A DNA stretch of 64,000 nt from a bacterium (GTDB lineage Bacteria > Patescibacteriota > Minisyncoccia > Phycocordibacterales > UBA6899), in NCBI GenBank assembly GCA_043736515.1, contig JAYTCK010000021.1, positions 3,607 through 67,606 of the forward strand, in the 5' to 3' direction. Made by a program: the position numbers and the translations under genes. The notes under the pieces are model-generated. The model did no database searches and was not told where the DNA came from. It saw only the letters and a program-made list of their open reading frames with translations. Below, piece after piece: positions 1 to 64,000 of this stretch. How positions within the stretch are numbered: position 1 is the first letter of the stretch; every line of letters begins with the position of its first letter.

Positions 1-26
1 ACAACTCAACTGATTTTACTGTGTGT

Positions 27-845
27 CTATAGTGAAAACACTCTTCGCGCATTTATGACCAGTGTTTCCGCGGTCTTTTCAGGGCTCTCCCCACGAATAG
101 TGGCAATTGCGCTCACTGTTTCATTGACAAAACCCGGCTCGTTACGTTTACCACGCTGTGACTTTGGAGCTACATACGGGGCGTCAGTTTCCGACATAAT
201 GCATTCCTGCGGCAAGTAGCGCACAACGTCATCGTAGTCATGCGCAAATGTAAGAACCCCGGTAAATGACATGGTAAAACCGAGATCAAGGAACTTTTTT
301 GCAATAGCTGTGGTGCCGACGAAAAAGTGCACATTACCGGTGACAGTAGGATTGGCCTTAAGGAGCGTCAGAATATCCTCGTAAGCATCCATTGTCCCCT
401 TTGCCGGCCTGCCGTGAATCATGAGCGGCTTCCCAATTTTTTTGGCGAGAAGAATTTGTCGTTCAAACAACTCATGTTGTCGCGACTTTTCTTCACCAAG
501 GTCTCCACGTGGCTTTTCGGTCGGCCAATAATAATCGAGGCCACACTCCCCTATTGCGACGACGCGCGGATGTGCCGCCATTTTTTCATATACTGCATCA
601 TCAAACATTTCAAGGTGATTGTCGGTAGGGTGGCAACCAGTCGTTGCCCAGAGATCGGGCTCGGTCTCGGCAAGTAGAATAGCCTTCTCGCTCATTGTGC
701 GATCTGTCCCCACAACAATGCTCGCTACTTTTTTCTCGCGCATACGCAAAAGTACCTCATCCAAATCGTATTCAAAACGGGGGTCATTCACATGTGAATG
801 GATGTCGATATAAGTAGGGGGAGACGCGAGCATATTACTTATCAA
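27..845 (-). CDS. TatD-family metal-dependent DNase/hydrolase
   Basis: 272-aa ORF with TatD hallmarks: N-terminal IDIHSHV His motif, GECGLDYYW, and a C-terminal metal-binding His/Asp pattern. Abuts the next gene. Confidence 0.8.
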   Translation of the reverse strand: MISNMLASPPTYIDIHSHVNDPRFEYDLDEVLLRMREKKVASIVVGTDRTMSEKAILLAETEPDLWATTGCHPTDNHLEMFDDAVYEKMAAHPRVVAIGECGLDYYWPTEKPRGDLGEEKSRQHELFERQILLAKKIGKPLMIHGRPAKGTMDAYEDILTLLKANPTVTGNVHFFVGTTAIAKKFLDLGFTMSFTGVLTFAHDYDDVVRYLPQECIMSETDAPYVAPKSQRGKRNEPGFVNETVSAIATIRGESPEKTAETLVINARRVFSL

Positions 846-1206
846 GATAATCTATGTATTCGAGGTAAAGCCCTTCCTCGAAACCTCCCCTCTTTTCTTT
901 TTTCTTGTTGCGTATTTCGAGTACTTCAGCAAGAAGGAGTCCATTGTGATACAGTATTGCGTCAATCACTTCAATCACATCTGCGATTTCTTCCTTGAGC
1001 GCAGTTTTGTCAGGATTTCCATGTGCTGCGAAAACCTCCTCGGTCTCTTCGCGCAACTTATCTTTTAGGCGCTCGATAATTTCTCCTTTTGCTAAATAGC
1101 GGACTTTGTAATCGCTTGCAGTGACATGGTTTGCAACATCGTGTTTATAGATATCAATCATTTTGTCCCGTACAAGCTTGTTGTAATTTTTGCGCATAGC
1201 GAACAA
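835..1206 (-). CDS. MazG-like / phosphoribosyl-ATP pyrophosphohydrolase-like all-alpha NTP pyrophosphatase
   Basis: 123-aa ORF with an N-terminal NKLVRDKMIDI motif typical of MazG/HisE-like house-cleaning NTP-PPases and an acidic EExxE helix. Family call from pattern only. Confidence 0.5.
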   Translation of the reverse strand: MFAMRKNYNKLVRDKMIDIYKHDVANHVTASDYKVRYLAKGEIIERLKDKLREETEEVFAAHGNPDKTALKEEIADVIEVIDAILYHNGLLLAEVLEIRNKKKEKRGGFEEGLYLEYIDYLDK

Positions 1207-1207
1207 A

Positions 1208-2662
1208 TTAGCTCAATCGATTAAACAATGGTGATTCCGGCATTTTGTGCTCCACAATAAGACGCTGGATTTCTTTTGCGGTGTTTGGCAAAAATGGCTC
1301 AAGAAGGACGGAAATACGGTGTAGTCTTTCAATCATCTCGATGATAAGCGCGCGTCCACGCTCTTGGTCTACTTTAATCACTTTGAATGGTGCGGTCTCT
1401 TGGATATAGGCATCGAGCTCACCCACCGCACTCATCACCGCCTCGAGTGCGCGCTTGATGTCGAATGCGCCGAACGCTTCATCTATAGCATTTTGGTGCG
1501 CTAATTCATGAACAGGAATTTCCACTGCGCCATCAAGATGCGTCGTTGTCATTTTCATTATTCGGCTCGTAAGATTCCCGATACCATTCTGGAGATGCGC
1601 AGAATAACTTGCCTTGATACTTTCGAGCGTCAGGTCACCGTCTTCAAACGAAGGGATGTCGTGGAGAAGCACAAAACGCAACACGTCTTCGGGGAATGGC
1701 GTCGACGCCTTAAATGCTTCGATTACGTCGAACGGGTTGATGACGTTTCCGAGTGATTTGGACATTTTCTGCCCACCGCTCATGATGAACCCATCGATAA
1801 CAATGTGCTCTGAATAGGGGAGTTTGGCCGACATCAGCATGGCCTGCCACATTGCGGACTGCTGACGATTGTTATCCTTGCCACAATACTGAATAACCGG
1901 CCACCACTTCGCAAAGCGCTCCGTGTCATCGGGCCAACCGATCGCAGAAATATAGTTCACCAGTGCGTCGAACCACACGTACATCACATGCTCATCGTCG
2001 CCTGGCACGGGGACTCCCCACGGCATTTTTGTCTTCAGGCGCGAAATACTGAAGTCTTCAAGTCCCCGCTCCACAAACGCCTTTGTTTCATTGAAGCGGA
2101 ATGAGGGAATAACGAAGTCGGGATGCTTTTCGTAAAACTCAAGGAGGGGTTTGGTGTAATTTGAAAATTTGAAAAAATAGTTTTCCTCTTCGCGAATTTC
2201 TATCTCACGATTCGCATGAAGCGGGCAGTGCCCATCGACTAATTCGGAATCGGTCTTCTCAAGCTCGCACCCCACGCAGTACTTTACGCGATAGAGTTTT
2301 TTATAGATATCGCCATTTGCTTCACAGCGCTTCCAGAACTCTTGTGCAGCACGCACGTGGTGCGCATCGGTCGTGCGAATAAAATTATCTACCGAGAGAT
2401 TGAGGAGTGGCGCCAGCTCGCGGAACTTTGCCGCATAGCGGTCAGTGTACGCTTGTGCATCAATTCCCTCTTTGAGAGCTGCCTCGTGTATCTTTGCTCC
2501 GTGCTCATCGGTTCCGGTATTAAAAAAAACCTCCATCCCCCTACTTCGGTGATACCGCGCAAGAGCATCCGCCCGAATAATTTCCATTGCAAAACCCACA
2601 TGAGGATCTGCATTAACGTAAGGAAGAGTGGTGGTGATGTAGATGTGATTTTCTTTCGCCAT
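1208..2662 (-). CDS. metG: Methionyl-tRNA synthetase (short form, class I)
   Basis: 484 aa. HIGH-region ITTTLPYVNADPHVGFA, KMSKSLGN, and YVWFDALVNYIS typical of MetRS. Confidence 0.85.
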   Translation of the reverse strand: MAKENHIYITTTLPYVNADPHVGFAMEIIRADALARYHRSRGMEVFFNTGTDEHGAKIHEAALKEGIDAQAYTDRYAAKFRELAPLLNLSVDNFIRTTDAHHVRAAQEFWKRCEANGDIYKKLYRVKYCVGCELEKTDSELVDGHCPLHANREIEIREEENYFFKFSNYTKPLLEFYEKHPDFVIPSFRFNETKAFVERGLEDFSISRLKTKMPWGVPVPGDDEHVMYVWFDALVNYISAIGWPDDTERFAKWWPVIQYCGKDNNRQQSAMWQAMLMSAKLPYSEHIVIDGFIMSGGQKMSKSLGNVINPFDVIEAFKASTPFPEDVLRFVLLHDIPSFEDGDLTLESIKASYSAHLQNGIGNLTSRIMKMTTTHLDGAVEIPVHELAHQNAIDEAFGAFDIKRALEAVMSAVGELDAYIQETAPFKVIKVDQERGRALIIEMIERLHRISVLLEPFLPNTAKEIQRLIVEHKMPESPLFNRLS

Positions 2663-2824
2663 ATAATAGCAATCTATATTCTAAACAATTCCAACGCAAC
2701 TAAGGCTCTATTTTGGGATGCAATTCAAATTTTTTACGTTGGAGGTGTTCGAGAAGCTGTATGAGTGATACTGCTTCCGAACCTTCCAACGGTAAAAAAT
2801 TTGAAGGGCGCCCAAAAAATGGCC

Positions 2825-3919
2825 TTAGTCCTCGAAGATTTTTTTCTCGCGTGCCACATCATTCAAAAACTCCATAAGTATCGCCGTCACCGGAACAGCA
2901 ATCAATATACCGAGGAATCCTGCCATTTTAGCACCGATAACAAGCGCAAGGATAACCAATACGGGAGGAATGCCGATCACCTTGCGCACCACAAGAGGAT
3001 AGATTAAATGACTTTCAAATTGCTGAATGATGAAATAAAACACTCCGACAATAAGCGCAGCGGTGAGCCCAGGATCGGCGACACGGATACCGTCAGTGAA
3101 TGCAACGGCAACTGCGGGCACAGCAGCGAGAATCGGGCCAAACACCGGAATAAGCTCAAATATCATAATGAGCACGGCAAGAAAGAGTGCGGACGGTACT
3201 CCCATGATGGTGAGCCCAAGATACGTGAGTACGCCCACAAGAACGCCGAGCAGGACTTGACCCTGAAACCAAAGTCCTATTTTTGCTTGAGAACGTTTCC
3301 AGAGATCAACAATGTACCCACGTGATTTTACTGGAGAAATAAGCCGCAAAAAATGTTCTACTCCGCGCTCCTGGGCGGAAAGATAAAAAGAAAGCACCAC
3401 GATAAGCACAAAGGAAAGAAATCCTCCAAAAAATGCACTCGCAGACTGTATCACACCCCCCCGTTCGATCCCATTTTTGAATAAATCAACAACATTCGCA
3501 CTCTCGGAGAGACCTCGTTCCATACCTGTAGCTGGGGTAATAGTGTGAACCACATCGCCGTCAGCACTTTCTGCAAGCGGATTCCACAGGCTTGAAATAT
3601 CAATATATGTGGGGAGGGCGCGTGCCATTTGTGATACATCCGCTAAGATAGCGGGGACAAAGAAGTATACGAGGCAAAGCAGTGATGCTCCGCCCGTGGT
3701 GTAGATAAGAACGAGTGCAAGTAAGCGCGGAATATTTCTTTGGGCAAAAAATCTGACGAGCGGCTCGATTGCGGAGGCAAGGATCACCGCAGTAAGTACG
3801 ACAACAAGAATATCCCGCAGGAACCAGGCAAGTGCAAAAAACCCAAGAATAAAAACTATCCGGACTACAGTTTCGGAAGAAACGGAAATCTCCAATTCTG
3901 CTGGCTCGCCTTTGCTCAT
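2825..3919 (-). CDS. AI-2E family transporter (PerM/UPF0118) membrane protein
   Basis: 364-aa polytopic membrane protein with the N-terminal pattern of the UPF0118/AI-2E family. Confidence 0.65.
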   Translation of the reverse strand: MSKGEPAELEISVSSETVVRIVFILGFFALAWFLRDILVVVLTAVILASAIEPLVRFFAQRNIPRLLALVLIYTTGGASLLCLVYFFVPAILADVSQMARALPTYIDISSLWNPLAESADGDVVHTITPATGMERGLSESANVVDLFKNGIERGGVIQSASAFFGGFLSFVLIVVLSFYLSAQERGVEHFLRLISPVKSRGYIVDLWKRSQAKIGLWFQGQVLLGVLVGVLTYLGLTIMGVPSALFLAVLIMIFELIPVFGPILAAVPAVAVAFTDGIRVADPGLTAALIVGVFYFIIQQFESHLIYPLVVRKVIGIPPVLVILALVIGAKMAGFLGILIAVPVTAILMEFLNDVAREKKIFED

Positions 3920-3969
3920 TCACCCCATAATACCACGGAGAGCCGGGCGTGTCAGTATGACGATATGCC

Positions 3970-5238
3970 TCAAACTTTTAATAATTTGAGAAACTTCTCT
4001 TTATTCTTCCAGGGTCCGATCATCGCCAAGTTAAGTTTTTCGGTGACAAAAATTTCACGGGCTACTTTTTGAAGGTCCTTGGCAGTTATTGCGTTTATCT
4101 TACCGATGATCTCTTTGGGGGTCACAGTCTTTTTTCGCAATATATATTGAATACCATAAAACTCGGAAAGTTCGTCGGAAGACTCGAGGCCCAACACAAG
4201 TCGCCCGGCGATCATATCTTTGGTTTTTTTGAGCTCGATTTCGGGGACTAAATCAGTCTTGAGCCGTTTAAATTCCGCAAGAATAGCGGACACTGCTTCA
4301 GCGGCGCGCTCATTCACCACGCCCGCAGATGCAGCAAAAACACCGTGATCGGTAAATGCGTCGTTGGCAGCGCGCACATAGTATCCAAGTCCCATTTCAG
4401 TACGCACTTTTTGAAAAAGTCTTGAGCTCATTCCGGACCCAAGCACACCCGCCAAAAGCACGAGTGCGTAATGATACTTGTGTCCGAGCGGAAAGCTACG
4501 CACCCCAAGCACTAAATGTGTTTGGTCAGACTCTTTAAAGTTCAAGAGTAGAGCGGGCTTGTTTTGGCGATCATCAACCTTCACCTTATTTTTCTTTTTT
4601 CGTTTCGGTTGATCACAAAACTGCTTTGCTATAAGTGCTTCAATTTTTTTGGTATTGAACTTTCCCGCGACAACTACCGTTGTTGCATTAGGCATATAAT
4701 GCATTGCGCGGTATGCAAGAAAATCTTCACGGATAAATGTCGTTACGAGTTCCTTTGGTCCAGCAATTTCTTGACCGGCAGGTTGGTCCCCGTAGAGCAG
4801 TTTCATAAAAATATCACTCACCTTACGCATGGGCATGTCTTCGTACATATTGATCTCCCCCACAATCGCACCCTTTTCCTGTTCTATATCCTCTTGTCTA
4901 AAAAGAGAGTTGCAGTAAATATCACCGAGAACGTCGAGGGCTTTTGGTAAATACGGAGCAGCAACTTTTGCATAATAGCCCGTATATTCATGGCCAGTAA
5001 AAGCATTTGATTCAGCGCCCAAACTATCGAACTCTTGTGCGATGATGCTTTGATTTGGACGATTGGTGGTCCCCTTAAAACACATATGCTCAAGAAAGTG
5101 GGAGATGCCGCTTCTGTTTTTGGTTTCGTACTTAGATCCTGTCTCCACAAGCACAAGGGCTGTTGCGGTATGCTGGTCTTTCATCGGGATAAGCAGTATC
5201 GAAAGTCCGTTTGTTAATTTTTTTATGGTTGGCTTCAT
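3970..5238 (-). CDS. M16 family (insulinase/pitrilysin-like) zinc peptidase
   Basis: 422 aa. HFLEHMCFKGT inverted zinc-binding HxxEH motif near the N-terminus, followed by a downstream Glu. Confidence 0.8.
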   Translation of the reverse strand: MKPTIKKLTNGLSILLIPMKDQHTATALVLVETGSKYETKNRSGISHFLEHMCFKGTTNRPNQSIIAQEFDSLGAESNAFTGHEYTGYYAKVAAPYLPKALDVLGDIYCNSLFRQEDIEQEKGAIVGEINMYEDMPMRKVSDIFMKLLYGDQPAGQEIAGPKELVTTFIREDFLAYRAMHYMPNATTVVVAGKFNTKKIEALIAKQFCDQPKRKKKNKVKVDDRQNKPALLLNFKESDQTHLVLGVRSFPLGHKYHYALVLLAGVLGSGMSSRLFQKVRTEMGLGYYVRAANDAFTDHGVFAASAGVVNERAAEAVSAILAEFKRLKTDLVPEIELKKTKDMIAGRLVLGLESSDELSEFYGIQYILRKKTVTPKEIIGKINAITAKDLQKVAREIFVTEKLNLAMIGPWKNKEKFLKLLKV

Positions 5239-5271
5239 GAAAAATGATTATAGCACAACATTACTGCTGAG

Positions 5272-6486
5272 CTATTTTTTATAGAGGAGTAAGGCTCCTG
5301 GGTACAAAAGTGCCGTTGCAAGTGCCGAAAGAACAAGCCCAAGGCGCACCGCGTTTTCCCCTTCCCCAACCAAACTGACGAGTAGAGCAAGGATGAGTAG
5401 CGACAGAACCCGCCACACCCCAAATGCCGCGTCACGCAGGATCATTGTTGGAAAAAAATCTCTCCCTTTTATTCCGAGTGTCTCCATGGTCTCAAGGTCT
5501 ATCACGTGAGATGAAACGCGAAGGAGGGGTTTGAGCACTACAGAAAAAAGAGTAAAAAGAATGAATACGATAAACTCAAAACGCACCGCAAGCATGAGTG
5601 TAATGAGGGCTGTTGCCATTGCGGTGACAAAAAGAAATCGTAACCGATTGCCGCTATGGCGATGACGTGAGAGCGCGAGAAGTGCAACTGCTGAGATGAC
5701 GGCAAAAGCCGTATGGAAAAGACCAACCTGTGTTTCACTACCAAGAAACAGGATTGCCGCAATCGGGAGCACAATTCGACTGAAAGCAAACTGTGCTGAA
5801 GCTGAAAAAAGATACAACTGCCCCCTCAGATTTTTACGATCATGGAAAAAATGGTGTACGTCCGCGCGATCAATCGGTAAAGGCCTATACGTGCGAATAT
5901 GTCGAAACAGCGGAATCCCTGCGAGATACAGAAGCGGTGAGATTGCGAACAAAAGCGCGTAGCTACCTAAATGAAAAAAATCACGCGAAAGATAAAAAAG
6001 TAGTGTTGCAACTGCTGGAGCGGTAAGGTCAATTACCTGATCGCCCGCGGAGAGCACAGAGGAGTAATAATCACGCTCATGATCCTTTGTCTCCGTAAGT
6101 TCGAATGTGTGGAGTGTGACCCAATAGAGTCCCAACCCAAAACCATTCCAAAAAGAAAAGTAGAGCGCATCATGCTTCGTGACATCCCCATAGAGAAAAA
6201 GAAAACTGAAGCAGAGGCTGATAAACGCCCACATATATCCCCATTTCATGTTCACACGCCACTGTGCCATAAGAGCGCCGATTAGGCTGAAGCCCAGTGC
6301 GCATCCGATAAAATAAACGGCGACAGTGACAATGTTGAATGACACGCTGTGAAATCGCTGATAGAGAAAGATCTGCACAAACATGCCGGTCATCGCCCCC
6401 ACAAAACTGTATACCCAGTGTAAATACAGCATTGCCCGAACAGGGGTGCGGAGGTCGCTGAATTGACGGAGTGCGGTTTTAAGCAT
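5272..6486 (-). CDS. Polytopic membrane transporter, MFS-like
   Basis: 404 aa with roughly 12 hydrophobic segments in two halves of six. No specific motif recognised. Confidence 0.45.
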   Translation of the reverse strand: MLKTALRQFSDLRTPVRAMLYLHWVYSFVGAMTGMFVQIFLYQRFHSVSFNIVTVAVYFIGCALGFSLIGALMAQWRVNMKWGYMWAFISLCFSFLFLYGDVTKHDALYFSFWNGFGLGLYWVTLHTFELTETKDHERDYYSSVLSAGDQVIDLTAPAVATLLFYLSRDFFHLGSYALLFAISPLLYLAGIPLFRHIRTYRPLPIDRADVHHFFHDRKNLRGQLYLFSASAQFAFSRIVLPIAAILFLGSETQVGLFHTAFAVISAVALLALSRHRHSGNRLRFLFVTAMATALITLMLAVRFEFIVFILFTLFSVVLKPLLRVSSHVIDLETMETLGIKGRDFFPTMILRDAAFGVWRVLSLLILALLVSLVGEGENAVRLGLVLSALATALLYPGALLLYKK

Positions 6487-6513
6487 GTTTCCATACTAAC
6501 ACACGCACATTTT

Positions 6514-7095
6514 CTACCGTAGAGATAGGTGTGGGCGTACGAATGCAACTGCTCCCTCGAGATTCTCTTCAATACTACCACTTACATCCAAGAGATGTAC
6601 GGGGCGCAAGTCTTTGTATGCGGAATGAAATTTGATGAACTCACTCATGACACTTTGCAAAAAATCGATATCGTATTCATTCCACTCTGCTGCGCTTGTG
6701 CGATTGCGTGCTTTTATTCGCGCAGTGACCGTCTCAATGGGGGCATCAATGATAATGTGCACATCGGGAAGTTGCTTGGGAAGATGGTCGTACACGGAGC
6801 GGAAAATATTACGCGCGTGCTCATCGAGGAGCACATTGGCGTACGCCGAAATATCTGCCCAGCCTCTATCGCTGACATAAATCTTTTTGGGGTCTTTCAT
6901 TTGTGCTTCCTTCAGTATCATCTGTCGCACAAACCAGAGCTCGGAGAGCAGTGCATTGCCATTAACCCCAAGTGGCGGAGGCGGTATGGCTTCATCGATA
7001 GACTCTGTGAGATGCACTGCGCCAAGTTCCTCTGCGAGGCGCTTTGCGAGCGTTGTCTTCCCTATGCCATGTGCTCCCGAGAGGACGATATACAT
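6514..7095 (-). CDS. Deoxynucleoside kinase-like P-loop kinase
   Basis: 193 aa. P-loop LSGAHGIGKTT, YVSDRGWAD (ERS-like), and an Arg-rich lid RIKARNRTSAAEW. Resembles the dNK/dCK/dGK family. Confidence 0.55.
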   Translation of the reverse strand: MYIVLSGAHGIGKTTLAKRLAEELGAVHLTESIDEAIPPPPLGVNGNALLSELWFVRQMILKEAQMKDPKKIYVSDRGWADISAYANVLLDEHARNIFRSVYDHLPKQLPDVHIIIDAPIETVTARIKARNRTSAAEWNEYDIDFLQSVMSEFIKFHSAYKDLRPVHLLDVSGSIEENLEGAVAFVRPHLSLR

Positions 7096-7153
7096 GCATT
7101 CATTTTATCACAAACGATCCGAACCTGAAGCTTGGGTCGTTTGTGAGGTCTGA

Positions 7154-8476
7154 CTAAGAGAGGCGGGAAATGAGATTGGAAACCAAGACACGCTCTTGTG
7201 TGCCCGTGTCACGATTGCGGAGCGTTACCGTGTCGAGTAGATCTGGGTTTTCACCGAGCGTGTCGAAGTCGATGGTGACACACCACGGGGTTCCTATTTC
7301 ATCTTGCCTGCGATAGCGCTTGCCGATATTGCCGTTATCATCAAAAAGAACATTTCCCATTTCTTTTTTAAGTATCGCAAACACTTCACGTGCTTTTGCG
7401 ACAAGTTCAGGTTTATTTTTCAGGAGCGGGAATACTGCTACGCGTACGGGTGCAATGTTTGGCTTAAATTTTAAATACACGCGCTTTTCACCACCCATTT
7501 CATCTTCGGTGTATGCCTCAGCCAGTATTGCAAGCATGGTGCGCCCGATACCGAGCGACGGCTCGATCACGTGCGGAAGAAATTTTTCTTTTTGCTCTTC
7601 GTCAAAATATTCAAGGTTTACTTTACTCCCTTCTTGATGGCTCTTGAGGTCAAAATCAGTGCGGTACGCAAGACCCCACAATTCTTTTCTTCCCATGGGA
7701 AAATCATATTCGAAATCTATAGTACGTTTAGAGTAGTGCGCAAGATCTTCACCTTCTACCTCAAGCTCGTGAAGCTTTTCTTTAGAAAGACCGATCGCTT
7801 CACTAAATTTCCACATTTCATTACGCCAGTGTTCAAAATACTCACTCCAGGTGCCGGGACGGACAAAGTATTCTACCTCCATCATCTCAAGTTCGCGTAC
7901 ACGGAAAATAAAATCTCGGGGCGCAATCTCATTTCTAAATGCTTTGCCGATTTGCGCGAGACCAAAGGGTAGCTTGGGGTGGAAAGTGTCGACAACGTTT
8001 TTGTAATTCACAAACATGCCTCCCGCTGTTTCCGGGCGGAGGTAGACAATACTGCCCGCATCCTCCATTGCACCTACCTGTGTTTTGAACATCATGTTGA
8101 ACTGTCGCTCTTCGCCGAGTGCTCCTCCACATTCAGGACATTTCATTTTGTTCTCGAGGTGATCTGCACGAAAGCGCTTTTTGCATTTTGTGCATTCCAC
8201 AAGCGGGTCGGAAAAGCCACCAACGTGACCTGATGAAACCCATGCCTGCGAATTCATGAGTATTGCCGCATCAATGCCGTACATATCTTCGCGATCGTCT
8301 ACAAACATCTTCCACCAAAGATTTTCAATGTTTTTCTTAAGTGTTACCCCAAGCGGACCGTAGTCCCACGTCCCCGCAAGGCCGCCATAAATTTCGGAGC
8401 CTTGAAAGACAAAGCCGCGGCGCTTGCACAGCGAAATGATTGCTTCCATTTTTTCGTTTACGTTCTCCTTCGCCAT
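7154..8476 (-). CDS. glyQS: Glycyl-tRNA synthetase (alpha2 dimeric type)
   Basis: 440 aa. N-terminus MAKENV..RRGFVFQGSEIYGGLAGTWDYGPLG and class II motifs. Classic archaeal/eukaryote-like GlyRS. Confidence 0.9.
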   Translation of the reverse strand: MAKENVNEKMEAIISLCKRRGFVFQGSEIYGGLAGTWDYGPLGVTLKKNIENLWWKMFVDDREDMYGIDAAILMNSQAWVSSGHVGGFSDPLVECTKCKKRFRADHLENKMKCPECGGALGEERQFNMMFKTQVGAMEDAGSIVYLRPETAGGMFVNYKNVVDTFHPKLPFGLAQIGKAFRNEIAPRDFIFRVRELEMMEVEYFVRPGTWSEYFEHWRNEMWKFSEAIGLSKEKLHELEVEGEDLAHYSKRTIDFEYDFPMGRKELWGLAYRTDFDLKSHQEGSKVNLEYFDEEQKEKFLPHVIEPSLGIGRTMLAILAEAYTEDEMGGEKRVYLKFKPNIAPVRVAVFPLLKNKPELVAKAREVFAILKKEMGNVLFDDNGNIGKRYRRQDEIGTPWCVTIDFDTLGENPDLLDTVTLRNRDTGTQERVLVSNLISRLS

Positions 8477-8608
8477 AGTTTTCTTATGCTACACGGATTT
8501 CTCGGAATCTGCAAAAACAGCTATTAGTCTAAACGGATGCCCCATCATGATTAGAGATGGGGCTTCCTGGATGGCATCATCAGAATGATCCGTTTGAACT
8601 TAGAGAAC

Positions 8609-10516
8609 TTATGGTTTTATCTCGTAGTCGTTAGGCCCTGCCTTCGGATCCGTCGAAAGTCTCGTTGTAAGATCAGTACGCGAGACATTAATAACTTCTC
8701 CCGTAAAAACATCAGTGGCGGTAAAAAGAATGTCCGTCACAATTTTGGGGATAGATTGAGTCTGAGTAATGCTCGGGGTAAGTATGACCTGGAATGCTAC
8801 TTCACGAGGTGGCTTTGCTACACCTACTCCGGCAGAAATATCTCCAGGACGCCACACAACTTGATTAGTCGTGCGATCAAACATAATGTTTTCTTTACTC
8901 GGGGAAACTGAGCCTGCCCACGCAACATATGGAGGAAGTGTGCCACGTATCTCGCCGTTCGTAAGATTGTTTGAAGTGTTTACGATGTTCCAAATTATCG
9001 TGTACGTTGTTTCTTGTTCCACTCGTGGAGGAATCGGGCCGCTGTTCACAAATGGCCCGACATAGTACACAACGCGTGTCGCGAATTGCGCTTGCGATGT
9101 CACTTTTGCACACTTGGTAATAACGGTTTTAATTTCTTCGGGGACTCCCGACTCAGAAATACGCTTACCGCGCACTGTGACATCGGCGCAAAGAGTAATG
9201 TTAGTAAGAGTACCCTGAGGCGGAAGTGGGGAGAATGCAAACTCATTTTCCCCTGTCGCCCCCGTTTCCATCACTGCAAGTGAAGGATCGCCTCGTTCAT
9301 CCCATAAGATTGTGTCGTCGATCGATCGAAAAAATCCTTTATCCGCCGCAGTGACTGTTGTGCGGTCAAGTCCAACCCCTCGTAGGTGTACTTCGATCTG
9401 CGCATTAATAATTTTTGTTGCGAGGTTGTTTTTCCACTTTACCTTTCCGGTCACGCGCCCACCAAAATGCGCAACAGCCTCCTCGGCAGGTACCCCATTT
9501 AAGGTGAGTTCGACTCCAATGAATGGGCGCATCAACCTCACAGAAGAGAGCACCTTGCTGTATATTGTTTCGATATCACGCGCCATGCGGTCGTTCGAGA
9601 CTCCGATGTTCGTATAAAATACTTTTTCCTGAGTATCCTCTCCGGAAAGCACGCCGCGTACCTTCACTTCAAACTTGCCAGTTGAAGAGAGCGTCCCTAT
9701 CTTCCATGTATTATTGCCCAGTGTGGGTTTTGGATCTGCATCGATAAACGTAAATCCGAGGGGATATTCCATTTGCATGAGTACATCCCGAAGCGGTATC
9801 GCCGTATTCGAAACCGCTTTGATGGTGAATTCAATCGTTTGCCCTGCGTTTATTTCCTTGAGTGTGTTGACAGTGACATTGATAGGCGATGCGAGCAGGT
9901 TAATATTGCGTGTTTCTGTTTTCGAAAAAACTGAGTTCACACCCTGAAAACGATACTCGAGGATTGCCCGAATCTCTTTGTCTGTGTTTGCTTCACCGAG
10001 AAAAATTGCCCTCGTGCGAAATTCTACCGTGGCGCCAGGAAGGAGTTTGTCAAAAATTTTCTTGTCATCATTGAGATCTTTGTCCGGATTTTCTCCTGAT
10101 CGCGTGCCCGAGGGAAATACCACTTTAAGACTTGCGTACTCGAGCGGAACACGATTGTTATTTGTAATTCTCACCATCATATCTACGGGCGCACCGGGCG
10201 TGGACGCGACGGGGAGATCAAACGCAATCTGAATATTCTTTTCAGAAGGTTTCGCGAGCGGATCAAATAATTGATAGAGCAAATACCCCCCAGAAAGTAT
10301 CGCAGACAACACGGCAACAACAACGAGGGTCTTGAGCATACGCACGCCTGTTCTTTTTTGTGACATACCGTGAATAATTTTTGTGTCACCCCAATCACTC
10401 GCCACCTCAATATCGGAAGCGGATAATTCGGATTCTCGCTCATGGGACTCCCCGTCAGGCCTATAGAGACCGCGCTTGGCACGCTCGATGCGACTGCTGT
10501 CGTATTCAGTATCCAT
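8609..10516 (-). CDS. Hypothetical membrane-anchored protein with a large beta-rich extracytoplasmic region
   Basis: 635 aa. Charged N-terminal cytoplasmic segment, a single TM (LKTLVVVAVLSAILSGGYLLY), then ~540 aa of T/V/N-rich repetitive beta-strand-like sequence. No recognisable catalytic motif. Confidence 0.55.
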   Translation of the reverse strand: MDTEYDSSRIERAKRGLYRPDGESHERESELSASDIEVASDWGDTKIIHGMSQKRTGVRMLKTLVVVAVLSAILSGGYLLYQLFDPLAKPSEKNIQIAFDLPVASTPGAPVDMMVRITNNNRVPLEYASLKVVFPSGTRSGENPDKDLNDDKKIFDKLLPGATVEFRTRAIFLGEANTDKEIRAILEYRFQGVNSVFSKTETRNINLLASPINVTVNTLKEINAGQTIEFTIKAVSNTAIPLRDVLMQMEYPLGFTFIDADPKPTLGNNTWKIGTLSSTGKFEVKVRGVLSGEDTQEKVFYTNIGVSNDRMARDIETIYSKVLSSVRLMRPFIGVELTLNGVPAEEAVAHFGGRVTGKVKWKNNLATKIINAQIEVHLRGVGLDRTTVTAADKGFFRSIDDTILWDERGDPSLAVMETGATGENEFAFSPLPPQGTLTNITLCADVTVRGKRISESGVPEEIKTVITKCAKVTSQAQFATRVVYYVGPFVNSGPIPPRVEQETTYTIIWNIVNTSNNLTNGEIRGTLPPYVAWAGSVSPSKENIMFDRTTNQVVWRPGDISAGVGVAKPPREVAFQVILTPSITQTQSIPKIVTDILFTATDVFTGEVINVSRTDLTTRLSTDPKAGPNDYEIKP

Positions 10517-10805
10517 ACTTTTATTATTATACCATTATTTTTATAGATGGAAAACATGAAATACTTCCGTAAATGGATGAAATTCGCGACGCGGGGTGAG
10601 CTGTGGTTTGAGAACCCATTCTGATGGACCACAGCGCAAGACCTTTTGACCCAGCCCCAGTTTTGTTTACTGAATTGCAAAACTGGAGCTGGGCAAAAGG
10701 TGTACTGCCCATGTAATGGGAGCGATGAGGAAGATGTATTCTGATACATTGACCGAGTCGCAGGGACCCCGCAACAAAGAAGTTCGCCATTTATGGGAGT
10801 ATTTC

Positions 10806-11393
10806 CTAGAGCTGAGAAGCTTGGAGGGCGTTATTTACTCCGAGAAGAAGTGCTGTGCGCTCACGATGCACACTCAGAAGTGTATCAGGAGTCCACGCCT
10901 CGTCAGCAAGGAGGTGTGCGTATGCTTCCCCTCCTTCCCAATATCCAAGGTGTGCGAGGAGGCGGATCACGAGCAAAAGCTCAGCAGCGCGTAAATGCGC
11001 TTCGTCGGAAATTTGCTCGAGAAATTGGAGTCCGGAAATAATATCATCAAACAGCGCTTCATGACGTTCCTCACCTTGAATGAGACGCTCCAAGAGCCCT
11101 GCATGGTGTGCGAGAATACGACGTTTTGATGTATGCCGCCAGAGTTCACCATGTGAGTGCGTAGGGCGGGCAGAGATAAGCCGCCACCCATGTTTACCGC
11201 GAATAAGGTCGATCTCGGCATGCGAGAACGTTTGAAGTGCGTAGCGCAATTTTGAACGCGACTCGCGAAGACTCTTCGCATGTGCCATGACCAGCCCGAG
11301 TTCGCGTGTATAGCAAAAAAGACTGCGGTCTCCTTCGCCGACAGCCCGCCCGCCCAAGATCAAGGCTTCCGTATGATAGATATGATAGGACAC
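10806..11393 (-). CDS. recO: DNA repair protein RecO (short form)
   Basis: 195 aa. The N-terminal OB-fold pattern HTEALILGGRAVGEGDRSLFCYTRELGLVMAHAKSLRESRSKLR matches the RecO N-terminal consensus. Shorter than typical RecO. Confidence 0.55.
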   Translation of the reverse strand: MSYHIYHTEALILGGRAVGEGDRSLFCYTRELGLVMAHAKSLRESRSKLRYALQTFSHAEIDLIRGKHGWRLISARPTHSHGELWRHTSKRRILAHHAGLLERLIQGEERHEALFDDIISGLQFLEQISDEAHLRAAELLLVIRLLAHLGYWEGGEAYAHLLADEAWTPDTLLSVHRERTALLLGVNNALQASQL

Positions 11394-11471
11394 TTGCTCA
11401 GTATACAGTTGGCTGTTTCCTGTTGCCAGAAAAGCAAAAGCCGGAATTTTATGAGATTTTACCTTGAGATA

Positions 11472-14400
11472 TTACACACGAGAAACTGCAAGCGCGGACC
11501 CCTCAACGTAACTTGTGGCACCGACAGTGCTCATTACTTCTTCTTTGTACTTCTCAAGGAGTGGCTCAAGCACGCTTGGAATGGTGAGCACAATACGGTC
11601 GTTCGGATTGAGTTCTGCTTTCTTGCGGAGATCCTGAATGGTACGAACAAGATCACGCATGTCACCTTCTTCTTTTAATTCCGGGGTAATGATTGTATCC
11701 AGTTCTACTTCGTTACCTTCTACCACTTCCTTAACATTAACCTCGTCAGAAACGATCGCTTTCATTGCCTCGGAAAGTTTCGGTGCAGAGAGTGACGCGA
11801 GCGGTTGGCGCACTTTTATACCCGCCTTCGCGCGGATCTCAAGTGCACGAGTCACAACTTTGCGTGCTTCCTCCATTTCTTCGAGGATGGTGCTCGGGGC
11901 GACTCCGATCGAAGGCCAATTCTCAAGATGGACGCTTTGTTTTTGGCCCGTCATAGGAAGTCGACGATAGAGGTCATCTGCAAGAAACGGCATGAATGGC
12001 GCAATCAGTTTTGAAAGCTGGAGCAGTATCCACCCGGTCGTATCTATGGCAAAGGAGCGGTCTGCCCCATCTTCTGACTTGAATCTGTCTCTGGAGCGGC
12101 GTAGGTACCACGTCGAGAGATCTTCGACGAACGGCACAATCGGTCGCGTCGCCTTATCAAGCTCGTGCGTATCGAGGTGGTGCGTTACCTCAGCATGGGT
12201 TTCATACCAGCGCGCAAGGATCCATCGGTCGAGGACGTGCGTGCTTTTTGGCACTTCGCTCGGCACAGCTTTTCCTGCCGCATACATTTCATAAAATGAG
12301 CGGACATTGTCGATGCGGAGTGTCATTTTTTTGAAAATCTCATCCACCCCCGACGCAGCAAAACGCAATTCCTCACTGCGCACAACGGGCGAGTTCATCA
12401 TGTAAAACCGGAGTGCGTCTGCACCATACTTTTGCGCAAGCAAGAGCGGATCGGGATAATTCTTGAGCTTCTTCGACATTTTTTGTCCGTCTTCAGCAAG
12501 GATGAGGCCGGTCATGATGACGCTTTTGTATGCCGCACGATCAAAAAGCCCAACAGAAAGGACGAGCATTGAGTAAAACCACCCGCGTGTTTGATCAACG
12601 CCTTCAGCAATAAAATCTGCCGGGAAATTTTTCATGAACAGCTTCCCCTCACGCGTCGTCTCGTCACCCATATAATGAAACTGCGCATAGGGCATCGAGC
12701 CGGATTCAAACCAGCAATCAAACACTTCGGGAATGCGACGCATAGTACCGAGTTCGCACGAGCAAAGATATTCGATGCGATCAATATAAGGGCGATGGAG
12801 GTCGAGCTCGAAACTACTGTTGTGTGGAATGGGTACAAACTGAAGCTCTCGCGCTTGTGCGTAGCCAATATAGTCATCCTCTCCCTCTACGCGCATCCAA
12901 GCCGCTTCCCCTGGTGTTGCCCCACGCGCGACCGCATCCATCATCCACGAACCGTACTCGTGAGTGACAAGCAGAATATGTTTACCTTTATACTTTGCAT
13001 CAATGTCGTACAAGAATTCGGCGATGCGTGTTTTCATCTGCTCCAGATTTTCACCGTTGGGGCTTGGCTTCGTGAATTTTTCCAAGGTGGATGTGAAATA
13101 TGATCGGTAGGTTTCAATAGCGCACCCACTGAAGTCTCCTGTATTTACTTCCGCAATGCGCGGATCGATAAGAATATCTGCTTCCGGAATACCCAGCACA
13201 CCCGCGACGATTGCGGCGGTTTCTTTTGTGCGGAGCACCGGAGAAGCGATGATGAGATCAATACCCGCATCCTTCAATTTTGAAGCATTCGTCTTCACGC
13301 TCGCCCGCCCCTTCTCCGTCAGATGAATATCATCCTCCGGTTTGTAGCTCACCACACCGCGCACGTTGGAGTCCGACTCGCCGTGACGCATAACGGTGTA
13401 GCGATTGTTTGCCCCGATTTTTTCTTTGAGTTCGGAGACGGATCCGAGCGTGTCTACCTTGCCGCACTTATTGCATTTCCACACAGGAAGCGGCGCTCCC
13501 CAGTAGCGACTGCGCGAAATAGCCCAATCGCGTGCTCCTTCGAGCCACTTTCCAAAACGCCCCTCGCGTGCGTTCTCGGGAATCCAATTAATCTCTTTGT
13601 TCTCTTCGATCAGACGGGGTTTCAGTGCCGTCACATTCACAAACCACGATGATGCGGCGTAATTAAGCAGCGGAGTATCACAGCGCCAGCAATGCGGATA
13701 GCTGTGTTCTATTTTTTCTTTTGCAAATAAAACTCCTTTAGCTGCAAGTACTTTAATCACCGCGACATCGGTCGATGTGTGGTCGTCCTTGGGTTTCGCT
13801 TGAAGTCCTGCGAAGTCAGTAACCTCGGGTTTCATTCTGCCGTCCATTCCCACATGCTGAATCAGTGGGAGCTTCAGCTTCTTTGCTAGCTCCATATCTT
13901 CTTCACCGAATGCCGGTGCTTCGTGCACGATACCTGTTCCACTTTCGACGGTCACAAAGTCCGCCCCGACAACCTTCCAGGCATTCTCGCGGTGCTCGAG
14001 TTTTTCGTCGTTGGTGTAATAGTCAAAGATGGGTGCATATGAAAGTCCTACGAATGCTTTTCCCTTGCGTTCCTCGACAATCTCGTATTCTTTGTCTTTG
14101 AAAACGCGCGCAACTAATTCTTTTGCGACGACGTAGCGCTTTCCTCCGTGAAGGACGACCACATACATGACATCGGGATTAACTGCGACCGCAACATTGC
14201 CCGGGAGAGTCCACGGTGTTGTCGTCCATGCAATAAGAAAAGTCCCTTGCTCTTCGAGAAGTTGAAACAACACATACACCGAAATATCTTTGATATCTTT
14301 GTACGCAAGCGTGACTTCCGATGCGGCAAGTGTTGTCTCACAGCGCGGACAAATGTGCATCGATTTAAATCCCTCGTAAATCAGCTTTTTGTCATAGAGG

Positions 14401-14939
14401 GTTTTGAACGCCCACCATACGCTTTCGGAATATGATGAATCCATTGTCTTGTATTCATTTTCCATGTCCACAAAGCGGCCCATGCGCGGCACAATGGCGC
14501 GCCACTCCTCATCGTAGCGAAAAACACTCTCTCGTGCTTTTTGGTTGAACTTTTCAATACCATATTCTTCAATATCTTTCTTGGCCTTGAAACCGAGTTC
14601 TTTCTCGATGATATTCTCGATGGGAAGCCCGTGACAGTCCCATCCCCACTGGCGACGCACGAAGCGGCCGCGCATTGTTTGGTAGCGTGGAATCACGTCT
14701 TTTATCGTCCCCTGAAGCAAGTGCCCGTAGTGCGGAAGTCCTGTGGCAAACGGTGGGCCATCATAAAAAACGTACGGCTCATTCCCTTCTGTCTGCACAA
14801 GAGATTTCTGAAAAATACTTTCGGCCTTCCAGTGCCGAAGCACTTCTTCCTCGCGCTCCGGAATGGAGTCATTTTTTTTCAACGGTGGAGGTACTGCCGA
14901 TGCGGTACTATTGTCTTTCTTTTGTTCATCGGTGGCCAT
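11472..14939 (-). CDS. ileS: Isoleucyl-tRNA synthetase (type 2) with an inserted histidine-phosphatase (PGAM-like) domain
   Basis: 1155 aa. PPFATGLPHYGH HIGH motif, WTTTPWTLPGN editing domain, KMSKKL. About aa 512-705 (nt ~12825-13406) carry RHGESDSN plus a downstream LLVTHEYGS, a complete histidine-phosphatase domain inserted between the CNKCG zinc knuckle and DLHRPYID. Confidence 0.9.
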   Translation of the reverse strand: MATDEQKKDNSTASAVPPPLKKNDSIPEREEEVLRHWKAESIFQKSLVQTEGNEPYVFYDGPPFATGLPHYGHLLQGTIKDVIPRYQTMRGRFVRRQWGWDCHGLPIENIIEKELGFKAKKDIEEYGIEKFNQKARESVFRYDEEWRAIVPRMGRFVDMENEYKTMDSSYSESVWWAFKTLYDKKLIYEGFKSMHICPRCETTLAASEVTLAYKDIKDISVYVLFQLLEEQGTFLIAWTTTPWTLPGNVAVAVNPDVMYVVVLHGGKRYVVAKELVARVFKDKEYEIVEERKGKAFVGLSYAPIFDYYTNDEKLEHRENAWKVVGADFVTVESGTGIVHEAPAFGEEDMELAKKLKLPLIQHVGMDGRMKPEVTDFAGLQAKPKDDHTSTDVAVIKVLAAKGVLFAKEKIEHSYPHCWRCDTPLLNYAASSWFVNVTALKPRLIEENKEINWIPENAREGRFGKWLEGARDWAISRSRYWGAPLPVWKCNKCGKVDTLGSVSELKEKIGANNRYTVMRHGESDSNVRGVVSYKPEDDIHLTEKGRASVKTNASKLKDAGIDLIIASPVLRTKETAAIVAGVLGIPEADILIDPRIAEVNTGDFSGCAIETYRSYFTSTLEKFTKPSPNGENLEQMKTRIAEFLYDIDAKYKGKHILLVTHEYGSWMMDAVARGATPGEAAWMRVEGEDDYIGYAQARELQFVPIPHNSSFELDLHRPYIDRIEYLCSCELGTMRRIPEVFDCWFESGSMPYAQFHYMGDETTREGKLFMKNFPADFIAEGVDQTRGWFYSMLVLSVGLFDRAAYKSVIMTGLILAEDGQKMSKKLKNYPDPLLLAQKYGADALRFYMMNSPVVRSEELRFAASGVDEIFKKMTLRIDNVRSFYEMYAAGKAVPSEVPKSTHVLDRWILARWYETHAEVTHHLDTHELDKATRPIVPFVEDLSTWYLRRSRDRFKSEDGADRSFAIDTTGWILLQLSKLIAPFMPFLADDLYRRLPMTGQKQSVHLENWPSIGVAPSTILEEMEEARKVVTRALEIRAKAGIKVRQPLASLSAPKLSEAMKAIVSDEVNVKEVVEGNEVELDTIITPELKEEGDMRDLVRTIQDLRKKAELNPNDRIVLTIPSVLEPLLEKYKEEVMSTVGATSYVEGSALAVSRV

Positions 14940-14975
14940 AGTGGGATTATACTATATGTTTTAGTGCCGAGTTGC

Positions 14976-15007
14976 AAAAAAAACCCGAACAACGGTCGTT
15001 GTTCGGG
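14976..15007 (-). terminator. Rho-independent terminator for the upstream minus-strand kinase gene
   Basis: Hairpin cccgaacaacg-gtc-gttgttcggg followed by a U8 run on the minus strand. Confidence 0.6.
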
Positions 15008-15010
15008 CTA

Positions 15011-15766
15011 TTATTCACTTTTTGAAAAAGCGAGCCATAAAAGGATTTTATGACGAAGTTGAGATTGGAGATGGGAGATCTCACCGCTATTATCGATCAC
15101 GAGGTGAGCGTAGGGTTTAAGCATCCGAATTTGCGCTTCAGCTTCCGCCTCGCGACGCATAAGAAATTCAGCATATGTCATTTCTGCATCCCCGGGATTT
15201 TCATTTCGGACCACGGTACGCCTGTATGCAATCTCCGGATTACATTCAAGATAGACAAGCCTGAAATTAGGCTCAGCAAGTATCGTGCCGATATCCACTA
15301 ATCTCCGAATGCCTTCGATTACAGCGACCGGGCTCCCTGAGCTCTGTTTCGAACTCCGCGCAATGATGGCTCGCTCGAGAATGTTCTCAGCGAAGATGGA
15401 CCGCAGCGCCGTGGAGAGACTCTGCATGGTGACGCGGTCGACTTTTATTTCGTTGTCGTTGAATAGCCAGTTCTGCACCACCCAATCAGTAAACTCAAGA
15501 AACCTATTTTCATGCGCTGCCCTCGCGACGATATCCCAAGGGTATACGGCACACAATCCCTCTTCGAGCGCGTGCTCGAGCTGGTCCCGATCCTCACGAG
15601 AATAGTCTCCTGCAATTTTGCGTTCATTGAACCAGACAATAAACTCGCGCAACGAATCAGAGAAGCGGAGGGAGCGCGTGCCCGGATATAACGTTTTGAC
15701 ATATGTTGCGGATGCAGTTTTGCCGCCGCCAATTTCGGCCACAAAACCAAGCTGAAGCTGTGCCAT
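15011..15766 (-). CDS. dNMP-kinase-like P-loop kinase (paralog A)
   Basis: 251 aa. GFVAEIGGGKTASATY P-loop, VIEGIRRLVDI and VIDNSGE motifs. Clearly paralogous to 20021..20578 and reminiscent of the T4 gp1 dNMP kinase family (IDDVRF.nE). Confidence 0.5.
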   Translation of the reverse strand: MAQLQLGFVAEIGGGKTASATYVKTLYPGTRSLRFSDSLREFIVWFNERKIAGDYSREDRDQLEHALEEGLCAVYPWDIVARAAHENRFLEFTDWVVQNWLFNDNEIKVDRVTMQSLSTALRSIFAENILERAIIARSSKQSSGSPVAVIEGIRRLVDIGTILAEPNFRLVYLECNPEIAYRRTVVRNENPGDAEMTYAEFLMRREAEAEAQIRMLKPYAHLVIDNSGEISHLQSQLRHKILLWLAFSKSE

Positions 15767-15894
15767 GTATTCTCACAATCAAAATAACAATCTATCCTGA
15801 ATGTTAAATTATTTGCGCAAAGAAATATCTATTGACAATGAGTGTGTCACATGGGAGATTTTCACGAGAGTGATCCTCACACAAAGGAGCGGCT

Positions 15895-16992
15895 ATGAGT
15901 GTCCAGGTTATGGTGCTTGAGGGAGGCCCGGGCGGCGGCAAAACATCCGTGCTCCCCTATGTGCGTCGCTTCTTCGAGAAGATCGGCTACACAGTCTTCA
16001 TTTCACCCGAAGCGGCGACCGACCTCATCAAAAGCGGAATAGTGCCCGGAAAAACTGTTCCAAACAAACTTTTCCAGAAATTGGTATTCGCAAAAATAAT
16101 CGAGTCTCTTGCGGCATGCCACAAGGCGGCGAATGCGCAAAGCGACAAAAAGTGCCTAATCTTTTGTGACCGCGGACTGCGTGGCGGTCTCGCCTATACG
16201 AGCCCGGGACACTTTGCACACCTCGCAAAAAAATTCGGCACACATCCCGAGATCCTCCGCGATCACCGCGCAGCTGCCGTGTTTCATATGCGCACTGCCG
16301 CACTGGGTGCTGAGAACTTCTATACCTGCGCAAACAACACGGCACGAGACGAAAATATTGAAGAAGCGCGTGCTCAGGATGAACGTTCCTTAAATGCATG
16401 GGTTGGACATCCGCATCTTCGCGTAATCCCCAATGTTACGGGCAGCTCGTTCAAGCAAAAACGTAGCCGGCTGATACGCGAGATCGTTCATTTTCTTAAC
16501 AAAAAAGAAATCGAGCGCAAATTTCTTGTTGAGTACCCTGATTTCAGTGTGCTCCCCCACCACGCACGCGTCCCGATCATTCAGCATTACCTCAAAAATG
16601 AAAAAGGTGAGAAGTGGCGGGTACGTGTACGAGGTGAGAGCAACGCACGCCTCTATACAGAAACAAAAAAGACGGGCGGAATCGGACTCTCATGCCACGA
16701 AGACGAGCATGTCATCACAAAGAATAAACACCACCATCTCGTCATGACCGCCCTTGATCGCACGCGCCAGCCGATCGAAAAGTACCGTCACTGCTTTGTC
16801 TTCGAAAATCAGTACTTTGAACTTGACGTCTTTAAGGATCCCAAACTCCCCTGTGCCGTCCTTGAGATTGAGCTTTTATCAGAGCATCAGCACGTGTCCC
16901 TGCCGCCATTTCTCAAAGTGATAAGAGAAGTGACCATGGACCCAGCATGGAAAAATAGCGCAATCGCAAAGCGTATTCCTGCTCTTCTCTAG
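15895..16992 (+). CDS. AAA_28/NadR-like P-loop ATPase fused to a C-terminal CYTH (triphosphate tunnel metalloenzyme) domain
   Basis: 365 aa. N-terminal VMVLEGGPGGGKTSVL Walker A and a downstream Walker B-like CLIFCDRG. C-terminal EIERKFLV (ExExK CYTH hallmark) plus further acidic/basic tunnel residues. RBS aaaggag lies upstream. Confidence 0.65.
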   Translation: MSVQVMVLEGGPGGGKTSVLPYVRRFFEKIGYTVFISPEAATDLIKSGIVPGKTVPNKLFQKLVFAKIIESLAACHKAANAQSDKKCLIFCDRGLRGGLAYTSPGHFAHLAKKFGTHPEILRDHRAAAVFHMRTAALGAENFYTCANNTARDENIEEARAQDERSLNAWVGHPHLRVIPNVTGSSFKQKRSRLIREIVHFLNKKEIERKFLVEYPDFSVLPHHARVPIIQHYLKNEKGEKWRVRVRGESNARLYTETKKTGGIGLSCHEDEHVITKNKHHHLVMTALDRTRQPIEKYRHCFVFENQYFELDVFKDPKLPCAVLEIELLSEHQHVSLPPFLKVIREVTMDPAWKNSAIAKRIPALL

Positions 16993-16996
16993 TCTT

Positions 16997-17022
16997 ATGC
17001 CCCATTACTGGGGCATTTTTTC
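16997..17022 (+). terminator. Rho-independent terminator
   Basis: atgcccc-attact-ggggcat followed by a T-run. Confidence 0.6.
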
Positions 17023-17031
17023 TTCTGCACA

Positions 17032-17283
17032 CTACAGATTGTGCATGTATACTGTGTCATTCCAATTCGCAACACCCTCAAGTGCGACGATGTCATCTTT
17101 GAGCTGGCGCTCATGAGTATCAAGCATCAGCATTTCCCGATTACGCTTTTTATTTTCTACAAATATCTCATAAGTATGGTAGCGATACAAAAAACCCGCA
17201 ATCAAACAGTTTGCAATAACGGCCATCACCACAAGGATGGTGAAGCCGTTTAATTGAATGATTTCTTTACGTTCGTTATTCAT
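17032..17283 (-). CDS. Small single-TM plus coiled-coil protein, possibly an FtsB/DivIC-like divisome component
   Basis: 83 aa. N-terminal TM then a heptad-like charged helix. Sits just upstream of a second similar small protein. Confidence 0.3.
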   Translation of the reverse strand: MNNERKEIIQLNGFTILVVMAVIANCLIAGFLYRYHTYEIFVENKKRNREMLMLDTHERQLKDDIVALEGVANWNDTVYMHNL

Positions 17284-17284
17284 G

Positions 17285-17518
17285 TTATTTAAGGATTGAG
17301 GTGGTCGTACTTGCGCGTAACTGGTCGCGATATAGGGTGAGCTTGGTTATTTGCAGTTCCGCCTGTGTTCGTTCATAGGCATTTTGAGCACGCAGTTTCG
17401 TCATACTCATTTCGTGAAGCGCGTACCCAACAAGCAGCGTCCCTATCATTGTAGCGCCGATAATTTTCCACACGCTCTTCATTGGTGTTTGCTCTGTTGT
17501 TGGGGTTTCAGTTTCCAT
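17285..17518 (-). CDS. Small membrane-anchored coiled-coil protein (FtsL-like?)
   Basis: 77 aa. TM (IIGATMIGTLLVGYAL) followed by a helical QxxL-rich segment. Confidence 0.3.
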   Translation of the reverse strand: METETPTTEQTPMKSVWKIIGATMIGTLLVGYALHEMSMTKLRAQNAYERTQAELQITKLTLYRDQLRASTTTSILK

Positions 17519-17549
17519 ATTTATGATTTTATAGGATTTTCATTCTTGA

Positions 17550-19202
17550 TTACATCTTAGTTGGTGCGGGGATGCCAAGCAACCCTAAACCTTGTTTCAG
17601 AATACACGAGGTCATTTCTACGAGTGCGAGCTTGTATGGCTCGTCCGGAGCACCGTCGAGTACAATCGTATTGCCGTAAAACCCATTAAACTCTCGCGCG
17701 AGCTCAATTAAGTAGGTCGCCACATAGTGCGGCTGGCGTTCAGCTTGGGCGCGAAGCACGATCTCGGGGAATCGTAGGATGTGCTTATGGAGTGAGGGGA
17801 CTTCTGTATGCACCATTGTAGAGACATCACTTTTCTTGCCCTCCCCCTTTGCGAGAAGCGATCGTGTACGAGCATATGTGTACTGAAGGTACGGCCCGGA
17901 ATCCCCCTCGAAAGAGAGCGATTGCTCAAAATCAAAAATAATATCTTTGCCGGAAGCCTGGCGCAGAATTGAATATTTTATTGCACCAATTGCAACTTGC
18001 TCCGCGATCGTATTTTTTTCCTCGTCGGAAAACTTACTCTCGGCAATTTTTGCACATGCTTTTACTTTCGTTTCCTCAATGAGCGACTCTGCGGTGATGA
18101 CATCTCCTGTGCGTGACGACATCTTACCAGTAGGTAGCCTCAGCATTCCGTGGGAATAGTGCTCCGTCTTCGCTCTCAAGTCTGGCAAAACTTTACTCAT
18201 TGCATCAAGGAGAACCTTGAAGTAGTCGTTAATTTCATTTCCTGTAATGATGATTGAAATGTCGTAGGAAAATTTATCATATTTGATTTTTGCAAAACCA
18301 AGCTCTTTTGCTTCATATGTGGGTAGTCCTTCTTTATTGATGAATACACGAGTATGCAATCCTTTTGACTCATCACCCTTATAGACCACAGCACCATCGC
18401 TTTTTTCAAAAATATCTGGGCGCTGCAGAACAAGCTCCTTACCAAAGCCCCCCGTCTCACTTTCAAAAAAATACTCATCGAATTGGGTTCCGAGGCGCTT
18501 ATAGATTTTCTCAAAATATTCGAGACTTTCTTTCCGTCCCGCATCATAGAGTGCGTTGATTGCCTCATCCGAACGCACATAGATTTTTTTATTTAATTCG
18601 GAAATTTCCGTTTTTGCCTCATCGCTCGCACGTGCCCCTGCCGCATATGCCTGTGCCCACGAAAGTTCCGGGTTATGCGATTTTCCCCACATCGCCTTCG
18701 CCACATGAAGTCCCACATCGCCCTGATAACAGGCGCGTTTTGTTTCAGCGCCCGAGACTTCAATGAGACGAGATATGGACTCGCCAATAGTGTTCGCCAT
18801 CAGGTGGCCGATATGAAATTCCTTAAACGGATTAGGGTCGGTGTATTCGACAATAACTTTTTTGCCATTAAGGGTATCGTTCGCACCGAATTGTTCGCCC
18901 AGAGCGAGTGCGGCATCGAGCGCCTGTGCAAAATAGTCTTTTGAAAGGGTAAAATTAATGAATCCGGGACCGGCAATTTCAATTGCGGCAATATTGGGAT
19001 CGTTGACTGCGTTCAATTTCGCCACAATTTCCTCTGCCAGCTGCCGAGGATTTTTGCCCGCTTTTTTCGCTCCAGCCATAGCGACATTGGTCGCCCAATC
19101 TCCATGGCTTAAATCAGCGGGGTGTTCCAAAAGAACAGGAATGTCGTTTATTCCCAGTCCCCCCAAAATATTTACCAAATACTGCTTCAACGCTGTGTCC
19201 AT
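17550..19202 (-). CDS. argS: Arginyl-tRNA synthetase
   Basis: HIGH motif EYTDPNPFKEFHIGHL and the ArgRS N-terminal add-1 domain. Start trimmed to the ATG of MDTALKQ; the track start at 19226 is TTG. Confidence 0.9.
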   Translation of the reverse strand: MDTALKQYLVNILGGLGINDIPVLLEHPADLSHGDWATNVAMAGAKKAGKNPRQLAEEIVAKLNAVNDPNIAAIEIAGPGFINFTLSKDYFAQALDAALALGEQFGANDTLNGKKVIVEYTDPNPFKEFHIGHLMANTIGESISRLIEVSGAETKRACYQGDVGLHVAKAMWGKSHNPELSWAQAYAAGARASDEAKTEISELNKKIYVRSDEAINALYDAGRKESLEYFEKIYKRLGTQFDEYFFESETGGFGKELVLQRPDIFEKSDGAVVYKGDESKGLHTRVFINKEGLPTYEAKELGFAKIKYDKFSYDISIIITGNEINDYFKVLLDAMSKVLPDLRAKTEHYSHGMLRLPTGKMSSRTGDVITAESLIEETKVKACAKIAESKFSDEEKNTIAEQVAIGAIKYSILRQASGKDIIFDFEQSLSFEGDSGPYLQYTYARTRSLLAKGEGKKSDVSTMVHTEVPSLHKHILRFPEIVLRAQAERQPHYVATYLIELAREFNGFYGNTIVLDGAPDEPYKLALVEMTSCILKQGLGLLGIPAPTKM

Positions 19203-19265
19203 AGAGAGATAGTAACATAGGCGCAAAAAGAAAAAAGCCCGGATCTATGACCCTGGCTTCTTTGG

Positions 19266-19952
19266 TTATACAATTCCTTTTTCTTTGAGATATGCGTAGA
19301 TCTCTTCGTGGATGACTTCTTTTGGTCGAAGCGTCTGACTGTCCGCCATGCAGTTAATCACTTTCCATCCCTCGCGAGTTGCCACTTCGAGATATGCACC
19401 TGAAGCCTTTTGCAAATGACTGAGATCGGCCTCGTGAATATCACGCTTTTTACCCTGGGTGTATTCTCGTGCAGCTTTTTTGTCCACGAGCATCTGCCCA
19501 ACTTCAGGGGGCACATACAAGAGGACGTTCGCATCAGGACGCGGCAATTCAAATATGCCGTACTCAAGCTCTTTCAGCCATTCAATGCATTCCGCACGTT
19601 CTGTAGGATCATCGATCTTCCCTGCCTGATGACCCATGTTAGAAGAAACATAACGGTTGCTCACAATGATGGCACCTTCTTGGAGCGACTTCCGCATGTC
19701 GAAGGAAGCATCGTAACGATCAAGCGCATAAAAGAGCGATGCTTTCTTGGCTCCAATTGTTTCAAGCGGTCCGTATTCCCCGCGCAAATATCTTTCCACA
19801 AAATATGCTGAAGGGTTTTTATATCGTGGAAAATCAGCAAGCGATGCGTTTCTGCCTTCTCTCGCCAGTCGCTCAATGAGCATCCCCGCATGAGTGGCTT
19901 TTCCTGAGCCATCAGTGCCGTCAATTACCACAAGTTTGCCGAGTGTGTTCAT
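19266..19952 (-). CDS. tmk: Thymidylate kinase
   Basis: 228 aa. VIDGTDGSGKAT P-loop and DRY-like motif, typical Tmk. Confidence 0.85.
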   Translation of the reverse strand: MNTLGKLVVIDGTDGSGKATHAGMLIERLAREGRNASLADFPRYKNPSAYFVERYLRGEYGPLETIGAKKASLFYALDRYDASFDMRKSLQEGAIIVSNRYVSSNMGHQAGKIDDPTERAECIEWLKELEYGIFELPRPDANVLLYVPPEVGQMLVDKKAAREYTQGKKRDIHEADLSHLQKASGAYLEVATREGWKVINCMADSQTLRPKEVIHEEIYAYLKEKGIV

Positions 19953-20020
19953 ATTATTACCCTAAAGATCTTGTACTATTAACATTCTCGCACGGAGAGA
20001 GCCGTGCGACGAATTTTTTA

Positions 20021-20578
20021 CTACTCTCCGTACTTTTTGACGATTGCGTCAAGCGCAGCTTGGAGCTCAGGAAGACTCCCCGAGTTATCAATCACATCAG
20101 CGGCAAAAGCTTCCAGCTGTGTAATGCCGCGCTCTGCTTCGCGTTGATGATCTCTTTCAAATTCTTCAAATGTCTTCGTCGCATCGTCGGCCTTTTCCCC
20201 GCGCTTCACCATGCGTTCGTACCGTGTGCGCATGGGGGCGCTAATATAGCAGAGTTTAAAATCAGGTAATTCCCGCAAATACTTCACATCTTCAAGTCTT
20301 CTCACCCCGTCGATCACAATAAGATTTGCGGTGGCGCCACGCGCATCTTCAAACATGATCTTTGCGAGCAGATCTTCACCAAATTCTTTACGCAACGATG
20401 AAGAGAGGCGCTGCAGTGTGTCGCGATCAGTAGCAAGGTGGAGGCGCCCTACAATATCAAAAAGGGGCGTTGAGAAACGAAAGGTTTCCGCAGCAAACTT
20501 TTCTCGGAGATAGTCCGCACAGGTACCCTTTCCCGCGGCAATTTCTCCAGCAAAACCTAAAATTATTTTTTTTGGCAT
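20021..20578 (-). CDS. dNMP-kinase-like P-loop kinase (paralog B)
   Basis: Start trimmed to MPKKIILGFAGEIAAGKGT. VIDGVRRLEDVKYLRE and VIDNSGS motifs, paralogous to 15011..15766. Trimmed start abuts the dCMP deaminase stop. Confidence 0.55.
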   Translation of the reverse strand: MPKKIILGFAGEIAAGKGTCADYLREKFAAETFRFSTPLFDIVGRLHLATDRDTLQRLSSSLRKEFGEDLLAKIMFEDARGATANLIVIDGVRRLEDVKYLRELPDFKLCYISAPMRTRYERMVKRGEKADDATKTFEEFERDHQREAERGITQLEAFAADVIDNSGSLPELQAALDAIVKKYGE

Positions 20579-20588
20579 TATGTAAAAA

Positions 20589-21107
20589 TTATTCGTCTTC
20601 GTCATCCGACATATTTGCATATATTTCCACCTCTTTTGAAAGTAATTCGAATTCCACTCCCGCATCACGGAGCACTTCCTTGCTCCGTGCAGCCGCATGA
20701 TAATCTTTCTTTGCAACCACGCGAATGATACCCGCATTAACGATGAGTTTTGCGCAGGTGTAACAAGGAGTCATGTGTGCATATAATGTCGCACCCTCAA
20801 GTGCGGCACCGATACGCGCAGCCTGAGCGATTACATTTTGCTCCGCATGTGTCGTTCGTACGCAATGTTGCGTCTTCGTCCCGTCTGCGTGGGTCACCGT
20901 ATGGAGCTCATGTGCAAGATCGTCGCATGACGGAAGCCCGGCCGGAGCACCGACATATCCCGTCGCAAGTATGCGCTTGTCGCGCACCGCGACACAACCG
21001 CTGCGTCCCCTATCGCACGTTGCACGAGTTCCCACGACCTCGGCGATCTGCATGAAATATTCATCCCATGTGGGGCGCTTATAGGGAGTATTTTCTTCCG
21101 TCTTCAT
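20589..21107 (-). CDS. dCMP deaminase (ComEB-like)
   Basis: HAEQNVI and PCYTCAKLI zinc-binding motifs. Start trimmed to MKTEENTPY. Confidence 0.8.
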   Translation of the reverse strand: MKTEENTPYKRPTWDEYFMQIAEVVGTRATCDRGRSGCVAVRDKRILATGYVGAPAGLPSCDDLAHELHTVTHADGTKTQHCVRTTHAEQNVIAQAARIGAALEGATLYAHMTPCYTCAKLIVNAGIIRVVAKKDYHAAARSKEVLRDAGVEFELLSKEVEIYANMSDDEDE

Positions 21108-21232
21108 TTGGTCAGTATAGCAAACAAAACGCACTCCTCGTCTGTTGACAAACCACACACCTCAACTGTTATTGACCGAATACGTAGCTGGTGTATCCTA
21201 AAAGGAGGTGTTTTCCTGCTTAAGGAGTTCCC

Positions 21233-21361
21233 ATGAAAACGTTTTTCGCAATCCTGTTTGGTGCCGCTCTTGCCGTATTCTTCCTCGCCCCAAAAGCCTT
21301 TCCCGTGATCGAGAAAAAGCGCCCCCAAAAGCCCTCCCTAAAAATCGTTTCTTCCAAATAA
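21233..21361 (+). CDS. Small hydrophobic protein (42 aa)
   Basis: RBS aaggag 7 nt upstream of the ATG. MKTFFAILFGAALAVFFLAPKAF.. is followed immediately by a strong terminator. Not in the ORF track because it is under 60 aa. Confidence 0.4.
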   Translation: MKTFFAILFGAALAVFFLAPKAFPVIEKKRPQKPSLKIVSSK

Positions 21362-21365
21362 GCAG

Positions 21366-21396
21366 AAACAAAAACAGACCCCCGCGGTCTGTTTTT
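21366..21396. terminator. Bidirectional rho-independent terminator (repeat copy 1)
   Basis: aaaaacagaccc-ccgc-gggtctgttttttt. A near-identical copy lies at 21701..21731. Confidence 0.65.
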
Positions 21397-21461
21397 TTCT
21401 ATCATCATCTAGCCAACCCGGAGAAATAAGGTACTATTACTGAGAGACACCACAAAAAGGA

Positions 21462-21698
21462 ATGAGCGTGAACAAACAAAAGATTCTCGAGACCATTGCA
21501 GAAGCAATCGACAGACTTGAGGCAGAAGGTGAGCACCTTGTCGCCGATATGGATCTCCGTTCCATATCGAATGAACAAATCAGTACAGAGGTCCACCTCC
21601 AAAACGGAGAATTTGTGTACTTTCGTTTCTCTACACGTGCATATATCGACCACCAGAACGAAGGACAAAAAAGAGTCTCGGAATTGTATCGAGACTGA
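21462..21698 (+). CDS. Small acidic hypothetical protein (78 aa)
   Basis: RBS aaagga upstream; ends at the second copy of the terminator repeat. Confidence 0.35.
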   Translation: MSVNKQKILETIAEAIDRLEAEGEHLVADMDLRSISNEQISTEVHLQNGEFVYFRFSTRAYIDHQNEGQKRVSELYRD

Positions 21699-21700
21699 AA

Positions 21701-21731
21701 CAAAAACAGACCCCCACGGTCTGTTTTTTTA
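21701..21731. terminator. Bidirectional rho-independent terminator (repeat copy 2); also terminates rplK
   Basis: aaaaacagaccc-ccac-gggtctgttttttt. Confidence 0.65.
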
Positions 21732-21831
21732 ATTTTGCGTCTTTCTTAAGATGCGCATCATTCTGATGATACTCATCCAGGATGCCCTCTTCGAAGTTGG
21801 GCATCCGTTCAGACTTATAGCGCGCCAAAAA

Positions 21832-22257
21832 TTAATCTTTTACTTTGATGCCCATGGAACGTGCGGTCCCTTCAATAGTCTTCATCGCAGCTTCGATCGA
21901 TGCAGCATTCAAATCAGGCATCTTCTTCTCCGCAATCTGGCGAATCTGATCCTTGGTGATCGCATCCATCTTTTGTGTTCCGGGCTTGTTTGCGCCTTTG
22001 TCCTTTCCAAGTGCCTTGAGAATAAGGCGTGGAACGGGAGATACTTTAGTGACGAACGTATAACTACGATCATCGTATACTGAAATTTCAACAGGGATAA
22101 TGTCGCCCATCATTGACGCTGTCGCGGCATTGAATTTTGTGACGAAATCACCAATGTTGATACCGGCTTGGCCGAGAGCAGGACCTACAGGAGGTGCTGG
22201 TGTCGCCTTCCCTCCAGGAATCTGCAATTTTACTTTTTTAACAACTTGTTTAGCCAT
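21832..22257 (-). CDS. rplK: 50S ribosomal protein L11
   Basis: 141 aa. [35 protein letters not shown] is a canonical L11 N-terminus. Confidence 0.9.
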
Positions 22258-22425
22258 TGTAGTTTGAATTAGAGAGTAGAATCAAGAAAATGCACAATAC
22301 TGGAAAGAGAAGCCGCATCCCTTAGACGCGCATTCCAATGGGATGATACTACTGAAAATCTGCCTTTTTTGCAAGGAAACGAATGTGGGGTAGACTACAA
22401 ATAGAATACTGTCTGGGGAGTAAGC

Positions 22426-22530
22426 ATGCACGCTATTTTTCTTGTGATCATTTATGGAAACGGGATATTCTTCATTCTTTTGCTCCTGGGAATGCTCGGT
22501 GAATTCGTTTACCAGCGCTTGAAATCCTAA
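22426..22530 (+). CDS. Small hydrophobic peptide (34 aa)
   Basis: RBS ggggag upstream. MHAIFLVIIYGNGIFFILLLLGMLGEFVYQRLKS, followed by terminator acacccgagtgggtgt plus a T-run at 22539..22568. Confidence 0.3.
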   Translation: MHAIFLVIIYGNGIFFILLLLGMLGEFVYQRLKS

Positions 22531-22593
22531 TACTGAAGCAAAAAACACCCGAGTGGGTGTTTTTCTTTTGGTCATTATGTTTTGCGCAAATGA

Positions 22594-23034
22594 TCACTTG
22601 TGCCGCTTTGGATCAAATAGAGCAGCAAATTGTACAACACTTGGAAAAGCGTTAAGCTCTTTTGCTTCGAGGGGAGCGACAAAGCGTACTGCGATGCATT
22701 CGTCCGACGGCGTAAAATTGAGATCGCTCACTTTGGTTTCGTAAAGCACGTTCACCATCCAATAACCGGTGACATTACAAAAAGTCGTGAAATATGAGGG
22801 GTTATGTTCCACATTTAACACCTCAAGTCCCATTTCTTCTTTGATCTCACGAATGATCGTTGCGTGCGGGTCTTCCCCGTGGCCAATACCGCCACCAGGA
22901 AGCTCCCATCTACCATCAGCTTCTTGAGTGATGAGAAATTTCGTTCGCGACTCATCGAGTATGAGCGCCTTTGCGCTAACACGATAGAAACTCGGAGGAA
23001 TTTCTTTGGGTAATAGGTTTGTCCCATGAGGCAT
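22594..23034 (-). CDS. NUDIX hydrolase
   Basis: 146 aa. Nudix box GGGIGHGEDPHATIIREIKEEMGLEV. Confidence 0.8.
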   Translation of the reverse strand: MPHGTNLLPKEIPPSFYRVSAKALILDESRTKFLITQEADGRWELPGGGIGHGEDPHATIIREIKEEMGLEVLNVEHNPSYFTTFCNVTGYWMVNVLYETKVSDLNFTPSDECIAVRFVAPLEAKELNAFPSVVQFAALFDPKRHK

Positions 23035-23052
23035 AAAGTTTAAAGATGTGGA

Positions 23053-23613
23053 TTAGATTTTCTTGATTTGGAGGAAGTCCAGCTCTACGGGAGTCTCACG
23101 TCCAAACATCGGGACCATGACTTTTACCCGCCCGCGGTCTTCGTCCACCTCACCAACACGACCTTCAAGTTCTTTGAACGGGCCGTCGGTAATGATGACG
23201 GACTCCCCTACAGCAAGATCGATAGTATGTTTAAGCGTCTTTGAGCCCATGCGGCCAAAGAGTGCATCAATTTCTTTTTGATCGAGAGGCACAGGAACAA
23301 CACCCGCTCCGACGAAGCCCGTCACGCGAGGTGTATTGCGCACGACATACCATGAGTCGGGATCGTACACCATGTTCACCAGTACATATCCGGGATATAC
23401 CTCCTCTTCAACTTCGACGCGCTTGCCGCCCTTCATTTTGATTTTCTTTTCTTTGGGGACGACGACTTCAAAAATTTTATCTTCCATCCCAAGTGACTCG
23501 ATGCGCTGCTTTAAATTCCGAACAACCGCATTCTCGTATCCGGAATAGGTGTGAATCGCATACCACTGACGTGTCGGAGGAACTCCTTGTTGTGTTTCTG
23601 TTTTTTCTTCCAT
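23053..23613 (-). CDS. nusG: Transcription termination/antitermination factor NusG
   Basis: 186 aa. NGN domain WYAIHTYSGYENAV and C-terminal KOW (GESVIITDGPFKELEGRV). Confidence 0.9.
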   Translation of the reverse strand: MEEKTETQQGVPPTRQWYAIHTYSGYENAVVRNLKQRIESLGMEDKIFEVVVPKEKKIKMKGGKRVEVEEEVYPGYVLVNMVYDPDSWYVVRNTPRVTGFVGAGVVPVPLDQKEIDALFGRMGSKTLKHTIDLAVGESVIITDGPFKELEGRVGEVDEDRGRVKVMVPMFGRETPVELDFLQIKKI

Positions 23614-23619
23614 ATTGGT

Positions 23620-23796
23620 TTAGATGAAGCGTTTAAGCACTTGCGCGAGACCAAAATCAAGAATTCCCAAAAAGATTCCGGTTGCGATGGAGATAGCAAC
23701 AACAATGATCGTGTAGTTGATCGTCTGTTTCTTTGTTGGCCAGCTCACATGTCGTAGTTCTGCTTTTGTGTCGCGTAAGTAATCGATGAATTGCAT
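23620..23796 (-). CDS. secE: Preprotein translocase subunit SecE (58 aa)
   Basis: Hand translation: MQFIDYLRDTKAELRHVSWPTKKQTINYTIIVVAISIATGIFLGILDFGLAQVLKRFI. Conserved (V/I)xWP(T/S)xxE motif plus a single TM, aggagg RBS, and position immediately upstream of nusG. Confidence 0.75.
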   Translation of the reverse strand: MQFIDYLRDTKAELRHVSWPTKKQTINYTIIVVAISIATGIFLGILDFGLAQVLKRFI

Positions 23797-23943
23797 AAAA
23801 ATGAATTAATTCCTCCTAAGAAAAAAACCCCCGCGGGTTCTTATTGATAAAGCCAGTATATACCTCTTGCCCTCGAAAGTCAAGCTACAATAACCCAAAG
23901 AAAAAGGCCCCGAAAGTGGGGCCTCTAAAACGAAGAACGAAAA

Positions 23944-24426
23944 TCAGTGACCGCGGCGCGAGCTGGGACGACGATCCCGTTTTGGATTGAGTCGGTCGTA
24001 GCGCTCTACCCCATCGAGGACCAAGTCTGCCCAATCTGCAAGGTAATCGAGGTGTTCCTTGGGGAGACGATCGAAATCGAGCTTCCCAAACAGCACGCAC
24101 GAAGGAAGGAACTGTGGCCTCTCTCCTTTTTGAATTTCATGTGCACGGCGTGCGCACTCGCCATCTACCCAGTTCGAGACCGGAATAACCCGGATGACGC
24201 GCCGGCCGATATCACGCCGAAAGTACGCCTGTACCTCGAAGAAAACACTGTCGTTCGCTTCGCGGTCCACCACGTAGATACCGGGGATACCTTCCCGAGC
24301 GCGCCAGAGGCGACTGTCGGCGACATCTTCCAAAACAACGGGGGTACGGACGCCGGACGAATCCTGCCCCCGTCCATTCACGCGTCCATTCAAACTGACG
24401 AGTCTCACATGTTGAGCTTGTTGCAT
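23944..24426 (-). CDS. Hypothetical protein in a GC-rich island
   Basis: 160-aa ORF in a ~57% GC segment. Minus-strand hairpin terminator (ggcccc-acttt-cggggcc plus T-run) lies just downstream at 23901..23930. Strand assignment uncertain, since plus-strand ORF 23947..24672 overlaps. Confidence 0.3.
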   Translation of the reverse strand: MQQAQHVRLVSLNGRVNGRGQDSSGVRTPVVLEDVADSRLWRAREGIPGIYVVDREANDSVFFEVQAYFRRDIGRRVIRVIPVSNWVDGECARRAHEIQKGERPQFLPSCVLFGKLDFDRLPKEHLDYLADWADLVLDGVERYDRLNPKRDRRPSSRRGH

Positions 24427-24481
24427 TCACTATCTCCTGTGTTGGATTGCACGCCACGTGGTGTCCGTGGCGTGCGGGTTT

Positions 24482-25354
24482 TCAACGTTGCTGACGAGTG
24501 GCGCGAACCGATGCGAGAAACGAATCAACCATATTCACGGCCGAGTTCACTCCAACAGTCGCAAGGTAGCGATCGGGGCTTGCAGGTTTCTCTCCCACGA
24601 CTTCATCATGAAAGACTTCAACGCCACCCTGGAAAAGCCACCCAAAGAGTCCTGCGCCATCGAGGGGCGTGAGTTTCACATGCTCATAGCCTCCCCTTTC
24701 AACAGCAATCGAGAGACCGAAGTCTACTCGCGTTCCTGCTCCCTCCGGTGCTCGGATTTCCATCGTCATTACCGGGCGTACCCCTCTGTTGCGAATTTCT
24801 CGCACCAAGGAAAGCATTTCAACATTCTTGCTTTTCTTGAATAGTCCCAGGGTGACTCTCTCCCACGGAGCGTCCTTGGAGAGCGGCTGCTTTGCTTTCC
24901 ACGTCACCTGTTCAGGTTCGGGGGGAATGAGCGGCGCGACGGTAAACATCGCTGCTCGTGCCTGAGCAGAAGCAACGTGAGCCCGCGAAGCCGTCCGAAA
25001 AGGGCTTCGCCGATCCCCACCGTCGTACACCTTACTTGCCGGTTGAGCACCACCGTCATTCGGAAGTGTTTCCTCAACGACAGGTTCGACGACGACGACA
25101 TCAGTTGCTGCGCTCGAAGGTGCACCGTCTGCCGCCACAACACCGCTTTCGTCGTGAGGTGGTTCTTCTGTCACCGCCCGGACGACGTCGGTCATCGGCG
25201 CGGCTGCTTCTTCCGCGGGAGGCGGGGTGTCGACGGCGACGGGGACCTTGCCCTGAAGCACTTGAAGCCCAGCAAGGGCATGGTTGGGGGCATGGGTTGG
25301 GTCATGGTAGGACTTGTCACCGCCAAGACGGTTCGGTTTGGATTGCGCGTTCAT
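24482..25354 (-). CDS. Hypothetical protein with an Ala/Pro/Val/Glu-rich N-terminal half, GC-rich island
   Basis: 290-aa ORF. Low-complexity first ~150 aa, globular C-terminal ~140 aa. AT-rich promoter-like region upstream (25355..25530). No family recognised. Confidence 0.3.
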   Translation of the reverse strand: MNAQSKPNRLGGDKSYHDPTHAPNHALAGLQVLQGKVPVAVDTPPPAEEAAAPMTDVVRAVTEEPPHDESGVVAADGAPSSAATDVVVVEPVVEETLPNDGGAQPASKVYDGGDRRSPFRTASRAHVASAQARAAMFTVAPLIPPEPEQVTWKAKQPLSKDAPWERVTLGLFKKSKNVEMLSLVREIRNRGVRPVMTMEIRAPEGAGTRVDFGLSIAVERGGYEHVKLTPLDGAGLFGWLFQGGVEVFHDEVVGEKPASPDRYLATVGVNSAVNMVDSFLASVRATRQQR

Positions 25355-25530
25355 GGAATTACTCCTATTGAGTTGAGAGAAAAATTGCGCTGATTCAAAG
25401 TCAAAGAAAGGATATTATACTTCCCTTTCGCCTATAAATAAGCGAGAAAAAAATACGTGATCCATAATTACCTTATCATGCTTATTGAATAAAGTCAATA
25501 GCATTCCATCGCTCTATAAACAACAAAAAA

Positions 25531-25556
25531 ACGCCTTATTGTAAGGCGTTTGAAGG
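25531..25556 (-). terminator. Rho-independent terminator
   Basis: aacgcctta-caa-taaggcgtt followed by a T7 run on the minus strand. Confidence 0.6.
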
Positions 25557-25578
25557 TGCAGAGTGACGTAAATTCATT

Positions 25579-26283
25579 TCAGGAAGAGGTGTCAGTGCCT
25601 CTCATCAACGGTGGAGTGGGTGGGACTGGCATCGCAAGCTCAGTGGGTGGTACATCTAAAACAGGCTTCGTCTTTTGCAACTTCTGGCGGTGCGGAAGTA
25701 ATCGAGTCCACAAAAACATAGCAAGTAACCCAAATGCAATCACCGAAAAGATCAAAAAGGCAACCGCTTTTCTCCAAAAAGCTCCCTCCATTGCGTATTT
25801 CGAAGATAAGTCCTTGTTTATTGCTTCGAGATTCTTTAGTTCACCGTAAAGGCGCGCAGTTCCTTCCGCGTCTGTTGCGTCATTGTCAATAACGAGCCCA
25901 TGATGATCTATTCCACCTGTACTCTCCTCGAGTATGATGCCGGGAATAGACGCGCCCGGAGGGACACGCACAAACACTGGCTCGGCAGGAATATAGACCA
26001 CCTGCGTCTTGGGTACACGCTTCCAGTCCGCTTCGGTGCACTTTCGATCGGTGAGATAACACGCTTCTGTTTCAAGAAACTGCTTGTAGGGGTGCGCGCG
26101 CCGATATTCGGGACTCATCCGAGCATAGTGATTCCACAACCAATTTCCGGGAGACAGTGTGACTTCTCGAACAAGTGTCGCGCTCGTGGGCGTAATCGTT
26201 TGCGCCATCACAGGAGGAGCAAAGAAGACCGTGGCGGCAAGTATCATTGCAAAGAGCGTACAAATCCAGCATCGTAATTTCAT
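25579..26283 (-). CDS. Secreted/membrane-anchored hypothetical protein
   Basis: 234 aa. N-terminal signal peptide (MKLRCWICTLFAMILAATVFFAPPVMAQT), C-terminal TM (AVAFLIFSVIAFGLLAMFLW), and a Pro-rich tail. Confidence 0.5.
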   Translation of the reverse strand: MKLRCWICTLFAMILAATVFFAPPVMAQTITPTSATLVREVTLSPGNWLWNHYARMSPEYRRAHPYKQFLETEACYLTDRKCTEADWKRVPKTQVVYIPAEPVFVRVPPGASIPGIILEESTGGIDHHGLVIDNDATDAEGTARLYGELKNLEAINKDLSSKYAMEGAFWRKAVAFLIFSVIAFGLLAMFLWTRLLPHRQKLQKTKPVLDVPPTELAMPVPPTPPLMRGTDTSS

Positions 26284-26410
26284 GAATTTCTCCTGAACAA
26301 ATTTACGAAAAACAAATCTCTCTCCGATACACTACTCTCTCTTGTTTGTAGTGTCAAAACAAAACCCCACTCATCGAGTGGGGTTTTGTTTTAAAAAACT
26401 TTTTTATTTT

Positions 26411-27247
26411 TTAACGAATTTCATACACGATAGTCACACTTGAAGAAAAGCTATTTTCTCCAACAGGAATCTCAGCAGGTGCATTCGCGGCCATTGAATC
26501 AAGCGCCATCTCTTTATCCATACTTGCGCGAGCAAACGGATAATAACTACCGCCTTCACTGAATGAAACGATGCGCACAAGTTCAACACCCAAGTCTTTT
26601 GCAAGCTGCTCTGCTTTTACTTCTGCTTTATCGATTGCCACTTTGCGGGCCTCGTTCTGTTTTGCATCGGGGTATTCTACAGTGAATACGGGGCCGCCTA
26701 TGTTTGTTGCGCCCTTATCGGTAATTCCTCCGAGAATAGCGCCAGTGTCATCAATCTTGCGAACTTTCACTTCAATAGACTGCGTTACCTCGTAGCCGAG
26801 CAGCACCTGCTTTCCCGGAGGCTGGTGACATGGAAAAGTAATGCACATAATCTTGGTTTCCTGCCACTCATGTCTTGGGTTCAAACTATATCCTGCCGTC
26901 TTAATATCTTTCTCTTCAACACCCGACTCTTTGAGAAATACGAGGATTGCTTTTACTTTGTCATCCGTCTGCTTGCGAGCATCCGCTGCCTTCACAGCTT
27001 CCGAAGTAACAGTAAACGAGATAGTCGAAATGTCCGGAGCAGCGAATACTTCACCGTCACCGCTTACGGAGATTGTTGCTTCAGCTTCCTCTCCCCTCCC
27101 GATAAAATCGTATCCCTTGAGCTCCGTCACCGCCATCGAAAGAATGAGTAACGCTCCTGAGAATGCGAGTATTGAAACCGCAGCGATTAACTCCCTTGGG
27201 GGCATAATCCGAATTACTTTTCCCTCGTCATTATTTTCTGTTGCCAT
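26411..27247 (-). CDS. SIMPL/DUF541 domain protein (periplasmic, oxidative-stress-associated family)
   Basis: 278 aa. N-terminal TM/signal anchor and a conserved DUF541-like pattern (GEVFAAPD.., GYEVTQSIEVKV.., EARKVAIDKA). An extended -10 promoter TGgTATAAT sits upstream at about 27290-27300 on the minus strand. Confidence 0.65.
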   Translation of the reverse strand: MATENNDEGKVIRIMPPRELIAAVSILAFSGALLILSMAVTELKGYDFIGRGEEAEATISVSGDGEVFAAPDISTISFTVTSEAVKAADARKQTDDKVKAILVFLKESGVEEKDIKTAGYSLNPRHEWQETKIMCITFPCHQPPGKQVLLGYEVTQSIEVKVRKIDDTGAILGGITDKGATNIGGPVFTVEYPDAKQNEARKVAIDKAEVKAEQLAKDLGVELVRIVSFSEGGSYYPFARASMDKEMALDSMAANAPAEIPVGENSFSSSVTIVYEIR

Positions 27248-27470
27248 AATATATTACTTATACGACTTATTAATATGATTACCTTCACCTATTATACCAG
27301 CAATAACAGTCTTCTCCAGGGTTTTGTGACAATTATCAACTTATGGCGAGGGTGGAATTTGGGATGCAGTCCGAAGTGCTGGACCGTTTCGGATCCGGGG
27401 GCTGTAGTCTCCTACTGCTCCCGAATTCAAATCGGAAAGGACGAGGAGTGCGCCCAAATTACCCCTCGCC

Positions 27471-29267
27471 TTATTTGACCGTCACCGATTTTGCTAAATT
27501 GCGCGGCTTGTCTGGGTCGTTGCCACGGAGTACCGCAAGATGGTACGCAAGGAGCTGGATCGGGATGATGCTCGCGATCGGGCTGGCAACACCAAGATCG
27601 GGGACCTTTATCCATTCATCAAATAATTTACTGTGCTCCGGCGCAATACCGATCACATATGCACCGCGCGAACGGAGCTCCATGGTGTTCGATTCCATAT
27701 CGCGCCTGGTCTCGTCATTGGGAATAAGCGCAATGATTGGTGTTCCCTTTTCAATGAGCGCGATCGGTCCGTGCTTGAGTTCCCCTCCCGGAAAACCTTC
27801 CGCGTGAATATATGATACTTCTTGTATTTTTATCGCTGCTTCTTGTGCCAGTGGTGCATTCAATCCTCGTCCGATGATGTAAATATCGTCGTGTGCATTC
27901 AGTCTCATCGCAATTTGCTTAATCTCATGTGAAAGGTCGGGAGTGAGCCAGGCCTTGATGTCCTTCACAACACCTCGCATGACATGTTTTCCATCCGCAA
28001 GCTTTTTGCCAAGTGCGTATGCAATAAGGATAAGTATGGCGATCTGCGCGGTTGCGGCCTTTGTCGAGGCCACTGCTATCTCGGGACCCGCATTGAGAAA
28101 AAGTGACTTTTGTGACATGCGATCGATCGACGAACCTACAACATTTAATAAGGAGAGGATACGCGCACCTTCTTTATGTGCGATACTTAGCCCTTCAAGC
28201 ACATCTGCCGTTTCTCCGCTTTGAGACACTGCAAAAATGGTGCTTTTTTTGTTAAGGAACTGTCCGTATGCGGCAAACTCCGAACCGACGTAGGTATTTG
28301 CAAGCTTTCCCGCCACACGTGCCGCATAGAGTTCACCAAGTTTCGCCATCTTTGCTGCAGTACCGCATCCGATGAAGAAGAGGTGTTCAGATTCTTTCAT
28401 GAGTCGTGCAAATTCTTCAAGCTTCGCGTCTTCTTGGTGGATTGCCTTATCCAAGGAGAGTGGCTGCTCCATGATCTCCTTTAACATGTAATGCGGATAC
28501 CCTTCTTTGGTCGCACTCGCCTTGTCCCAGGTAATCTCTGTCCATTCATGATCAATCTTTTTTCCTGTCTTAAGGTCACGAATCATAATGGAGTCGGGTA
28601 ATACTTTCATATACTCCTGATCACCGGGGTAAAGCACTGTGCGGGTATGGTCGATAAATGCGGGAACATCGGACGCGAGAAAAAATTCCCGCTTTCCCTT
28701 TCCCACAACAAGCGGTGAGCCATCACGCATCGCAAGAAGATACGGCTCGCCGAGTTTCATCACAACCACAGCGTACCTGCCTTCGAGCATTCTTCCCGTT
28801 TCTACAAAAGCGGCCTCAAAAGTTTTTCCTTCATCCACAATGAAGTAATCGATAAGGTGCGGGATGACTTCGGTGTCGGTTTCGGATAGAAAAATTTTAT
28901 CAACAACAGCACTACCGAGTTTTCCACGTAAAAAATTCCTGATCTCTTCGTGATTTTCTACGATGCCGTTGTGAATCACGGCGATCGTACGCGATCGATT
29001 AAAGTGGGGGTGCGCATTTGCCTCTGTTACTCCTCCGTGCGTCGCCCACCGCGAGTGGCCAATGGCCATTTTGCCCATGATTCCTTCAAGGTCCTTTTTT
29101 GCTGCAAGTGATATCTTACCGACAGCTTTTGTAGCAAACAGAGCTCCATTTTGTTCTGCCGCAATACCCCACGAATCGTATCCGCGGTATTCGAGTTCAC
29201 AAAGCGCCTTATTGACCATAAGCGCAATCTCTTTGTTTGTTTCACCAATGTAGCCAAATATTCCACA
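27471..29267 (-). CDS. glmS: Glutamine--fructose-6-phosphate aminotransferase
   Basis: Begins MCGIFGYIG (Cys2 nucleophile) with two SIS domains. Start trimmed from the track to the ATG of MCGI. Confidence 0.9.
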   Translation of the reverse strand, partial: CGIFGYIGETNKEIALMVNKALCELEYRGYDSWGIAAEQNGALFATKAVGKISLAAKKDLEGIMGKMAIGHSRWATHGGVTEANAHPHFNRSRTIAVIHNGIVENHEEIRNFLRGKLGSAVVDKIFLSETDTEVIPHLIDYFIVDEGKTFEAAFVETGRMLEGRYAVVVMKLGEPYLLAMRDGSPLVVGKGKREFFLASDVPAFIDHTRTVLYPGDQEYMKVLPDSIMIRDLKTGKKIDHEWTEITWDKASATKEGYPHYMLKEIMEQPLSLDKAIHQEDAKLEEFARLMKESEHLFFIGCGTAAKMAKLGELYAARVAGKLANTYVGSEFAAYGQFLNKKSTIFAVSQSGETADVLEGLSIAHKEGARILSLLNVVGSSIDRMSQKSLFLNAGPEIAVASTKAATAQIAILILIAYALGKKLADGKHVMRGVVKDIKAWLTPDLSHEIKQIAMRLNAHDDIYIIGRGLNAPLAQEAAIKIQEVSYIHAEGFPGGELKHGPIALIEKGTPIIALIPNDETRRDMESNTMELRSRGAYVIGIAPEHSKLFDEWIKVPDLGVASPIASIIPIQLLAYHLAVLRGNDPDKPRNLAKSVTVK

Positions 29268-29357
29268 CATAAGTTGGGGAGAAGAAATTAGGGAGTAGAA
29301 AAAATACAAATGCTCATGTCATTATTTATAACATGCGTTCTCTTCGAATGTCGCATA

Positions 29358-29385
29358 TTGACAAACAAGTGTCACTCCGTAGAAT
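29358..29385 (+). promoter_or_regulatory. Sigma70-like promoter for the small Cys-rich gene
   Basis: TTGACA (29358-63), 16-nt spacer, TAGAAT (29380-85), about 36 nt upstream of the ATG at 29422. Confidence 0.4.
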
Positions 29386-29421
29386 CGACTTAGATTCTTC
29401 CACTAAATGGGTAGGTGATAC

Positions 29422-29637
29422 ATGTCGAAATATGTTCAACGCATACCATGCACCGCATGCGCAAAAGCAAATCCAGTAGAGAGGCAGGGTTGCCGTGAAT
29501 GTCGTGGTGTTGGTTATAATGAGTACTTCACAAAACCTGAGGGCTGCACAGGGCAGCAGCCGGAATGTCCAGTTGCCTACGATCCTGGTGTTCATGGCTG
29601 GGAATGTTCACGATGCGAGCAAAGTGGCCCACTATAA
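29422..29637 (+). CDS. Small Cys-rich protein (8 Cys in 71 aa, three CxxC pairs), putative zinc-ribbon or metal-binding peptide
   Basis: CTAC, CREC, CSRC and two further Cys. Has its own promoter and a strong terminator (cccacc-aataatttt-ggtggg plus T-run, 29665..29693). Confidence 0.5.
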   Translation: MSKYVQRIPCTACAKANPVERQGCRECRGVGYNEYFTKPEGCTGQQPECPVAYDPGVHGWECSRCEQSGPL

Positions 29638-29778
29638 AGTAAATTGTTCCAAGCATCTTTTTTGCCCACCAATAATTTTGGTGGGTTTTTATTTGCACAA
29701 AAGTTGACATAACTAGAACCGTATGATTTTATTGTATCGGCTCAAATTGTAAGTTCTCATTTTCCAAAAGGGGCAATC

Positions 29779-30009
29779 ATGACAATTGAAACTGAACATC
29801 AAATCCACGTGGTAACAATCGTGGCCAGCGCAGCGAGTAGCTCAGTGCACACATGTGTCATGACGGGGTACACCAAGGACGCGGCCAAAAATGCGGCGAG
29901 CGCTCTCTCTGTCGGACAGGAAAACACAAGAGGAACACGCTACGTAAGGGCTACAGTTCACGACACAGGACGTCCATTCACCGATGAATCCCCAAAATGG
30001 GGTTTGTAG
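29779..30009 (+). CDS. Small hypothetical protein (76 aa)
   Basis: RBS aaagggg upstream. Terminator acccgtcat-gaaa-atggcgggt plus T-run at 30019..30048. Confidence 0.4.
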   Translation: MTIETEHQIHVVTIVASAASSSVHTCVMTGYTKDAAKNAASALSVGQENTRGTRYVRATVHDTGRPFTDESPKWGL

Positions 30010-30041
30010 TACCCCAACACCCGTCATGAAAATGGCGGGTT

Positions 30042-31487
30042 TTATTTTATATATTTTTTTACGAGTGCATTAAACTTTTCTCCGCGGTCAAATTCATGGA
30101 GAAATTTTTCAAAGCTGGCTGCCCCTGGAGAAAAAAGTATTGTCGTCTTACCCCGAAGCGTCTTCGCCACGCGAAATGCCTCCACTACGCACTCCCCAAG
30201 TGTCGGGTGCACCCTATTGTCAAGGTCCGACCTTGACAATTTTTTTGGGTTGAGAGCGTTGAGTAATTTTGTCGTTGCGGAGCCTTCAAGAAAAACACAA
30301 TATTCGCTGGGAATGTGTTTTTTTATTACACGAGCTTCACCGGTGAATTCCAGTTCTTTATTAGTGCCTCCAGTTATCAGGACAACATTCCCCAGTTTGC
30401 GAAACCGCTCAATCGCGGCAATCACCCCGTCAGGTGAAGTAGCGCAGCTGTCATTTACGACAGTGAGCTTTCTTCTCTGGTATACGATCTCCTGTCGCAT
30501 GCGCGGAGTGGGCAGTTTGAGTGCAAGTGCTTCGCCCAGCACTACCGCTCCATCGTAAAGCTTTACCGCAAGGACAGCACTCAGTAGGTTTTCAAGGTTG
30601 TGACTTCCCTTTTCTGCCACGAATTTTTTTATGGAGAACAATTGCTGCTCGATCCTGTCAAAACGAAATATCAGTGTGTCGCCGCGCACAAACAGGCCAT
30701 TCAATTTTCTTGGTAGCGGTTTGGTACTAATGAAAAAAAGTATTCCACGAGGTTTTTTTTGGAGAAAAAATTTCGTCCATGTGTTTTCATGATTGAGGAT
30801 AAGAAAATCATCATCATGCTGGAGCTGAAAAATATTGGCTTTTGCCGATGCGTACGCTGTCATATTAGCATACCGATTGAGGTGATCAGGATAAAGATTA
30901 GTGATAACCGCAACATGCGGACCCTTCTCACTTGCAGGGAGATACTCCAATTGCCACGATGACAACTCGACAACTGCTGGAATACTTTTGCCAGTAATGC
31001 GGTCAAATTCTTTAAGAAGCGCATTGTCGGGAGTATTCCCGGATGGGAGTACTTGAGGATATTTCCTTTTGAGGAGCTCGGCAATCCATAGTGTTGTAGT
31101 TGTTTTGCCACGTGTACCCGTTACGGCAATTACGGGATTCGTGATATAGCGAAAAAAAAGACTAGCATCGTTTTCAATTCGCTTGCGTGCTGCCCGTGCA
31201 GCTTTTATATATTCACTTCCCTCTGGCACGCCGGGATTCACGACGAGTAGATCGTGAGTACGGAAGTCCTCGAGTTGGTGTTTACCAAGCACATAGTGCA
31301 CAGGGAGTGCTTGGAGCGACCGAAGTGATGGTGCGAGAATCTTTCTGTCCCGCATGTCGGTGGCTGTCACCGTGGCTCCATGTTTGAGCAGCCATTTGGT
31401 GGTCGCAACGCCTCCTCCGTGGAGTCCCAGGCCCATGACCAGCGCTTTTGTGGAGTTAAAGAGTTTTTTGGGATTATTAGCCTTCAT
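30042..31487 (-). CDS. murD: UDP-N-acetylmuramoyl-L-alanine--D-glutamate ligase
   Basis: 481 aa. N-terminal Rossmann GLGLHGGGVATTKWLLKHGATVTATD; Mur ligase P-loop VIAVTGTRGKTTTT. Confidence 0.85.
   Translation of the reverse strand: MKANNPKKLFNSTKALVMGLGLHGGGVATTKWLLKHGATVTATDMRDRKILAPSLRSLQALPVHYVLGKHQLEDFRTHDLLVVNPGVPEGSEYIKAARAARKRIENDASLFFRYITNPVIAVTGTRGKTTTTLWIAELLKRKYPQVLPSGNTPDNALLKEFDRITGKSIPAVVELSSWQLEYLPASEKGPHVAVITNLYPDHLNRYANMTAYASAKANIFQLQHDDDFLILNHENTWTKFFLQKKPRGILFFISTKPLPRKLNGLFVRGDTLIFRFDRIEQQLFSIKKFVAEKGSHNLENLLSAVLAVKLYDGAVVLGEALALKLPTPRMRQEIVYQRRKLTVVNDSCATSPDGVIAAIERFRKLGNVVLITGGTNKELEFTGEARVIKKHIPSEYCVFLEGSATTKLLNALNPKKLSRSDLDNRVHPTLGECVVEAFRVAKTLRGKTTILFSPGAASFEKFLHEFDRGEKFNALVKKYIK
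30216..30238. repeat. 23-bp perfect palindrome TTGTCAAGGTC-C-GACCTTGACAA, inside the murD 3' coding region
   Basis: Read directly from the sequence. Encodes LSRSDLDNRV of MurD on the minus strand. Confidence 0.8.
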
Positions 31488-31625
31488 AACGACATTCTAA
31501 CATATTCAAAACTTCCAAATTTCTCGTGTAGGTTGACACATATAATCAGTGTGATTGAGTGATGAATAGACCAGACTAAAGCTCCTTGTAATTTTTAGCT
31601 TTATTTTCCAAACTAGGGGGTTCAG

Positions 31626-33581
31626 ATGAACATGCAATGGTTCGCAAAAATTGCGGTATGGTTAGTTTTTGCCTTAGTGATATTCAATGCACTTAACCAG
31701 AAAGACACGCGGAGGGGCGAGGTAGTAATCGGTTACTCTGCTTTTCTTGAAGAAGTAGCGGCGAAGCGTATCCAGAGTGTCGTTCTTCAAGAGGGAGCAG
31801 ACGGCACTACGATCACAGCCCTTACCGCTGACGGGAAGCGGGTCATTACGCTTGCGACCTACCTCGACCGTGGACTGGTAGGCGATCTGATCGACAACAA
31901 TGTCACGTTCGAAGTAAAGCCGAAAGAAAAACCAACTTTCTTGATGAGCATTTTGACCTCATGGGGTCCAATGCTGCTCTTGATCGGCGTATGGATCTAC
32001 TTCATGCGACAAATGCAAGGGGGTGGCAAAGGCGGTATTGGAGGCTTCGGTAAAAGTAAAGCACGCATGCTCGATGAAAATCAGAATGTCGTGACCTTTG
32101 CCGACGTCGCAGGCTGCGATGAAGCCAAGGAAGAAGTGAAGGAGGTCGTCGACTTTCTGAAAGATCCTTCCAGGTTCCAAAAGCTCGGCGGGCGTGTCCC
32201 GCGAGGGTTGCTCCTTGTCGGGCCTCCTGGTACCGGCAAAACGCTCCTTGCAAAATCGATCGCAGGAGAAGCGAAGGTTCCATTCTTTTCGATCTCCGGT
32301 TCTGACTTCGTTGAAATGTATGTCGGTGTGGGTGCAGCCCGTGTGCGCGACATGTTTGAGAATGGAAAAAAGAACTCCCCGTGTATCATCTTTATTGATG
32401 AGATCGACGCAGTAGGAAGACAGCGTGGCGCAGGTTTGGGTGGCGGAAATGACGAGCGCGAACAAACGTTGAATCAAATGCTTGTTGAAATGGATGGATT
32501 CGAGACAAATCTCGGCGTGATCATCGTTGCGGCAACGAACCGTCCCGACATCCTCGACGCAGCATTACTTCGACCAGGGCGTTTCGACCGACAGGTACAC
32601 GTCTCGCTTCCCGACATTAAGGGCCGCGAACAAATCCTCAAGGTCCACATGCGCAAAATACCGGCAGATCCTGATGTAAACCCGAGCGTCATTGCCCGCG
32701 GTACTCCAGGCATGTCGGGTGCTGATCTCGCCAACCTGTGCAACGAAGCAGCGCTCATGGCCGCACGGCGCAATGGGCGCGTGGTCGAGATGCGGGACTT
32801 TGAAAGTGCCAAAGACAAGATCTTAATGGGTCCCGAACGCAAGAGTATGATCATGCCGGAAGAGGAGCGGAAAAACACCGCTTATCACGAAGCGGGGCAC
32901 ACCCTGGTTGGCAAGCTGCTTCCAAAATGCGACCCCGTGCACAAGGTAACGATTATTCCGCGGGGACGTGCACTTGGCGTGACCATGAGTCTCCCCGCAG
33001 CAGATCGCTACAGTTACGACAAAACGTATATGCTCTCCCTGATTGCCATGCTCTTCGGCGGACGGATCGCCGAAGAAGTGTTCATGAGCCAAATGACAAC
33101 AGGTGCTTCGAACGATTTCGAGCGTGCTACCAAGATCGCCAAAGATATGGTGATGCGTTACGGCATGACGGACTCGCTTGGTCCGATGGTGTATTCCGAA
33201 AACGAGGGTGAAGTATTCCTCGGACGCTCGGTCACCAAAACGACGAGCATGAGCGAGTCGACCATGCAAAAAGTGGATGCGGAGGTGCGACGGATCATTG
33301 ACGAGCAATACGCTCTTGCGCGCAAACTCATTGAAGAGAACACGGACAAGATGCATGCGATGGCAAAAGCGCTTCTCGAATGGGAAACACTCGATGCCGA
33401 TCAAATCAATGACATCATGGAAGGAAGAGCCCCTAAACCTCCTTCTCTTCCAGAGCCGCCTACTTCTCCAAAAGAGCCGCCGGTTGTCGAAGTGCCAGGT
33501 ATTGATCCTGAATCTGCACAAATTGCAAAAGACATGGGGATGAGTCCGCTCACCCCTGGGGAAATAAAAGATACTAAATAA
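31626..33581 (+). CDS. ftsH: ATP-dependent zinc metalloprotease FtsH
   Basis: 651 aa. Walker A GPPGTGKT, second region of homology, HEAGH zinc motif, and N-terminal TM pair. Confidence 0.95.
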
Positions 33582-33595
33582 AAGCAAAACGCTGA

Positions 33596-33625
33596 CTTAT
33601 GTCGGCGTTTTTTCTTACTTTTTTT
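33596..33625 (+). terminator. Rho-independent terminator after ftsH
   Basis: acgctgac-ttat-gtcggcgt followed by a T-run. Confidence 0.55.
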
Positions 33626-33660
33626 GCCTACTATTCACAACGTTTATCTATTCATCGCTA

Positions 33661-33681
33661 TGTCAAGGTCAGACCTTGACA
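33661..33681. repeat. 21-bp perfect palindrome TGTCAAGGTC-A-GACCTTGACA, in the convergent ftsH/guaB intergenic region
   Basis: Read directly from the sequence. Same half-site as 30216..30238. Confidence 0.8.
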
Positions 33682-33743
33682 ATGTTTGTAGCAGGCAATA
33701 AGCAGTAGCGATTTTATTCAGACCCCACCTTCAAGGGCATGCC

Positions 33744-35168
33744 TCACTTCACACCGTGGGGGCCGGACTCGGTTAGTCCTGCACTACTCATCTTGATGAA
33801 CTCCGCATTCCCTTTAAATTGCGTCAGCGTTTTTGCTCCCAAGTAGCTCATCGAGGAGCGGAGTCCGCCCACCAAGTCAGTGATAACCATACTTGCCTCA
33901 CCACGATACGGGACTCTCCCTGATGCTCCCTCGGGTGAGCGGAATGCGCCATCGGTCCCTCCATCTACTGCTATTTTTTCTTTTGTCGCATCATAGGATG
34001 CCATGCCACGATAGTATTTATATGCTACTCCACGGTCAAGAATATATTCTCCGGGGGACTCTTTGCATCCTGCAAGCAAATTACCAATCATCACCGTATC
34101 GGAACCCGCCGCCATTGCTTTTGAAAAATCACCAGAGTTCTTCACGCCTCCGTCGGCGATAAATGGGATACCGAGTTTCTTTGCCTCTTTTGCAACGTCC
34201 ATAATTGCGGTGAGTTGGGGTACTCCAACCCCCGTCACGATGCGCGTGGTGCATGCGGCACCAGGTCCAATGCCCACCTTTAGCCCGTCGGCTCCTGCTT
34301 TCACGAGGTCGCGCGCGGCAGAAGGTGTCGCGATATTGCCTGCGATAATTTCTATGCGGGCACCAAATGTTTTGCGTAATAATTTTGTTGTTTCGATAGC
34401 GCGCTCATTGTGCCCATGGGCAATGTCGATGACGATAACATCGGCGCCAGCTTTCAGTAGTGCATCGGTACGTGCGATGGTATCTTCTTTCACCCCAACC
34501 GCAGCACCCACCATCAACCTTCCCTTTTTGTCTTTTGTGGAAAGTGGATTTTGGATGCGTTCCAAAATATCCCGAAGTGTAATCAATCCCGCCAAATACC
34601 CATCCTTCGTGGTGAGTGGGAGTTTCTCGATGCGATAATCATGTAAAATATCTTTTGCTTTTTCGAGCGATACGTCAGCACGTGCGGTGACAACGTTGGT
34701 ACTCATGAGCGACGAGACTTTCTTGCGGTCATCGGTCTCAAAGAGGAGATCTCGGCGTGTGAGAATGCCCACCAAAAGCTTCTTCCCCGCCTTCTCCTTC
34801 ACGACAAGCACACCCGAAATACCTTCGCGTCGCATGAAATTGCGTGCTTCACCGAGCGTTATGTCCGGGGTGACGGTGAACGGGTCTTCAATGATGACAT
34901 TTTCCGCACGCTTCACTTTGCGCACTTCCTCGACTTGCCTTTCAATCGAAAGGAAGCGATGAATGATACCGATTCCGCCCATGCGTGCCATTGCGCGCGC
35001 CATAGAGCTTTCCGTCACCGTATCCATATTGGCCGAAATGAGCGGGATGTTGAGCGTGATATTGCGAGAAAGTCTTGCAGAAGTCGAAGTATCTTTCCGT
35101 GAAAATACCGCGGAGCGCCGGGGCATGAGGAGTACATCATCAAACGTCAATCCCTCGCGGATAATCAT
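33744..35168 (-). CDS. guaB: IMP dehydrogenase (with CBS pair)
   Basis: 474 aa. N-terminal LTFDDVLLMP, catalytic-loop GIGPGAACTTR-like motif, and an inserted CBS domain pair. Confidence 0.9.
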   Translation of the reverse strand: MIIREGLTFDDVLLMPRRSAVFSRKDTSTSARLSRNITLNIPLISANMDTVTESSMARAMARMGGIGIIHRFLSIERQVEEVRKVKRAENVIIEDPFTVTPDITLGEARNFMRREGISGVLVVKEKAGKKLLVGILTRRDLLFETDDRKKVSSLMSTNVVTARADVSLEKAKDILHDYRIEKLPLTTKDGYLAGLITLRDILERIQNPLSTKDKKGRLMVGAAVGVKEDTIARTDALLKAGADVIVIDIAHGHNERAIETTKLLRKTFGARIEIIAGNIATPSAARDLVKAGADGLKVGIGPGAACTTRIVTGVGVPQLTAIMDVAKEAKKLGIPFIADGGVKNSGDFSKAMAAGSDTVMIGNLLAGCKESPGEYILDRGVAYKYYRGMASYDATKEKIAVDGGTDGAFRSPEGASGRVPYRGEASMVITDLVGGLRSSMSYLGAKTLTQFKGNAEFIKMSSAGLTESGPHGVK

Positions 35169-35227
35169 ATGTATTCATTGTACTCTCCAAACTATAATGC
35201 GCCAAAACTGTAGGTGCAGATAACACC

Positions 35228-35262
35228 CTCACACAACGGACTATCAAAAAACCTACGAACAT
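35228..35262 (-). terminator. Rho-independent terminator
   Basis: aacctac-aagcttatgttc-gtaggtt followed by T6 on the minus strand. Confidence 0.55.
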
Positions 35263-35278
35263 AAGCTTGTAGGTTGTC

Positions 35279-35671
35279 TCACTCACGAATGAGAATCTTA
35301 TTGTACACAGCCGGATACACACTATCCACGAGTGGGTCATTTTCGATTTGGCTGCCCAGAAGTGGAAATGGGTCAAGCAAAGTGTCTAGATTATCTTTCG
35401 AATCAAGTCCGAATAGTACGTGTTGCATTTCGATTGAGACGCGTTCGGTCTTGAAAAAGTCAGAAAGCAGAGCAGAAACCTTAAATCGCACTTCGAGCAT
35501 CAGTTCCCCATTTTGCAACGCGTTACTCGCGTCCTCTTTGGACAAAATGTATTCACCGTGCGCTCGGCGACGGATTTCACTTAGTACTTGCTTATAGCAG
35601 TACCCCTGTTCTTTGCGGCGAAGTCTCCAATCTTTTATGAGATTAAATTGGCAAGTGGCATCCTGTTTCAT
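35279..35671 (-). CDS. Hypothetical protein, paralog 1 of a pair
   Basis: 130 aa. Shares W+L+RKEQGYxYxxVxxEI+RR, LDPxxxx and VDxxYP blocks with 36369..36740. Confidence 0.5.
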   Translation of the reverse strand: MKQDATCQFNLIKDWRLRRKEQGYCYKQVLSEIRRRAHGEYILSKEDASNALQNGELMLEVRFKVSALLSDFFKTERVSIEMQHVLFGLDSKDNLDTLLDPFPLLGSQIENDPLVDSVYPAVYNKILIRE

Positions 35672-35912
35672 GTTTTTAACTCCTCAACAACTATCCTTCA
35701 TCATCTTATACTGGCAAAAGCATACTGGTCAATCGAGGCAATTGGTGTGACTCGAAGAATGAATACCCCACATCTCTCTTCAGATTCTTTGTCACCATTC
35801 ATGCATGATTATGATGAAACAACAAAAAATGCCGCATTGAGCGACACAAGAGCTTTGACAAAGGTCGGTGGAAGAGTGAATATACTTTGAGAGCATCTAA
35901 CGGGGAGCTATC

Positions 35913-36332
35913 ATGCTTTTGCGTTTCACTGTCTCCTGCTTTCTTGGTCTTTTTACAGCGCTCGCAAGTGCAGAAACCTGTGATTTACCAACGTTTCCCT
36001 CGAGACTTGAGGGGAAATGGGAGCAAATAGAAAATGATGAAAAGGGAGATATCCGCATCATCATTACGAAAAAAGAGGGCGACGCCATATACGGGTTAAT
36101 GACCCTCACGGGTTCAACTCATTGCAAAGACCCCATTCCATTCCGAGGGGAAAGCGTAGAAAATACCGCCTCTATTTTCGGAGATGCTTTGATCATCTGC
36201 GGGTATCGCGGAAAGCTTACCGGGGTCGTAACTCGAGTGAGTAGCAAAGTTTACAGAGGAAACTTCTCATACAAATGGTTCGATATCACGTGGGCAAAAG
36301 GCACATTCGAGCTTGCGCCCGCAAAAGATTAG
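35913..36332 (+). CDS. Secreted small protein (signal peptide, two Cys)
   Basis: 139 aa. Begins MLLRFTVSCFLGLFTALASA followed by ETC. A beta-rich, lipocalin/YceI-like fold is possible but unproven. Confidence 0.5.
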   Translation: MLLRFTVSCFLGLFTALASAETCDLPTFPSRLEGKWEQIENDEKGDIRIIITKKEGDAIYGLMTLTGSTHCKDPIPFRGESVENTASIFGDALIICGYRGKLTGVVTRVSSKVYRGNFSYKWFDITWAKGTFELAPAKD

Positions 36333-36368
36333 GAACATAAACATAAAAACCGCCCCTACGGCGGTTTG

Positions 36369-36740
36369 TTATTTCTTTGTAGGAAGGTCATCCCCGGGAT
36401 AAAACCTGTCTACCTCACGATTGTCCCTCAAGCTGTGGCGAGTGTCCTTGCCGCGCGATATAGGATCAAGCAATACGAGTAATATGCAGTTATCATCTCG
36501 TATTCCTGCCATGTCTTGAAGGTCTTTATAGGTGAGCATTTTACTCACCAAAAGATCGCACAAATGAGCGGAGAAACGAAAGGCGCTGTCGAGCTTTTCG
36601 ACTCCATCCTCAAATCGTCGCCTCGCTTCATCTTCGTCTAATGTCCGCTCGCCTTCAAATCGGCGCTTGATTTCTAAAAACACATCCTGATATGAATAAC
36701 CCTGTTGGGCTCGTTTTTCTTTCCAGTGCTGTTTTGCCAT
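36369..36740 (-). CDS. Hypothetical protein, paralog 2 of a pair
   Basis: 123 aa, paralogous to 35279..35671. Bidirectional terminator aaaaccgcccc-tac-ggcggtttgtt at 36346..36368. Confidence 0.5.
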   Translation of the reverse strand: MAKQHWKEKRAQQGYSYQDVFLEIKRRFEGERTLDEDEARRRFEDGVEKLDSAFRFSAHLCDLLVSKMLTYKDLQDMAGIRDDNCILLVLLDPISRGKDTRHSLRDNREVDRFYPGDDLPTKK

Positions 36741-36824
36741 TACTCTCTCCTTATATTGTCTCCGCCCATTCTATAGACTGGGGTATTCTCGTCAAGGAAA
36801 TAAATGTGTTAGGATAAGTGAGTT

Positions 36825-37490
36825 ATGTCGAGTAAATTCCAAACAATACTTATCATTGTCGGGCTATTAACTGCAGTTGTGGCGGGGAAAATATGGTACG
36901 ACTCGAGTGATGATTATCTCATCATCAACTATCCTCCCCAAGGCTCTACCATCGTTGCATTCGGAGATAGCTTGACTGTCGGTGTAGGTGCATCATCGCC
37001 TTCGAAAGGTTATGTCAGCATACTTGAAGAGCGCCTCGGTACTCCAATCATCCACAAAGGTATCATTGGCAACACTACGGAAGATGCACTCCAGCGACTA
37101 GACGCGGACGTACTTACAGAAAAGCCGAATATCGTGCTTGTGCTTCTTGGAAGTAACGATTATTTAAAGGGGGTGGAGCAACAAGTCACATTCGACAACC
37201 TTCGTTCCATTACTGAGCGCCTCCAAGCTGAGGGTGCGCTCGTTGTACTTATCGGTGCTAGGGGCGGGCTCTTGAATGACAAATTTTCAAGTGATTTTGA
37301 AAAACTTGCAAAAGAAAAAGGTACGCTGCTTGTACCGGAAATCATGGAGGGCATTATAGGAGAAACGAGCCTAATGTCGGACGTAATTCACCCTAATGAC
37401 GCGGGGTATCTCAAGATGGCAGATAAAATTGCCCCGGTTCTACTCGAGGTTCTCTATGCCACTAAAAGCAGGGAAGGAAAAGCTCAGTAG
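36825..37490 (+). CDS. SGNH/GDSL hydrolase (TesA/lysophospholipase L1-like)
   Basis: 221 aa. FGDSLTVG (block I Ser), GSNDYL (block III), DVIHPNDAG (block V Asp/His). N-terminal TM/signal anchor. Confidence 0.8.
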   Translation: MSSKFQTILIIVGLLTAVVAGKIWYDSSDDYLIINYPPQGSTIVAFGDSLTVGVGASSPSKGYVSILEERLGTPIIHKGIIGNTTEDALQRLDADVLTEKPNIVLVLLGSNDYLKGVEQQVTFDNLRSITERLQAEGALVVLIGARGGLLNDKFSSDFEKLAKEKGTLLVPEIMEGIIGETSLMSDVIHPNDAGYLKMADKIAPVLLEVLYATKSREGKAQ

Positions 37491-37996
37491 GTGAAATTCT
37501 GAACACTGCCTTGCTTCCCATAGTGAAGCACGCGAACATTTTCTTCATTCACTATCGTCAAAAAAAGCCGCACTCCACTCTTTTCCAACAAAAGTCGGGG
37601 CGAAGAGGTTGAGGTGTCAACCGCCAATGTGTATTGGTTCTTTTTCGCTTCTCTTTGATAGAAAGCGATCACGGTCTCTGTGGTATCGTCCGTCTCATAC
37701 ACCCACTTATCTTCAAACTGAAGCGACTGACGTTCTGCTATGTAATGTGAGCGCGGATATGAAAATGAGGTGTCCTCAAAACCATCGCGGTGCGCATCAA
37801 AACGCTTTAGTCCGTAGAGCACTGCAGACACAAGAAGAAGCAGAATAAAGATGTTAAAAAGATGTGGTACGCAGTGAAGGGAGTAGTGACGCTCTCGCCA
37901 CACATGTACTATCTCCCATCCGATTATAAGCCCCAAGAGAGAGAGTATCATGCATCCGTATAGCCAATACTGGGGAAAGTAGTCAGTGAATATCAT
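37484..37996 (-). CDS. Hypothetical membrane protein
   Basis: 170 aa. Two N-terminal TM helices, then a soluble domain. Confidence 0.4.
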   Translation of the reverse strand: MIFTDYFPQYWLYGCMILSLLGLIIGWEIVHVWRERHYSLHCVPHLFNIFILLLLVSAVLYGLKRFDAHRDGFEDTSFSYPRSHYIAERQSLQFEDKWVYETDDTTETVIAFYQREAKKNQYTLAVDTSTSSPRLLLEKSGVRLFLTIVNEENVRVLHYGKQGSVQNFTY

Positions 37997-38001
37997 GGTG
38001 G

Positions 38002-39504
38002 TTACGAAAGATCACGTTCGTATAAAATAGTATCCTGCAAAAACTGCTCCAAATCAAGAAGGGTTTGCATTTTTTGAAGCAGGGATGGAGTCGGTTCATT
38101 GTGTTCCCGAATAAACATTTCATTTTTTTCTATCCCGTAGACATAATTTTTAATGGTAAAATTATTTAATTTCTTTATGTCGCCCATGAGATCGTGGGAA
38201 TCAAGAACAATAAATGCGACCGTGCGGTTTCCGAATTCTGATAATGGGAGCGCAAACAAAACCATTGCACTTCCGCTCCCATCATCGTTCAATTGAGCAA
38301 TGCCGCCACGATACCCACCGTCTCGAGATAGGATCCACGGATTTTTATTTTCCCAAACATACCGCAACTCTCCGTTGTCGCTTTTCCACGCTCTCTCAGG
38401 AAGAAGTGAAACATTGATGAGGAAATTTTTTTGAGCCTCAACATACTGAAGCAGTGTGAATAAGTTACGCGCTGAGGTCGTTGACGTGTCGCCTGACAAC
38501 ACTCCGCCAAATTGGGTGGCTTCCATTCCTATGGCTTTTGCTTTTTGGTTCATATACGACACAAACTGCTTTATTCCATGCACCTCAGCAAACGCCTTTG
38601 CCGCAGTATCGTTTGTATCGAAAAGAAGCGGGTGAATAAGGGCGCCAAGGGGTAGTTCATCCACCTCTCCTATAGAGTAATTGCGCGCAATTGATTTTCC
38701 GAGCAAAAGCTCTCCCATGCGCACAATCTTGTACTGATTTACCGCTTCAACTGCCACAAGGGCGGTGGCAAGCGAAGCCAGTGCCCCTGGGGGGCGCTTA
38801 CTATCGGCTTTTCTCTCCCAAAGTACCGTCCCATTTCCAATATCTGCCACTATGAATGAAGGCGCACTCACCATCGGAGGCTCCTCTTTTTCGGGGAGAG
38901 AGCGTAAATAATAGCGCGAAGATGTTGCCATACTCTCTTTCGGAATCCCGCCCGTAATGAACACGCGAGTCCCTACGGTGCTAAATGCATAGATTTCCCC
39001 TGCGTCCTCGGTAGAGAGGCGTATACATCCTCCTGAATAACCTCGAGGGACATCGTCCCCATTCACATATGTCGGCCACCCATGAATAAAAAAATTTCCG
39101 TAAAATTGCATGCTATACGGCATCCATGTCTCTCCAATAGAGGAGAAGTGCTTTCGTTCTTTTGTCTGTATTGCATATTTCCCCGTTGGGGTTTCCCAAA
39201 AGGTACTCTCCCTTCCGCGTGAAAGTATAGGAAACGTTTTTACCAATACACTTCCTTCATACAAAGACAGCGTCATGCTTGGAAGATCGGCAACTATAAG
39301 TTTTTCTCCTGCCGGGACAACAAGACTTTGCGGACTGTGGAGTTCTTCATTTTGAGCAAATTTATATAATAGGGCCGGAGAGCCGAGAGCGAACTCTCGC
39401 TCAACCGGAATGAGCACTCCCCCCGCCACAAACAGCGCAACAAATGAGAGCCATATTCCCATTAAAAAATAAAGTTGCTTGCTGTGTTTTTTACTATTCA
39501 TCAT
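38002..39504 (-). CDS. L,D-transpeptidase (YkuD) domain protein with a C-terminal degenerate D-Ala-D-Ala carboxypeptidase (PBP5/S11)-like domain
   Basis: YkuD catalytic motif FFIHGWP...GYSGGCIRLS. The C-terminal region aligns in pattern to S11 carboxypeptidases (SFIVADIGNGTVLWERKADSKRPPGALASLATALVAVEA), but SxxK reads SLAT and KTG reads DGG. Start trimmed to MMNSKK (TM anchor), abutting the upstream stop. Confidence 0.65.
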   Translation of the reverse strand: MMNSKKHSKQLYFLMGIWLSFVALFVAGGVLIPVEREFALGSPALLYKFAQNEELHSPQSLVVPAGEKLIVADLPSMTLSLYEGSVLVKTFPILSRGRESTFWETPTGKYAIQTKERKHFSSIGETWMPYSMQFYGNFFIHGWPTYVNGDDVPRGYSGGCIRLSTEDAGEIYAFSTVGTRVFITGGIPKESMATSSRYYLRSLPEKEEPPMVSAPSFIVADIGNGTVLWERKADSKRPPGALASLATALVAVEAVNQYKIVRMGELLLGKSIARNYSIGEVDELPLGALIHPLLFDTNDTAAKAFAEVHGIKQFVSYMNQKAKAIGMEATQFGGVLSGDTSTTSARNLFTLLQYVEAQKNFLINVSLLPERAWKSDNGELRYVWENKNPWILSRDGGYRGGIAQLNDDGSGSAMVLFALPLSEFGNRTVAFIVLDSHDLMGDIKKLNNFTIKNYVYGIEKNEMFIREHNEPTPSLLQKMQTLLDLEQFLQDTILYERDLS

Positions 39505-40139
39505 TCGGGTGTCGTACAGCCTATCTCTCTTTTGAGCCGCACCATGCCTTGCGTCCAAAAAAAGAATATTGTTGCAAGAATTGCCCCAAGCGTGTCGGCG
39601 AGCATGTCTTTCTGGGCATCCCAAATGTCTCCCTGACTCCCGAGATAATCCGCGGCTGCATCCGGCGCGGCGTTTATTGCAAAAATCCATTCAATAAATT
39701 CATAACTCATTGCAATTGTTGCAATGACGAACACTGGATAGGTAAAAAGCAAAAACCGATTCGCAACAAGTCGTTTTTCGAGCAGCCACTCGGCAACAGG
39801 ATACGCATAAAAGCCGACAGTAAAATGCGCGATACGATCATAGTGATTACGTTCAAAACCAAAGAGATCCGTGACGAAGCCGAACGGCACTTCGGCAAAT
39901 GTATAATGACCACCTATGGTATGGAGAAAAATTAGTACACTCATAAGGAGGTACGCAGTATTAGAAAATCGGATGCCTCGAGAATAGAAAAAAAGGAGTA
40001 TGCCCACAATAATCCACACAGTAAGATTTTCGACAAACCAGGTTGCGCGATCAAGCGGGGCGATTGCTAATACCCCACACAAAAACACATAGAAACAGAG
40101 GAGGGCACCGAGTAGTTTTCGAGACGGTTTGAGATCCAT
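39501..40139 (-). CDS. Polytopic membrane protein (YjdF/DUF2238-like)
   Basis: 212 aa with six predicted TM helices. Family call from overall pattern only. Confidence 0.4.
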   Translation of the reverse strand: MDLKPSRKLLGALLCFYVFLCGVLAIAPLDRATWFVENLTVWIIVGILLFFYSRGIRFSNTAYLLMSVLIFLHTIGGHYTFAEVPFGFVTDLFGFERNHYDRIAHFTVGFYAYPVAEWLLEKRLVANRFLLFTYPVFVIATIAMSYEFIEWIFAINAAPDAAADYLGSQGDIWDAQKDMLADTLGAILATIFFFWTQGMVRLKREIGCTTPE

Positions 40140-40153
40140 ATGATAAGTATAAA

Positions 40154-40774
40154 CTATTCCTCTGATTCTTTAACTTTTTTCTCCAGTTTGTGCTCTTTCT
40201 TTTCAATCTGGTCAGTGATGCGACTGCGTAAAAATATAATAAACCAGGCAATAAATGCTCCGAGAAGTGCCCCGAAAATGATAAATTTTTCTGCCCGTTT
40301 TACTTGCCCCAAGAATGACTCAATGGCGCTACCAAACACATAGCCTCCAACGGAAAAAAATATTGCCCACACAACGGCACCGAGAAAATTAAACAGGAGA
40401 AATTTTGACCATTTTACGCCACTGGTACCCAGTGCTATGGGAATCACCGTACGAAACCCGTACATAAATCGTGAGCAGAAAATAATCCACGCTTGGTGTC
40501 GCTCAATCAATAAGTGAATACGTTCAACCCGATCGGCAAGATGGGGACGCCGCGCAAGATACTCTTTTCCTTTATATCGTCCAAAATAAAAAAATAAATG
40601 ATCCCCAACACAGGCTCCCATTATCGCTACAAGAATAACTGGGAAGAGCTCAAGATGCCCCTGGTATGCCGCAAAACCTGCAAGTGCGACAATGGTTTCA
40701 CCCTCCAAAAGTGCCAGTAAAAATACTATTGCATACCCATAATTCTGGATAAGCCAGATCAGTGTCTCCATCAA
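40154..40774 (-). CDS. DedA family membrane protein
   Basis: 206 aa. YGYAIVFLLALLEGETIVALAGFAA matches the DedA/SNARE-associated motif. Confidence 0.75.
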   Translation of the reverse strand: MMETLIWLIQNYGYAIVFLLALLEGETIVALAGFAAYQGHLELFPVILVAIMGACVGDHLFFYFGRYKGKEYLARRPHLADRVERIHLLIERHQAWIIFCSRFMYGFRTVIPIALGTSGVKWSKFLLFNFLGAVVWAIFFSVGGYVFGSAIESFLGQVKRAEKFIIFGALLGAFIAWFIIFLRSRITDQIEKKEHKLEKKVKESEE

Positions 40775-40820
40775 GCTAGTATAACACGGTACTTATCCTG
40801 ACAATTGACCGACTGAGTGT

Positions 40821-41222
40821 TTATGAGGTTCCTTCCGATTTCAGCAAATCGCGGATGTCAGTCAATAACTTAACTTCCTCGGACTGCATCTTTTCTTCAG
40901 CAGGCTTTGCTTCCTCTTTTTTCTTAAATTTATTTATCGCTTTGACAACCACGAAAAGTGACCAAGCAATAATAAGGAAGCTGATGATTGCTTGGAGGAA
41001 TTTCCCATAGGCGATTTCGACGCTGTACAGTTCGAGTGAGAGTCGTGCGAGATTTATCTCCCCAGTTACCGCCCCAAAGACGGGCATAATAATATCCCCT
41101 ACCAAAGAGTTAACAATTGTCCCAAACGCTCCACCAATAATAACACCGATCGCAAGATCAATGACATTCCCCCGCATTGCGAATGATTTAAATTCCTGGA
41201 TGACGGACATGTTCTTCATCAT
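40821..41222 (-). CDS. mscL: Large-conductance mechanosensitive channel
   Basis: 133 aa. [38 protein letters not shown] is near-canonical MscL. Confidence 0.85.
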
Positions 41223-41269
41223 ATCACATAATATGTTAAAAAAACGCGGCTATAGGGCCGCGTTTTGTT

Positions 41270-42349
41270 TCAAAAATTGAAAAACTTTTTTGTTGCATTC
41301 CAGCCATATTGCCAAAGTGACTGAATTCTTTTGGGATACCGCACAATAATAACAACGACGATTTCAAAAAGCTCCGTCAGGGCTGCAAGAATGACCCCGG
41401 ATGCCCGGATGAGATCCTCAATGGGGATAAGATTTTCCACCGGATTAGTGACCGCAGCTCCGGGATTATCGTACCTCTCCTTCATCCACTTTACCGCGTC
41501 GTGAGCACCACGAACAAAAATGTCGTGACCTGCTCCCGGATACACAATGAGCTGTTTGTCTAAAGAAGGAATCTTCGCATACATTTCTTGTACTGCACCG
41601 ACAAGTGCGTGCTGATCCTGATCTCCGTGGATAAAGAGGATCGGCACCTGAATAGAGTCGGGTTTTGCCTGAACTGCGTTTGCGGTGCGGTACATTTGCT
41701 GTGCCGTGCGGGCACGGATTTTGCCATGATATTCGTGCGGATCATCGCTGTTGTTCCGGGGAAGATCGCCAACAGGGAGTGTCGGGAGGATCCTTGAAAC
41801 AAAATCCAGCATGGGATCAAGCACTTTTTCATGACGCCGTACCCACTCGCTCGCATTGTGTGTGATCGACAGTGGGGTTCCGATCAACACTACTCCTGCA
41901 AGATATTTCTGCACGTGCGGATATTCCTGAAGGAAACGCAAGATTGCCAGCGCACCCGCACTATTTCCAATGAGAAATACCGATAATTGCCTATTTGAGT
42001 CGACAGTTAACACTTTATACGTCGTGGCATGCACTGCATGAACCAGACGCAAAAAAGATTTAATTTGTCCGCGCTCACCTGGCTGGGCTTTTGGTACAGA
42101 ACGCCCGTGATACGGGAAATCGCACTTTGATACCGAGCAGAACGCATCAAGCAGTATATCGGTAACCGTGTGCATGGCGGGGTATCGCGAATGCCGACTA
42201 TAGCCGTGGAACACTGCCGCACGCGCCTCTGTGTCTTCCTCGGGAAGATAACTCACTTCACGCGCCAAGCTCCGAATTAACCGTTCAAAACGTTTACCAA
42301 CGAAGTGCCTCATGAATGCACTCCGCACCTCATTAGGCAGGGCTTTCAT
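41270..42349 (-). CDS. Alpha/beta hydrolase (lysophospholipase/monoacylglycerol lipase-like)
   Basis: 359 aa. GNSAGA (GxSxG nucleophile elbow) and downstream HGDQD / GAGHD motifs. Confidence 0.7.
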   Translation of the reverse strand: MKALPNEVRSAFMRHFVGKRFERLIRSLAREVSYLPEEDTEARAAVFHGYSRHSRYPAMHTVTDILLDAFCSVSKCDFPYHGRSVPKAQPGERGQIKSFLRLVHAVHATTYKVLTVDSNRQLSVFLIGNSAGALAILRFLQEYPHVQKYLAGVVLIGTPLSITHNASEWVRRHEKVLDPMLDFVSRILPTLPVGDLPRNNSDDPHEYHGKIRARTAQQMYRTANAVQAKPDSIQVPILFIHGDQDQHALVGAVQEMYAKIPSLDKQLIVYPGAGHDIFVRGAHDAVKWMKERYDNPGAAVTNPVENLIPIEDLIRASGVILAALTELFEIVVVIIVRYPKRIQSLWQYGWNATKKFFNF

Positions 42350-42450
42350 GATATATTCCTTTCAAAAAACGAGTCTCTCTTTACATTAGTACTTAGGAGT
42401 GAAGTGGTCAATCATGAAAATGAATAACCCTTCATGATCACATGGACTGA

Positions 42451-42936
42451 CTAACGACATTCGATGTGCTGTTCGCGCACATTGCTTTCCTCATCAAAGG
42501 TGAAGCGCGCCTCAACAAAAGCGCCTTCGAGCGCTTTGGGGAGCCAGTGAATATCGTCCGACCACATCGCATGATAAGGAATATCCTCGAGGGCGAACCA
42601 CTCCGGACGCATTTCTTCAGTTTCGCTGGGGTCACCTTCAAACTGTTCTGCAAAAAACACTGAACATTTCTAATCCCAGTCAGGCTTGTGCGGAAAATGA
42701 AACCGAATAAGGGCAGTGTACCGCATGTGTTCTTCTTTTACTTCAACGCAAATTTCTTCACGAACTTCACGTATTGCCGACTCAAGCGGAGTCTCATCAC
42801 CATCGCATCTTCCACCTGCTCCATTCCATTTCCCTGCGCCAAACTCCCGTTTCTTCATAGCGAGCAAAATTTTGCCATCACGGAGTAAAAAGCAAATGTT
42901 GGTCTTAAGTATAATTAGTTTAGGACAAATAACCAA
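42451..42936 (-). pseudogene. MutT-like NUDIX hydrolase interrupted by an in-frame TAG (pseudogene, sequencing error or recoding)
   Basis: The N-terminal 88 aa carry the Nudix box GGRCDGDETPLESAIREVREEICVEV. A TAG complement sits at 42670-42672. The same frame continues KCS-VFFAEQFEGDP..WFALEDIPY..WLPKALEG, which is the expected C-terminal half. The track shows two ORFs (42670..42936 and 42451..42660, the latter beginning at GTG). Confidence 0.5.
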
Positions 42937-43694
42937 AAGAGGAGGGCGAGTACAATACGATATACGCCAAAAGGAATAAAGTTATGTTTTTGAATATACA
43001 CAAGAAGGAATTTAATACTTAAAAGCGCAACGATAAATGACACGATGAAGCCTACAAGTAGTACATCAGCTTCTCCACGAGAAAAGTGAGCAGCATTTTT
43101 AAGGAGATCAAGCCCGGTTGCGGCACACATTGTTGGCACCGCCAGCAGGAACGAGAATTCAACGGTTGTTTTCCTCTTGAGTCCGAGTAAAAGACCACCC
43201 ATAATTGTTGCTGCCGAGCGAGATACGCCGGGCACCATTGCGAGTGACTGGAAGAGTCCGATACCAAGTGCCTGCTTGTAGGTGACATCGCTGATTCCCT
43301 TTTCACTTTCCTCTTCTTCGTGTTTTTCCTTATGCAAGAGCTCAAACACAATGAGGACAATCCCGCCGAGGAAAAGTGCTCCGACAACTACATATTCATT
43401 GCCGAGAAGATACTGCTTGATCAGCTTATATACCGTAAGTCCTATGATCCCCGTAGGAATAAATGCGACAAGAAGTTTTTTGATATTTTCAATTTGAAGG
43501 AGTGCTCTCCAATACAAAAAGACAACGGCAAATATAGCGCCAAGCTGAATGATGATTTCGAAGCTCCCCAGAAATGCTGATTCGGGAATTTTTAGTAACT
43601 CTGCCGCAAGTATGAGATGGCCCGTCGAGGAAACAGGCAAAAATTCAGTGATCCCTTCAATGATTCCGAGCATAATGCTCTCAGCAATAGTCAT
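42915..43694 (-). CDS. uppP: Undecaprenyl-diphosphatase
   Basis: 259 aa. N-terminal IIEGITEFLPVSSTGHLIL and C-terminal SRSAATI motifs of BacA/UppP. Confidence 0.85.
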   Translation of the reverse strand: MTIAESIMLGIIEGITEFLPVSSTGHLILAAELLKIPESAFLGSFEIIIQLGAIFAVVFLYWRALLQIENIKKLLVAFIPTGIIGLTVYKLIKQYLLGNEYVVVGALFLGGIVLIVFELLHKEKHEEEESEKGISDVTYKQALGIGLFQSLAMVPGVSRSAATIMGGLLLGLKRKTTVEFSFLLAVPTMCAATGLDLLKNAAHFSRGEADVLLVGFIVSFIVALLSIKFLLVYIQKHNFIPFGVYRIVLALLFWLFVLN

Positions 43695-43739
43695 GAAATG
43701 ATTCTAGCAATTTTTCTTGGCTTGAGATACACTCCGCAT

Positions 43740-44180
43740 ATGACTGAAGTTACAAAAGAACATTTTGCTGCATTGCTCCGAAAAAATGGCCTCAAAGCAA
43801 CACCGGGGCGATTGTCTCTTCTTCTTCTTCTTGCGAAGGCTGATCGTCCGCTTGCGATTCACGATATCATTCTATACTCAAAAGGAGGGCTTAATCAGGC
43901 CACTATATACCGCGCGCTCGATTCACTCCTCTCTGTTGGGATCGTACAGCGTGTCGATATGCAGCATGCACACGCACATTACGAACTCGCCCTAGGCGCG
44001 AAGCATCACCACCATCTTATTTGTAAACAGTGCGGTCGTGTCGAAGACGTGGAACATTGCGATGTGAGCGCCATCGAACAAGCGGTACTTAAAAAATCAA
44101 AACTGTTTGCATCAATCCAGACCCACTCCCTTGAATTTTTCGGCCTATGCAAAAAGTGCGACAAACTTTCGCTCAAGTAA
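43740..44180 (+). CDS. Fur-family transcriptional regulator (Fur/Zur/PerR-like)
   Basis: Start trimmed to MTEVTKEHF. Winged-helix RLSLLLLLAKADRPLAIHDI, a His-rich metal site HAHAHYELALGAKHHHHLIC, and CxxC pairs CKQCG / CKKC. Confidence 0.8.
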   Translation: MTEVTKEHFAALLRKNGLKATPGRLSLLLLLAKADRPLAIHDIILYSKGGLNQATIYRALDSLLSVGIVQRVDMQHAHAHYELALGAKHHHHLICKQCGRVEDVEHCDVSAIEQAVLKKSKLFASIQTHSLEFFGLCKKCDKLSLK

Positions 44181-44236
44181 TTATCATTCTCAAAAACACT
44201 TCGATCATAGAAATGTGTTCGACTCTATTGAGTTCC

Positions 44237-44265
44237 TATAATCAAAAGCGCACCAATACTGGTAC
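44237..44265 (+). terminator. Rho-independent terminator after the Fur-family gene
   Basis: agcgcacc-aatact-ggtacgct followed by a T-run. Confidence 0.5.
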
Positions 44266-44291
44266 GCTTTTTATTATAGAGACCTCATTCA

Positions 44292-44909
44292 CTAGAAGCC
44301 GAGTTTTTCGTTTACCAATATCATGCGCACGTTGCGTTTGATCATAGATGATTCGCCGTTCCAGATAACAATTTTATTAAGAGCAGTGTGAACACCATAG
44401 AGTCCCATCATGTGTTTGTCTTCAAGCGGAACGACATATTCCCAAAGTCGCTTCATTGCCTCGTCGAGCGTCGGAACAATTTTTTGCATACCAATTACAA
44501 AAATAATGTTCGGTGATGTAAAAACAATGTGAGGGAGTTGACTACCTGTATTTGATGCGATGACCAACTCTCCTGTTTCAGCAACGGCATGAGCGCTTCC
44601 TAAATAGTAATCTGAAAGAACGCTTTGTTTTCTGAGTAGAGATTGTTTTGCCGGATCTTTTTCGGAAAGTATCGCCTCATGGAGATTGTTCCACCCATGT
44701 TGTCCCCCTTTAAGATATTCGACAAATCCCACCTCCTCAAGGGTGACAGATGCTCCGTTCATAACTGAGGCTCCAGCAGGAATCAGTTCTTTTATTTTTG
44801 CGAGTGCCTCCGCGCGTGTTTGTACCACCTCGGCTTCTACTCCCTTTTCCTTCAATGCGGCAATGGTTTTTGCCACAGTATTGTTGTCTGCAATTGTGTC
44901 GTATAACAT
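44292..44909 (-). CDS. LUD-domain (LutC/YkgG-like) protein
   Basis: 205 aa. Size and pattern match the DUF162/LUD family (GASVTLEEVGF, ASNTGSQLPHI). Confidence 0.55.
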   Translation of the reverse strand: MLYDTIADNNTVAKTIAALKEKGVEAEVVQTRAEALAKIKELIPAGASVMNGASVTLEEVGFVEYLKGGQHGWNNLHEAILSEKDPAKQSLLRKQSVLSDYYLGSAHAVAETGELVIASNTGSQLPHIVFTSPNIIFVIGMQKIVPTLDEAMKRLWEYVVPLEDKHMMGLYGVHTALNKIVIWNGESSMIKRNVRMILVNEKLGF

Positions 44910-44944
44910 ATGAATTTTTTAAATAATAACGGCGATGACTAAAA

Positions 44945-45238
44945 CTATGATTTCCCCTTCTCTACGCTTTCGGCGAGCTTCTTAAGCAACTTCGCCATAT
45001 ATCCCACATTAATCGAGTACGCTATCTCCTGCCCCTCGCGCTCGCTGGCAACGAGGTCTGCCTCTTTAAGGACTTTTAAATGCTGGGATACCGCAGGCTG
45101 CGGCAGTCTAGTTTTGACGGCAATCTCACCCACTGTGCGGGGTCCGCGCATCAGGGCCTCGAGAATACGGTAGCGATTTTCGTTCCCTATCCCCTTCCCC
45201 ATCCGCGCAATCTCTTTGCATAAATCACTCATATGCAT
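44945..45238 (-). CDS. ArsR/SmtB-family transcriptional regulator
   Basis: 97 aa. HTH ENRYRILEALMRGPRTVGEIAVKTRLPQPAVSQHLKVLKEADLV. Confidence 0.75.
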   Translation of the reverse strand: MHMSDLCKEIARMGKGIGNENRYRILEALMRGPRTVGEIAVKTRLPQPAVSQHLKVLKEADLVASEREGQEIAYSINVGYMAKLLKKLAESVEKGKS

Positions 45239-45312
45239 ATATTAGCATATATCTATATTTCAATGCAAGTGGTCTACGAATTAGCAAAGGGTAGTGGGGC
45301 AAAAGCTGTCCG

Positions 45313-48300
45313 CTATTTCGTCTTTCTCTTAAAGCGGATGATTATTTCGTGTGAACGCTTGTCGTCCACCATCTTCACCGCTGTGGTGGGGTGTTTTACA
45401 CCATCCTCAAAAATCTCCATTATCTCGTCGTCGCCCTCAATCGCTTCAAATTTCAGGTTGTACTGGGATTTCCCATACGGCAACAGTGCCGACGCGTGAT
45501 TCCAGCCTTTGGGAAAAGATGGTGAAAATGATAACAAATTTCCTTCACGTTTTATTCCGAGGATATATTCACATATTGTCCGATACAGCACCCCTGCTGA
45601 CGCGGTATACCATGTCCAGCCAGCTCGGCCAGGATATGTGGGCGTTGAGTACACCTCCGCAGCTACGACATACGGTTCTCCCTGGTACAGCAAACTCTTT
45701 TCTGCTGTGTCACTTCGCTTGAACGGATTGACGGCATCAACTACCGCCATTCCCCCGTCAGGATCTCCAGACGCAAAAAGCGCTTGCGCAAGCCACAATG
45801 CTGCATGGTTATATTGTGAAGCATTTTCTCGGACACCGGGGGGGTAATCGGAGATTGTTCCCATGTCGAGTAGCGAGCGAGACGATGGTGGCCACGCAAG
45901 TGGAATGTGTCCCTTGGTGATACCAAGTTCGTGCTTTGCAGACTCTAGTGCCTCAATGCTTTCTTTTGTTTTTCCGTTTGCAAAATATGCCCATGACTGC
46001 GCGACAGAATCGATGCGAAAAGATTTTGCGTGGTTGGTTCCGACAGGCGCTCCCGTATCGGTGAACGCGCGTCGATACCATTTGCCGTCCCAGCCAGATT
46101 TTTGAAGTGCTTCACGATACTCAGTCGCATGGGCACGATAGCGGTTTGCACGGTCACTATCACCGCGCCCTTCGGTAAGGGTGCTCATTTCATCAAGAAT
46201 GGAAATAAGGAACCATGCGAGCCACACACTTTCTCCCTCTCCTTCCACGCCCACACGATTCATGCCGTCGTTCCAGTCTGCTTGTCCCATAAGCGGCAGA
46301 CCGTGCGATCCCGAGGTGAGCGAATGTTCAACAGCACGAATACAATGCTCATACAACGAGCTTTTTTCATCACTTGGCAAGAACACACCAACAATACTTG
46401 GGCGATCCGCCTTGTCAGGAATGTCCCCGGAAAGGTACGGGACTACTTCGTCAAGAATTGCACTATCACCGGTAAATTGAACATACCGCAGGACAACATG
46501 TGGGAGCCACAGATGGGGATCGGAAAGCCGTGTTCGGGCACCGAAATCATTATGAGGTTGCCACCACGAAAGGGCATCTCCTTCTCTGAACTGATGTGCG
46601 GCGGCGGCAAGAATGTGACTCCTCGTCCATGCGCTGTCCAGCCACAGCATAGCGAGCCCATCTTGTAATTGATCACGATACCCATATGCACCTCCAATTT
46701 GGTAAAACCCAAGCCGTGCATGAACGCGTGACGCTATCACCTGCTCTGGAAGAAAGTGGTTGGCGAGTAAAGTAAGAGTGGGGTCGGGGAGGTCGAATTT
46801 TAGAAATGGCGCCATCTCCCATTTGTGTCTTGTTTTTTTGAGCACCTGCTCCGCGTATCCCTTTTCTGTGATCTGAGAAATTGTCTTCTCAAGATCAGCC
46901 ACATTACATTCCCCGAGAAAAAAAGTTGCCTCCTTGCTTTCACCAGGCTCGAGCGACAAGCGCTTCATGAGCACCGCCGCAGGTTCTTCTTCGGAAACAA
47001 TATCACTGGAAAGTCCTATTCGCTTCAGCGCTGCAGGATCGTTAATCGTTCCGTTTCTCCCTAAAAATTCTTCTCGACTAACGGAAAACTCATCGGCGCC
47101 CGTTACGATACCCACAATTGTCCTCTTTTCTACAAATTGATGCCAATAATTCTGGCTGGCTACGAGAGTGTTTCCACTCTGTATTTCAAAAGAAAAATGT
47201 TTTTTTGTTTCTTGAGCCAAGCTTCCCAAAAGCAATTCAAAGTATCCAAAAAGTGAGAGGATTTTATTGTTCCCTGTGTTGTTGGTAAGTTTTACGCGGT
47301 AGTACTTTATCGCCACCCTATCATCAATATACAGCGTCAGCTCAAGCGTTATGCCGAATGCATGGGTCAAATATGTACAGTAGTTTATTCCATAACGGAT
47401 TTCGTATTCCGCATTTTCCTCACCCAGAAGAGGGAGTGGGCTGGCACATACACCCGTTTCCTCATCACGCAGGTAAATAGCTTCGCTCGTAAATTGAGCA
47501 AGTGGGTCATTATATGGAACAGTGAGTTTGTTGTCATAACTATTTGTTGCCCACGTAAATGACATCCCGCGGTCAGTAGCAAGAAACCCAATATGTGAAT
47601 TCGCGACAATGTGGGACCAAGGGCGGGGGGGCTGAATATTTTTGCCATAAAAAATGACATATTCTTTTTGTGCTTTGTCGTACCCGCCAACGCCGTTAAA
47701 AAACTGCAAGTCATTTTTGTCACGTCTCATAAAAGTCTCGTCGGAGATATCCGGGTCTTTTTGCGTTTCAAGTTTCGGAGGATAAGCATGTGCACCTTTT
47801 CGCTCCAAGAGTGTGATCGCATCTATCAGTGAACCTTTTTTTGCATCAATCACGACGCTTGCTGTGTGGAGCACTGCGGCTCGCTCAATCTCACTTAATT
47901 GCTCCGCCCGCGCATGAAAGACGGTGGAAACACTGCGTTCGTCATGGGAACGATGCATGTTCATAAGAAAATCCACCTCATCTTCAAATGTTTTCAAGTA
48001 TCCTCCAGAATGCTCATTAAATATGACAATATCCACAGGAATTCCTTTTTTCACAAAATAAGCATGGCAACTCAACATTTGCCTCACCATGGGGAGATCG
48101 GTTACTCCCGTAACAGTAAAAAGAATAATAGGACGATTCCCTGAAATACTCATTTTCCATAATGAGAGGACCCATGGACGGGCGTCGCTTTCCACATCTT
48201 TTCCTCGCTTCATTGCGCGTGAAAGTGCTAATGAGGCGAGAGTACTGTACGCATGAGCCTGTGAGGAGCTAATCCCATATTCAGAGAGTAAGCGTCCCCC

Positions 48301-51300
48301 CTCACGATCAGCATTTTTTGCGATTCCACGCGTATTTGCGTAGTTTCGATAGCGCTTCAATCCGGAGAGTACTTCCTCTTTTGATTTCCCCACGAGAGAG
48401 ATGAGCGAGACTCGTCTGGATTCATTGGGTCCGAGAGATATGTGTCCAACAAACGCCGCGACACTATCGAGTGTATGGAGGGGTAACTCCGCGTCTGCGC
48501 GAGTAAAATCCTGCAATATCATCGGAGGCGCTATTTCTTTTTTTGAACCAAAAAATACTTTTTTTTCTCTAATTGCTCGAAGATCCTGTATGGAGTGATC
48601 TGCCGTCAGTAGAAAACCCGCTACAATTTGTCGATTGCGGTCTTCAGGGTCTGGGCGCGAAGCGATGATTACAGAATTTCCCCAATGGACTTCTGTTGCT
48701 ACAAATAAATGCTCGTAATTAGGATGTGCAGATTCAGCATCTTTTTTTGAAAGTGAAAGTTCTGCACACACCCCGAATGAAAGCGACTCATCGCTTTCTC
48801 CGGTATTCGTCAGGGTTAATTCTCGCAATTCCCCCGCTTCCCCCGGGAGTACGGTTGCAACAAGCGATGAGTTAATACTTCCTTCTGATTTTTCAAACGT
48901 TACTGCTTGCTCACTTGCTGCAACTGCGTGTTTATCTCCCGCATCTCTCATTGGCATATACGTCGGAGACCACGTTTTACCGTGCGCTCGATCCCGTAAA
49001 TAAAAGAATGTACCAACGGATTCGCGGAGCATGTCAGCAGATGGACGCGTAATCAGTACATTACCCAAGTAACTCTCCCCCGCGCCTGTCGTCGTGATCC
49101 GAGACGAATATTTGTTACTGGAAAGAAATAGAGAAACTGCCTCATGGGTTTTCCAAGGGAGATATTGTCGCTCTGATTCAATAATTTTTGGCGCACGCCG
49201 AACACTTCTTTTTGGCGGAGCGATAAGATTAATTTCTTCCGCCTCTACGTCTTCGGGCATTTTTTCTTCAAATAATTGCGTTGCGACCTCCATTTCTGGT
49301 TCATGAGCAACCATTTTTTGCACCCATCCATCGGCGAGCGCATTCACAATTGATAAAAGAATGAATCCCTGATGGTGTGCATAATAGATTTGAGCGGGCA
49401 CACCGGGAGCGTCATGATGGTCTCCTCTTTTTCTTGCAGTAAAATCAATTGCGTCATAAAATCCATATCGACCAGATGCTCCGACATGTTCGAGATGTGC
49501 AAAATTCTGAAGTGCTCCCTTCGGATCAAGCGAGAGAGCGAGAGCGCTCGTATACGGAGCGACAACAATCGATTCCGAGAGATCGCGCTTAAAGCCGAGT
49601 GAAGCTTCACCGAATGCCTGATAGTGATAATTCTGAGCGGCATCTTGTCGTGATGAAGCAGATTCACCCATCCCCCAAGGAATCCTGTATTGTTTTGCAA
49701 ATCCGCGGTGAGCGGCAATGGCGCGCCGTGCAGACGTGCCCCAAAAGCTTTCGCGGGGTACATCAAAATAGAGCAGTGTCCCTAAATACTCAAAGAGTGA
49801 GCCTGCCCATGAGGCAACAAGGATATCGCCATTTCCGCTTTTGATTAATTTTCTCCCAAGATATCCCCAATGTTTTTGCGGTACATCCCTCTTGGTAATG
49901 GCAATAATACTGGCTGAGTTTGCTTCAGATGCCAATAGGTCATAAAATGCCTCGTCTAATTTTTCTGTTGTGCTGTTAAACCCGATATGGAAGAGCCCGC
50001 GCTCATTATTATAAAGAAACTTGAAATCCATGTTTTTGACATAGAGACTGGCGCTTGCTGCGCAAACGTGAAGTGACTGCTGAATTTTCTTTGTATTTTT
50101 TTCTGATGCCGAAAGCTGAAAAAGCACCTCCGCATACCATGCGCGGGCGGTTTCTTTCTCGGGACCCGGAAGACTGGAGAGCATGATCGCTTCCTCCATT
50201 TCGACTGACTCAATTTCTCGACGAACAATACCATTGGCCAGTTCATCGATATTTGGCATTCGTTGTAAAATCGATAAAATTCGGAGATAGCATGCATGCA
50301 ACTTGGGATCATTCACTACCGCTGAAACAGCGGGAATCATTGTGTAGCCCAGGAACTGGGAAATAGTATCTCGGTAAACGCTCGCCATCGCCTCCACGTG
50401 TCTAGCGGCAAGAAATACTTCATCGAAACGTTCGGTTTTCCCCTCAAGTCGCAATATTTCAAGTGCATTTCTTGTGCGTACAGAATGATGGATGATTCCA
50501 CTCCACACCAAGTCACCGCCTCGCGCAGTTACGGCATCGTTTCCTGTTTTTTGAATAAGTGTGAGCGATTCTCCAACCGACAGCTTTACCTCCTCAAGTA
50601 GCTTCCGCTCATGACGATCGGTTGAAGCTGCCGTGCTTGTCCGATCACACGCTTCCAAAAGCACATGGAGCTCTGCTTCAAGCCCTTCAAACATAACGTT
50701 GCTGATAATTGGAGCTCGACACGCCTCAAGTAATGCTCCGTGAACCGCGACCAAAGAGAGTGCTAAATTTGCACTATCAACACTTGAAACATAACACGGT
50801 GGGAGAGGAGTAAGTCCCTTTAATTCGTACCAATTAAAAAAGTGTCCTTTGTGGAGTGGCATTTTTTCCATAGTTGCAAAGGCACGGCTTATACGTTCGC
50901 AATATTCAGAGATTGACGAAAGTCCTAACACTCTTCCGCCCGATAGCGAGAGAAGATACATGCCGAGATTGGTCGGTGAAATTCCAAGTCCGTGTGAGTG
51001 ACGCTTACTTGGCGGCTCTTCCTGGAGATGGTCGGGCACAAGCCACTGGTCATTTTTAGTAGGGAGATCAAGAAAAAACCAATGTGTGCGTGCAGCGATT
51101 TTGTGCAAATACAAACGATCACTTTTCGAAAAGACAAAAGTATTTTTATAAGAAAAACTTATTATTGCCGCACAAAATGGCGCACAAAGCCAGACAAAGA
51201 TCCACAGAGTAGCAAGAGGATCGTAAATGCTGCCTCTGTGGAATTCAAAATACACCAGCAGGAGAGCGAGGCAGATACTTTGCCACATAAATGTCATAAA

Positions 51301-54075
51301 AACTGTAACAGAATTTTTTCGCTCTAAAGCCACCGCATAGGCAGTCTGCCACTCAAGCAGTTTCTTTTTTGAAACATATAATCGCCACATACTTCGTGCG
51401 ATTGCGTCGAGGGTGATGATGGCATTGTGGAGGACAAACGCACCAAGAAGAAACGTCTTTGCTGAGGCAACTCCCAGCCCCGCGGCCATTGATTTGAATC
51501 TTGCAAAAAAGCTTACTGTTCTGCGCCAGTTTGTGGTCCGTTCAGTAATGTGGAGCAGCGCCGAAACCAGCTGTCCGGAACCAAGTGCGAGGAGTGCGGT
51601 CATACTCCACAGTGAGACCGCCGTCGGAGAAAATGTTGAAAATACCACAGCAATGACCGCCGTAACAGGGATGAGACTGCGTCGTAGATTGTCAAAAATA
51701 CGATAGCGGGCAATGGGAGAAAATATCTCACCACGTTTTAAAAGCCAGTTAATTATCTGCCAATCTCCGCGAATCCATCGATGCAAACGCTGCATGTGCT
51801 CCCGATAATTCGACGGAAATCCTTCAAAAATATGCGCACCACTCGCGATTCCCACTCGTGCATACAAGCCCTCAAGTAGATCATGCGACAGCACAGTATT
51901 TTCCGGCATACGGTCTGCCATTGTTGTTTCAATAGCATCAATATCGTAAATCCCTTTTCCATAAAATATTCCCTCGTTGAAAAGATCCTGATGGAGATCA
52001 GAAACGAGTGAAGAATATGACTCAATCCCAGGAAAACCACCAAAGAGCTGTGAGAATAAAGACGCCGACCCCTCAGCATGGCGGAGTGCGGTTCGCGGTT
52101 GGATGATACCGTATCCCTCAGTAACTATATTTTTCTCCTTATCAATAACTGGGCGATTGAGTGGATGCTCGATTGTCCCAATAAGTGCTTGAGCTGAATC
52201 ACGAACAAGCTCAGTGTCTTCATCAAGAGTTATGATATAACGCACACCGCCCAAATTCTGTGCCGTCATTTGTGCATCCTCCGCATACGATGTTGTTTTT
52301 CCGCGGAGGAGGCCGTTAAACTCACGAAGCTTTCCTCTTTTGCGCTCCCACCCCATAAATACTTTTTCTGCAGGGTTCCATTTTCGCGACCGGTAGAATA
52401 ATGAAAAACGTGTGGGAAGTGAGGGATAACGCGCATTAAGCAGTGCGATTCCTTCCCGGAGTTCATTAACACTTGCTGCATCATCCGGCATTATTTCTTG
52501 CTCTGCATCCTGAAAATCCATCAAAAGCGCATAAAAAATATTTGCGTCATTGTTTGCAACAAAGTTTGTTTCCATTCTCCGCAGTAATTTTTGTGCAGAC
52601 ACACTGTTCCGAAACATTGATGGCACAACTACAACGGTTTTTCGTAAGCTTCCCACTCCCAAAGTGAGGTCGATGGCAGGCAGGGGCTTGGGCGCGAGAA
52701 GCCGTGTGAGCAAAAAATGAGTGAGTGCAGTCGCTATCTCTGAGGTGAGAACGGGTCCAGCAAGCAACAGGACGAGAAATGGAAGCGGGGCGAGCCCTGT
52801 TGTGACACTTAACAGTAGAAGGATGCCAGTGGCACACACGGTGATGGTGCCAATGAATCCGAGATACACTCTTGTGCTATTTGTAAGTATGAATCTTTGG
52901 ATCACATCAAGTGTTGTGGGTGAATACCCCAGTGCGTGTTCAAGGAGCAGCACACCTTTATCTATAAGGTAATACCCTACATGATAGGATCGTTGTGATT
53001 CATCTTTTTGAAGCTCAAAGGCCTGTCGCGCGAGACGGAGTGCCTCGCGTGCAACCTCGATATCGTGAGTGCTGGTTCCGTCTCCTATACGCGCTATTGT
53101 TCGTCTGTACATTGAGCGGGCATCGTCAGTAAGTAGCAAAAATGTACCGGAGGGATCCTTGGCAAGCACTGCATCCACCATGTTGAGTTCAAGCGAAATT
53201 TTATCCCACCGCACTTGGGCAAGATAGCGCAAACTGGAAATGGCATTTGAAATAATCACTGCCTGTGCTTTCTCAGTACGGGATTTCATTGTGGAAAGTT
53301 GCGCATAACTCGCTCCTTGTTTTGCCAAGGAAAGCTTGAGCCATTTACTTACCATACGCACGTCGCCTTCTTTTCCTGTTTGCGCCAAGCGATGTAAAAG
53401 GTGGAGTCCAAATACTTGCGGAACAATAGTGTACTCAAGAGCGAGCACTGCCGTGAGTTTGCGAAGCCGGAGAGGTGCGTCCTTGCGCAATGATGTACTC
53501 ATGATGCGGAGATACCATCGGTCCGCCTCAGACTTTTCTTGCAGGACAGAAATATTTATGTTGATGAGCCTCCGCAAGTCCTCGATAAGCGCGAAGGAGA
53601 GCATACTGGGAAAGACATCAAGCTCGCGCAAAGAGAGCGGAGTACTTTTTTGATATGCTTTTAAAAATTCTATAAGTATTTCACGATCAATACGAGCACC
53701 GGTTTCTTTCACCAGTGCGCGAGCAATCATATACACACGCGGCTGTTTTGCCCCTTCGGTGTCTGTTGATTGAGGTATCCGAAACGTTATTTTTTGTTTC
53801 CAATTCGCGAGCAGTTCGGCTAACGCACCTTCGATAATGTAGAAATTATCAAGGAGGACTTCGATTCCCTGAGTGGCCTGTACACGTTCATTGAGATTAA
53901 AAAGGAGCTCGCGATACGCAGAGCGCGTGCTCATAAGTGTTTTTCTTGCCTTGTGAGCAAAAAACAACGTCCGACGTTCATCGAATGAGAGTTGCGCTGA
54001 TAATGCGAGGTCCTTTGCAAGACGATCGATACCACGCGCCGATGAACGACCGGAACGCATTCCAACCATATGCAC
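45313..54075 (-). CDS. Cyclic beta-1,2-glucan synthase (Cgs/ChvB/NdvB)-like giant multidomain protein
   Basis: 2920 aa (8763 nt). Cytoplasmic N-terminal region, then TM helices (aa ~400-465 and 780-1000). GT-A like domain (aa ~470-775) with ITLDEDTEL and HRWIRGDWQ motifs. YVSSVDSANLA motif. C-terminal ~900 aa with GH94 glycoside-phosphorylase-like pattern (DGMNRVGVEGEGESVWLAWF...), ending in the typical GH94 beta-sandwich tail. Confidence 0.8.
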   Translation of the reverse strand: MHMVGMRSGRSSARGIDRLAKDLALSAQLSFDERRTLFFAHKARKTLMSTRSAYRELLFNLNERVQATQGIEVLLDNFYIIEGALAELLANWKQKITFRIPQSTDTEGAKQPRVYMIARALVKETGARIDREILIEFLKAYQKSTPLSLRELDVFPSMLSFALIEDLRRLININISVLQEKSEADRWYLRIMSTSLRKDAPLRLRKLTAVLALEYTIVPQVFGLHLLHRLAQTGKEGDVRMVSKWLKLSLAKQGASYAQLSTMKSRTEKAQAVIISNAISSLRYLAQVRWDKISLELNMVDAVLAKDPSGTFLLLTDDARSMYRRTIARIGDGTSTHDIEVAREALRLARQAFELQKDESQRSYHVGYYLIDKGVLLLEHALGYSPTTLDVIQRFILTNSTRVYLGFIGTITVCATGILLLLSVTTGLAPLPFLVLLLAGPVLTSEIATALTHFLLTRLLAPKPLPAIDLTLGVGSLRKTVVVVPSMFRNSVSAQKLLRRMETNFVANNDANIFYALLMDFQDAEQEIMPDDAASVNELREGIALLNARYPSLPTRFSLFYRSRKWNPAEKVFMGWERKRGKLREFNGLLRGKTTSYAEDAQMTAQNLGGVRYIITLDEDTELVRDSAQALIGTIEHPLNRPVIDKEKNIVTEGYGIIQPRTALRHAEGSASLFSQLFGGFPGIESYSSLVSDLHQDLFNEGIFYGKGIYDIDAIETTMADRMPENTVLSHDLLEGLYARVGIASGAHIFEGFPSNYREHMQRLHRWIRGDWQIINWLLKRGEIFSPIARYRIFDNLRRSLIPVTAVIAVVFSTFSPTAVSLWSMTALLALGSGQLVSALLHITERTTNWRRTVSFFARFKSMAAGLGVASAKTFLLGAFVLHNAIITLDAIARSMWRLYVSKKKLLEWQTAYAVALERKNSVTVFMTFMWQSICLALLLVYFEFHRGSIYDPLATLWIFVWLCAPFCAAIISFSYKNTFVFSKSDRLYLHKIAARTHWFFLDLPTKNDQWLVPDHLQEEPPSKRHSHGLGISPTNLGMYLLSLSGGRVLGLSSISEYCERISRAFATMEKMPLHKGHFFNWYELKGLTPLPPCYVSSVDSANLALSLVAVHGALLEACRAPIISNVMFEGLEAELHVLLEACDRTSTAASTDRHERKLLEEVKLSVGESLTLIQKTGNDAVTARGGDLVWSGIIHHSVRTRNALEILRLEGKTERFDEVFLAARHVEAMASVYRDTISQFLGYTMIPAVSAVVNDPKLHACYLRILSILQRMPNIDELANGIVRREIESVEMEEAIMLSSLPGPEKETARAWYAEVLFQLSASEKNTKKIQQSLHVCAASASLYVKNMDFKFLYNNERGLFHIGFNSTTEKLDEAFYDLLASEANSASIIAITKRDVPQKHWGYLGRKLIKSGNGDILVASWAGSLFEYLGTLLYFDVPRESFWGTSARRAIAAHRGFAKQYRIPWGMGESASSRQDAAQNYHYQAFGEASLGFKRDLSESIVVAPYTSALALSLDPKGALQNFAHLEHVGASGRYGFYDAIDFTARKRGDHHDAPGVPAQIYYAHHQGFILLSIVNALADGWVQKMVAHEPEMEVATQLFEEKMPEDVEAEEINLIAPPKRSVRRAPKIIESERQYLPWKTHEAVSLFLSSNKYSSRITTTGAGESYLGNVLITRPSADMLRESVGTFFYLRDRAHGKTWSPTYMPMRDAGDKHAVAASEQAVTFEKSEGSINSSLVATVLPGEAGELRELTLTNTGESDESLSFGVCAELSLSKKDAESAHPNYEHLFVATEVHWGNSVIIASRPDPEDRNRQIVAGFLLTADHSIQDLRAIREKKVFFGSKKEIAPPMILQDFTRADAELPLHTLDSVAAFVGHISLGPNESRRVSLISLVGKSKEEVLSGLKRYRNYANTRGIAKNADREGGRLLSEYGISSSQAHAYSTLASLALSRAMKRGKDVESDARPWVLSLWKMSISGNRPIILFTVTGVTDLPMVRQMLSCHAYFVKKGIPVDIVIFNEHSGGYLKTFEDEVDFLMNMHRSHDERSVSTVFHARAEQLSEIERAAVLHTASVVIDAKKGSLIDAITLLERKGAHAYPPKLETQKDPDISDETFMRRDKNDLQFFNGVGGYDKAQKEYVIFYGKNIQPPRPWSHIVANSHIGFLATDRGMSFTWATNSYDNKLTVPYNDPLAQFTSEAIYLRDEETGVCASPLPLLGEENAEYEIRYGINYCTYLTHAFGITLELTLYIDDRVAIKYYRVKLTNNTGNNKILSLFGYFELLLGSLAQETKKHFSFEIQSGNTLVASQNYWHQFVEKRTIVGIVTGADEFSVSREEFLGRNGTINDPAALKRIGLSSDIVSEEEPAAVLMKRLSLEPGESKEATFFLGECNVADLEKTISQITEKGYAEQVLKKTRHKWEMAPFLKFDLPDPTLTLLANHFLPEQVIASRVHARLGFYQIGGAYGYRDQLQDGLAMLWLDSAWTRSHILAAAAHQFREGDALSWWQPHNDFGARTRLSDPHLWLPHVVLRYVQFTGDSAILDEVVPYLSGDIPDKADRPSIVGVFLPSDEKSSLYEHCIRAVEHSLTSGSHGLPLMGQADWNDGMNRVGVEGEGESVWLAWFLISILDEMSTLTEGRGDSDRANRYRAHATEYREALQKSGWDGKWYRRAFTDTGAPVGTNHAKSFRIDSVAQSWAYFANGKTKESIEALESAKHELGITKGHIPLAWPPSSRSLLDMGTISDYPPGVRENASQYNHAALWLAQALFASGDPDGGMAVVDAVNPFKRSDTAEKSLLYQGEPYVVAAEVYSTPTYPGRAGWTWYTASAGVLYRTICEYILGIKREGNLLSFSPSFPKGWNHASALLPYGKSQYNLKFEAIEGDDEIMEIFEDGVKHPTTAVKMVDDKRSHEIIIRFKRKTK

Positions 54076-54195
54076 TAACTATAGCACTCAAGGGCACGAA
54101 AGCAACGCATGTCAATCACCAAAAATTCATCATTCTTTTGGCAAGAGTACTGAAGAGCTAGTATGAGCCTCATGCTCGTGTACGCAACCATGAAA

Positions 54196-54226
54196 AAAGA
54201 CCCTCTCACCGAGGGTCTTTTTCTGT
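54196..54226. terminator. Bidirectional rho-independent terminator between the GH gene and the Cgs-like gene
   Basis: aaaaaagaccctc-tcacc-gagggtcttttt. Confidence 0.6.
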
Positions 54227-54270
54227 AACAGTTTTTAATTACTGAGGTTATTCGTTTATCATCATGCACT

Positions 54271-57200
54271 CTAGTAGACAACTGTCTTGAATGCATTAAT
54301 TTTTATATCTCCAGTGCCATGTACTGCCTCACTTCCAAATTCTATTGAAGCGAGGTACTCCGAGCCTGAGATATGTCCACGTGACTGTAGGTAATTGAAG
54401 AGAGGCTTGAACTCAAGTGAGCCTACTGGCATTGGGTCGAGCATTTGGAATACGAGGAATCCCCAATTCAACGGCCCAAAGTTATCTGCACGATAAAATG
54501 CATAACGCACTCCATCAATAGTGATATTCTCTCTAAACCATGCAGGATTTCTATCAAGACCGTACCCTCCATATGGCACAAGCGCAACCATTATTTCATG
54601 AGTAATTGGTGCTGAGAGGAATCCGGGGCGGTACACTCCGTCACGAGTGAGCCAAAGGTCAAAGGTAAGTTGCCCTGTTCCCGTGGTCACATTCGTTGTG
54701 TTCCATGTACTGCGCGCTGATGTAATCGAGCTGAGGGGGCGTGCAAGTGTAGATCCGGGAGTTGATTGAAATCCAGGTTTCTGTCCGAAGATGATGGAGG
54801 GCCATCCCTTCACCTCGTTTGGACCGTCAGGCCACTGCCAAGTGAAGCGAGCAGTCATGGAGCCATCTGCAGTGAGTCCTGCTGTTCCTGTGCACTGCTC
54901 AAACCATCCCCAGACTCCTTGTTTGCCCCATTGATCATTCAAGAGTTTATATGAACCTACATCATTAATATTTCCATCGTTGCAATTAACAGGAATATTA
55001 CTTATTGGCGCAACCCATCCGCCAGTTGCGGGGGCGGGCGACGGAGCAGGAGCGGGCGTAAATGCAGCTTCCCATGTTGTCCCGTTCCAGTTATACCAAG
55101 CGCCCGCCGTATTCTGATGTGAGATAGTTGTTCCATCATATTTGACCTTGGCGGTGTTTGCAGTAAATCCTGCGTTGGCGCCATTACGTTTGACCTCTCC
55201 ATTCACTACCGTCCATGTATTTCCTTGGACGTCCCTGATACTCGTCGCGGGAGGAATGGTGACTTCAAGTGGATTGGTGGTTCCCACCCATCCTGCACCA
55301 TCCCATGACCACCATCCACCCGCAGAGTTCTGATGGTAGATTGTTGTTCCATTGAAGTGGAGCTTGGTGACGTTTGCAGTGAAGTTTGCATTGACGCCAT
55401 TGCGTTGTACGGTGCTATTCACGATTGTCCACGTATTCTTTGTAGCATCGATAATGTTTGCTGCTGGTGGAACGGTGGTTCCTGCGGGAGAGGTGACGGC
55501 TGTTGGTGTTGCGCCCCCCGTTGGGTTTCCTGTTGCCACCCACGTTACTCCATCCCATAGCCACCATCCTCCAGCTGAATTTTGTTGGAACACTGTTGTT
55601 CCGTCAAAATAGAGATTTGTGACATTGAGACTGTAGCCTGCATTGACTCCGTTGCGCTTCACTACACCCAGGGCGACTGTCCACGTATTCTTTGTAGCAT
55701 CAATAATGCTTGTCGCGGGAGGAATGTTGGTGCCTTTTGGTGAGGTGGTGACGGTACTAGCCGTTGTGGCTGTTGTTGTTTGAGCCACAGGACCCGACAG
55801 CACACTCAATGATGGTGTGTACGCCGAAACTCCACCTGAGGTAGTCATGGCGCGTACGCGATACGTATAGAATGTCGAAGAAACGAGTCCTGCATTGATA
55901 AAGGTTGTTCCTGTGTTTGTTCTGATTTGCGTGAACGTCGTACATCCCATTCCCTGACAGCGCTCAATGAAATAGCCATTCGCTCCAACAGTTGCGTTCC
56001 ATGTGAGTGTAATTTCGGAAGGCGTCACTAGGGTGACACGCAGTCCCGTAGGAGTTGGAAGAGTTGGTGCGGGTGCGGGTGCGGGAGTTGGTACAACAGC
56101 TCCCATTGGATTGGTTGCGGTATATACCCATCCTGTTCCGTCCCATGAATACCACTGTGCGGAAGTATTCTCATGGAATATGGTGGTTCCATTAAAGTAG
56201 AGCTTGGTTGCATTGGCGGTAAAGCCCGCATTGACTCCGTTGCGCTTCACTACACCCAGGGCGACTGTCCACGTATTCTTTGTAGCATCAATAATGCTTG
56301 TTGCAGGAGGAACTATTGTTCCTGCGGGAGAAGTGACGAGTGTAGGGTCTGGAGCTGGGGCGGGAGTAGGAGTAGGAGTTGGAGTAGGAGTAGGGGTAGG
56401 GGCCGAAGACTGCGAAGAAGGATGCCACCAATTCCCTGAAGCGACGATTAGACTGAGAATCTGCAACTCGTTTGAATAGTAGCCGCCAGAAATATTTGGA
56501 CTCATGCGGCCCCAAAGAGTGTTCAGCATATCCTGATATACAGGATCCACCATGGCACCAGCTGTATTTGGACCAGCGAACGAAAAGTCAACATACCCTG
56601 CATTAGTGAGAGGCGTACCATCGAGCTTAAAGCCACCTCGAAGATAATTAGGATTACCGCCTGGAGATTGTTGCATAAAGTTCATGATCTTCATCGTCAC
56701 GTTCTTACTGCGCGCATCACCCGAGGTCACATAGTCTGCGGCCAATCTGAATGGAATACGGTTGGAATTCCAGTCATAGTAGCCTTCAACGCAAGATCCG
56801 TCGCCTCTGCAATTTGTAGAAGGATTGGGGTTGCTGGGAAGACCTTGAATAAATCCAGGAACCAGACCTGTGTTCGGCGCGAAGTTCGTCTGCATCACGT
56901 TAAAAAGTTCAAAGGATTTATTGATAGCTAGATCCCAGAATGGATCACCCGTTGCTTCTTTATAGGTGCGGAAATGACCTATCATATAGTCGGAAGGTCG
57001 CGAAAGATCTTGGTGCGCTTGGCGACCATCTGCAGCAAAATTAAACTTTTTTATCGCGTTGATCGTTCTAATGGCCTCTGCCCTGTAGTTAATAGGGCCA
57101 GCGGATCCCCACTGTACGTCAGCCATGAGCAGTGCCTGCGCAATATCCATGTCGCCGTCTGACGCGTTCCACCCGCCGCCGTAGCTGCCGCACTGGTGGT

Positions 57201-58044
57201 TGATCGCCCATTCCATCAGCGCAGGATCTCTGCTGTAGGCCGGATGAGCACGTGCGAACCGGAAAAGTGAATCAAACTTGTTGCGTGCGTCAGGGTCATG
57301 TCCCGCCATGATGACGGTTATTAACATTCCGTATGAGATTCCCTCCGATACTACTAATTTGTTGGCATCAGGACTAAATCTGACGTATAAATTACCACCG
57401 CAGGTGCCTAGAGCTGTTGCGGCCCATTGATTGTACAGATTCTTGACCGCATTATCCTGATTTGCCTGCGACACATTATTTGGTCGAATACCTGCGATAT
57501 AGGAGGCTTTGTGAGAACCAAATAGGTAACCGCTTCCTGAAGCAGGAGAAGTTGCGGGAGCTCCTGTATCGGTTGAGAGCGTTGGGGATGACAAAGGACT
57601 ACTTACCGTCCCTGAAACTACGGAAAATGTTTTAGGTGTCACATAGAGATAGGTCGTAGCCCACGTAGAATTCCAAACTCCCACCTGCATGGTATACGTG
57701 CCAGGGGGCAGATTTACGGGAGATTGGTAGTCATATATGAACTTTACATTTGTCCCCGCTGGGATACTTGCGCCCGCAAAGTTCTTCCTGGAGATAAGGT
57801 TATTACTGGAGTTATAAATACGGATTTCAACAATAAGATTGGAGAGGCTTGTTGCTGAATGAATTGTTGCACTAGTGTTTTGAATAGCTCCGGCAGTTAG
57901 CGGATTTTTTGAAACTGAAGAACTCACGAGGGTAACTGAGGCTGTTTGTGCAGCTGCAGTTTGCAATCCTGTAAAAAAGAGTCCTGCGATAACGACGAAA
58001 ATGGAAAGCAGCGTGAGGCTAACTGATCCGCGATAAGTATTCAT
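54271..58044 (-). CDS. Secreted multidomain glycoside hydrolase: signal peptide, beta-sandwich, GH8, PT-linker, ~75-aa repeats and FN3, C-terminal GH12
   Basis: 1257 aa. Signal peptide. GH8 catalytic SEGISYGM plus a perfect PROSITE GH8 signature ASDGDMDIAQALLMADVQW (aa ~293-311). PTPTPTPTPTPAPAP linker. Five IIDATKNTWTV..RNGVNA..GTT..WWSWDG..W repeats. FN3 (LTWNATVGANGYFIER..YTYRVRA). C-terminal GH12 (LNDQWG, WQWPDGPNEVKGWPS, nucleophile HEIMVAL, acid/base IEFGSE). Confidence 0.75.
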   Translation of the reverse strand: MNTYRGSVSLTLLSIFVVIAGLFFTGLQTAAAQTASVTLVSSSVSKNPLTAGAIQNTSATIHSATSLSNLIVEIRIYNSSNNLISRKNFAGASIPAGTNVKFIYDYQSPVNLPPGTYTMQVGVWNSTWATTYLYVTPKTFSVVSGTVSSPLSSPTLSTDTGAPATSPASGSGYLFGSHKASYIAGIRPNNVSQANQDNAVKNLYNQWAATALGTCGGNLYVRFSPDANKLVVSEGISYGMLITVIMAGHDPDARNKFDSLFRFARAHPAYSRDPALMEWAINHQCGSYGGGWNASDGDMDIAQALLMADVQWGSAGPINYRAEAIRTINAIKKFNFAADGRQAHQDLSRPSDYMIGHFRTYKEATGDPFWDLAINKSFELFNVMQTNFAPNTGLVPGFIQGLPSNPNPSTNCRGDGSCVEGYYDWNSNRIPFRLAADYVTSGDARSKNVTMKIMNFMQQSPGGNPNYLRGGFKLDGTPLTNAGYVDFSFAGPNTAGAMVDPVYQDMLNTLWGRMSPNISGGYYSNELQILSLIVASGNWWHPSSQSSAPTPTPTPTPTPTPAPAPDPTLVTSPAGTIVPPATSIIDATKNTWTVALGVVKRNGVNAGFTANATKLYFNGTTIFHENTSAQWYSWDGTGWVYTATNPMGAVVPTPAPAPAPTLPTPTGLRVTLVTPSEITLTWNATVGANGYFIERCQGMGCTTFTQIRTNTGTTFINAGLVSSTFYTYRVRAMTTSGGVSAYTPSLSVLSGPVAQTTTATTASTVTTSPKGTNIPPATSIIDATKNTWTVALGVVKRNGVNAGYSLNVTNLYFDGTTVFQQNSAGGWWLWDGVTWVATGNPTGGATPTAVTSPAGTTVPPAANIIDATKNTWTIVNSTVQRNGVNANFTANVTKLHFNGTTIYHQNSAGGWWSWDGAGWVGTTNPLEVTIPPATSIRDVQGNTWTVVNGEVKRNGANAGFTANTAKVKYDGTTISHQNTAGAWYNWNGTTWEAAFTPAPAPSPAPATGGWVAPISNIPVNCNDGNINDVGSYKLLNDQWGKQGVWGWFEQCTGTAGLTADGSMTARFTWQWPDGPNEVKGWPSIIFGQKPGFQSTPGSTLARPLSSITSARSTWNTTNVTTGTGQLTFDLWLTRDGVYRPGFLSAPITHEIMVALVPYGGYGLDRNPAWFRENITIDGVRYAFYRADNFGPLNWGFLVFQMLDPMPVGSLEFKPLFNYLQSRGHISGSEYLASIEFGSEAVHGTGDIKINAFKTVVY

Positions 58045-58267
58045 AATTCCAGTAAGTTAAATAATATATGAACTTAATTATACGTTATGAAAATGCAATT
58101 TAATATTGAGTTGTGGATAACTGTTATTTTTATCCCACTTTCCTGAAAAGTGAACATCATGAATACAAAAACACCCCAGGCTGACCTGAACTGTTTTTGT
58201 TTCAAAACTCCTTCAAGCGGAGAATTTGATCGTTTTAATCATCCTTACCCCGGATGAGCGGTGATCG

Positions 58268-58900
58268 TTATATCAGCGGACACCACAAGCCTGCCTGAGG
58301 TGCGTCGAGCAGTACTCTTCCGGCACCAATATGCTCAAGTGGATTTTCTCCCTCCTTCAAGTGAAGAATTTGCAGATGTGTCTGGTCTATTCCTGAGCTG
58401 CCAAAAAACGGAAGGGCTAGGCTTCCTGAAAGCGCGAGTTCTTCACCCGGACCAAACTGGTGAACATACCAATTGTGTGCCGCATTACCGGGAAAAAGCA
58501 CTCCCGCCGCGCCGCTCGTATTGAGAAACTCCTGAGCGGTGATTACGAGAAGGTTGCGGTAGGTACGCTTACTTGTATTTTTAATATGAACCGTAAAAGA
58601 CATAGTGCCCCCTGAAAAATAAAGTGGGTAATTCCCAAAGTACCTTGTCGGAAGAATAGTTTGCTCGAACACTGGAAAAAAACCGAACGGTGCATAGGTA
58701 ATCCCTGTGGCACTCGCTGTTGTTACACCAAGTGAGCCATGATATTCGACACTATATTCAATAGGTGTAACTTCTCCAATATGCTTTCCATCATGAGGGG
58801 GCAAAAGAGGATAAACCGTTTGAGCACTAGAGATGCCGGGAAAAAGTATGCATGTTGCTAATCCGGCACATAAACCGAGAAGTATTTTATTTGTACGCAT
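58268..58900 (-). CDS. Secreted hypothetical protein
   Basis: 210 aa. Signal peptide MRTNKILLGLCAGLATCILFPGISSAQT. Co-oriented and immediately upstream of the GH8/GH12 gene. Confidence 0.5.
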   Translation of the reverse strand: MRTNKILLGLCAGLATCILFPGISSAQTVYPLLPPHDGKHIGEVTPIEYSVEYHGSLGVTTASATGITYAPFGFFPVFEQTILPTRYFGNYPLYFSGGTMSFTVHIKNTSKRTYRNLLVITAQEFLNTSGAAGVLFPGNAAHNWYVHQFGPGEELALSGSLALPFFGSSGIDQTHLQILHLKEGENPLEHIGAGRVLLDAPQAGLWCPLI

Positions 58901-59188
58901 AAGTTAATTGTGCACAAAGAAAAGCGTCAGAGCAATACACGGGGTGTGGAGTAATCCCATTAAATTTTTATGGAAGGAGTGTCAATCGTGTTCATGACCT
59001 CATCGATGGCTGTGGTGCATCTGTCGACAAGGTTACTTCCTACGGTACTGCACACACCAAAAATGTTGAGGAACTTTCCCGGTAGGAAGCGGGACAGCTG
59101 AGTGAGAAGGCGACTTGGGGCGACAAAGCTGCCTCAGGACCACTTCCTCTTGGTGTTCCTACTATCGCGCCATATAATAAAGAGAGTT

Positions 59189-60400
59189 ATGACACGATAT
59201 AAATATAAGGCTCAGCTCTCAAGCGGCAGAATCACAAGCGGGCTTTCCGATGCTGCCGATGAAAAAGAGCTTTCTGATAATCTGAAAGCAGAAGGAACAT
59301 TCCTTATCACTGCCCGGGTATTTGGAGATAATGAGTGGGATATGGATAGGATAAATATCATCCTTTCCCGGGTTTCTCTCCGTGAAAAAATACTATTTGC
59401 TCGCAATCTCTCCCGGATGATCAAGGCGGGATTATCTATTTCTCGCGCACTCGAGATATTAAAAAAACAGACGGAAAATCTCCAGTTTAAAGAAGTCATC
59501 CAATCCCTGAAGAACGAAGTAAAAAATGGCACCGCTTTCTCAGACGCATTAGCAAAACATCATAAAATTTTTCCCAACGTATTTATTGCCATGGTCCGCG
59601 CAGGTGAAGAATCAGGCGGGATAGTGGAGGCCCTTCGCGTGATTGCTTCCCACATGGAGAATTCTTATACTCTCAGAAAAAAGATGCGGAGCGCGATGAC
59701 CTATCCCGTCATGGTATTCGTGGTGATGATCGTCGTCGCCATATTAATGATGATCTATGTTGTACCCGGACTCGCGTCGACATTCAAGGAAGCGAAGGCA
59801 GAGCTGCCCGCAATGACAAAGTTTATTATTGCTATCAGTGAATTTTTGCAGAATTATTATTTACTTACAGCGGGGATTACGGTGCTCACCGGAGGCGTGT
59901 TTTGGATGTTTAAGCAAACCTCATTCGGGAATCATCTGCTGACATGGCTCATCCTGCGCGCGCCCACGTTTGGAAAATTGGTACGGGAGTACAACGCCGC
60001 AATGACCACACGCACCCTCTCGTCGCTCATGGTGGCAGGGGTGAGCATCGTGCGTGCACTAGAGATCACTCAGGATGTGATGACCAACGTCTACTACAAA
60101 GAAGCGCTCGAACAAGCGCGACGCGACGTGCAAAACGGTATTCCGCTTTCCCGTGTATTTATCAATAACAATATTTTTCCGACGATGGTGGGTGACATGA
60201 TGGAAGTGGGCGAAGAAACGGGTGATTTTTCCGGTATGCTTCTTGAGATCGCACTCTTCTACGAAGAAGAGGTCAATGCGTCCACCGCAGACATGGCGAA
60301 GCTCGTTGAACCCATGCTCATGATAATCATCGCTGTATTTGTGGGTGTCTTTGCTGTAGCAATGTTGACGCCAATGTATTCTCTCGTAAACAATATATGA
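59189..60400 (+). CDS. pilC: Type IV pilus assembly platform protein PilC / T2SS GspF family
   Basis: Two GspF repeats (ISRALEILKKQ..., VRALEITQDV...) and three TM segments. Start trimmed to MTRYKYKAQ. Putative promoter TTGGTG-17-TATAAT at ~59150-59180. Confidence 0.85.
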   Translation: MTRYKYKAQLSSGRITSGLSDAADEKELSDNLKAEGTFLITARVFGDNEWDMDRINIILSRVSLREKILFARNLSRMIKAGLSISRALEILKKQTENLQFKEVIQSLKNEVKNGTAFSDALAKHHKIFPNVFIAMVRAGEESGGIVEALRVIASHMENSYTLRKKMRSAMTYPVMVFVVMIVVAILMMIYVVPGLASTFKEAKAELPAMTKFIIAISEFLQNYYLLTAGITVLTGGVFWMFKQTSFGNHLLTWLILRAPTFGKLVREYNAAMTTRTLSSLMVAGVSIVRALEITQDVMTNVYYKEALEQARRDVQNGIPLSRVFINNNIFPTMVGDMMEVGEETGDFSGMLLEIALFYEEEVNASTADMAKLVEPMLMIIIAVFVGVFAVAMLTPMYSLVNNI

Positions 60401-60428
60401 TGTTTTTTATCGACTTTGAAAAACCTGC

Positions 60429-60911
60429 ATGTTGATCCGTCACGCACAGCGAAAAGGTGGCGTCACACTCTTGGAGATCATCGTTATCATCAGCACCATG
60501 GCGACACTGAGCGGGCTTACCGTCACTACCTTTGCCGATTTCCGCGCACGAAAATCGTGTGATGCGGCCGTTGCACAAATACTTTCAGCATTAAGTTCTG
60601 CGCATTTTGATACTGTTACCGCAAAAAATGATCTTGAATACGGGATACAATTGCGTGCAAAAGATTATATTCTCTTTTCTGGAAACACTGCTCCCGCATC
60701 GGATACTGACCCCCGAGTACTCTTGCGAGCAGCCCTCCCGGGAAATACAGAAATTACTAATATAAACCTAAGCGGTGGGGGTAGCTACGTTTTTTTTCAA
60801 CGACCGAGCGGCACAACTCCCCAAAGTGGCACATTTACTATACGCTCCACAAGCAAATCGAGCATATTAACCACAGCGACCATACATAAAACAGGTGCGG
60901 TTTCGATTTGA
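60429..60911 (+). CDS. Type IV pilin-like protein (prepilin N-terminal methylation domain)
   Basis: QRKGG^VTLLEIIVIIS shows Gly-1, Glu+5 and a hydrophobic helix. Confidence 0.7.
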   Translation: MLIRHAQRKGGVTLLEIIVIISTMATLSGLTVTTFADFRARKSCDAAVAQILSALSSAHFDTVTAKNDLEYGIQLRAKDYILFSGNTAPASDTDPRVLLRAALPGNTEITNINLSGGGSYVFFQRPSGTTPQSGTFTIRSTSKSSILTTATIHKTGAVSI

Positions 60912-60930
60912 TACCCTGAGAAGTTTACTT

Positions 60931-61455
60931 ATGAATTTATTTTATTTTCACCAGAAAAGTTTTCTCCACAAATCGCTCACAAAGCGGGGCTTCAGCATTC
61001 TCGAGGTTGTGGTGACAACAGGAATTCTTTCTGTTTTGTTTGTGACAATTTCGCACCACCATAAAAAAATAGTCGATGTGGGTTATCTCACCACGCGCTC
61101 GATCCAAGCTAATTTCCTTCTCGAGGAAGGCATGGAAGCAGTAAAATCGCTCCGTGACGAAAGCTGGTCTTTGAAAATTGCCGGTTTGAGCATAGGAACA
61201 CCGTATTATTTATACTGGAGTGGAACAAAGTGGACATCCACCACAACGCCCCAGATGATCGAAAATACCTTTACTCGAACATTTACTGTTGCAAGCACAA
61301 CCCGTGACGTTAATTATGACATTGTGCAATCGGGAGGAACCAACGACCCCGGGACTCGGAAAGTAACAATTAAGGTTTCCTGGAACGCTTTACTTTCTGG
61401 CGAACTGACTTTGGTGAAGGTCGACGGATATATCATGAATATTTTCAGCAACTAA
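60931..61455 (+). CDS. Type IV pilin-like / pseudopilin
   Basis: TKRG^FSILEVVVTTGIL prepilin motif. Start trimmed to MNLFYF. Confidence 0.65.
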   Translation: MNLFYFHQKSFLHKSLTKRGFSILEVVVTTGILSVLFVTISHHHKKIVDVGYLTTRSIQANFLLEEGMEAVKSLRDESWSLKIAGLSIGTPYYLYWSGTKWTSTTTPQMIENTFTRTFTVASTTRDVNYDIVQSGGTNDPGTRKVTIKVSWNALLSGELTLVKVDGYIMNIFSN

Positions 61456-61457
61456 CC

Positions 61458-61973
61458 ATGCATTTTTCACGCTCACAATCAGGGTTTTCTTTCATCGAAA
61501 TGATCGTCTACATCGGCCTTTTTAGCCTGCTTGCGCTCACCATAAGTAACTCGCTCCTCCAATCTGTGCGCGGGTTCAATCAGTTGCGTGCATCGCGCGA
61601 TATTAATGATTCATCAATCATGATCATGGAACGACTGTCCGATGATGTAAAAAATTCTCTCTCGATCGACATGGCAAATAGTACCTTTGGGGCGACCCCG
61701 GGGCGATTGACCCTCAACACCATTAACGCCTCGGGTACTCCTATGGTGATAGAATATTATGTTTCCGGCAACATTCTCCGGATAAAAGAGAATTCTGTCG
61801 ATACGGGCTCGCTTATGATTTCAGCGGCACGCATCGAAGCATTGGTCTTTTACCTTATCAACACAGGAAATACGACTGGGGTGAAAACAGAATTACACCT
61901 CAAGTCAACCCGTGGCATTGTTTCCGCCAATGACCATTTTTATAACACCACCATGCTGCGAGGTACTTATTAA
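61458..61973 (+). CDS. Type IV pilin-like / pseudopilin
   Basis: SQSG^FSFIEMIVYIGLF prepilin motif. Confidence 0.65.
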   Translation: MHFSRSQSGFSFIEMIVYIGLFSLLALTISNSLLQSVRGFNQLRASRDINDSSIMIMERLSDDVKNSLSIDMANSTFGATPGRLTLNTINASGTPMVIEYYVSGNILRIKENSVDTGSLMISAARIEALVFYLINTGNTTGVKTELHLKSTRGIVSANDHFYNTTMLRGTY

Positions 61974-61983
61974 TGACAAACCC

Positions 61984-63696
61984 ATGAAACACGCACAAAA
62001 AGAAAAAGGGGCAGTATTGATGATTATCGTCGTATTTTTTTTCAGCATCTCATTAATTCTTTTGGGGTCAGCCACGTCATCAGTATTAGGAGAGGTAGGT
62101 ACACATCGCGCACTCGCTTCTTCAAAGCACGCACACTTTGCAAGTGAAGCGAGCATCGAAGACGCGCTGTATCGCGTCATCAATGACCAGCTTCTTTCCG
62201 ACACTGAAATACTGAAGTTAAATGGCGGGACTTCAACGCTCAGCGTGATAACTATTTCACCTACAGAAAAAGATTTTTATTCAACAGGAATAGCTTCAGC
62301 GCGTACATATAAACAATACGTGAAAGCAAAAAAAACAGGAGGCATTGTGTCATTGAATTATGCAGTACAAACTGGTGATGGTGGGGGGACCTTTGCTGCG
62401 GGCAGTAGGGTTACGGGCAATACATTTTCAAGCGGTGCGATAACAGGTTCAGGCACACAATTCAACGGCAATCTCATCATTGCGTCCCCGATATCTTCTG
62501 ACCCCCTTGTGCAATCGACGGCATGTGATGTCGATGAGATAGTGGGAAAAGCAAATCCGAACATTGATTATGCTCAAAGCTTTGTACCGAATACGACTGA
62601 CACACTCGCGAAAATATCTCTCTATCTTAAGCGTGTAGGTTCACCCGCTACACAGACGGTAAAGATAACGAGCAACTATTCCAGCTCACCGTCCACTACT
62701 ACTATTTCAAGTACGGTGCTCAATTATGCCTCAGCAAGTACAAATTACGGATGGGTGGACATTACGTTTGCTACTCCGCCCTCACTGAATGCGGGCACTA
62801 CGTACTGGGTCGTACTCGACACCACACTTGACGTGAATAATTATTGGACTTGGTGTCGCAGCACAAGCGACTCATACGGAGGTGCTTTATCAAAATACGC
62901 ACAGAATTGGTCGGCTGGCCCATGGACGGCAGTTTCCGGTACTGTCGATATGGCCTTCCAAACTTATTGGGGTTCCGGGTTCAGCAAAATGACCAATGTT
63001 GTGGTGAACGGAACCGCCAAGGCAGATACCATCACAAGCACAACAGTGAATGGACCGGCCTATTACCAAACCATCACCGGAAGCACGGTGACAGGAACAT
63101 CATTCCCGGGTTCCCCCACCCCACCGGATATTCCTTTTCCAATTTCAAGCTCCACAATCGCAAAATGGAAGGCCGATGCAACGGCAGGGGGAACGAGAGG
63201 TGACTTTGATGGCGGCGGGAGTCTTGGTCCAAAAAAAATTAATGGTGAATTGCGTGTGGAAGGCGCAACCCTGACGGTAACCGGCACAATCTACGTAACA
63301 GGAAGAGTGCGCTTTGAAAACGCTAACATAAAGTGCGCTGCTTCATACGGGGAAAAGAGTTGTGTTATCTATTCCGAAGAGTGGGACCGAATAAGAGATA
63401 GTAGTGTTTTTAGTGGCTCCGGCACTGCGGGAAGTTACCTACTGCTTGGCACCAACGCAAGTGGTTATTTAGAAATCGAAGACAACCCGACAGGTATTGT
63501 ACTGATCGCACCGAGAGGAACCGTAGCTCCTACAGGCGGCGCCACATTTCTTGGAATATACGCAAAAGGTGTAAGCCTGGGCGGCACCTCAAAGGTTATT
63601 TATGAGCCGGCACTGGCAAATTTAAATGTCGTCGCAAGCAGTACCGCCAGCGGGAGCGCGGGCACCTGGGGAGTTTCGCAGTGGAGCTTACGATAA
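61984..63696 (+). CDS. Large pilin-like or pilus-associated protein (570 aa)
   Basis: N-terminal KEKG^AVLMIIVVFFF pilin-like hydrophobic helix, but no Glu at +5. Long Thr/Ser/Gly-rich beta-like C-terminal region. Start trimmed to MKHAQKEKG. Confidence 0.5.
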   Translation: MKHAQKEKGAVLMIIVVFFFSISLILLGSATSSVLGEVGTHRALASSKHAHFASEASIEDALYRVINDQLLSDTEILKLNGGTSTLSVITISPTEKDFYSTGIASARTYKQYVKAKKTGGIVSLNYAVQTGDGGGTFAAGSRVTGNTFSSGAITGSGTQFNGNLIIASPISSDPLVQSTACDVDEIVGKANPNIDYAQSFVPNTTDTLAKISLYLKRVGSPATQTVKITSNYSSSPSTTTISSTVLNYASASTNYGWVDITFATPPSLNAGTTYWVVLDTTLDVNNYWTWCRSTSDSYGGALSKYAQNWSAGPWTAVSGTVDMAFQTYWGSGFSKMTNVVVNGTAKADTITSTTVNGPAYYQTITGSTVTGTSFPGSPTPPDIPFPISSSTIAKWKADATAGGTRGDFDGGGSLGPKKINGELRVEGATLTVTGTIYVTGRVRFENANIKCAASYGEKSCVIYSEEWDRIRDSSVFSGSGTAGSYLLLGTNASGYLEIEDNPTGIVLIAPRGTVAPTGGATFLGIYAKGVSLGGTSKVIYEPALANLNVVASSTASGSAGTWGVSQWSLR

Positions 63697-63715
63697 ACAA
63701 GCACGTCCGCAGTTT

Positions 63716-64000
63716 CTATTGAGAGGGTATAACAAATCGCCAAGGTTTTGACGACCAAACTTTCCCTGCATAATCAATTCCCACTCTCGGTCTACGCATA
63801 ATCTCCTTGGGCGAAAAACGAACTCCTCGGTCTTCAATCCAAAGGCCAGACAAAGGTGCCGCTCTTTTGCCGTTAAGTGTGCGAGTAATACGGAAGGCTT
63901 TTGTAAGTCGTCCGGGGCCCTGCACCCCCTTTAGCCCACGAATAAGCACCGCCGCAGGATAATCATTTTCTCTCGTGACGACATTAAGCATGTCGTACAT
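63716..64000 (-). CDS. DNA-3-methyladenine glycosylase (Mpg/AAG family), 3' portion; N-terminus beyond window
   Basis: AAVLIRGL..GPGRLTKAF.I and C-terminal PRVGIDYAG..PWRF match the Mpg family. The ORF runs off the window end. Confidence 0.65.
   Translation of the reverse strand: MYDMLNVVTRENDYPAAVLIRGLKGVQGPGRLTKAFRITRTLNGKRAAPLSGLWIEDRGVRFSPKEIMRRPRVGIDYAGKVWSSKPWRFVIPSQ

Follow-up and report, generated by a model that had tools for sequence, protein, structure and literature searches.

A type 2 isoleucyl-tRNA synthetase with an additional domain

The window, by which we mean the whole 64-kb stretch of DNA that was analyzed, contains a single ileS gene, and this gene encodes an isoleucyl-tRNA synthetase (IleRS) with a second enzyme domain nested inside it. 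The gene and its neighbors are:

10806..11393, minus strand: recO, a conserved neighbor downstream of ileS (Pfam RecO_N and RecO_C).
11472..14939, minus strand: ileS, a 1155-aa type 2 IleRS with a nested phosphatase (ORF, TIGR00392, Pfam, AF2 and Foldseek).
15895..16992, plus strand: a fusion gene of a P-loop domain (AAA_28) and a CYTH domain, between ileS and argS (Pfam).
17550..19226, minus strand: argS, upstream of ileS, encoding 558 aa without a phosphatase domain (Pfam Arg_tRNA_synt_N, tRNA-synt_1d and DALR_1).

We found that the TIGR00392 (ileS) model matches the 1155-aa protein at 870 bits (cut-off 621) in two stretches that flank the insert, and that the Pfam domains besides His_Phos_1 are tRNA-synt_1, Anticodon_1 and DUF5915. 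The AF2 model of the full-length protein has a pLDDT of 87.8, and Foldseek matched the IleRS scaffold to type 2 IleRS structures with TMt values of 0.80–0.87 (0.80 for 8c8v). The signatures of the synthetic site and both halves of the connective peptide (CP) zinc knuckle are present:

14721..14732, minus strand: HYGH (HIGH) signature of the synthetic site, aa 70–73 (P69, H70, G72 and H73 invariant in 61 sequences).
13464..13475, minus strand: C489-x-x-C492, first half of the CP zinc knuckle, directly before the insert (both Cys at least 90% conserved).
12756..12764, minus strand: C726-S-C728, second half of the CP zinc knuckle, directly after the insert (both Cys at least 90% conserved).
12468..12482, minus strand: KMSKK (KMSKS) signature of the synthetic site, aa 820–824 (K820, M821 and K823 invariant in 61 sequences).

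C726-S-C728 aligns with the CxC or CxxC of IleRS proteins that lack the insert, and the editing-site motif WTTTPWT is invariant among the IleRS relatives compared. This motif conservation suggests that the protein is a functional type 2 IleRS that aminoacylates tRNA-Ile. We also considered more specialized IleRS families. The protein scores 726 and 697 bits against the NCBIfam exceptions for the mupirocin-resistance enzymes MupA and MupB (cut-off 1900), and is a generic type 2 IleRS. Membership in ileS_w_GNAT (NF040702) was rejected as well, as the score is 314 bits (cut-off 1999) and Pfam shows no acetyltransferase match.

The insert is a complete histidine phosphatase domain in the zinc knuckle

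The original prediction was that a complete histidine phosphatase domain is inserted within IleRS, and it named an HMM search, an alignment with type 2 IleRS, an ortholog survey and a structure prediction of the full protein as ways to check this. The model above and the analyses that follow agree with it. The insert and its Pfam match are:

12825..13421, minus strand: inserted branch-1 histidine phosphatase domain, aa 507–705 (alignment to 8c8u, PF00300, AF2 and Foldseek).
12921-13394, minus strand: envelope of Pfam His_Phos_1 (PF00300), aa 516–673 (E=4.4e-29; 102 bits, cut-off 21.7).

When the protein is aligned to P. megaterium IleRS2 (8c8u), residue 506 falls opposite residue 476 of the chain and residue 706 opposite residue 480. 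The inserted segment is therefore aa 507–705, and H706 is an IleRS residue. The CP zinc knuckle thus has about 199 aa where a loop of 3 residues would otherwise be. The domain had been placed at 12825–13406 (aa 512–705); the end at 12825 stands, while the other end moves out to 13421 (aa 507). The motifs that had been used to find it are where they were said to be (CNKCG, aa 489–493; RHGESDSN, aa 518–525; LLVTHEYGS, aa 656–664; DLHRPYID, aa 713–720). The insertion site is the distal loop of the CP (CP2/CP3) zinc knuckle, between C489xxC492 and C726xC728, and the reading frame is kept. The knuckle is itself an insertion within the Rossmann fold and the site is outside the Rossmann core proper, so that the domain does lie inside IleRS, as had been claimed, but not in its catalytic core.

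Modeled alone, the insert forms a self-contained domain (AF2 pLDDT 94.2, pTM 0.91). In Foldseek searches it matches PspA, PhoE, GpgP, CobC and dPGM with a probability of 1.00 and TM values of 0.7–0.77; the top structures are PspA (4ij6), HFP (9mmh), GpgP (4pz9), PhoE (1h2e) and CobC (6nru), and phosphatases rank above mutases among the structural neighbors. We conclude that the insert is a domain of the PhoE/PspA/CobC type and a predicted phosphomonoesterase. It has the same GC content as its flanks, is 197–206 aa long in 116 of 117 full-length relatives and is acidic (–3.4 charges per 100 aa), more so than the remaining IleRS.

Other origins of the extra sequence were examined and rejected. 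As the original prediction had it, the insert is neither a linker nor an intein: the phosphatase fold accounts for all of it (Pfam, AF2), and there is no Hint or intein match in Pfam at E≤0.01. The "HN-S" at aa 706–708, which could be taken for an intein C-junction, belongs to IleRS, since H706 aligns with H480 of 8c8u. An assembly chimera is rejected by the same architecture in 120 of the 120 nearest homologues, which come from independent samples, and in 80 of the 80 best genome loci.

The catalytic signature of the phosphatase is conserved

To describe the predicted active site, we list the residues that align with those of dPGM, together with their conservation in the full-length relatives:

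13380..13388, minus strand: R518-H519-G520, the RHG motif, in which H519 is the predicted phospho-accepting nucleophile (invariant in 117/117 relatives).
13230..13232, minus strand: R570, second arginine of the phosphate pocket, in the SPxxRTxET motif (invariant in 117/117; aligns with dPGM R62).
13149..13151, minus strand: E597, predicted general acid/base (invariant in 117/117; aligns with dPGM E89).
12960..12962, minus strand: H660, second catalytic histidine, in the LLVTHEY motif (116/117 relatives; aligns with dPGM H184).

R518 and H519 of the RHG motif align with R10 and H11 of dPGM and follow the strand E513–518. N525 is also invariant in all 117 relatives, whose inserts are only 41–89% identical to that of the query. 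The catalytic signature that had been noted in the window protein is thus intact, and it is retained in stand-alone copies of the phosphatase and in copies fused to ArgRS, TsaC and ValRS. The domain also has a PhoE-like cap region with conserved residues (Y611, F615, E620, G629, E630). Judged from these residues, the nested domain is very probably catalytically active as a phosphatase. We think that it probably acts on a small molecule rather than on a macromolecule.

By analogy with the chemistry of the family, H519 would attack a phosphomonoester to give a phospho-histidine, R518, R570, N525 and H660 would bind the phosphoryl group, and E597 would give a proton to the leaving group and then activate water. 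The nearest characterized enzymes are only 20–25% identical to the domain, and each NCBIfam phosphatase equivalog scores far below its cut-off.

The domain is widespread in Patescibacteria and is also fused to other enzymes

In the survey of orthologs, we found PF00300 in all 120 of the nearest IleRS homologues. The best 80 genome loci are all from Patescibacteria and in all of them the domain is embedded in IleRS; in 79 of these 80 insert-bearing loci there is no second copy of the phosphatase within 6 kb. When the insert alone was used as the query, 101 of the best 150 cluster representatives (50% identity) were embedded in IleRS. There are also IleRS variants with two copies of the domain or with alternative insertion sites, so that at least three distinct IleRS loops carry it. 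One relative (P0228) has both a His_Phos and a GNAT domain in its IleRS, and there the site differs, being past the WFDSG region.

Related copies of the domain are fused to the C-terminus of ArgRS, to the C-terminus of TsaC and, as four tandem copies, to ValRS. Of the 120 nearest ArgRS, only 3 carry the fusion, and the ValRS and TsaC fusions are represented by one cluster representative each. We considered whether the latter two are read-throughs from neighboring genes and rejected this, as valS and tsaC were found in 0 of the 91 neighborhoods examined. A neighbor-joining tree of IleRS cores, which carries no support values, hints that the fused and unfused states have interconverted.

A stand-alone phosphatase gene in lineages without the insert

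Lineages whose IleRS lacks the insert encode this phosphatase in an ORF of its own, about 189 aa long. In 6 of 7 loci the ORF is part of a tight cluster of the type argS-[x]-His_Phos-[CYTH]-ileS (9 fetched loci fall within these 7 contexts). Where the phosphatase gene directly adjoins a neighbor, the gap is 0–4 bp. The ileS genes of these loci encode only a 10–20 aa loop at the insertion site. In two loci (L088 and L091), the phosphatase is apart from ileS. We found argS upstream, in the same orientation, in 6 of the 7 contexts with a stand-alone gene and in 49 of the 49 insert-bearing loci that have it in range; in 13 of these 49 it directly adjoins ileS, with a gap of at most 124 bp.

The recO gene is in a position equivalent to that in the window in L081, L083, L087 and L089, and a separate CYTH gene lies between the phosphatase and ileS in L083 and L084. 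It is possible, and uncertain, that the AAA_28-CYTH fusion gene of the window is a member of the same cluster. The conserved cluster also holds genes of unrelated function, namely smpB, recO, a CLIPPER-like gene, glyS and an M16 peptidase gene.

Two signals that might have pointed to a function were rejected. The first was a conserved P-loop kinase partner, as in a PFK2/FBPase2-like or Pnkp-like pair. The unnamed genes between argS and the phosphatase encode unrelated membrane-anchored proteins and are not homologous to the 251-aa P-loop ORF of the window, and a homologue of that ORF is near ileS in only 9 of 80 loci. The second was RNA binding, as suggested by charge. The stand-alone proteins are basic (mean +15), but the ArgRS, IleRS and RecO of the same low-GC loci are equally so; since, in addition, the nested domain is acidic, the charge signal for RNA binding was rejected.

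Possible functions of the nested phosphatase

Our overall reading, to which we give a probability of about 0.5, is that the protein is a bifunctional IleRS with a tethered accessory phosphatase that acts on a small diffusible compound. The domain would be the fused form of the ~189-aa ORF that sister Patescibacteria keep separate between argS and ileS. Because it is found as a free neighboring gene, in at least three IleRS loops, in tandem arrays in ValRS and at the C-termini of ArgRS and TsaC, its action cannot require that it sit in one set position with respect to the synthetic site. Most likely it is a tethered accessory enzyme that is produced 1:1 with its host. Its substrate would be a phosphorylated molecule that is small and can diffuse, with a by-product or inhibitor of the nucleotide type as the most plausible candidate, and such a compound could be relevant to the ATP-dependent, adenylate-forming enzymes of tRNA metabolism. 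We slightly favor a functional link between the phosphatase and aminoacylation, beyond mere co-residence. The cluster also includes recO, smpB and the CLIPPER-like gene, however, so the genes may be adjacent because a streamlined genome has kept their ancestral order, and not because they are functionally coupled. If the phosphatase is an accessory aminoacylation activity, the IleRS of the fused lineages would be bifunctional, with two mechanistically linked activities. A more specific version of this idea is tentative: a dedicated histidine phosphatase, repeatedly wired into IleRS, ValRS, ArgRS or TsaC or kept in the argS-ileS operon, might clear something that would poison charging in minimal scavenging cells, be it a phosphorylated nucleotide by-product, an inhibitor or a phosphate that acts as a block.

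The alternative that fares best, although we consider it unlikely, is that the phosphatase is an ordinary metabolic housekeeping enzyme with no tie to charging, which was captured through long adjacency in a compact genome and for which fusion means co-expression only. The mixture of functions in the cluster (smpB, argS, ileS, recO, the CLIPPER-like gene, glyS and the M16 peptidase gene) speaks for it, as do the variable position of the domain relative to its host enzyme, the loci in which the phosphatase is separable from ileS and the ArgRS fusion, a rare read-through. An internal insertion in the loop of a zinc knuckle, in contrast, is not a simple read-through, and there are at least three distinct IleRS sites as well as tandem arrays. 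Neither valS nor tsaC is nearby in any of the 91 loci, and yet fusions to ValRS and TsaC exist. In addition, three of the three partners other than IleRS are adenylate-forming tRNA enzymes, a class that we estimate at a few percent of the genome, which makes chance unlikely.

It is also conceivable, though improbable, that the substrate is a macromolecule, either a tRNA whose 3'- or 2'-terminal phosphate blocks charging or a phosphoprotein, for example the synthetase itself when hit by a HipA-like kinase toxin. All four host enzymes are in tRNA metabolism, tethering would raise the local concentration of a macromolecular substrate, and among phosphatase families the bifunctional RNase H/acid phosphatase has the third-highest score. 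Branch-1 histidine phosphatases include the protein phosphatases SixA, Sts and PGAM5. Yet the nested domain is acidic, and the stand-alone forms owe their basic pI to an effect of low GC that extends across the genome. The retained PhoE-like cap normally limits access to small substrates, and the substrates of TsaC are small molecules. The C-terminus of ArgRS and the CP knuckle of IleRS, moreover, are at opposite ends with respect to the tRNA-binding surface.

We regard it as very improbable that the nested domain is a hidden glycolytic phosphoglycerate mutase (PGM), that is, the "missing" PGM of some Parcubacteria, overlooked by per-gene annotation. A PGM gap has been reported in Parcubacteria (Jaffe et al., PMC7304191), the top phosphatase-type NCBIfam match of the domain is the archaeal dPGM (NF038349), and JGI labels one stand-alone homologue "probable phosphoglycerate mutase". 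The score against NF038349 (dPGM_arch), however, is 80 bits with a cut-off of 225, the other gpm models give at most 46 bits, and the structural neighbors are phosphatases before mutases. We compared 36 nested and 19 non-nested members with E. coli GpmA (a reference sequence with consistent residue numbering) and found that R90, Y92 and K100 of GpmA are replaced by V/I, T and I, that N186 is replaced by Y and that the R116/R117 segment is deleted. The least probable alternative is a catalytically silent module, a structural spacer or a phospho-metabolite sensor that modulates IleRS allosterically. Conformational coupling is frequent for nested domains of class I synthetases. In more than 100 diverged sequences and in all contexts, however, the two arginines, the acid/base residue and both histidines, including the nucleophile, show no or almost no variation, a pattern typical of retained catalysis rather than of binding alone. 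A free-standing phosphatase, moreover, has nothing to regulate in cis.

Significance

Aminoacyl-tRNA synthetases are among the best-studied enzymes, and extra nested catalytic domains are rare in them; known nested domains of synthetases, such as the editing domains, have proved mechanistically important. Here, a second enzyme, apparently active by its sequence, is found within IleRS across a large share of a major bacterial radiation. The same phosphatase is tied to ArgRS, ValRS and TsaC by fusion or operon, which raises the question of which phosphorylated molecule needs to be removed beside tRNA charging in ultra-small symbiotic bacteria.

Public databases have listed such proteins since about 2015, under the automatic annotation IleRS or "class I tRNA ligase family protein". 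We searched the literature for a fusion of a histidine phosphatase or PGAM domain to IleRS, or to tRNA synthetases generally, and found no paper, and a 2026 survey of 96,219 IleRS sequences never mentions a phosphatase. This is in line with the earlier suggestion that the arrangement is undescribed. We regard the protein as a real and conserved bifunctional enzyme that appears to be undescribed. Also new here is the stand-alone phosphatase gene in the argS-phosphatase-ileS cluster of lineages without the insert. There is a precedent for an enzyme nested in IleRS as such, since NCBIfam already curates NF040702. More broadly, enzymatic functions can hide within essential genes and escape per-gene annotation. 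This bears on the pathway gaps that are reported in metabolic reconstructions of CPR bacteria, such as that of PGM in Parcubacteria (PMC7304191), although for this particular gap the residue comparison argues against the nested domain as the missing enzyme.

Comparison with known systems

The top sequence and structure matches of the insert are the PhoE/PspA/CobC/GpgP phosphatases, with which it has in common the fold, a size of about 190–210 aa, the RHG...R...E...H set and a "D-x-R-x-x-E" motif. Those phosphatases, at 20–25% identity, are free-standing metabolic proteins, whereas the domain described here is nested in a synthetase or encoded between argS and ileS. A further difference is an H-E-Y-x-x-W motif that is particular to the nested clade and follows the second histidine. 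With canonical type 2 IleRS (P. megaterium IleRS2, 8c8u/8c8v; T. thermophilus, 1ile), the window protein shares all IleRS domains and motifs; the canonical enzymes have a loop of 3–20 aa at the site where the window protein has a 199-aa enzyme domain.

Several known proteins combine similar parts in other ways. In NF040702 (ileS_w_GNAT), an unrelated enzyme domain is likewise inside IleRS, but there it is a GNAT and here a histidine phosphatase. A CobC-like His_Phos_1 domain is also joined to an enzyme that acts on nucleic acid in NF005567, the bifunctional RNase H/acid phosphatase of the M. tuberculosis Rv2228c type; the insert scores 73 bits against this family (cut-off 326), and the fusion to RNase H is terminal, in contrast to the nested insertion in the window protein. 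6-Phosphofructo-2-kinase/fructose-2,6-bisphosphatase and other bifunctional proteins are classic cases in which a branch-1 histidine phosphatase is joined to another catalytic domain; there the fusion is end to end and both activities act on the same metabolite, whereas here the partner is a tRNA synthetase. To our knowledge, phosphomonoester hydrolysis has no known role in aminoacylation. The CP1 editing domain of class Ia synthetases is built on the same principle as the insert, in that it too is a hydrolytic module placed within a connective peptide of the Rossmann fold; CP1, however, is universal in IleRS, ValRS and LeuRS, has an unrelated fold and hydrolyzes mis-acylated tRNA, whereas the phosphatase is specific to certain lineages.

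A histidine phosphatase domain is nested in the connective peptide of IleRS

The isoleucyl-tRNA synthetase gene ileS (11472-14939, minus strand) encodes a 1155-aa protein that scores 870 bits against TIGR00392 (cut-off 621) and matches tRNA-synt_1, Anticodon_1 and DUF5915 in Pfam. We found that aa 516-673 match His_Phos_1 (E=4.4e-29; 102 bits against a cut-off of 21.7) and that this segment splits both IleRS profiles into two stretches, as expected from the original prediction that the enzyme carries an extra block with a phosphatase signature. The motifs quoted there, CNKCG (aa 489-493), RHGESDSN (518-525), LLVTHEYGS (656-664) and DLHRPYID (713-720), are all in place. When we aligned the protein to the type 2 enzyme P. 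megaterium IleRS2 (8c8u), query residue 506 fell opposite chain residue 476 and query residue 706 opposite chain residue 480; therefore, approximately 199 residues (507-705; window 12825-13421) replace a three-residue loop. The base composition of the insert is continuous with that of the flanking ileS sequence. An intein, which the original prediction had already set aside, is rejected because Hint blocks are absent (Pfam) and, by the 8c8u alignment, the "HN" at aa 706-707 belongs to IleRS.

The insert falls between the zinc-knuckle halves C489xxC492 and C726xC728, each of whose four cysteines is at least 90% conserved. In the PmIleRS2 structure paper, the HUP core comprises residues 40-168 and 513-632, which puts the insertion site (476-480) within connective peptide CP2; the yeast IleRS paper splits the same region into CP core, CP1, CP2 and CP3. 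Thus, the domain had been correctly placed inside IleRS, but it is inserted in a peripheral element of the connective peptide rather than in the Rossmann core.

Modelled alone (36 homologues), the insert is a compact alpha/beta domain (pLDDT 94.2, pTM 0.91), and in the full-length model (pLDDT 87.8, pTM 0.80) its region reaches about 90-96. IleRS minus the insert superposes on type 2 IleRS structures with TMt 0.80-0.87. The Foldseek neighbours of the insert are small-metabolite histidine phosphatases (TM 0.7-0.77, 20-25% identity): it resembles the phosphoserine phosphatase PspA (4ij6), the riboflavin-pathway HFP (9mmh), the glucosyl-3-phosphoglycerate phosphatase Rv2419c, PhoE and CobC. A PDB sequence search with the insert returned the same set (E ~1e-8).

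Both active sites are conserved

Across 117 full-length relatives, whose inserts are 41-89% identical to the query, R518, H519, G520, N525, R570 and E597 are invariant (117/117) and H660 is present in 116. Near-invariant positions include T541, G544, S566, D592, R594, Y611, F615, R638, E661, Y662, W665 and G673, and all but one of the 117 inserts are 197-206 aa long. With a mean identity to the query of 0.55, the insert is about as conserved as the editing and anticodon-binding domains (0.62 each) and more so than the C-terminal domain (0.42). The IleRS signatures HYGH, KMSK and the editing-site WTTTPWT are also invariant. Because the signatures of both enzymes are conserved, both look functional, consistent with the claim of a functional phosphatase domain, and the window protein is, as judged from its sequence, bifunctional, the active site of each enzyme being conserved.

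By analogy with family chemistry, H519 would accept the phosphoryl group, R518, R570, N525 and H660 would bind it, and E597 would act as acid/base. We consider it very probable that the domain is catalytically active. The acidic surface and the predicted PhoE-like cap, which has conserved residues, would favour a small phosphomonoester, and the substrate is probably a small molecule.

Alignment with an E. coli GpmA reference sequence, whose residue numbering was consistent on checking, matches the catalytic core of the domain; the mutase-specific R90, Y92, K100 and N186 are substituted and the R116/R117 segment is deleted. A canonical dPGM is thus rejected; among the mutase models the top score is 80 bits, with a cut-off of 225. 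PGM is reported missing from some Parcubacteria clades (PMC7304191), and the lack of mutase residues together with the low dPGM score weakens the otherwise appealing idea that this domain is the missing enzyme. A charge signature of RNA binding was also rejected, since the basic pI of stand-alone forms is common to neighbouring genes in these low-GC genomes. Compared with the remaining IleRS, the nested domain has a more acidic composition.

The nested form is widespread in Patescibacteria

Each of the 120 nearest homologues (55-100% identity) carries PF00300, under the source names Lloydbacteria, Yonathbacteria, Minisyncoccota, Parcubacteria group and Patescibacteria group. With the insert alone as query, 719 of 1.84 billion cluster representatives matched at E<=1e-10, and 101 of the best 150 were IleRS or IleRS fragments. 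In a one-genome-per-species scan, at least 486 pattern-matched stretches, drawn from two patterns and hence from fewer distinct genomes, encode a relative. The best 80 of these loci are all patescibacterial (Lloyd-, Yonath-, Nomura-, Campbell-, Vogel- and Wolfebacteria, Paceibacterota, Minisyncoccia), and the domain is IleRS-embedded in all of them, four apparent exceptions being cut by contig ends. The closest locus among the matches listed is a Candidatus Lloydbacteria MAG (74% identity).

The nested phosphatase also exists as a separate gene next to ileS

A profile built from non-IleRS family members retrieves a large family of ~189-aa stand-alone proteins, for example in Staskawiczbacteria, annotated solely as "histidine phosphatase family protein", "PhoE" or "probable phosphoglycerate mutase". 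Of seven genomic contexts examined, six have the stand-alone gene in one compact same-strand cluster: smpB (opposite strand), argS, (unknown), His_Phos, (CYTH), ileS, recO, a CLIPPER/DUF7619 gene, glyS and an M16 peptidase gene. The gap is 0-4 bp wherever His_Phos has a directly abutting neighbour, and ileS in these clusters encodes 818-974 aa with a mere 10-20 aa loop at the insertion site. Gene order in the window matches that of the stand-alone cluster.

Window cluster members around ileS
17550-19226, minus strand: argS
10806-11393, minus strand: recO
8609-10516: DUF11/CLIPPER-like gene
7154-8476, minus strand: glyS (dimeric type)
3970-5238: M16 peptidase gene

The 64-kb window contains no stand-alone phosphatase gene, and 79 of 80 insert-bearing loci have no second copy within 6 kb. 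In all 49 insert-bearing loci with argS in range, argS lies upstream of ileS on the same strand, directly abutting it (gap <=124 bp) in 13. Nested and adjacent states are therefore complementary, which is a classical Rosetta-stone pattern and shows that the nested phosphatase is the fused form of the cluster partner gene. A rough NJ tree of IleRS cores, which carries no support values, places insert-less enzymes among insert-bearing ones and suggests more than one change between fused and unfused states.

Several other features were seen in these neighbourhoods. The argS-ileS cluster repeatedly includes a CYTH (triphosphate tunnel metalloenzyme) gene, whose product may be another partner that handles phosphate. 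The window copy lies between ileS and argS (15895-16992, plus strand) and is fused to an AAA_28 P-loop domain, and in two stand-alone loci the gene lies directly between phosphatase and ileS (L083, 6570-7160; L084, 3939-4529). Two paralogous window ORFs (15011-15766 and 20021-20737, both minus; 37% identity over 131 aa) carry P-loop-like motifs (GGGKT/AAGK). The former lacks a Pfam match, is directly upstream of ileS and has a homologue near ileS in just 9 of 80 related loci. Between them is a thymidylate-kinase-like gene (19266-19952), in a region rich in nucleotide-kinase-like genes; no conserved kinase partner of the phosphatase was found in the compared neighbourhoods. With metG (1208-2662), the window has four aaRS genes on the minus strand within 18 kb (metG, glyS, ileS, argS) and no tRNA genes anywhere in its 64 kb. 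Two very large tandem ORFs of 2920 and 1257 aa lie at 45313-54075 and 54271-58044 (both minus). In two stand-alone loci that are independent of each other, argS is closely preceded by an RVT_1 reverse-transcriptase gene (L083, 2890-3663; L090, 1650-2561), which could be a group II intron or retron-type element. In a further stand-alone locus (L087), ileS is called as two overlapping ORFs (5640-5942 and 5908-8568), the 100-aa piece being the N-terminus with the HIGH region, probably through frameshift or sequencing error.

The phosphatase is also fused to other tRNA enzymes

Among the best cluster representatives matched with the insert alone, we found further arrangements, and the catalytic R-H-R-E-H set is intact in the scored IleRS-embedded, stand-alone, ArgRS-, TsaC- and ValRS-linked copies.

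Other fusions of the phosphatase subfamily
P0218: ArgRS with a C-terminal phosphatase (TIGR00456, 405 bits)
P0224: TsaC (threonylcarbamoyl-AMP synthase) with a C-terminal phosphatase (TIGR00057, 147 bits)
P0136: ValRS with at least four tandem His_Phos copies directly after the "SPQWF" editing-domain return
P0243, P0253: IleRS with two tandem copies at the canonical site
P0160: IleRS with one canonical-site copy and one after the CxC...WF[DE]SG segment
P0179: IleRS with copies at non-canonical sites only, after the CxC...WF[DE]SG segment and after the KMSKS region
P0228: IleRS with His_Phos and a GNAT domain

P0136 stops within its fourth copy, probably at a contig end. Besides His_Phos and GNAT, P0228 has an in-frame IS200-like Y1 transposase domain in the editing-domain region; the Pfam coordinates for the protein are aa 340-461, 680-854 and 935-1063. 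Unless assembly or gene calling produced this arrangement artificially, domains insert in frame into patescibacterial IleRS with particular ease. In one insert-bearing genome (L064), a 176-aa stand-alone His_Phos paralogue (11781-12311, plus strand) directly follows glyS (10418-11737); its second catalytic His is apparently replaced ("VVTSRGP"), which may mark the paralogue as degenerate.

Among the 120 nearest ArgRS, only 3 carry the fusion, a rare arrangement that read-through between adjacent genes would give; ileS is gone from the cluster in the ArgRS-fusion genome. Because none of the 91 neighbourhoods examined contains valS or tsaC, the ValRS and TsaC fusions arose independently at other places in the genome. 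ArgRS, TsaC and ValRS, the three partners other than IleRS, all act in tRNA metabolism and form adenylates from ATP, a class that we estimate at a few percent of such genomes. The main rival explanation is that a housekeeping phosphatase hitch-hiked neutrally in a compact genome with strong synteny, and the cluster does contain unrelated genes such as recO and smpB. We slightly favour (approximately 55%) a function tied to aminoacylation or tRNA metabolism over mere co-residence. Given the free protein, the varied sites in IleRS and ValRS and the C-terminal positions in ArgRS and TsaC, the domain is unlikely to channel precisely to the synthetic site; the conserved feature is tethering to, or 1:1 co-expression with, adenylate-forming tRNA enzymes.

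Comparison with known systems

Sequence and structure alike assign the parts of the window protein to known families, His_Phos_1 and type 2 IleRS. The original prediction held the combination to be undescribed, and we found no IleRS with a histidine phosphatase in the literature searched, nor any mention of one in a domain-annotated survey of 96,219 IleRS sequences from 2026; the nested-domain proteins have for years been publicly available with generic names. What is new here is a lineage-wide synthetase with a nested second enzyme, which an aaRS specialist would find surprising, and an operon and fusion network that ties the phosphatase to four tRNA-related enzymes. An analogous case is the IleRS with a GNAT domain already curated in NCBIfam, in which another enzyme is embedded in IleRS.

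What the first reader, a model, noticed from the sequence alone, without database searches (positions are those of the whole stretch)
45313..54075. 2920-aa cyclic beta-1,2-glucan synthase-like giant protein in an otherwise minimal housekeeping genome
This single gene occupies 8.8 kb, about 14% of the window. It combines a multi-TM, GT-A glycosyltransferase core (LDED, HRWIRGDWQ), the YVSSVDSANLA motif seen in Cgs proteins, and a C-terminal GH94-phosphorylase-like domain. That architecture matches ChvB/NdvB/Cgs, best known from Rhizobiales, where cyclic glucans mediate host interaction and osmoadaptation. Such a large polysaccharide machine is striking in a genome that is otherwise reduced and salvage-dependent and carries type IV pili. 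If this is an episymbiont, the product could be a host-interaction or envelope glucan.
Basis: partly seen in the sequence, partly recalled or inferred. Interest (0 to 1): 0.7.

Follow-up and report, generated by a model that had tools for sequence, protein, structure and literature searches.

The report

Summary
Window 45313..54075 (-) is one uninterrupted 2920-codon ORF. It aligns along its whole length with the cryo-EM-solved A. tumefaciens Cgs (8rf0/8rf9, E=0, 1394 bits). The order is N-terminal domain, 2 TM, GT84, 4 TM, cyclase (GH189), then GH94 phosphorylase. Every residue shown experimentally to matter is present: the GT84 Asp and RW motifs, the primer Tyr, both cyclase Glu residues and the GH94 catalytic Asp. 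There are no lineage-specific indels of 8 aa or more. The host contig is Patescibacteria: ArgRS and PilC, on either side of the gene, have best hits in Lloydbacteria and Parcubacteria. About 19 CPR homologues (49-66% identity) form their own clade. A second CPR-like clade (about 36%) is its sister, and both lie apart from all other phyla (about 32%). GC content and codon usage are native, so a chimera, contamination or recent HGT is unlikely. No conserved neighbour appears at any locus. No ABC protein carrying both motifs is encoded in the window or in the flanks of the CPR loci. The route of the product in a cell without a periplasm, and its role, are therefore unknown. Verdict: a new member of a known kind. 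It is under-annotated publicly and I found no paper discussing it. It is moderately interesting.

The parts
45313..54075 (-). cgs ORF, 2920 codons plus stop (GTG 54075; the public record starts at ATG 54069)
   Evidence: 8rf0/8rf9 E=0, 1394 bits
52876..54075 (-). N-terminal scaffold domain (aa 1-400), homologous to the Atu Cgs NTD
   Evidence: HMMER alignment starts at aa 48 = Atu chain residue 48; no Pfam model hit
52711..52866 (-). TM helices 1-2 (about aa 404-455)
   Evidence: Kyte-Doolittle peaks at 418-436 and 433-451
51676..52710 (-). GT84 glycosyltransferase domain (aa 456-800). Key residues: D520, R578, D618-x-D620, primer Tyr Y687, catalytic base D732, R766-W767, R769
   Evidence: Alignment to 8rf9 (chain numbering = native minus 19) read; residues from PMC10901819; conservation in a 39-sequence alignment, with D520->G in P0021/22 and D620->E in P0011
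51160..51675 (-). TM helices 3-6 (about aa 801-972)
   Evidence: Hydropathy peaks at 802-822, 864-893, 923-941 and 954-972; aligned to the Atu TM region
49210..51159 (-). Cyclase / transglycosylase domain (GH189; aa 973-1622). Key residues: S1097, D1100, acid/base E1384, nucleophile E1471
   Evidence: 8wy1 (T. italicus cyclization domain) E 8.6e-86; alignments; residue roles from PMC11842490; PF10091
45316..49209 (-). GH94 phosphorylase domain with supersandwich and inserted subdomain (aa 1623-2920). Key residues: R2467-D2468, catalytic acid D2603, ENxxxYxH His2757
   Evidence: PF06165 and PF17167; alignments to 8rf0 and to cellobiose phosphorylases
54193..54222 (-). Terminator-like hairpin (GACCCTC-GGTGA-GAGGGTC followed by T6) between the upstream glucanase gene and cgs. 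It suggests that cgs is a separate transcription unit
   Evidence: Read from the sequence; the + strand version was listed by the scan

Best explanation

The mechanism is inferred by homology to the A. tumefaciens and T. italicus enzymes. The protein is anchored by six TM helices, with all soluble domains in the cytoplasm. The GT84 domain uses UDP-glucose to glucosylate its own Tyr687 and extend a beta-1,2 chain. The GH94 domain trims the chain by phosphorolysis, releasing Glc-1-P. The central GH189 domain (E1384 acid/base, E1471 nucleophile) cuts the chain off by intramolecular transglycosylation and releases a cyclic glucan of roughly 17-25 residues into the cytoplasm.

Shown here: the architecture, the conservation of every known functional residue, native composition, and CPR-specific clades. 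Inferred: enzymatic activity and product. Unknown: export and physiological role. Osmoadaptation or host interaction are the roles known elsewhere.
For: - Full-length colinear match to solved Cgs: 8rf9/8rf0 E=0, 1394 bits, stretches 48-1124 and 1315-2863.
- The cyclization domain matches 8wy1 at E 8.6e-86.
- Residues mapped one by one to PMC10901819 and PMC11842490: D520=AtD527, R578=AtR586, D618/D620=AtD624/626, Y687=AtY694, D732=AtD739, R766/W767=AtR773 RW, R769=AtR776; S1097/D1100=AtS1101/D1104; E1384=AtE1300=TiE1356 and E1471=TiE1442; D2468=AtD2393 and D2603=AtD2528; His motif.
- These residues are invariant in 39 aligned Cgs, including 22 sequences from CPR or CPR-like contigs, apart from three substitutions in other sequences.
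- No clade-specific indels of 8 aa or more.
- Hydropathy is consistent with six TM helices.
- The CPR clade is monophyletic at 49-66% identity, against about 32% to other phyla.
- GC is 0.471 and the codon-usage distance is the lowest in the window.
- Flanking ArgRS and PilC have Patescibacteria/Lloydbacteria best hits, and PilC lies on the same 68,245-bp contig as the Cgs protein.
- The closest GTDB genomes are two Lloydbacteria MAGs at 66%.
Against: - No biochemical data exist for any CPR Cgs.
- The window holds no UDP-glucose pyrophosphorylase that I recognised and no ABC protein with both Walker A and LSGGQ motifs. Substrate supply and export are therefore unverified.
- The solved Cgs has no export channel of its own (PMC10901819), and CPR cells are thought to lack a periplasm, the compartment where cyclic glucans act in Proteobacteria.
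- NCBIfam has no model that recognises the protein.
- The gene neighbourhood is not conserved in seven independent CPR contexts, so context gives no functional support.
Confidence: 0.85

Rival explanations
1. The enzyme is Cgs-like but makes a different end product in this lineage, for example a linear beta-1,2-glucan that stays protein-bound or is released. Alternatively it makes rings of a different size, used as a cytoplasmic carbon or osmolyte reserve rather than an exported cyclic glucan.
For: No exporter was found in the window or next to any CPR homologue. The organism presumably has no periplasm. The GH94 domain would allow remobilisation as Glc-1-P. In one CPR-like locus cgs is flanked by a PMM-family mutase and a cupin-type glucose-6-P isomerase (L035).
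Against: Both cyclase glutamates and the conserved Asp are invariant, and the cyclase domain is 64% identical within the CPR clade. The T. italicus domain with the same residues makes only cyclic products or disproportionates (PMC11842490).
Confidence: 0.08
2. The gene does not belong to the CPR genome. It would be a misassembled or chimeric contig, bin contamination, or a very recent horizontal acquisition from a proteobacterium.
For: Cgs is best known from Proteobacteria. Another gene in the window, FtsH, looks proteobacterial (800 bits to E. coli FtsH, local GC 0.52), so some foreign DNA may be present.
Against: The gene is bracketed by CPR-type ArgRS and PilC. Its nearest relatives lie on Lloydbacteria/Patescibacteria contigs of 208-256 kb among ribosomal and Mur genes. 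Identity to any non-CPR Cgs is only about 31-34%. GC, GC3 and codon usage are typical of the window. The ORF is colinear with more than 100 full-length homologues.
Confidence: 0.03
3. The protein mainly works catabolically. Its GH94 and GH189 domains would degrade host- or environment-derived beta-1,2-glucans to Glc-1-P for a salvage-dependent cell, with the GT84 part vestigial.
For: CPR bacteria are scavengers. Relatives are annotated 'cellobiose phosphorylase' or 'glucoamylase family protein'. A secreted GH8/GH12 glucanase lies immediately upstream.
Against: The GT84 domain is the best conserved part of the protein: 71% within the CPR clade and 46% to other phyla. Every catalytic residue and the primer Tyr are intact. 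All soluble domains are predicted to be cytoplasmic, and no glucan importer is evident. A terminator-like hairpin separates the glucanase gene from cgs, and the glucanase is absent next to cgs in the relatives.
Confidence: 0.04

Closest known systems
A. tumefaciens ChvB/Cgs (PDB 8rf0, 8rf9; Sedzicki et al. 2024, PMC10901819), and the Brucella Cgs and rhizobial NdvB orthologues
   Same: Same length class (2920 vs about 2800-2830 aa). Same domain order: NTD, 2 TM, GT84, 4 TM, cyclase, GH94 with an inserted subdomain. The same catalytic Asp/RW motifs, primer Tyr, cyclase acidic residues and GH94 catalytic Asp.
   Different: Only about 32-34% identical. The host is a CPR bacterium with a reduced genome and presumably no periplasm. 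No adjacent or in-window ChvA/NdvA-type ABC exporter was found. The physiological role is unknown.
Thermoanaerobacter italicus Cgs cyclization domain (TiCGS-Tg, GH189, PDB 8wy1; Tanaka et al. 2024, as reviewed in PMC11842490)
   Same: The middle domain matches at E 8.6e-86. The acid/base Glu (Ti E1356 = E1384), nucleophile Glu (Ti E1442 = E1471) and Asp (Ti D1127 = D1100) are conserved.
   Different: A different phylum. TiCGS has only been characterised as an isolated domain in vitro.
Soluble GH94 phosphorylases (cellobiose, chitobiose, cellobionic acid; e.g. 8ho9, 3qde, 4zle)
   Same: The C-terminal roughly 780 aa share the fold and the catalytic RD...DWND and ENxxxYxH motifs.
   Different: Much weaker match (179 vs 1394 bits for the whole protein; 98 vs 253 bits on the catalytic segment). 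Those enzymes are stand-alone soluble proteins, whereas here the domain is the C-terminal module of a membrane synthase.
Membrane-embedded GT2 synthases such as cellulose synthase BcsA
   Same: GT-A fold with D, DxD, D and (Q/R)xxRW-type motifs beneath a TM bundle. This relationship was described for Atu Cgs in PMC10901819. Here there is only a sub-threshold PF13632 match.
   Different: Per the Atu structure, there is no transmembrane export channel and no PilZ domain, and the IF1 helix is replaced by the Tyr-bearing primer loop. The query keeps that Tyr.

Membership tests
[quoted passage not shown] | Single polypeptide of about 2800-3000 aa, colinear NTD-TM-GT84-TM-cyclase-GH94 | tested here: met
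   phmmer to 8rf9/8rf0 E=0, covering aa 48-1124 and 1315-2863; no indels of 8 aa or more against 17 non-CPR Cgs
[quoted passage not shown] | GT84 active site: UDP-coordinating Asp residues (At D527, D624/D626), catalytic base (At D739), RW motif (At R773), and R586/R776 | tested here: met
   Query D520, D618/D620, D732, R766-W767, R578, R769. The catalytic base, RW motif, both Arg and D618 are invariant in 39 sequences. D520 is G in P0021/22 and D620 is E in P0011
[quoted passage not shown] | Autoglucosylated primer tyrosine in the IF1-homology loop (At Y694) | tested here: met
   Query Y687 in GIESYSS aligns with GIDPYVF; Tyr is invariant in 39 of 39 sequences. Glycosylation itself is not testable here
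[quoted passage not shown] | Cyclase (GH189) catalytic pair: acid/base Glu (Ti E1356 / At E1300) and nucleophile Glu (Ti E1442), plus the conserved Asp (At D1104) | tested here: met
   Query E1384, E1471, D1100; invariant
[quoted passage not shown] | GH94 phosphorylase catalytic residues (At D2393, catalytic acid D2528) | tested here: met
   Query D2468 and D2603. The ENxxxYxH His2757 motif is shared with Atu Cgs and cellobiose phosphorylases. PF17167 E 6e-87 and PF06165 E 3e-86
[quoted passage not shown] | Six-helix TM anchor (2 before and 4 after the GT domain) | tested here: met
   Crude Kyte-Doolittle scan: peaks at 418-451 (two overlapping) and at 802-822, 864-893, 923-941, 954-972. No dedicated topology predictor was available
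[quoted passage not shown] | Product is a cyclic beta-1,2-glucan made from UDP-glucose | not testable with these tools
   Needs an enzyme assay or complementation
Cyclic glucan system of Proteobacteria (Cgs plus a ChvA/NdvA/Cgt ABC exporter, with or without modifying enzymes) | Dedicated ABC exporter that moves the glucan out of the cytoplasm | tested here: inconclusive
   No ORF of 350 aa or more with both Walker A and LSGGQ motifs in the 64-kb window or in the flanks of any CPR locus. Only 2 of the 25 non-CPR loci had one within 6 kb, so adjacency is not expected, and the rest of the genome is not available
Stand-alone GH94 phosphorylase (cellobiose/cellodextrin/SOGP type) | Soluble protein of 800-1100 aa without GT or TM modules | tested here: not met
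   The GH94 region is the C-terminal module of an uninterrupted 2920-aa ORF. It scores 253 bits to Cgs against 98 bits or less to the soluble enzymes on the catalytic segment

The most novel reading that the evidence does not exclude
Some ultra-small CPR episymbionts (Lloydbacteria-related lineages and a second CPR-like clade) have long maintained a cyclic beta-1,2-glucan machine, although they lack a periplasm and no ChvA-type exporter is visible. The glucan would then have a role or route not seen in Proteobacteria. It could be a cytoplasmic or cell-wall-zone osmoprotectant. It could instead be a host-directed effector or adhesion molecule released by another pathway, analogous to the host-manipulating cyclic glucans of Brucella and Xanthomonas.
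Probability: 0.25. Interest if true: 0.6.

Novelty: new member of a known kind. Interest (0 to 1): 0.4.

Why it matters
Cyclic beta-1,2-glucans are host-interaction and osmoadaptation factors in Brucella, Agrobacterium, rhizobia and Xanthomonas. The enzyme that makes them has only recently been understood structurally.

A canonical, strongly conserved copy in CPR bacteria is notable for three reasons:
- These organisms have roughly 1-Mb genomes and depend on host cells.
- The gene would take up close to 1% of such a genome.
- It is present in only some relatives.

This points to a selectable function, possibly in episymbiont-host contact or in osmotic survival without a periplasm. It is a concrete, cloneable target, testable by complementing a chvB mutant or by a proteoliposome assay.

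It also corrects public annotation. The CPR homologues are labelled 'hypothetical', 'glucoamylase family' or 'carbohydrate binding domain-containing'. The find does not change what is known about how Cgs works.

Tried and rejected
- NCBIfam scan: no hit at E<=0.01.
- Pfam on the isolated GT, NTD and inserted-subdomain segments: only a sub-threshold PF13632 match. The GT84 assignment therefore rests on alignment to the solved Cgs.
- Exact look-up of the window protein's contig: not on record. The organism name had to be inferred from homologues.
- tRNA and Rfam scans of the window: nothing found.
- Promoter and terminator scans around the gene ends: no promoter-like site upstream of cgs, and only weak consensus sites downstream. 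I could not define a convincing -35/-10 pair or a Shine-Dalgarno sequence by eye, so the start codon (GTG 54075 or ATG 54069) is unresolved.
- Conserved-neighbour search: seven independent CPR contexts share no neighbour with the window. The idea that the GH8 glucanase is a functional partner was dropped for this reason, and because of the terminator-like hairpin.
- ABC exporter motif scan: negative, but uninformative.
- Literature searches pairing CPR, Patescibacteria or Parcubacteria with cyclic glucan or GT84 found nothing relevant. There were two incidental CAZyme tables only.
- The FtsH comparison with the CPR-like locus L035 (46% identity) did not help to place that locus taxonomically.
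- Structure prediction was not attempted. The protein exceeds the 1200-aa limit, and sequence homology to solved structures is already decisive.

Full report
**Observation.** Window 45313..54075 (minus strand) is one open reading frame of 2920 codons starting at GTG. It is by far the longest ORF in the window. An identical protein starting two codons later (2918 aa) exists in the public protein collection on a 68,245-bp NCBI contig.

**What the protein is.**
- Pfam recognises the central 'glucoamylase' domain (PF10091, aa 1378-1591). It also recognises two GH94 supersandwich stretches (PF06165) and the GH94 catalytic domain (PF17167, aa 2428-2840).
- Pfam returns only a sub-threshold GT2 hit on the GT region (PF13632, 20 bits). 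NCBIfam returns nothing.
- The decisive comparison is with solved structures. [quoted passage not shown] The match comes in two colinear stretches covering aa 48-1124 and 1315-2863.
- Its middle part matches the isolated cyclization domain of the T. italicus enzyme (8wy1) at E 8.6e-86.
- Soluble GH94 phosphorylases score only about 180 bits.
- A hydropathy scan gives two hydrophobic segments before the GT domain (418-451) and four after it (802-972), as in Cgs.

**Functional residues.** I took the experimentally supported residues from Sedzicki et al. 2024 (PMC10901819) and from the review of Tanaka et al.'s work (PMC11842490). I mapped them through the printed HMMER alignments. The 8rf9 chain numbering is native minus 19, and the 8wy1 chain numbering is native minus 1003.

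| Domain | Reference residue | Query residue |
|---|---|---|
| GT84 | At D527 | D520 |
| GT84 | At R586 | R578 |
| GT84 | At D624/D626 | D618/D620 |
| GT84 | At Y694 (autoglucosylated primer Tyr) | Y687 |
| GT84 | At D739 (catalytic base) | D732 |
| GT84 | At R773 (RW motif) | R766-W767 |
| GT84 | At R776 | R769 |
| Cyclase | At S1101/D1104 (Ti D1127) | S1097/D1100 |
| Cyclase | At E1300 = Ti E1356 (acid/base) | E1384 |
| Cyclase | Ti E1442 (nucleophile) | E1471 |
| GH94 | At D2393 | D2468 |
| GH94 | At D2528 (catalytic acid) | D2603 |

The ENxxxYxH histidine motif shared with cellobiose phosphorylases is also present (H2757). In a 39-sequence MAFFT alignment these positions are invariant, apart from three substitutions in other sequences (D520->G in P0021/22, D620->E in P0011). 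Against 17 non-CPR Cgs there is no clade-specific insertion or deletion of 8 residues or more. The GT84 domain is the best conserved module. By every testable criterion this is a canonical Cgs.

**Whose gene it is.**
- The window is a string of housekeeping genes. It holds MetRS, IleRS, ArgRS and a class-II aaRS, thymidylate and deoxynucleoside kinases, and IMPDH. It also holds GlmS, MurD, an L,D-transpeptidase/carboxypeptidase, UppP, FtsH, NusG and MscL, plus a PilC/pseudopilin cluster.
- ArgRS (17.5-19.2 kb) has more than 120 relatives at 60-80% identity. Where named, they are Patescibacteria, Yonathbacteria, Pacebacteria or Minisyncoccia.
- PilC (59.1-60.4 kb), on the other side of cgs, has best named hits in Lloydbacteria and Parcubacteria. 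It lies on the same 68-kb contig as the Cgs protein.
- The nearest Cgs proteins (49-66% identity, about 19 clusters) are from Candidatus Lloydbacteria, 'Patescibacteria group' and 'Parcubacteria' MAGs.
- The closest species representatives in GTDB are two Lloydbacteria MAGs at 66%.
- These relatives sit on contigs of up to 256 kb among ribosomal proteins, Mur ligases and tRNA synthetases.

**Origin of the gene.**
- A neighbour-joining tree puts the query and these sequences in one clade. A second small clade (P0021-23, about 36% identity) is its sister; its locus also looks CPR-like, with L20/L35/IF3, SmpB and RecG. Both clades stand apart from Proteobacteria, Gemmatimonadota, Bacteroidota, Acidobacteriota, Verrucomicrobiota and Bacillota, at about 32% identity.
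- The tree has no support values and was rooted at the midpoint, so only the clustering is claimed.
- The gene's GC (0.471), GC3 (0.427) and synonymous codon usage are typical of the window.
- Chimeric assembly, contamination and recent transfer from Proteobacteria are therefore very unlikely.
- The distribution looks patchy. At comparable identity levels there are more than 100 ArgRS or PilC clusters but only about 14-19 Cgs clusters. This is an indirect argument, because long genes assemble less often.

**Context.**
- Nothing near cgs is conserved. Seven independent CPR contexts (window, L001, L003, L004, L005, L006, L035) share no neighbour.
- The upstream same-strand gene in the window is a secreted 1257-aa multidomain glucanase. 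A strong terminator-like hairpin at 54193-54222 separates it from cgs.
- No ORF of 350 aa or more in the whole window, or in the flanks of any CPR locus, carries both Walker A and LSGGQ motifs. Only 2 of the 25 non-CPR loci had such a gene within 6 kb. The exporter question therefore stays open.

**How it most likely works.** With an even number of TM helices on either side of the GT domain, and a cytoplasmic nucleotide-sugar substrate, all soluble domains should face the cytoplasm, as in the Agrobacterium structure.
1. GT84 glucosylates Tyr687 and extends a beta-1,2 chain from UDP-Glc.
2. The GH94 module trims over-long chains with phosphate, giving Glc-1-P.
3. The GH189 module forms a glycosyl-enzyme intermediate on E1471, with E1384 as acid/base. 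It resolves the intermediate intramolecularly and releases a cyclic glucan.

The solved enzyme has no export channel, and Proteobacteria use a separate ABC transporter. CPR cells are thought to lack an outer membrane and periplasm (established knowledge, not tested here). Where the glucan ends up, and what it does, cannot be decided from the sequence. It could be a cytoplasmic or wall-zone osmoprotectant, or a host-directed molecule. Weak hints of an osmotic theme are recorded but not relied on: MscL lies 4 kb downstream, and a mechanosensitive channel and a P-type ATPase sit next to cgs in L005.

**Comparison with what is known, and novelty.** The protein is a member of the Cgs family by all sequence-testable defining features. 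It differs from the studied enzymes only in its host and in about 67% sequence divergence. In the paper library I found no article connecting CPR, Patescibacteria or Parcubacteria with cyclic beta-1,2-glucan or GT84. The CPR homologues carry uninformative public names. I rate it a new member of a known kind. It is a solid, somewhat unexpected occurrence that yields a testable hypothesis about CPR envelope or host biology, but it is not a new mechanism.

**Interest: 0.4.**

Noticed in passing
window 54271..58044 (-): The gene immediately upstream of cgs encodes a 1257-aa protein. It has an N-terminal signal/TM segment and a GH8 domain (aa 174-543; E 9e-68 to glucanase 5xd0, with chitosanases next). 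It also has an fn3 domain, about five copies of a roughly 60-aa 'PPATSIIDATKNTWTV...NG' repeat, and a C-terminal GH12-like endo-beta-1,4-glucanase domain (aa 1030-1253, E 1.8e-10 to 2jem). This is a large secreted two-catalytic-domain glucanase in a CPR genome. It is not found next to cgs in the relatives.
   Followed up: partly
window 11472..14939 (-): The 1155-aa IleRS-type tRNA synthetase has a histidine-phosphatase domain (PF00300, E 4e-29, aa 516-673) inserted within the class-I catalytic domain match. This is an unusual insertion or fusion.
   Followed up: no
window 31626..33581 (+): The FtsH here scores 800 bits to E. coli FtsH (7vhp). It scores 585 bits or less to the other FtsH structures listed (7tdo, 4eiw, 2dhr, 2ce7, 4ww0). 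It is only 46% identical to the FtsH of the CPR-like locus L035. Local GC is 0.52 against about 0.47 for the window. It may be a proteobacterial-type FtsH acquired horizontally.
   Followed up: partly
window 54193..54222: A perfect 7-bp GC-rich hairpin flanked by A5 and T6 (AAAAAGACCCTC GGTGA GAGGGTCTTTTTT). It is a bidirectional intrinsic-terminator-like element between the glucanase gene and cgs.
   Followed up: partly
L035 9224..19345; L004 19078..23213; L005 18765..23828: The neighbours of cgs homologues vary but are sometimes sugar- or osmotically themed. In L035 a PMM-family mutase and a cupin-type glucose-6-P isomerase flank cgs. In L004 there are two roughly 600-aa GH130 proteins plus a mannose-P isomerase-type cupin. 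In L005 there is a P-type cation ATPase and a mechanosensitive channel. In the window, MscL lies at 40821..41222.
   Followed up: no
window 24482..25354 (-) and overlapping + strand ORFs: This is the GC-richest stretch of the window (ORF GC 0.58). It holds a 290-aa ORF with no Pfam hit, overlapped by several long opposite-strand ORFs. It is either compositionally odd or a low-complexity protein.
   Followed up: no
window 59102..63696 (+): A type IV pilus-like cluster: PilC (T2SSF, E 2e-60), a GspH-like pseudopilin, two further small ORFs and a 594-aa ORF without a Pfam hit. Other ORFs with no family match: 8609..10516 (635 aa), 15011..15766, 25579..26283 and 58268..58900.
   Followed up: no

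Follow-up and report, generated by a model that had tools for sequence, protein, structure and literature searches.

The 64,000-nucleotide stretch of DNA analysed here (the window) contains a gene for a 1257-aa protein which is a real and fairly ordinary modular glycanase. The gene probably stands alone, encoding an endo-beta-glycanase of many modules that is secreted by a Lloydbacteria-like CPR bacterium, and has no functional tie to the large beta-glucan synthase gene next to it (Cgs, a cyclic-glucan synthase). From the N-terminus, its parts follow in the order signal peptide, Wzt_C-like beta-sandwich, GH8, Pro/Thr linker, repeat, FN3, three repeats and GH12 (Table 1). The preliminary description of a secreted polypeptide combining GH8 and GH12 catalytic domains with FN3 and CBM-like repeats is thus supported, with the catalytic residues found; the range given for it, 54271-58900, does hold the 1257-aa reading frame but also takes in a separate gene of 210 aa (58268..58900). 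As judged from sequence comparison, the genome is a Lloydbacteria-like CPR genome: the GH12 domain is 94% identical to that of a Candidatus Lloydbacteria MAG (L004), MAGs of both Lloydbacteria and Liptonbacteria have the 210-aa gene conserved and the backbone synteny agrees with GCA_001819035.1. Glycoside hydrolases are widespread in CPR genomes (PMC5581439).

Table 1. Features of the glycanase gene and its flanks (window coordinates; residues of the 1257-aa protein)
Feature	Residues	Position	Strand	Details
Whole gene, modular glycoside hydrolase	1-1257	54271..58044	-	stop codon 54271-54273; ORF list
Predicted Sec-type signal peptide	1-32	57949..58044	-	Arg5, hydrophobic core 8-27, AAA/Q at 30-33
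Beta-sandwich accessory domain, Wzt_C-like	33-146	57607..57948	-	PF14524
GH8 catalytic domain	171-548	56401..57534	-	ChoK/BGlc8H subgroup; Glu234, Asp296/298/300, Asn426, putative base Asp415
Pro/Thr-rich linker	549-570	56335..56400	-	read from sequence
Repeat module R1	571-646	56107..56334	-	profile match 6.7e-31; alignment
FN3 domain with ERCQGxGC motif	662-748	55801..56061	-	PF00041
Repeat modules R2, R3, R4 in tandem	767-997	55054..55746	-	
GH12 catalytic domain	1008-1257	54274..55023	-	nucleophile Glu1150, acid/base Glu1239, Asp1129
Intrinsic terminator-like hairpin with T-run		54193..54222	-	49 nt past stop codon, between glycanase gene and Cgs
Terminator-like hairpin after upstream 210-aa gene		58160..58204	-	-20.1 kcal/mol, z = -3.9

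The gene is probably an independent transcription unit with terminators on both sides, the downstream one being conserved in L004. This downstream hairpin folds at -21 kcal/mol (z = -4.4; 0/200 shuffles fold equally well), and in L004 its stem is identical while its loop differs, with no Cgs following it there; as it was flagged on the + strand too, it may be a bidirectional terminator. The upstream hairpin precedes promoter-like hexamers at 58091-58063, a region in which promoter-like sites are no more frequent than expected by chance. That the glycanase gene lies co-oriented upstream of Cgs, as described earlier, holds true, yet the terminator hairpin separates the two; likewise, the gene described as encoding another secreted protein (the 210-aa gene) does lie upstream but belongs to the conserved backbone, and what follows it downstream differs from relative to relative.

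The idea of a locus for beta-glucan synthesis and remodelling, or of a host-interaction island, in which the glycanase would act as a unit with Cgs and would trim, release or remodel the Cgs glucan as BcsZ does, draws on the adjacency of the co-oriented genes (195 bp apart), on their location within one 15.9-kb lineage-specific block and on the fact that GH8 endoglucanases are known parts of beta-glucan synthase operons. The block replaces 2.3 kb of DNA (SurA_N-like, adh_short, small ORF) which three independent relatives (L016-L019, L020/L021, L023) carry from the 210-aa gene to Hydrolase_4/VTT, and a fourth, L024, shows the SurA_N gene only before its contig diverges; the two genes may hence have been acquired together. 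A functional unit is nevertheless improbable, as the strong terminator is kept in L004 without Cgs, synteny is not shared (0/14 examined loci with GH8 or GH12 relatives carry Cgs nearby) and the GH8 domain groups with ChoK and BGlc8H, its 16 PDB matches at E<=0.01 including no BcsZ-type synthase-operon cellulase. Furthermore, GH8 and GH12 cleave beta-1,4 bonds whereas the Cgs product is a beta-1,2-glucan, no beta-1,2-glucanase is known in either family, and six binding-type modules fit an enzyme for an insoluble or external polymer. The arrangement thus resembles that of the BcsZ-type endoglucanases of cellulose-synthase operons in that a GH8 gene adjoins a co-oriented large beta-glucan synthase gene, but differs from it in GH8 subgroup, in the intervening terminator, in the lack of conserved synteny and in the synthase, which makes beta-1,2- instead of beta-1,4-glucan. 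Attack on external or host polysaccharide is the better reading; the preliminary description had named host polysaccharide as the other option.

Both catalytic domains were identified by homology and by their conserved residues. The GH8 domain scores 65.4 bits against Pfam PF01270 (cut-off 24), and residues 294-312, ASDGDMDIAQALLMADVQW, fit the PROSITE-type GH8 pattern, in line with the signature first proposed, while the SEGISYGM motif contains the acid Glu234. Like Asp296/298/300 and Asn426, Glu234 is invariant in 35/35 relatives, and the best structural matches are 5XD0 (2e-68), ChoK (1V5C, 7e-58) and, at a distance, CelA (1e-26). Judged by these alignments, the domain belongs to the chitosanase / mixed-linkage-glucanase (beta-1,3-1,4-glucanase) subgroup: it is homologous over its full length to BGlc8H of Paenibacillus sp. 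X4 (PDB 5XD0), to Cel8Pa and to ChoK of Bacillus sp. K17, with which it has in common the acid Glu, the Asp-Gly-Asp-x-Asp signature and an Asn where CelA carries the base Asp, the base being located in the preceding loop instead. Identity to these enzymes is only 34-36% (36% to 5XD0, 34% to ChoK), and they are chains of about 390-410 residues, whereas here the domain is embedded in a multi-domain protein and the probable base, Asp415, resides in a GDG loop which is one residue longer and flanked by two cysteines. Cel8Pa, which has the 5XD0 enzyme as its nearest characterised relative, hydrolyses barley beta-glucan as well as lichenan, PASC and CMC, being weak on chitosan and xylan and inactive on laminarin and xyloglucan (PMC7490527).

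The GH12 domain is divergent yet genuine. Within the whole-protein scan no GH12 Pfam match was reported, and scanned alone the domain reaches 27.1 bits at a cut-off of 27; solved GH12 enzymes were however matched over the full length (14 chains at E<0.01), whereby the B. licheniformis enzyme (2JEM/2JEN) and the Trichoderma and Rhodothermus Cel12A range from 1.4e-11 (2JEM) to 3e-8, and identity to any characterised enzyme is about 25-30%. With these endoglucanases and xyloglucanases the domain shares both catalytic Glu residues and the NNxWG, VKxYP, DLW, EIM and FGxE blocks; it differs in the divergence of its clade, which scores at the Pfam threshold, in carrying Ala after EIM[IV], where Trp is usual, and in a conserved PYGGYGL insertion. 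In the 30-member clade, the nucleophile Glu1150 is conserved in 29/30 and the acid/base Glu1239 in 30/30, and Glu1150 aligns to the sole position distinguishing the 2JEM chain from the 2JEN chain (Q vs A), consistent with engineered nucleophile mutants. The number of the acid/base Glu is herewith corrected to residue 1239. The activity of GH12 had been doubted due to the Ala following EIMV, a concern which lapses because Ala is the commonest residue there (17 of 30, Trp in seven) and both catalytic Glu are conserved.

That one of the two domains serves as a non-catalytic binding module, be it GH8 due to the Glu-to-Asp exchange at the base position (27/35 relatives possess Glu) or GH12 due to its divergence and its score just at the threshold, is improbable: four further natural GH8 proteins carry the GDG loop variant, Asp is chemically capable of the base role, all other catalytic and signature residues are invariant in both domains, and 56 columns are invariant across 12 sequences of the GH12 clade, a tight conservation unlike that of a decaying domain.

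The protein is probably extracellular, as suggested by its signal-peptide features (residues 1-32 are the sole N-terminal hydrophobic segment in the hydropathy profile, with a putative cleavage site) and by paired cysteines in GH8 (412/418), FN3 (696/701) and GH12 (1021/1051), of which both GH12 cysteines are near-invariant in the clade. A beta-sandwich of about 113 aa, overlooked earlier, follows the signal peptide; it scores 27.8 bits against PF14524, under the cut-off of 30.4, and copies of about 50% identity are located N-terminal to GH8 (L001) or to GH12 (L003, L005, L006, L011) elsewhere. The PT linker described before is directly visible, and the FN3 domain, whose Pfam match covers residues 664-739 and at 24.2 bits is slightly below its cut-off of 25, is upheld by 46% identity to the FN3 units of P0027 (43% to those of P0029).

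The repeat of about 75 aa is the most novel part of the protein. Five copies had been claimed; the repeats exist, but four were found (571-646, 767-841, 851-925 and 926-997), and a sensitive profile gave no fifth. Neither Pfam nor PDB yielded a match to the repeat. The family counts 2,382 representatives, and within a sample of 76 its members are fused to GH5 (12), GH16 (6), GH26 (3), GH39 (2), GH71 (1) and KRE6 (1). The module, for which a two-blade, propeller-like fold was confidently modelled, is probably a new carbohydrate-binding module and belongs to a widespread, undescribed domain family. Compared to beta-propeller lectins built of short blade units, three tandem modules are not predicted to close a propeller, modules occur singly or interrupted by other domains and are appended to glycoside hydrolases, and no significant sequence or Foldseek match to tectonin 2 (5FSB/5FSC), fish-egg lectin (4RUQ) or RSL was obtained (best E 0.4).

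The protein was built by domain shuffling, since L004 shares the repeat-GH12 cassette while its N-terminal catalytic domain differs (DUF4886/SGNH-like domain, FN3, repeat, FN3, four repeats, GH12); DNA similarity starts at the first repeat and stops about 75 nt beyond the stop codon. A Logan assembly made independently (L015, window 59036-56527) confirms the upstream gene together with codons 1-506 at 100% identity but ends ahead of the repeats, and R1 and R2 are linked through a 74-nt exact repeat in the DNA, hence the junction of the GH8 and GH12 halves rests on one assembly. An artefact, whereby separate (N-terminal domain)-GH8-repeat and FN3-repeats-GH12 genes were fused where their repeat DNA is nearly identical, or the number of repeats is wrong, would also agree with the absence of the exact product from a 15-billion-protein collection in which neighbours from the same 68-kb NCBI contig are present, and with the lack of the GH8+GH12 pairing among about 70 relatives, which encode these enzymes as separate proteins; it is nonetheless very unlikely, given that backbone genes on both flanks (the 210-aa gene upstream, Hydrolase_4 and VTT downstream) keep the order and orientation of three relatives, which a chance mis-join would seldom recreate, that the frame is unbroken over 3.8 kb with uniform GC and GC3 across the domains, and that L004, of the same lineage, carries a comparable large fusion of a catalytic domain with the repeat-GH12 cassette.

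A characterised enzyme with two catalytic domains is TcChi of Thermococcus chitonophagus (GH12-CBM2-CBM2-GH18), in which GH12 likewise shares a polypeptide with a catalytic domain of another family, binding modules lie in between and each domain is broad on beta-glycans (PMC13629093). Here, GH8 replaces GH18, the binding modules are of another kind than CBM2, the organism belongs to the CPR and the combination is absent from every relative examined. For this glycanase, it is suggested that the Sec signal peptide exports the protein, which would then form a flexible chain of separately folded domains, whereby the Wzt_C-like sandwich, the four two-blade propeller-like modules and the FN3 spacer would anchor the enzyme to polysaccharide. 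At one end an inverting GH8 (acid Glu234, probable base Asp415) and at the other a retaining GH12 (nucleophile Glu1150, acid/base Glu1239) would cut beta-1,4 bonds. Characterised relatives point to chitosan and to beta-glucans in soluble or amorphous form (mixed-linkage glucan, amorphous cellulose) as likely substrates, and possibly to xyloglucan. The polysaccharide may be environmental in origin or derive from neighbouring or host cells, either their surface or their matrix, and the oligosaccharides released would feed a fermentative organism.

The open reading frame of 1257 codons, taken from the ORF list, is uninterrupted and its product was found to carry a GH8 and a GH12 domain, each accompanied by linkers and accessory modules (table below). 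Its N-terminus combines a hydrophobic core of 20 residues with a basic residue and an Ala-Ala-Ala-Gln site, no further membrane-spanning segments were found outside the GH8 core, and GH8, FN3 and GH12 each possess paired cysteines, which is consistent with an extracellular protein. On the basis of the N-terminal features and the cysteines the glycanase is predicted to be secreted. The preliminary description had listed GH8, GH12, FN3 and the Pro-Thr linker, all of which were recovered, whereas the N-terminal beta-sandwich domain had been overlooked and its five repeats reduce to four, as a 48-sequence profile reveals no degenerate fifth copy in the window protein, while giving five copies in a Candidatus Lloydbacteria relative (locus L004). 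Altogether, the protein is genuine and is probably an active, secreted two-headed beta-glycanase of a Candidate Phyla Radiation (CPR) bacterium, built by domain shuffling. Glycanases with multiple catalytic domains are well known, and the catalytic parts are ordinary in that they belong to two well-known glycanase families. A GH12-GH18 enzyme of the multi-catalytic type has been characterised (PMC13629093), and glycoside hydrolases are common across CPR genomes (PMC5581439).

Features of the glycanase and of its surroundings (window coordinates; strand in brackets)
Feature	Residues	Window position	Remark
Glycanase ORF	1-1257	54271..58044 (-)	
Predicted signal peptide	1-32		hydropathy
Beta-sandwich domain, Wzt_C-like	33-146	57607-57948	PF14524 below threshold
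Ser/Thr/Pro linker			between beta-sandwich domain and GH8
GH8	171-548		
Pro-Thr linker	549-570		
Repeat R1	571-646	56107-56334	
FN3	~662-748		
Repeats R2, R3, R4	767-841, 851-925, 926-997	55054-55746	
GH12	1008-1257		
210-aa ORF		58268..58900 (-)	upstream of glycanase
Cgs, 2920-aa ORF		45313..54075 (-)	195 bp downstream of glycanase
Hairpin with T-run		54193-54222	12-bp stem; 49 nt past glycanase stop codon
Type IV pilus / type II secretion-like cluster		59102-63696 (+)	divergent; PilC-type platform protein, three pseudopilin-like proteins (N-terminal methylation motifs), 594-aa protein without Pfam match
562-aa protein		38002-39690 (-)	L,D-transpeptidase (YkuD) and D-alanyl-D-alanine carboxypeptidase (Peptidase_S11) in one chain

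For the GH8 domain, the Pfam scan of the whole protein gave PF01270 with 65.4 bits (cut-off 24), the match spanning positions 21-337 of the 341-position profile. The closest solved structures in the PDB sequence search were 5XD0, the beta-1,3-1,4-glucanase of Paenibacillus sp. X4 (2e-68), and then 1V5C, the ChoK chitosanase (7e-58), with CelA of C. thermocellum being more distant (1e-26) and with no BcsZ-type cellulase among the 16 PDB matches at E<=0.01. This end-to-end homology to solved GH8 structures implies an (alpha/alpha)6-barrel. In an alignment of 33 homologous domains and two reference chains (5XD0 and ChoK; n=35), Glu234, Asp296, Asp298, Asp300 and Asn426 are invariant in 35/35, as is Arg429, and a regular-expression search located the signature A-[ST]-D-[AG]-D-x2-[IM]-A-x-[SA]-[LIVM]-[LIVMG]-x-A-x3-[FW], which we take to be the PROSITE family pattern, at residues 294-312. 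Glu234 aligns with 5XD0 Glu95 and with ChoK chain residue 74, the latter presumably being Glu122 (offset 48), whereby CelA Glu95 and ChoK Glu122 are assumed to be the proton donors. The base of ChoK-type enzymes is taken to be ChoK Glu309, located in the loop that precedes the Y-N-x-x-R motif, and in this subgroup an Asn presumably replaces the CelA base Asp278. Since Glu122 and Glu309 correspond to chain residues 74 and 261 by one common offset of 48, these two ChoK assignments are supported. In the catalytic-base column, Glu (27/35 sequences) prevails over Asp (8/35), the window protein possessing Asp415, and its loop variant R-G-D-G-S-C ('GDG') recurs in four relative proteins (P0005, P0006, P0009 and P0012). 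Hence the base seems conservatively substituted rather than lost, with Asp415 as the putative base. With a Pfam match far above cut-off and an aligned, invariant proton donor, the earlier assignment to GH8 is upheld. As to possible substrates, Cel8Pa, whose nearest characterised relative is the 5XD0 enzyme, favours barley beta-glucan, lichenan, amorphous cellulose and CMC, attacks chitosan and xylan weakly, and does not attack laminarin or xyloglucan (PMC7490527).

The GH12 domain was not reported when the whole protein was scanned against Pfam. When isolated, it gave a PF01670 match of 27.1 bits (cut-off 27; E 5.7e-6) that spans positions 3-204 of the 207-position profile. The PDB search yielded 14 solved GH12 chains at E<0.01 over residues ~24-246 of the 250-residue domain, with 2JEM, the B. 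licheniformis enzyme, as best match (1.4e-11), followed by 4H7M (4.8e-9) and 2BW8 (1.8e-8). Glu1150 of the E-I-M block aligns with the sole position that differs between 2JEM (Gln) and 2JEN (Ala), a difference which would be the expected look of engineered nucleophile mutants, and Glu1239 falls on the Glu of the F-G-T-E block (acid/base, F-G-x-E). Within a clade alignment (n=30), the nucleophile Glu1150 is kept in 29/30 and the acid/base Glu1239 in 30/30 sequences. The proposed GH12 identity is supported by the whole-domain homology to solved enzymes and by these catalytic residues. The activity of this domain had been doubted since Ala rather than Trp follows the E-I-M block; this doubt falls away, as Ala, the commonest state at this position, is a trait of the clade (17/30 following E-I-M-[VIL], with Trp in only 7/30), and Ala1154 as a mark of inactivity was thus rejected. 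The domain has numerous relatives at 47-61% identity and 56 columns are invariant across 12 sequences of the clade, documenting tight conservation; all members of this clade are uncharacterised.

Among the accessory domains, FN3 reached 24.2 bits with PF00041, slightly under the cut-off of 25, and is 46% and 43% identical to units of the relative proteins P0027 and P0029, both of which bear PF00041. The N-terminal domain scored 27.8 bits with PF14524 against a cut-off of 30.4, with precomputed PF14524 matches being present in the relatives P0003 and P0063. Copies of ~50% identity, often in tandem, precede GH8 and GH12 enzymes elsewhere (loci L001, L003, L005, L006 and L011), which identifies the Wzt_C-like domain as a module common to both clades.

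The undescribed family of two-blade modules formed by the 75-aa repeat is the least expected result. R1-R4 are mutually 54-71% identical; their boundaries were derived from motif and profile searches, and a self-BLAST of the protein gave no off-diagonal matches. The preliminary description had asked whether the repeat matches a known CBM family, and no curated model or solved structure did so: no match was obtained in Pfam at E<=10 or in NCBIfam, and the best PDB sequence and Foldseek matches had E values of 0.11 and 0.4. The repeat was modelled with very high confidence as a two-blade propeller-like unit. A profile search of 1.84 billion representatives retrieved 2,382 proteins at E<=0.001, of which 1,248 also pass E<=1e-10, and as many as ten copies occur in one protein; the family thus comprises at least 2,382 representatives, and its partners include GH8 and GH12 as in the window protein. 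Relatives of the repeat are also found in the protein sets P0061-P0125 and P0126-P0270. The partner domains in a sample of 76 repeat proteins were GH5 (12), GH16 (6), GH26 (3), GH39 (2) and GH71 (1), next to one KRE6-type domain and two beta-helices, others being ricin-type or CBM60 modules. Carbohydrate-binding modules classically betray themselves by being joined time and again to glycanases of unrelated families, and the repeat is probably an undescribed module of this kind.

Across 185,579 species-representative genomes, a single close relative was found. This locus, L004, lies on a contig of 7.3 kb from a Candidatus Lloydbacteria MAG and encodes a product of 1236 aa whose GH12 domain is 94% and whose FN3 and repeats are 56-76% identical to those of the window protein. 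Its N-terminal 340 residues lack GH8 and yield only a weak DUF4886/SGNH-like match; this head (L004 positions 2769-3800 (+)), possibly an esterase, takes the place of GH8 on the FN3-repeat-GH12 body. DNA similarity extends from the first repeat (window ~56400) to ~75 nt past the stop codon, which identifies the repeat-GH12 body as a cassette onto which differing catalytic heads were joined. The comparison is thus a clear example of modular glycanase assembly, with a recent cassette-like swap of heads on a conserved body. Elsewhere, the two halves exist as separate proteins, for example P0003 (two Wzt_C-like domains, CBM4_9, GH8), P0063 (two Wzt_C-like domains, GH12) and P0061 (one repeat, GH12), and their contigs resemble those of other bacterial groups, which suggests that the halves may have been acquired horizontally. 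The closest single-domain relatives (L001, L002 and L003) have unrelated neighbourhoods. Both Pfam domains in one protein were met in 0 of ~70 GH8 or GH12 relatives, full-length relatives were found neither in a search of 5.8 billion proteins nor, with a single-protein query, in metagenome contigs, and an alignment-based metagenome scan returned 10 mostly short GH12 loci, all without GH8 and Cgs. A literature search found no description of a GH8+GH12 fusion.

It is conceivable that the GH8 and GH12 halves were mis-joined in the assembly through repeat DNA. An independent Logan assembly is identical over window 59036-56527 and stops within GH8, before the repeats, R1 and R2 have a 74-nt exact repeat in common, and the exact product is missing from a collection of 15 billion proteins that does contain three of its neighbours, encoded on the same NCBI contig of 68 kb, although its absence could also stem from a pseudogene flag, a differing gene call or a difference in sequence. 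Against a mis-join, the flanking backbone genes match the order and orientation in relatives on both sides, composition is uniform across the domains, and fusions of a comparable kind do exist, as L004 proves.

The protein encoded upstream of the glycanase is 210 aa long, has a signal peptide but no Pfam domain, and belongs to a family (42-78% identity) that is restricted to Lloydbacteria, Liptonbacteria and related MAGs; NCBIfam gave no match for this protein or for the glycanase, and scanning the window for tRNAs and Rfam families likewise yielded nothing. In four independent relatives (L016-L019, L020/L021, L023 and L024), a SurA_N-like gene is next after the 210-aa gene, and the order continues with a short-chain dehydrogenase (adh_short), a small ORF, Hydrolase_4 and a VTT-domain gene in all except L024, whose contig departs after SurA_N. 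In a fifth relative (L022), a convergent glutamate dehydrogenase is found at this position. Identities between window and relatives amount to 64% (210-aa protein), 41% (Hydrolase_4) and 66% (VTT). When window 40154-58900 was compared with L016, L020 and L023, the slot between the 210-aa gene and Hydrolase_4/VTT measured 15.9 kb as against 2.3 kb in the three relatives; besides the glycanase and Cgs, the window block contains a LUD-domain gene and BacA. This identifies glycanase and Cgs as accessory genes in one variable slot, which permits their co-acquisition, a common function not being thereby demonstrated.

Cgs lies in a lineage-specific block of this Lloydbacteria-like CPR genome and carries the GH94 and glucoamylase-type domains (Pfam) that a cyclic beta-1,2-glucan synthase should possess, and a literature search for such synthases in Patescibacteria found nothing. 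In Brucella, Agrobacterium and rhizobia, cyclic beta-1,2-glucan is known to act in the interaction with the host. A reading in which the 15.9-kb block and the adjoining type IV pilus genes form a host-interaction island is considered unlikely as a whole. According to it, the bearer would be an episymbiotic CPR bacterium, the secreted GH8-GH12 enzyme, held by the new two-blade modules, would open the host cell's polysaccharide coat or matrix, and Cgs would provide cyclic beta-1,2-glucan. That the 75-aa module constitutes a new CBM family, of a fold type unused by known CBMs, is a narrower component of this reading and likelier than the whole.

A tighter coupling, i.e., the beta-glucan synthesis and remodelling locus with Cgs that had been proposed earlier, is not supported. 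The hairpin between both genes folds with -21 kcal/mol (z = -4.4; 0/200 shuffles fold equally well), and L004 retains an identical stem with a differing loop, followed by an unrelated gene of opposite orientation. A second hairpin lies 3' of the 210-aa gene (-20 kcal/mol, z = -3.9), and with hairpins on both sides the glycanase gene looks monocistronic and hence transcriptionally independent of Cgs; promoter-like sites around the gene do not exceed the frequency reached in shuffled sequence. Apart from this intervening terminator, Cgs is absent from all 14 loci encoding GH8 or GH12 relatives and from the region downstream in L004. Moreover, the bonds do not match, as GH8 and GH12 cleave beta-1,4 bonds and Cgs makes beta-1,2-glucan; to our knowledge neither family has beta-1,2-glucanase members. 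A BcsZ-like role was rejected on terminator, synteny and subgroup, as the window GH8, in contrast to BcsZ-type cellulases, belongs to a different subgroup and lacks a BcsZ-type structure among its 16 PDB matches at E<=0.01.

For a reduced CPR genome, a 3.8-kb gene for a secreted enzyme represents a large investment and hence provides a clue to the targets of feeding or attachment. If the 75-aa repeat binds carbohydrate, it would found a new CBM family and improve the annotation of thousands of environmental enzymes.
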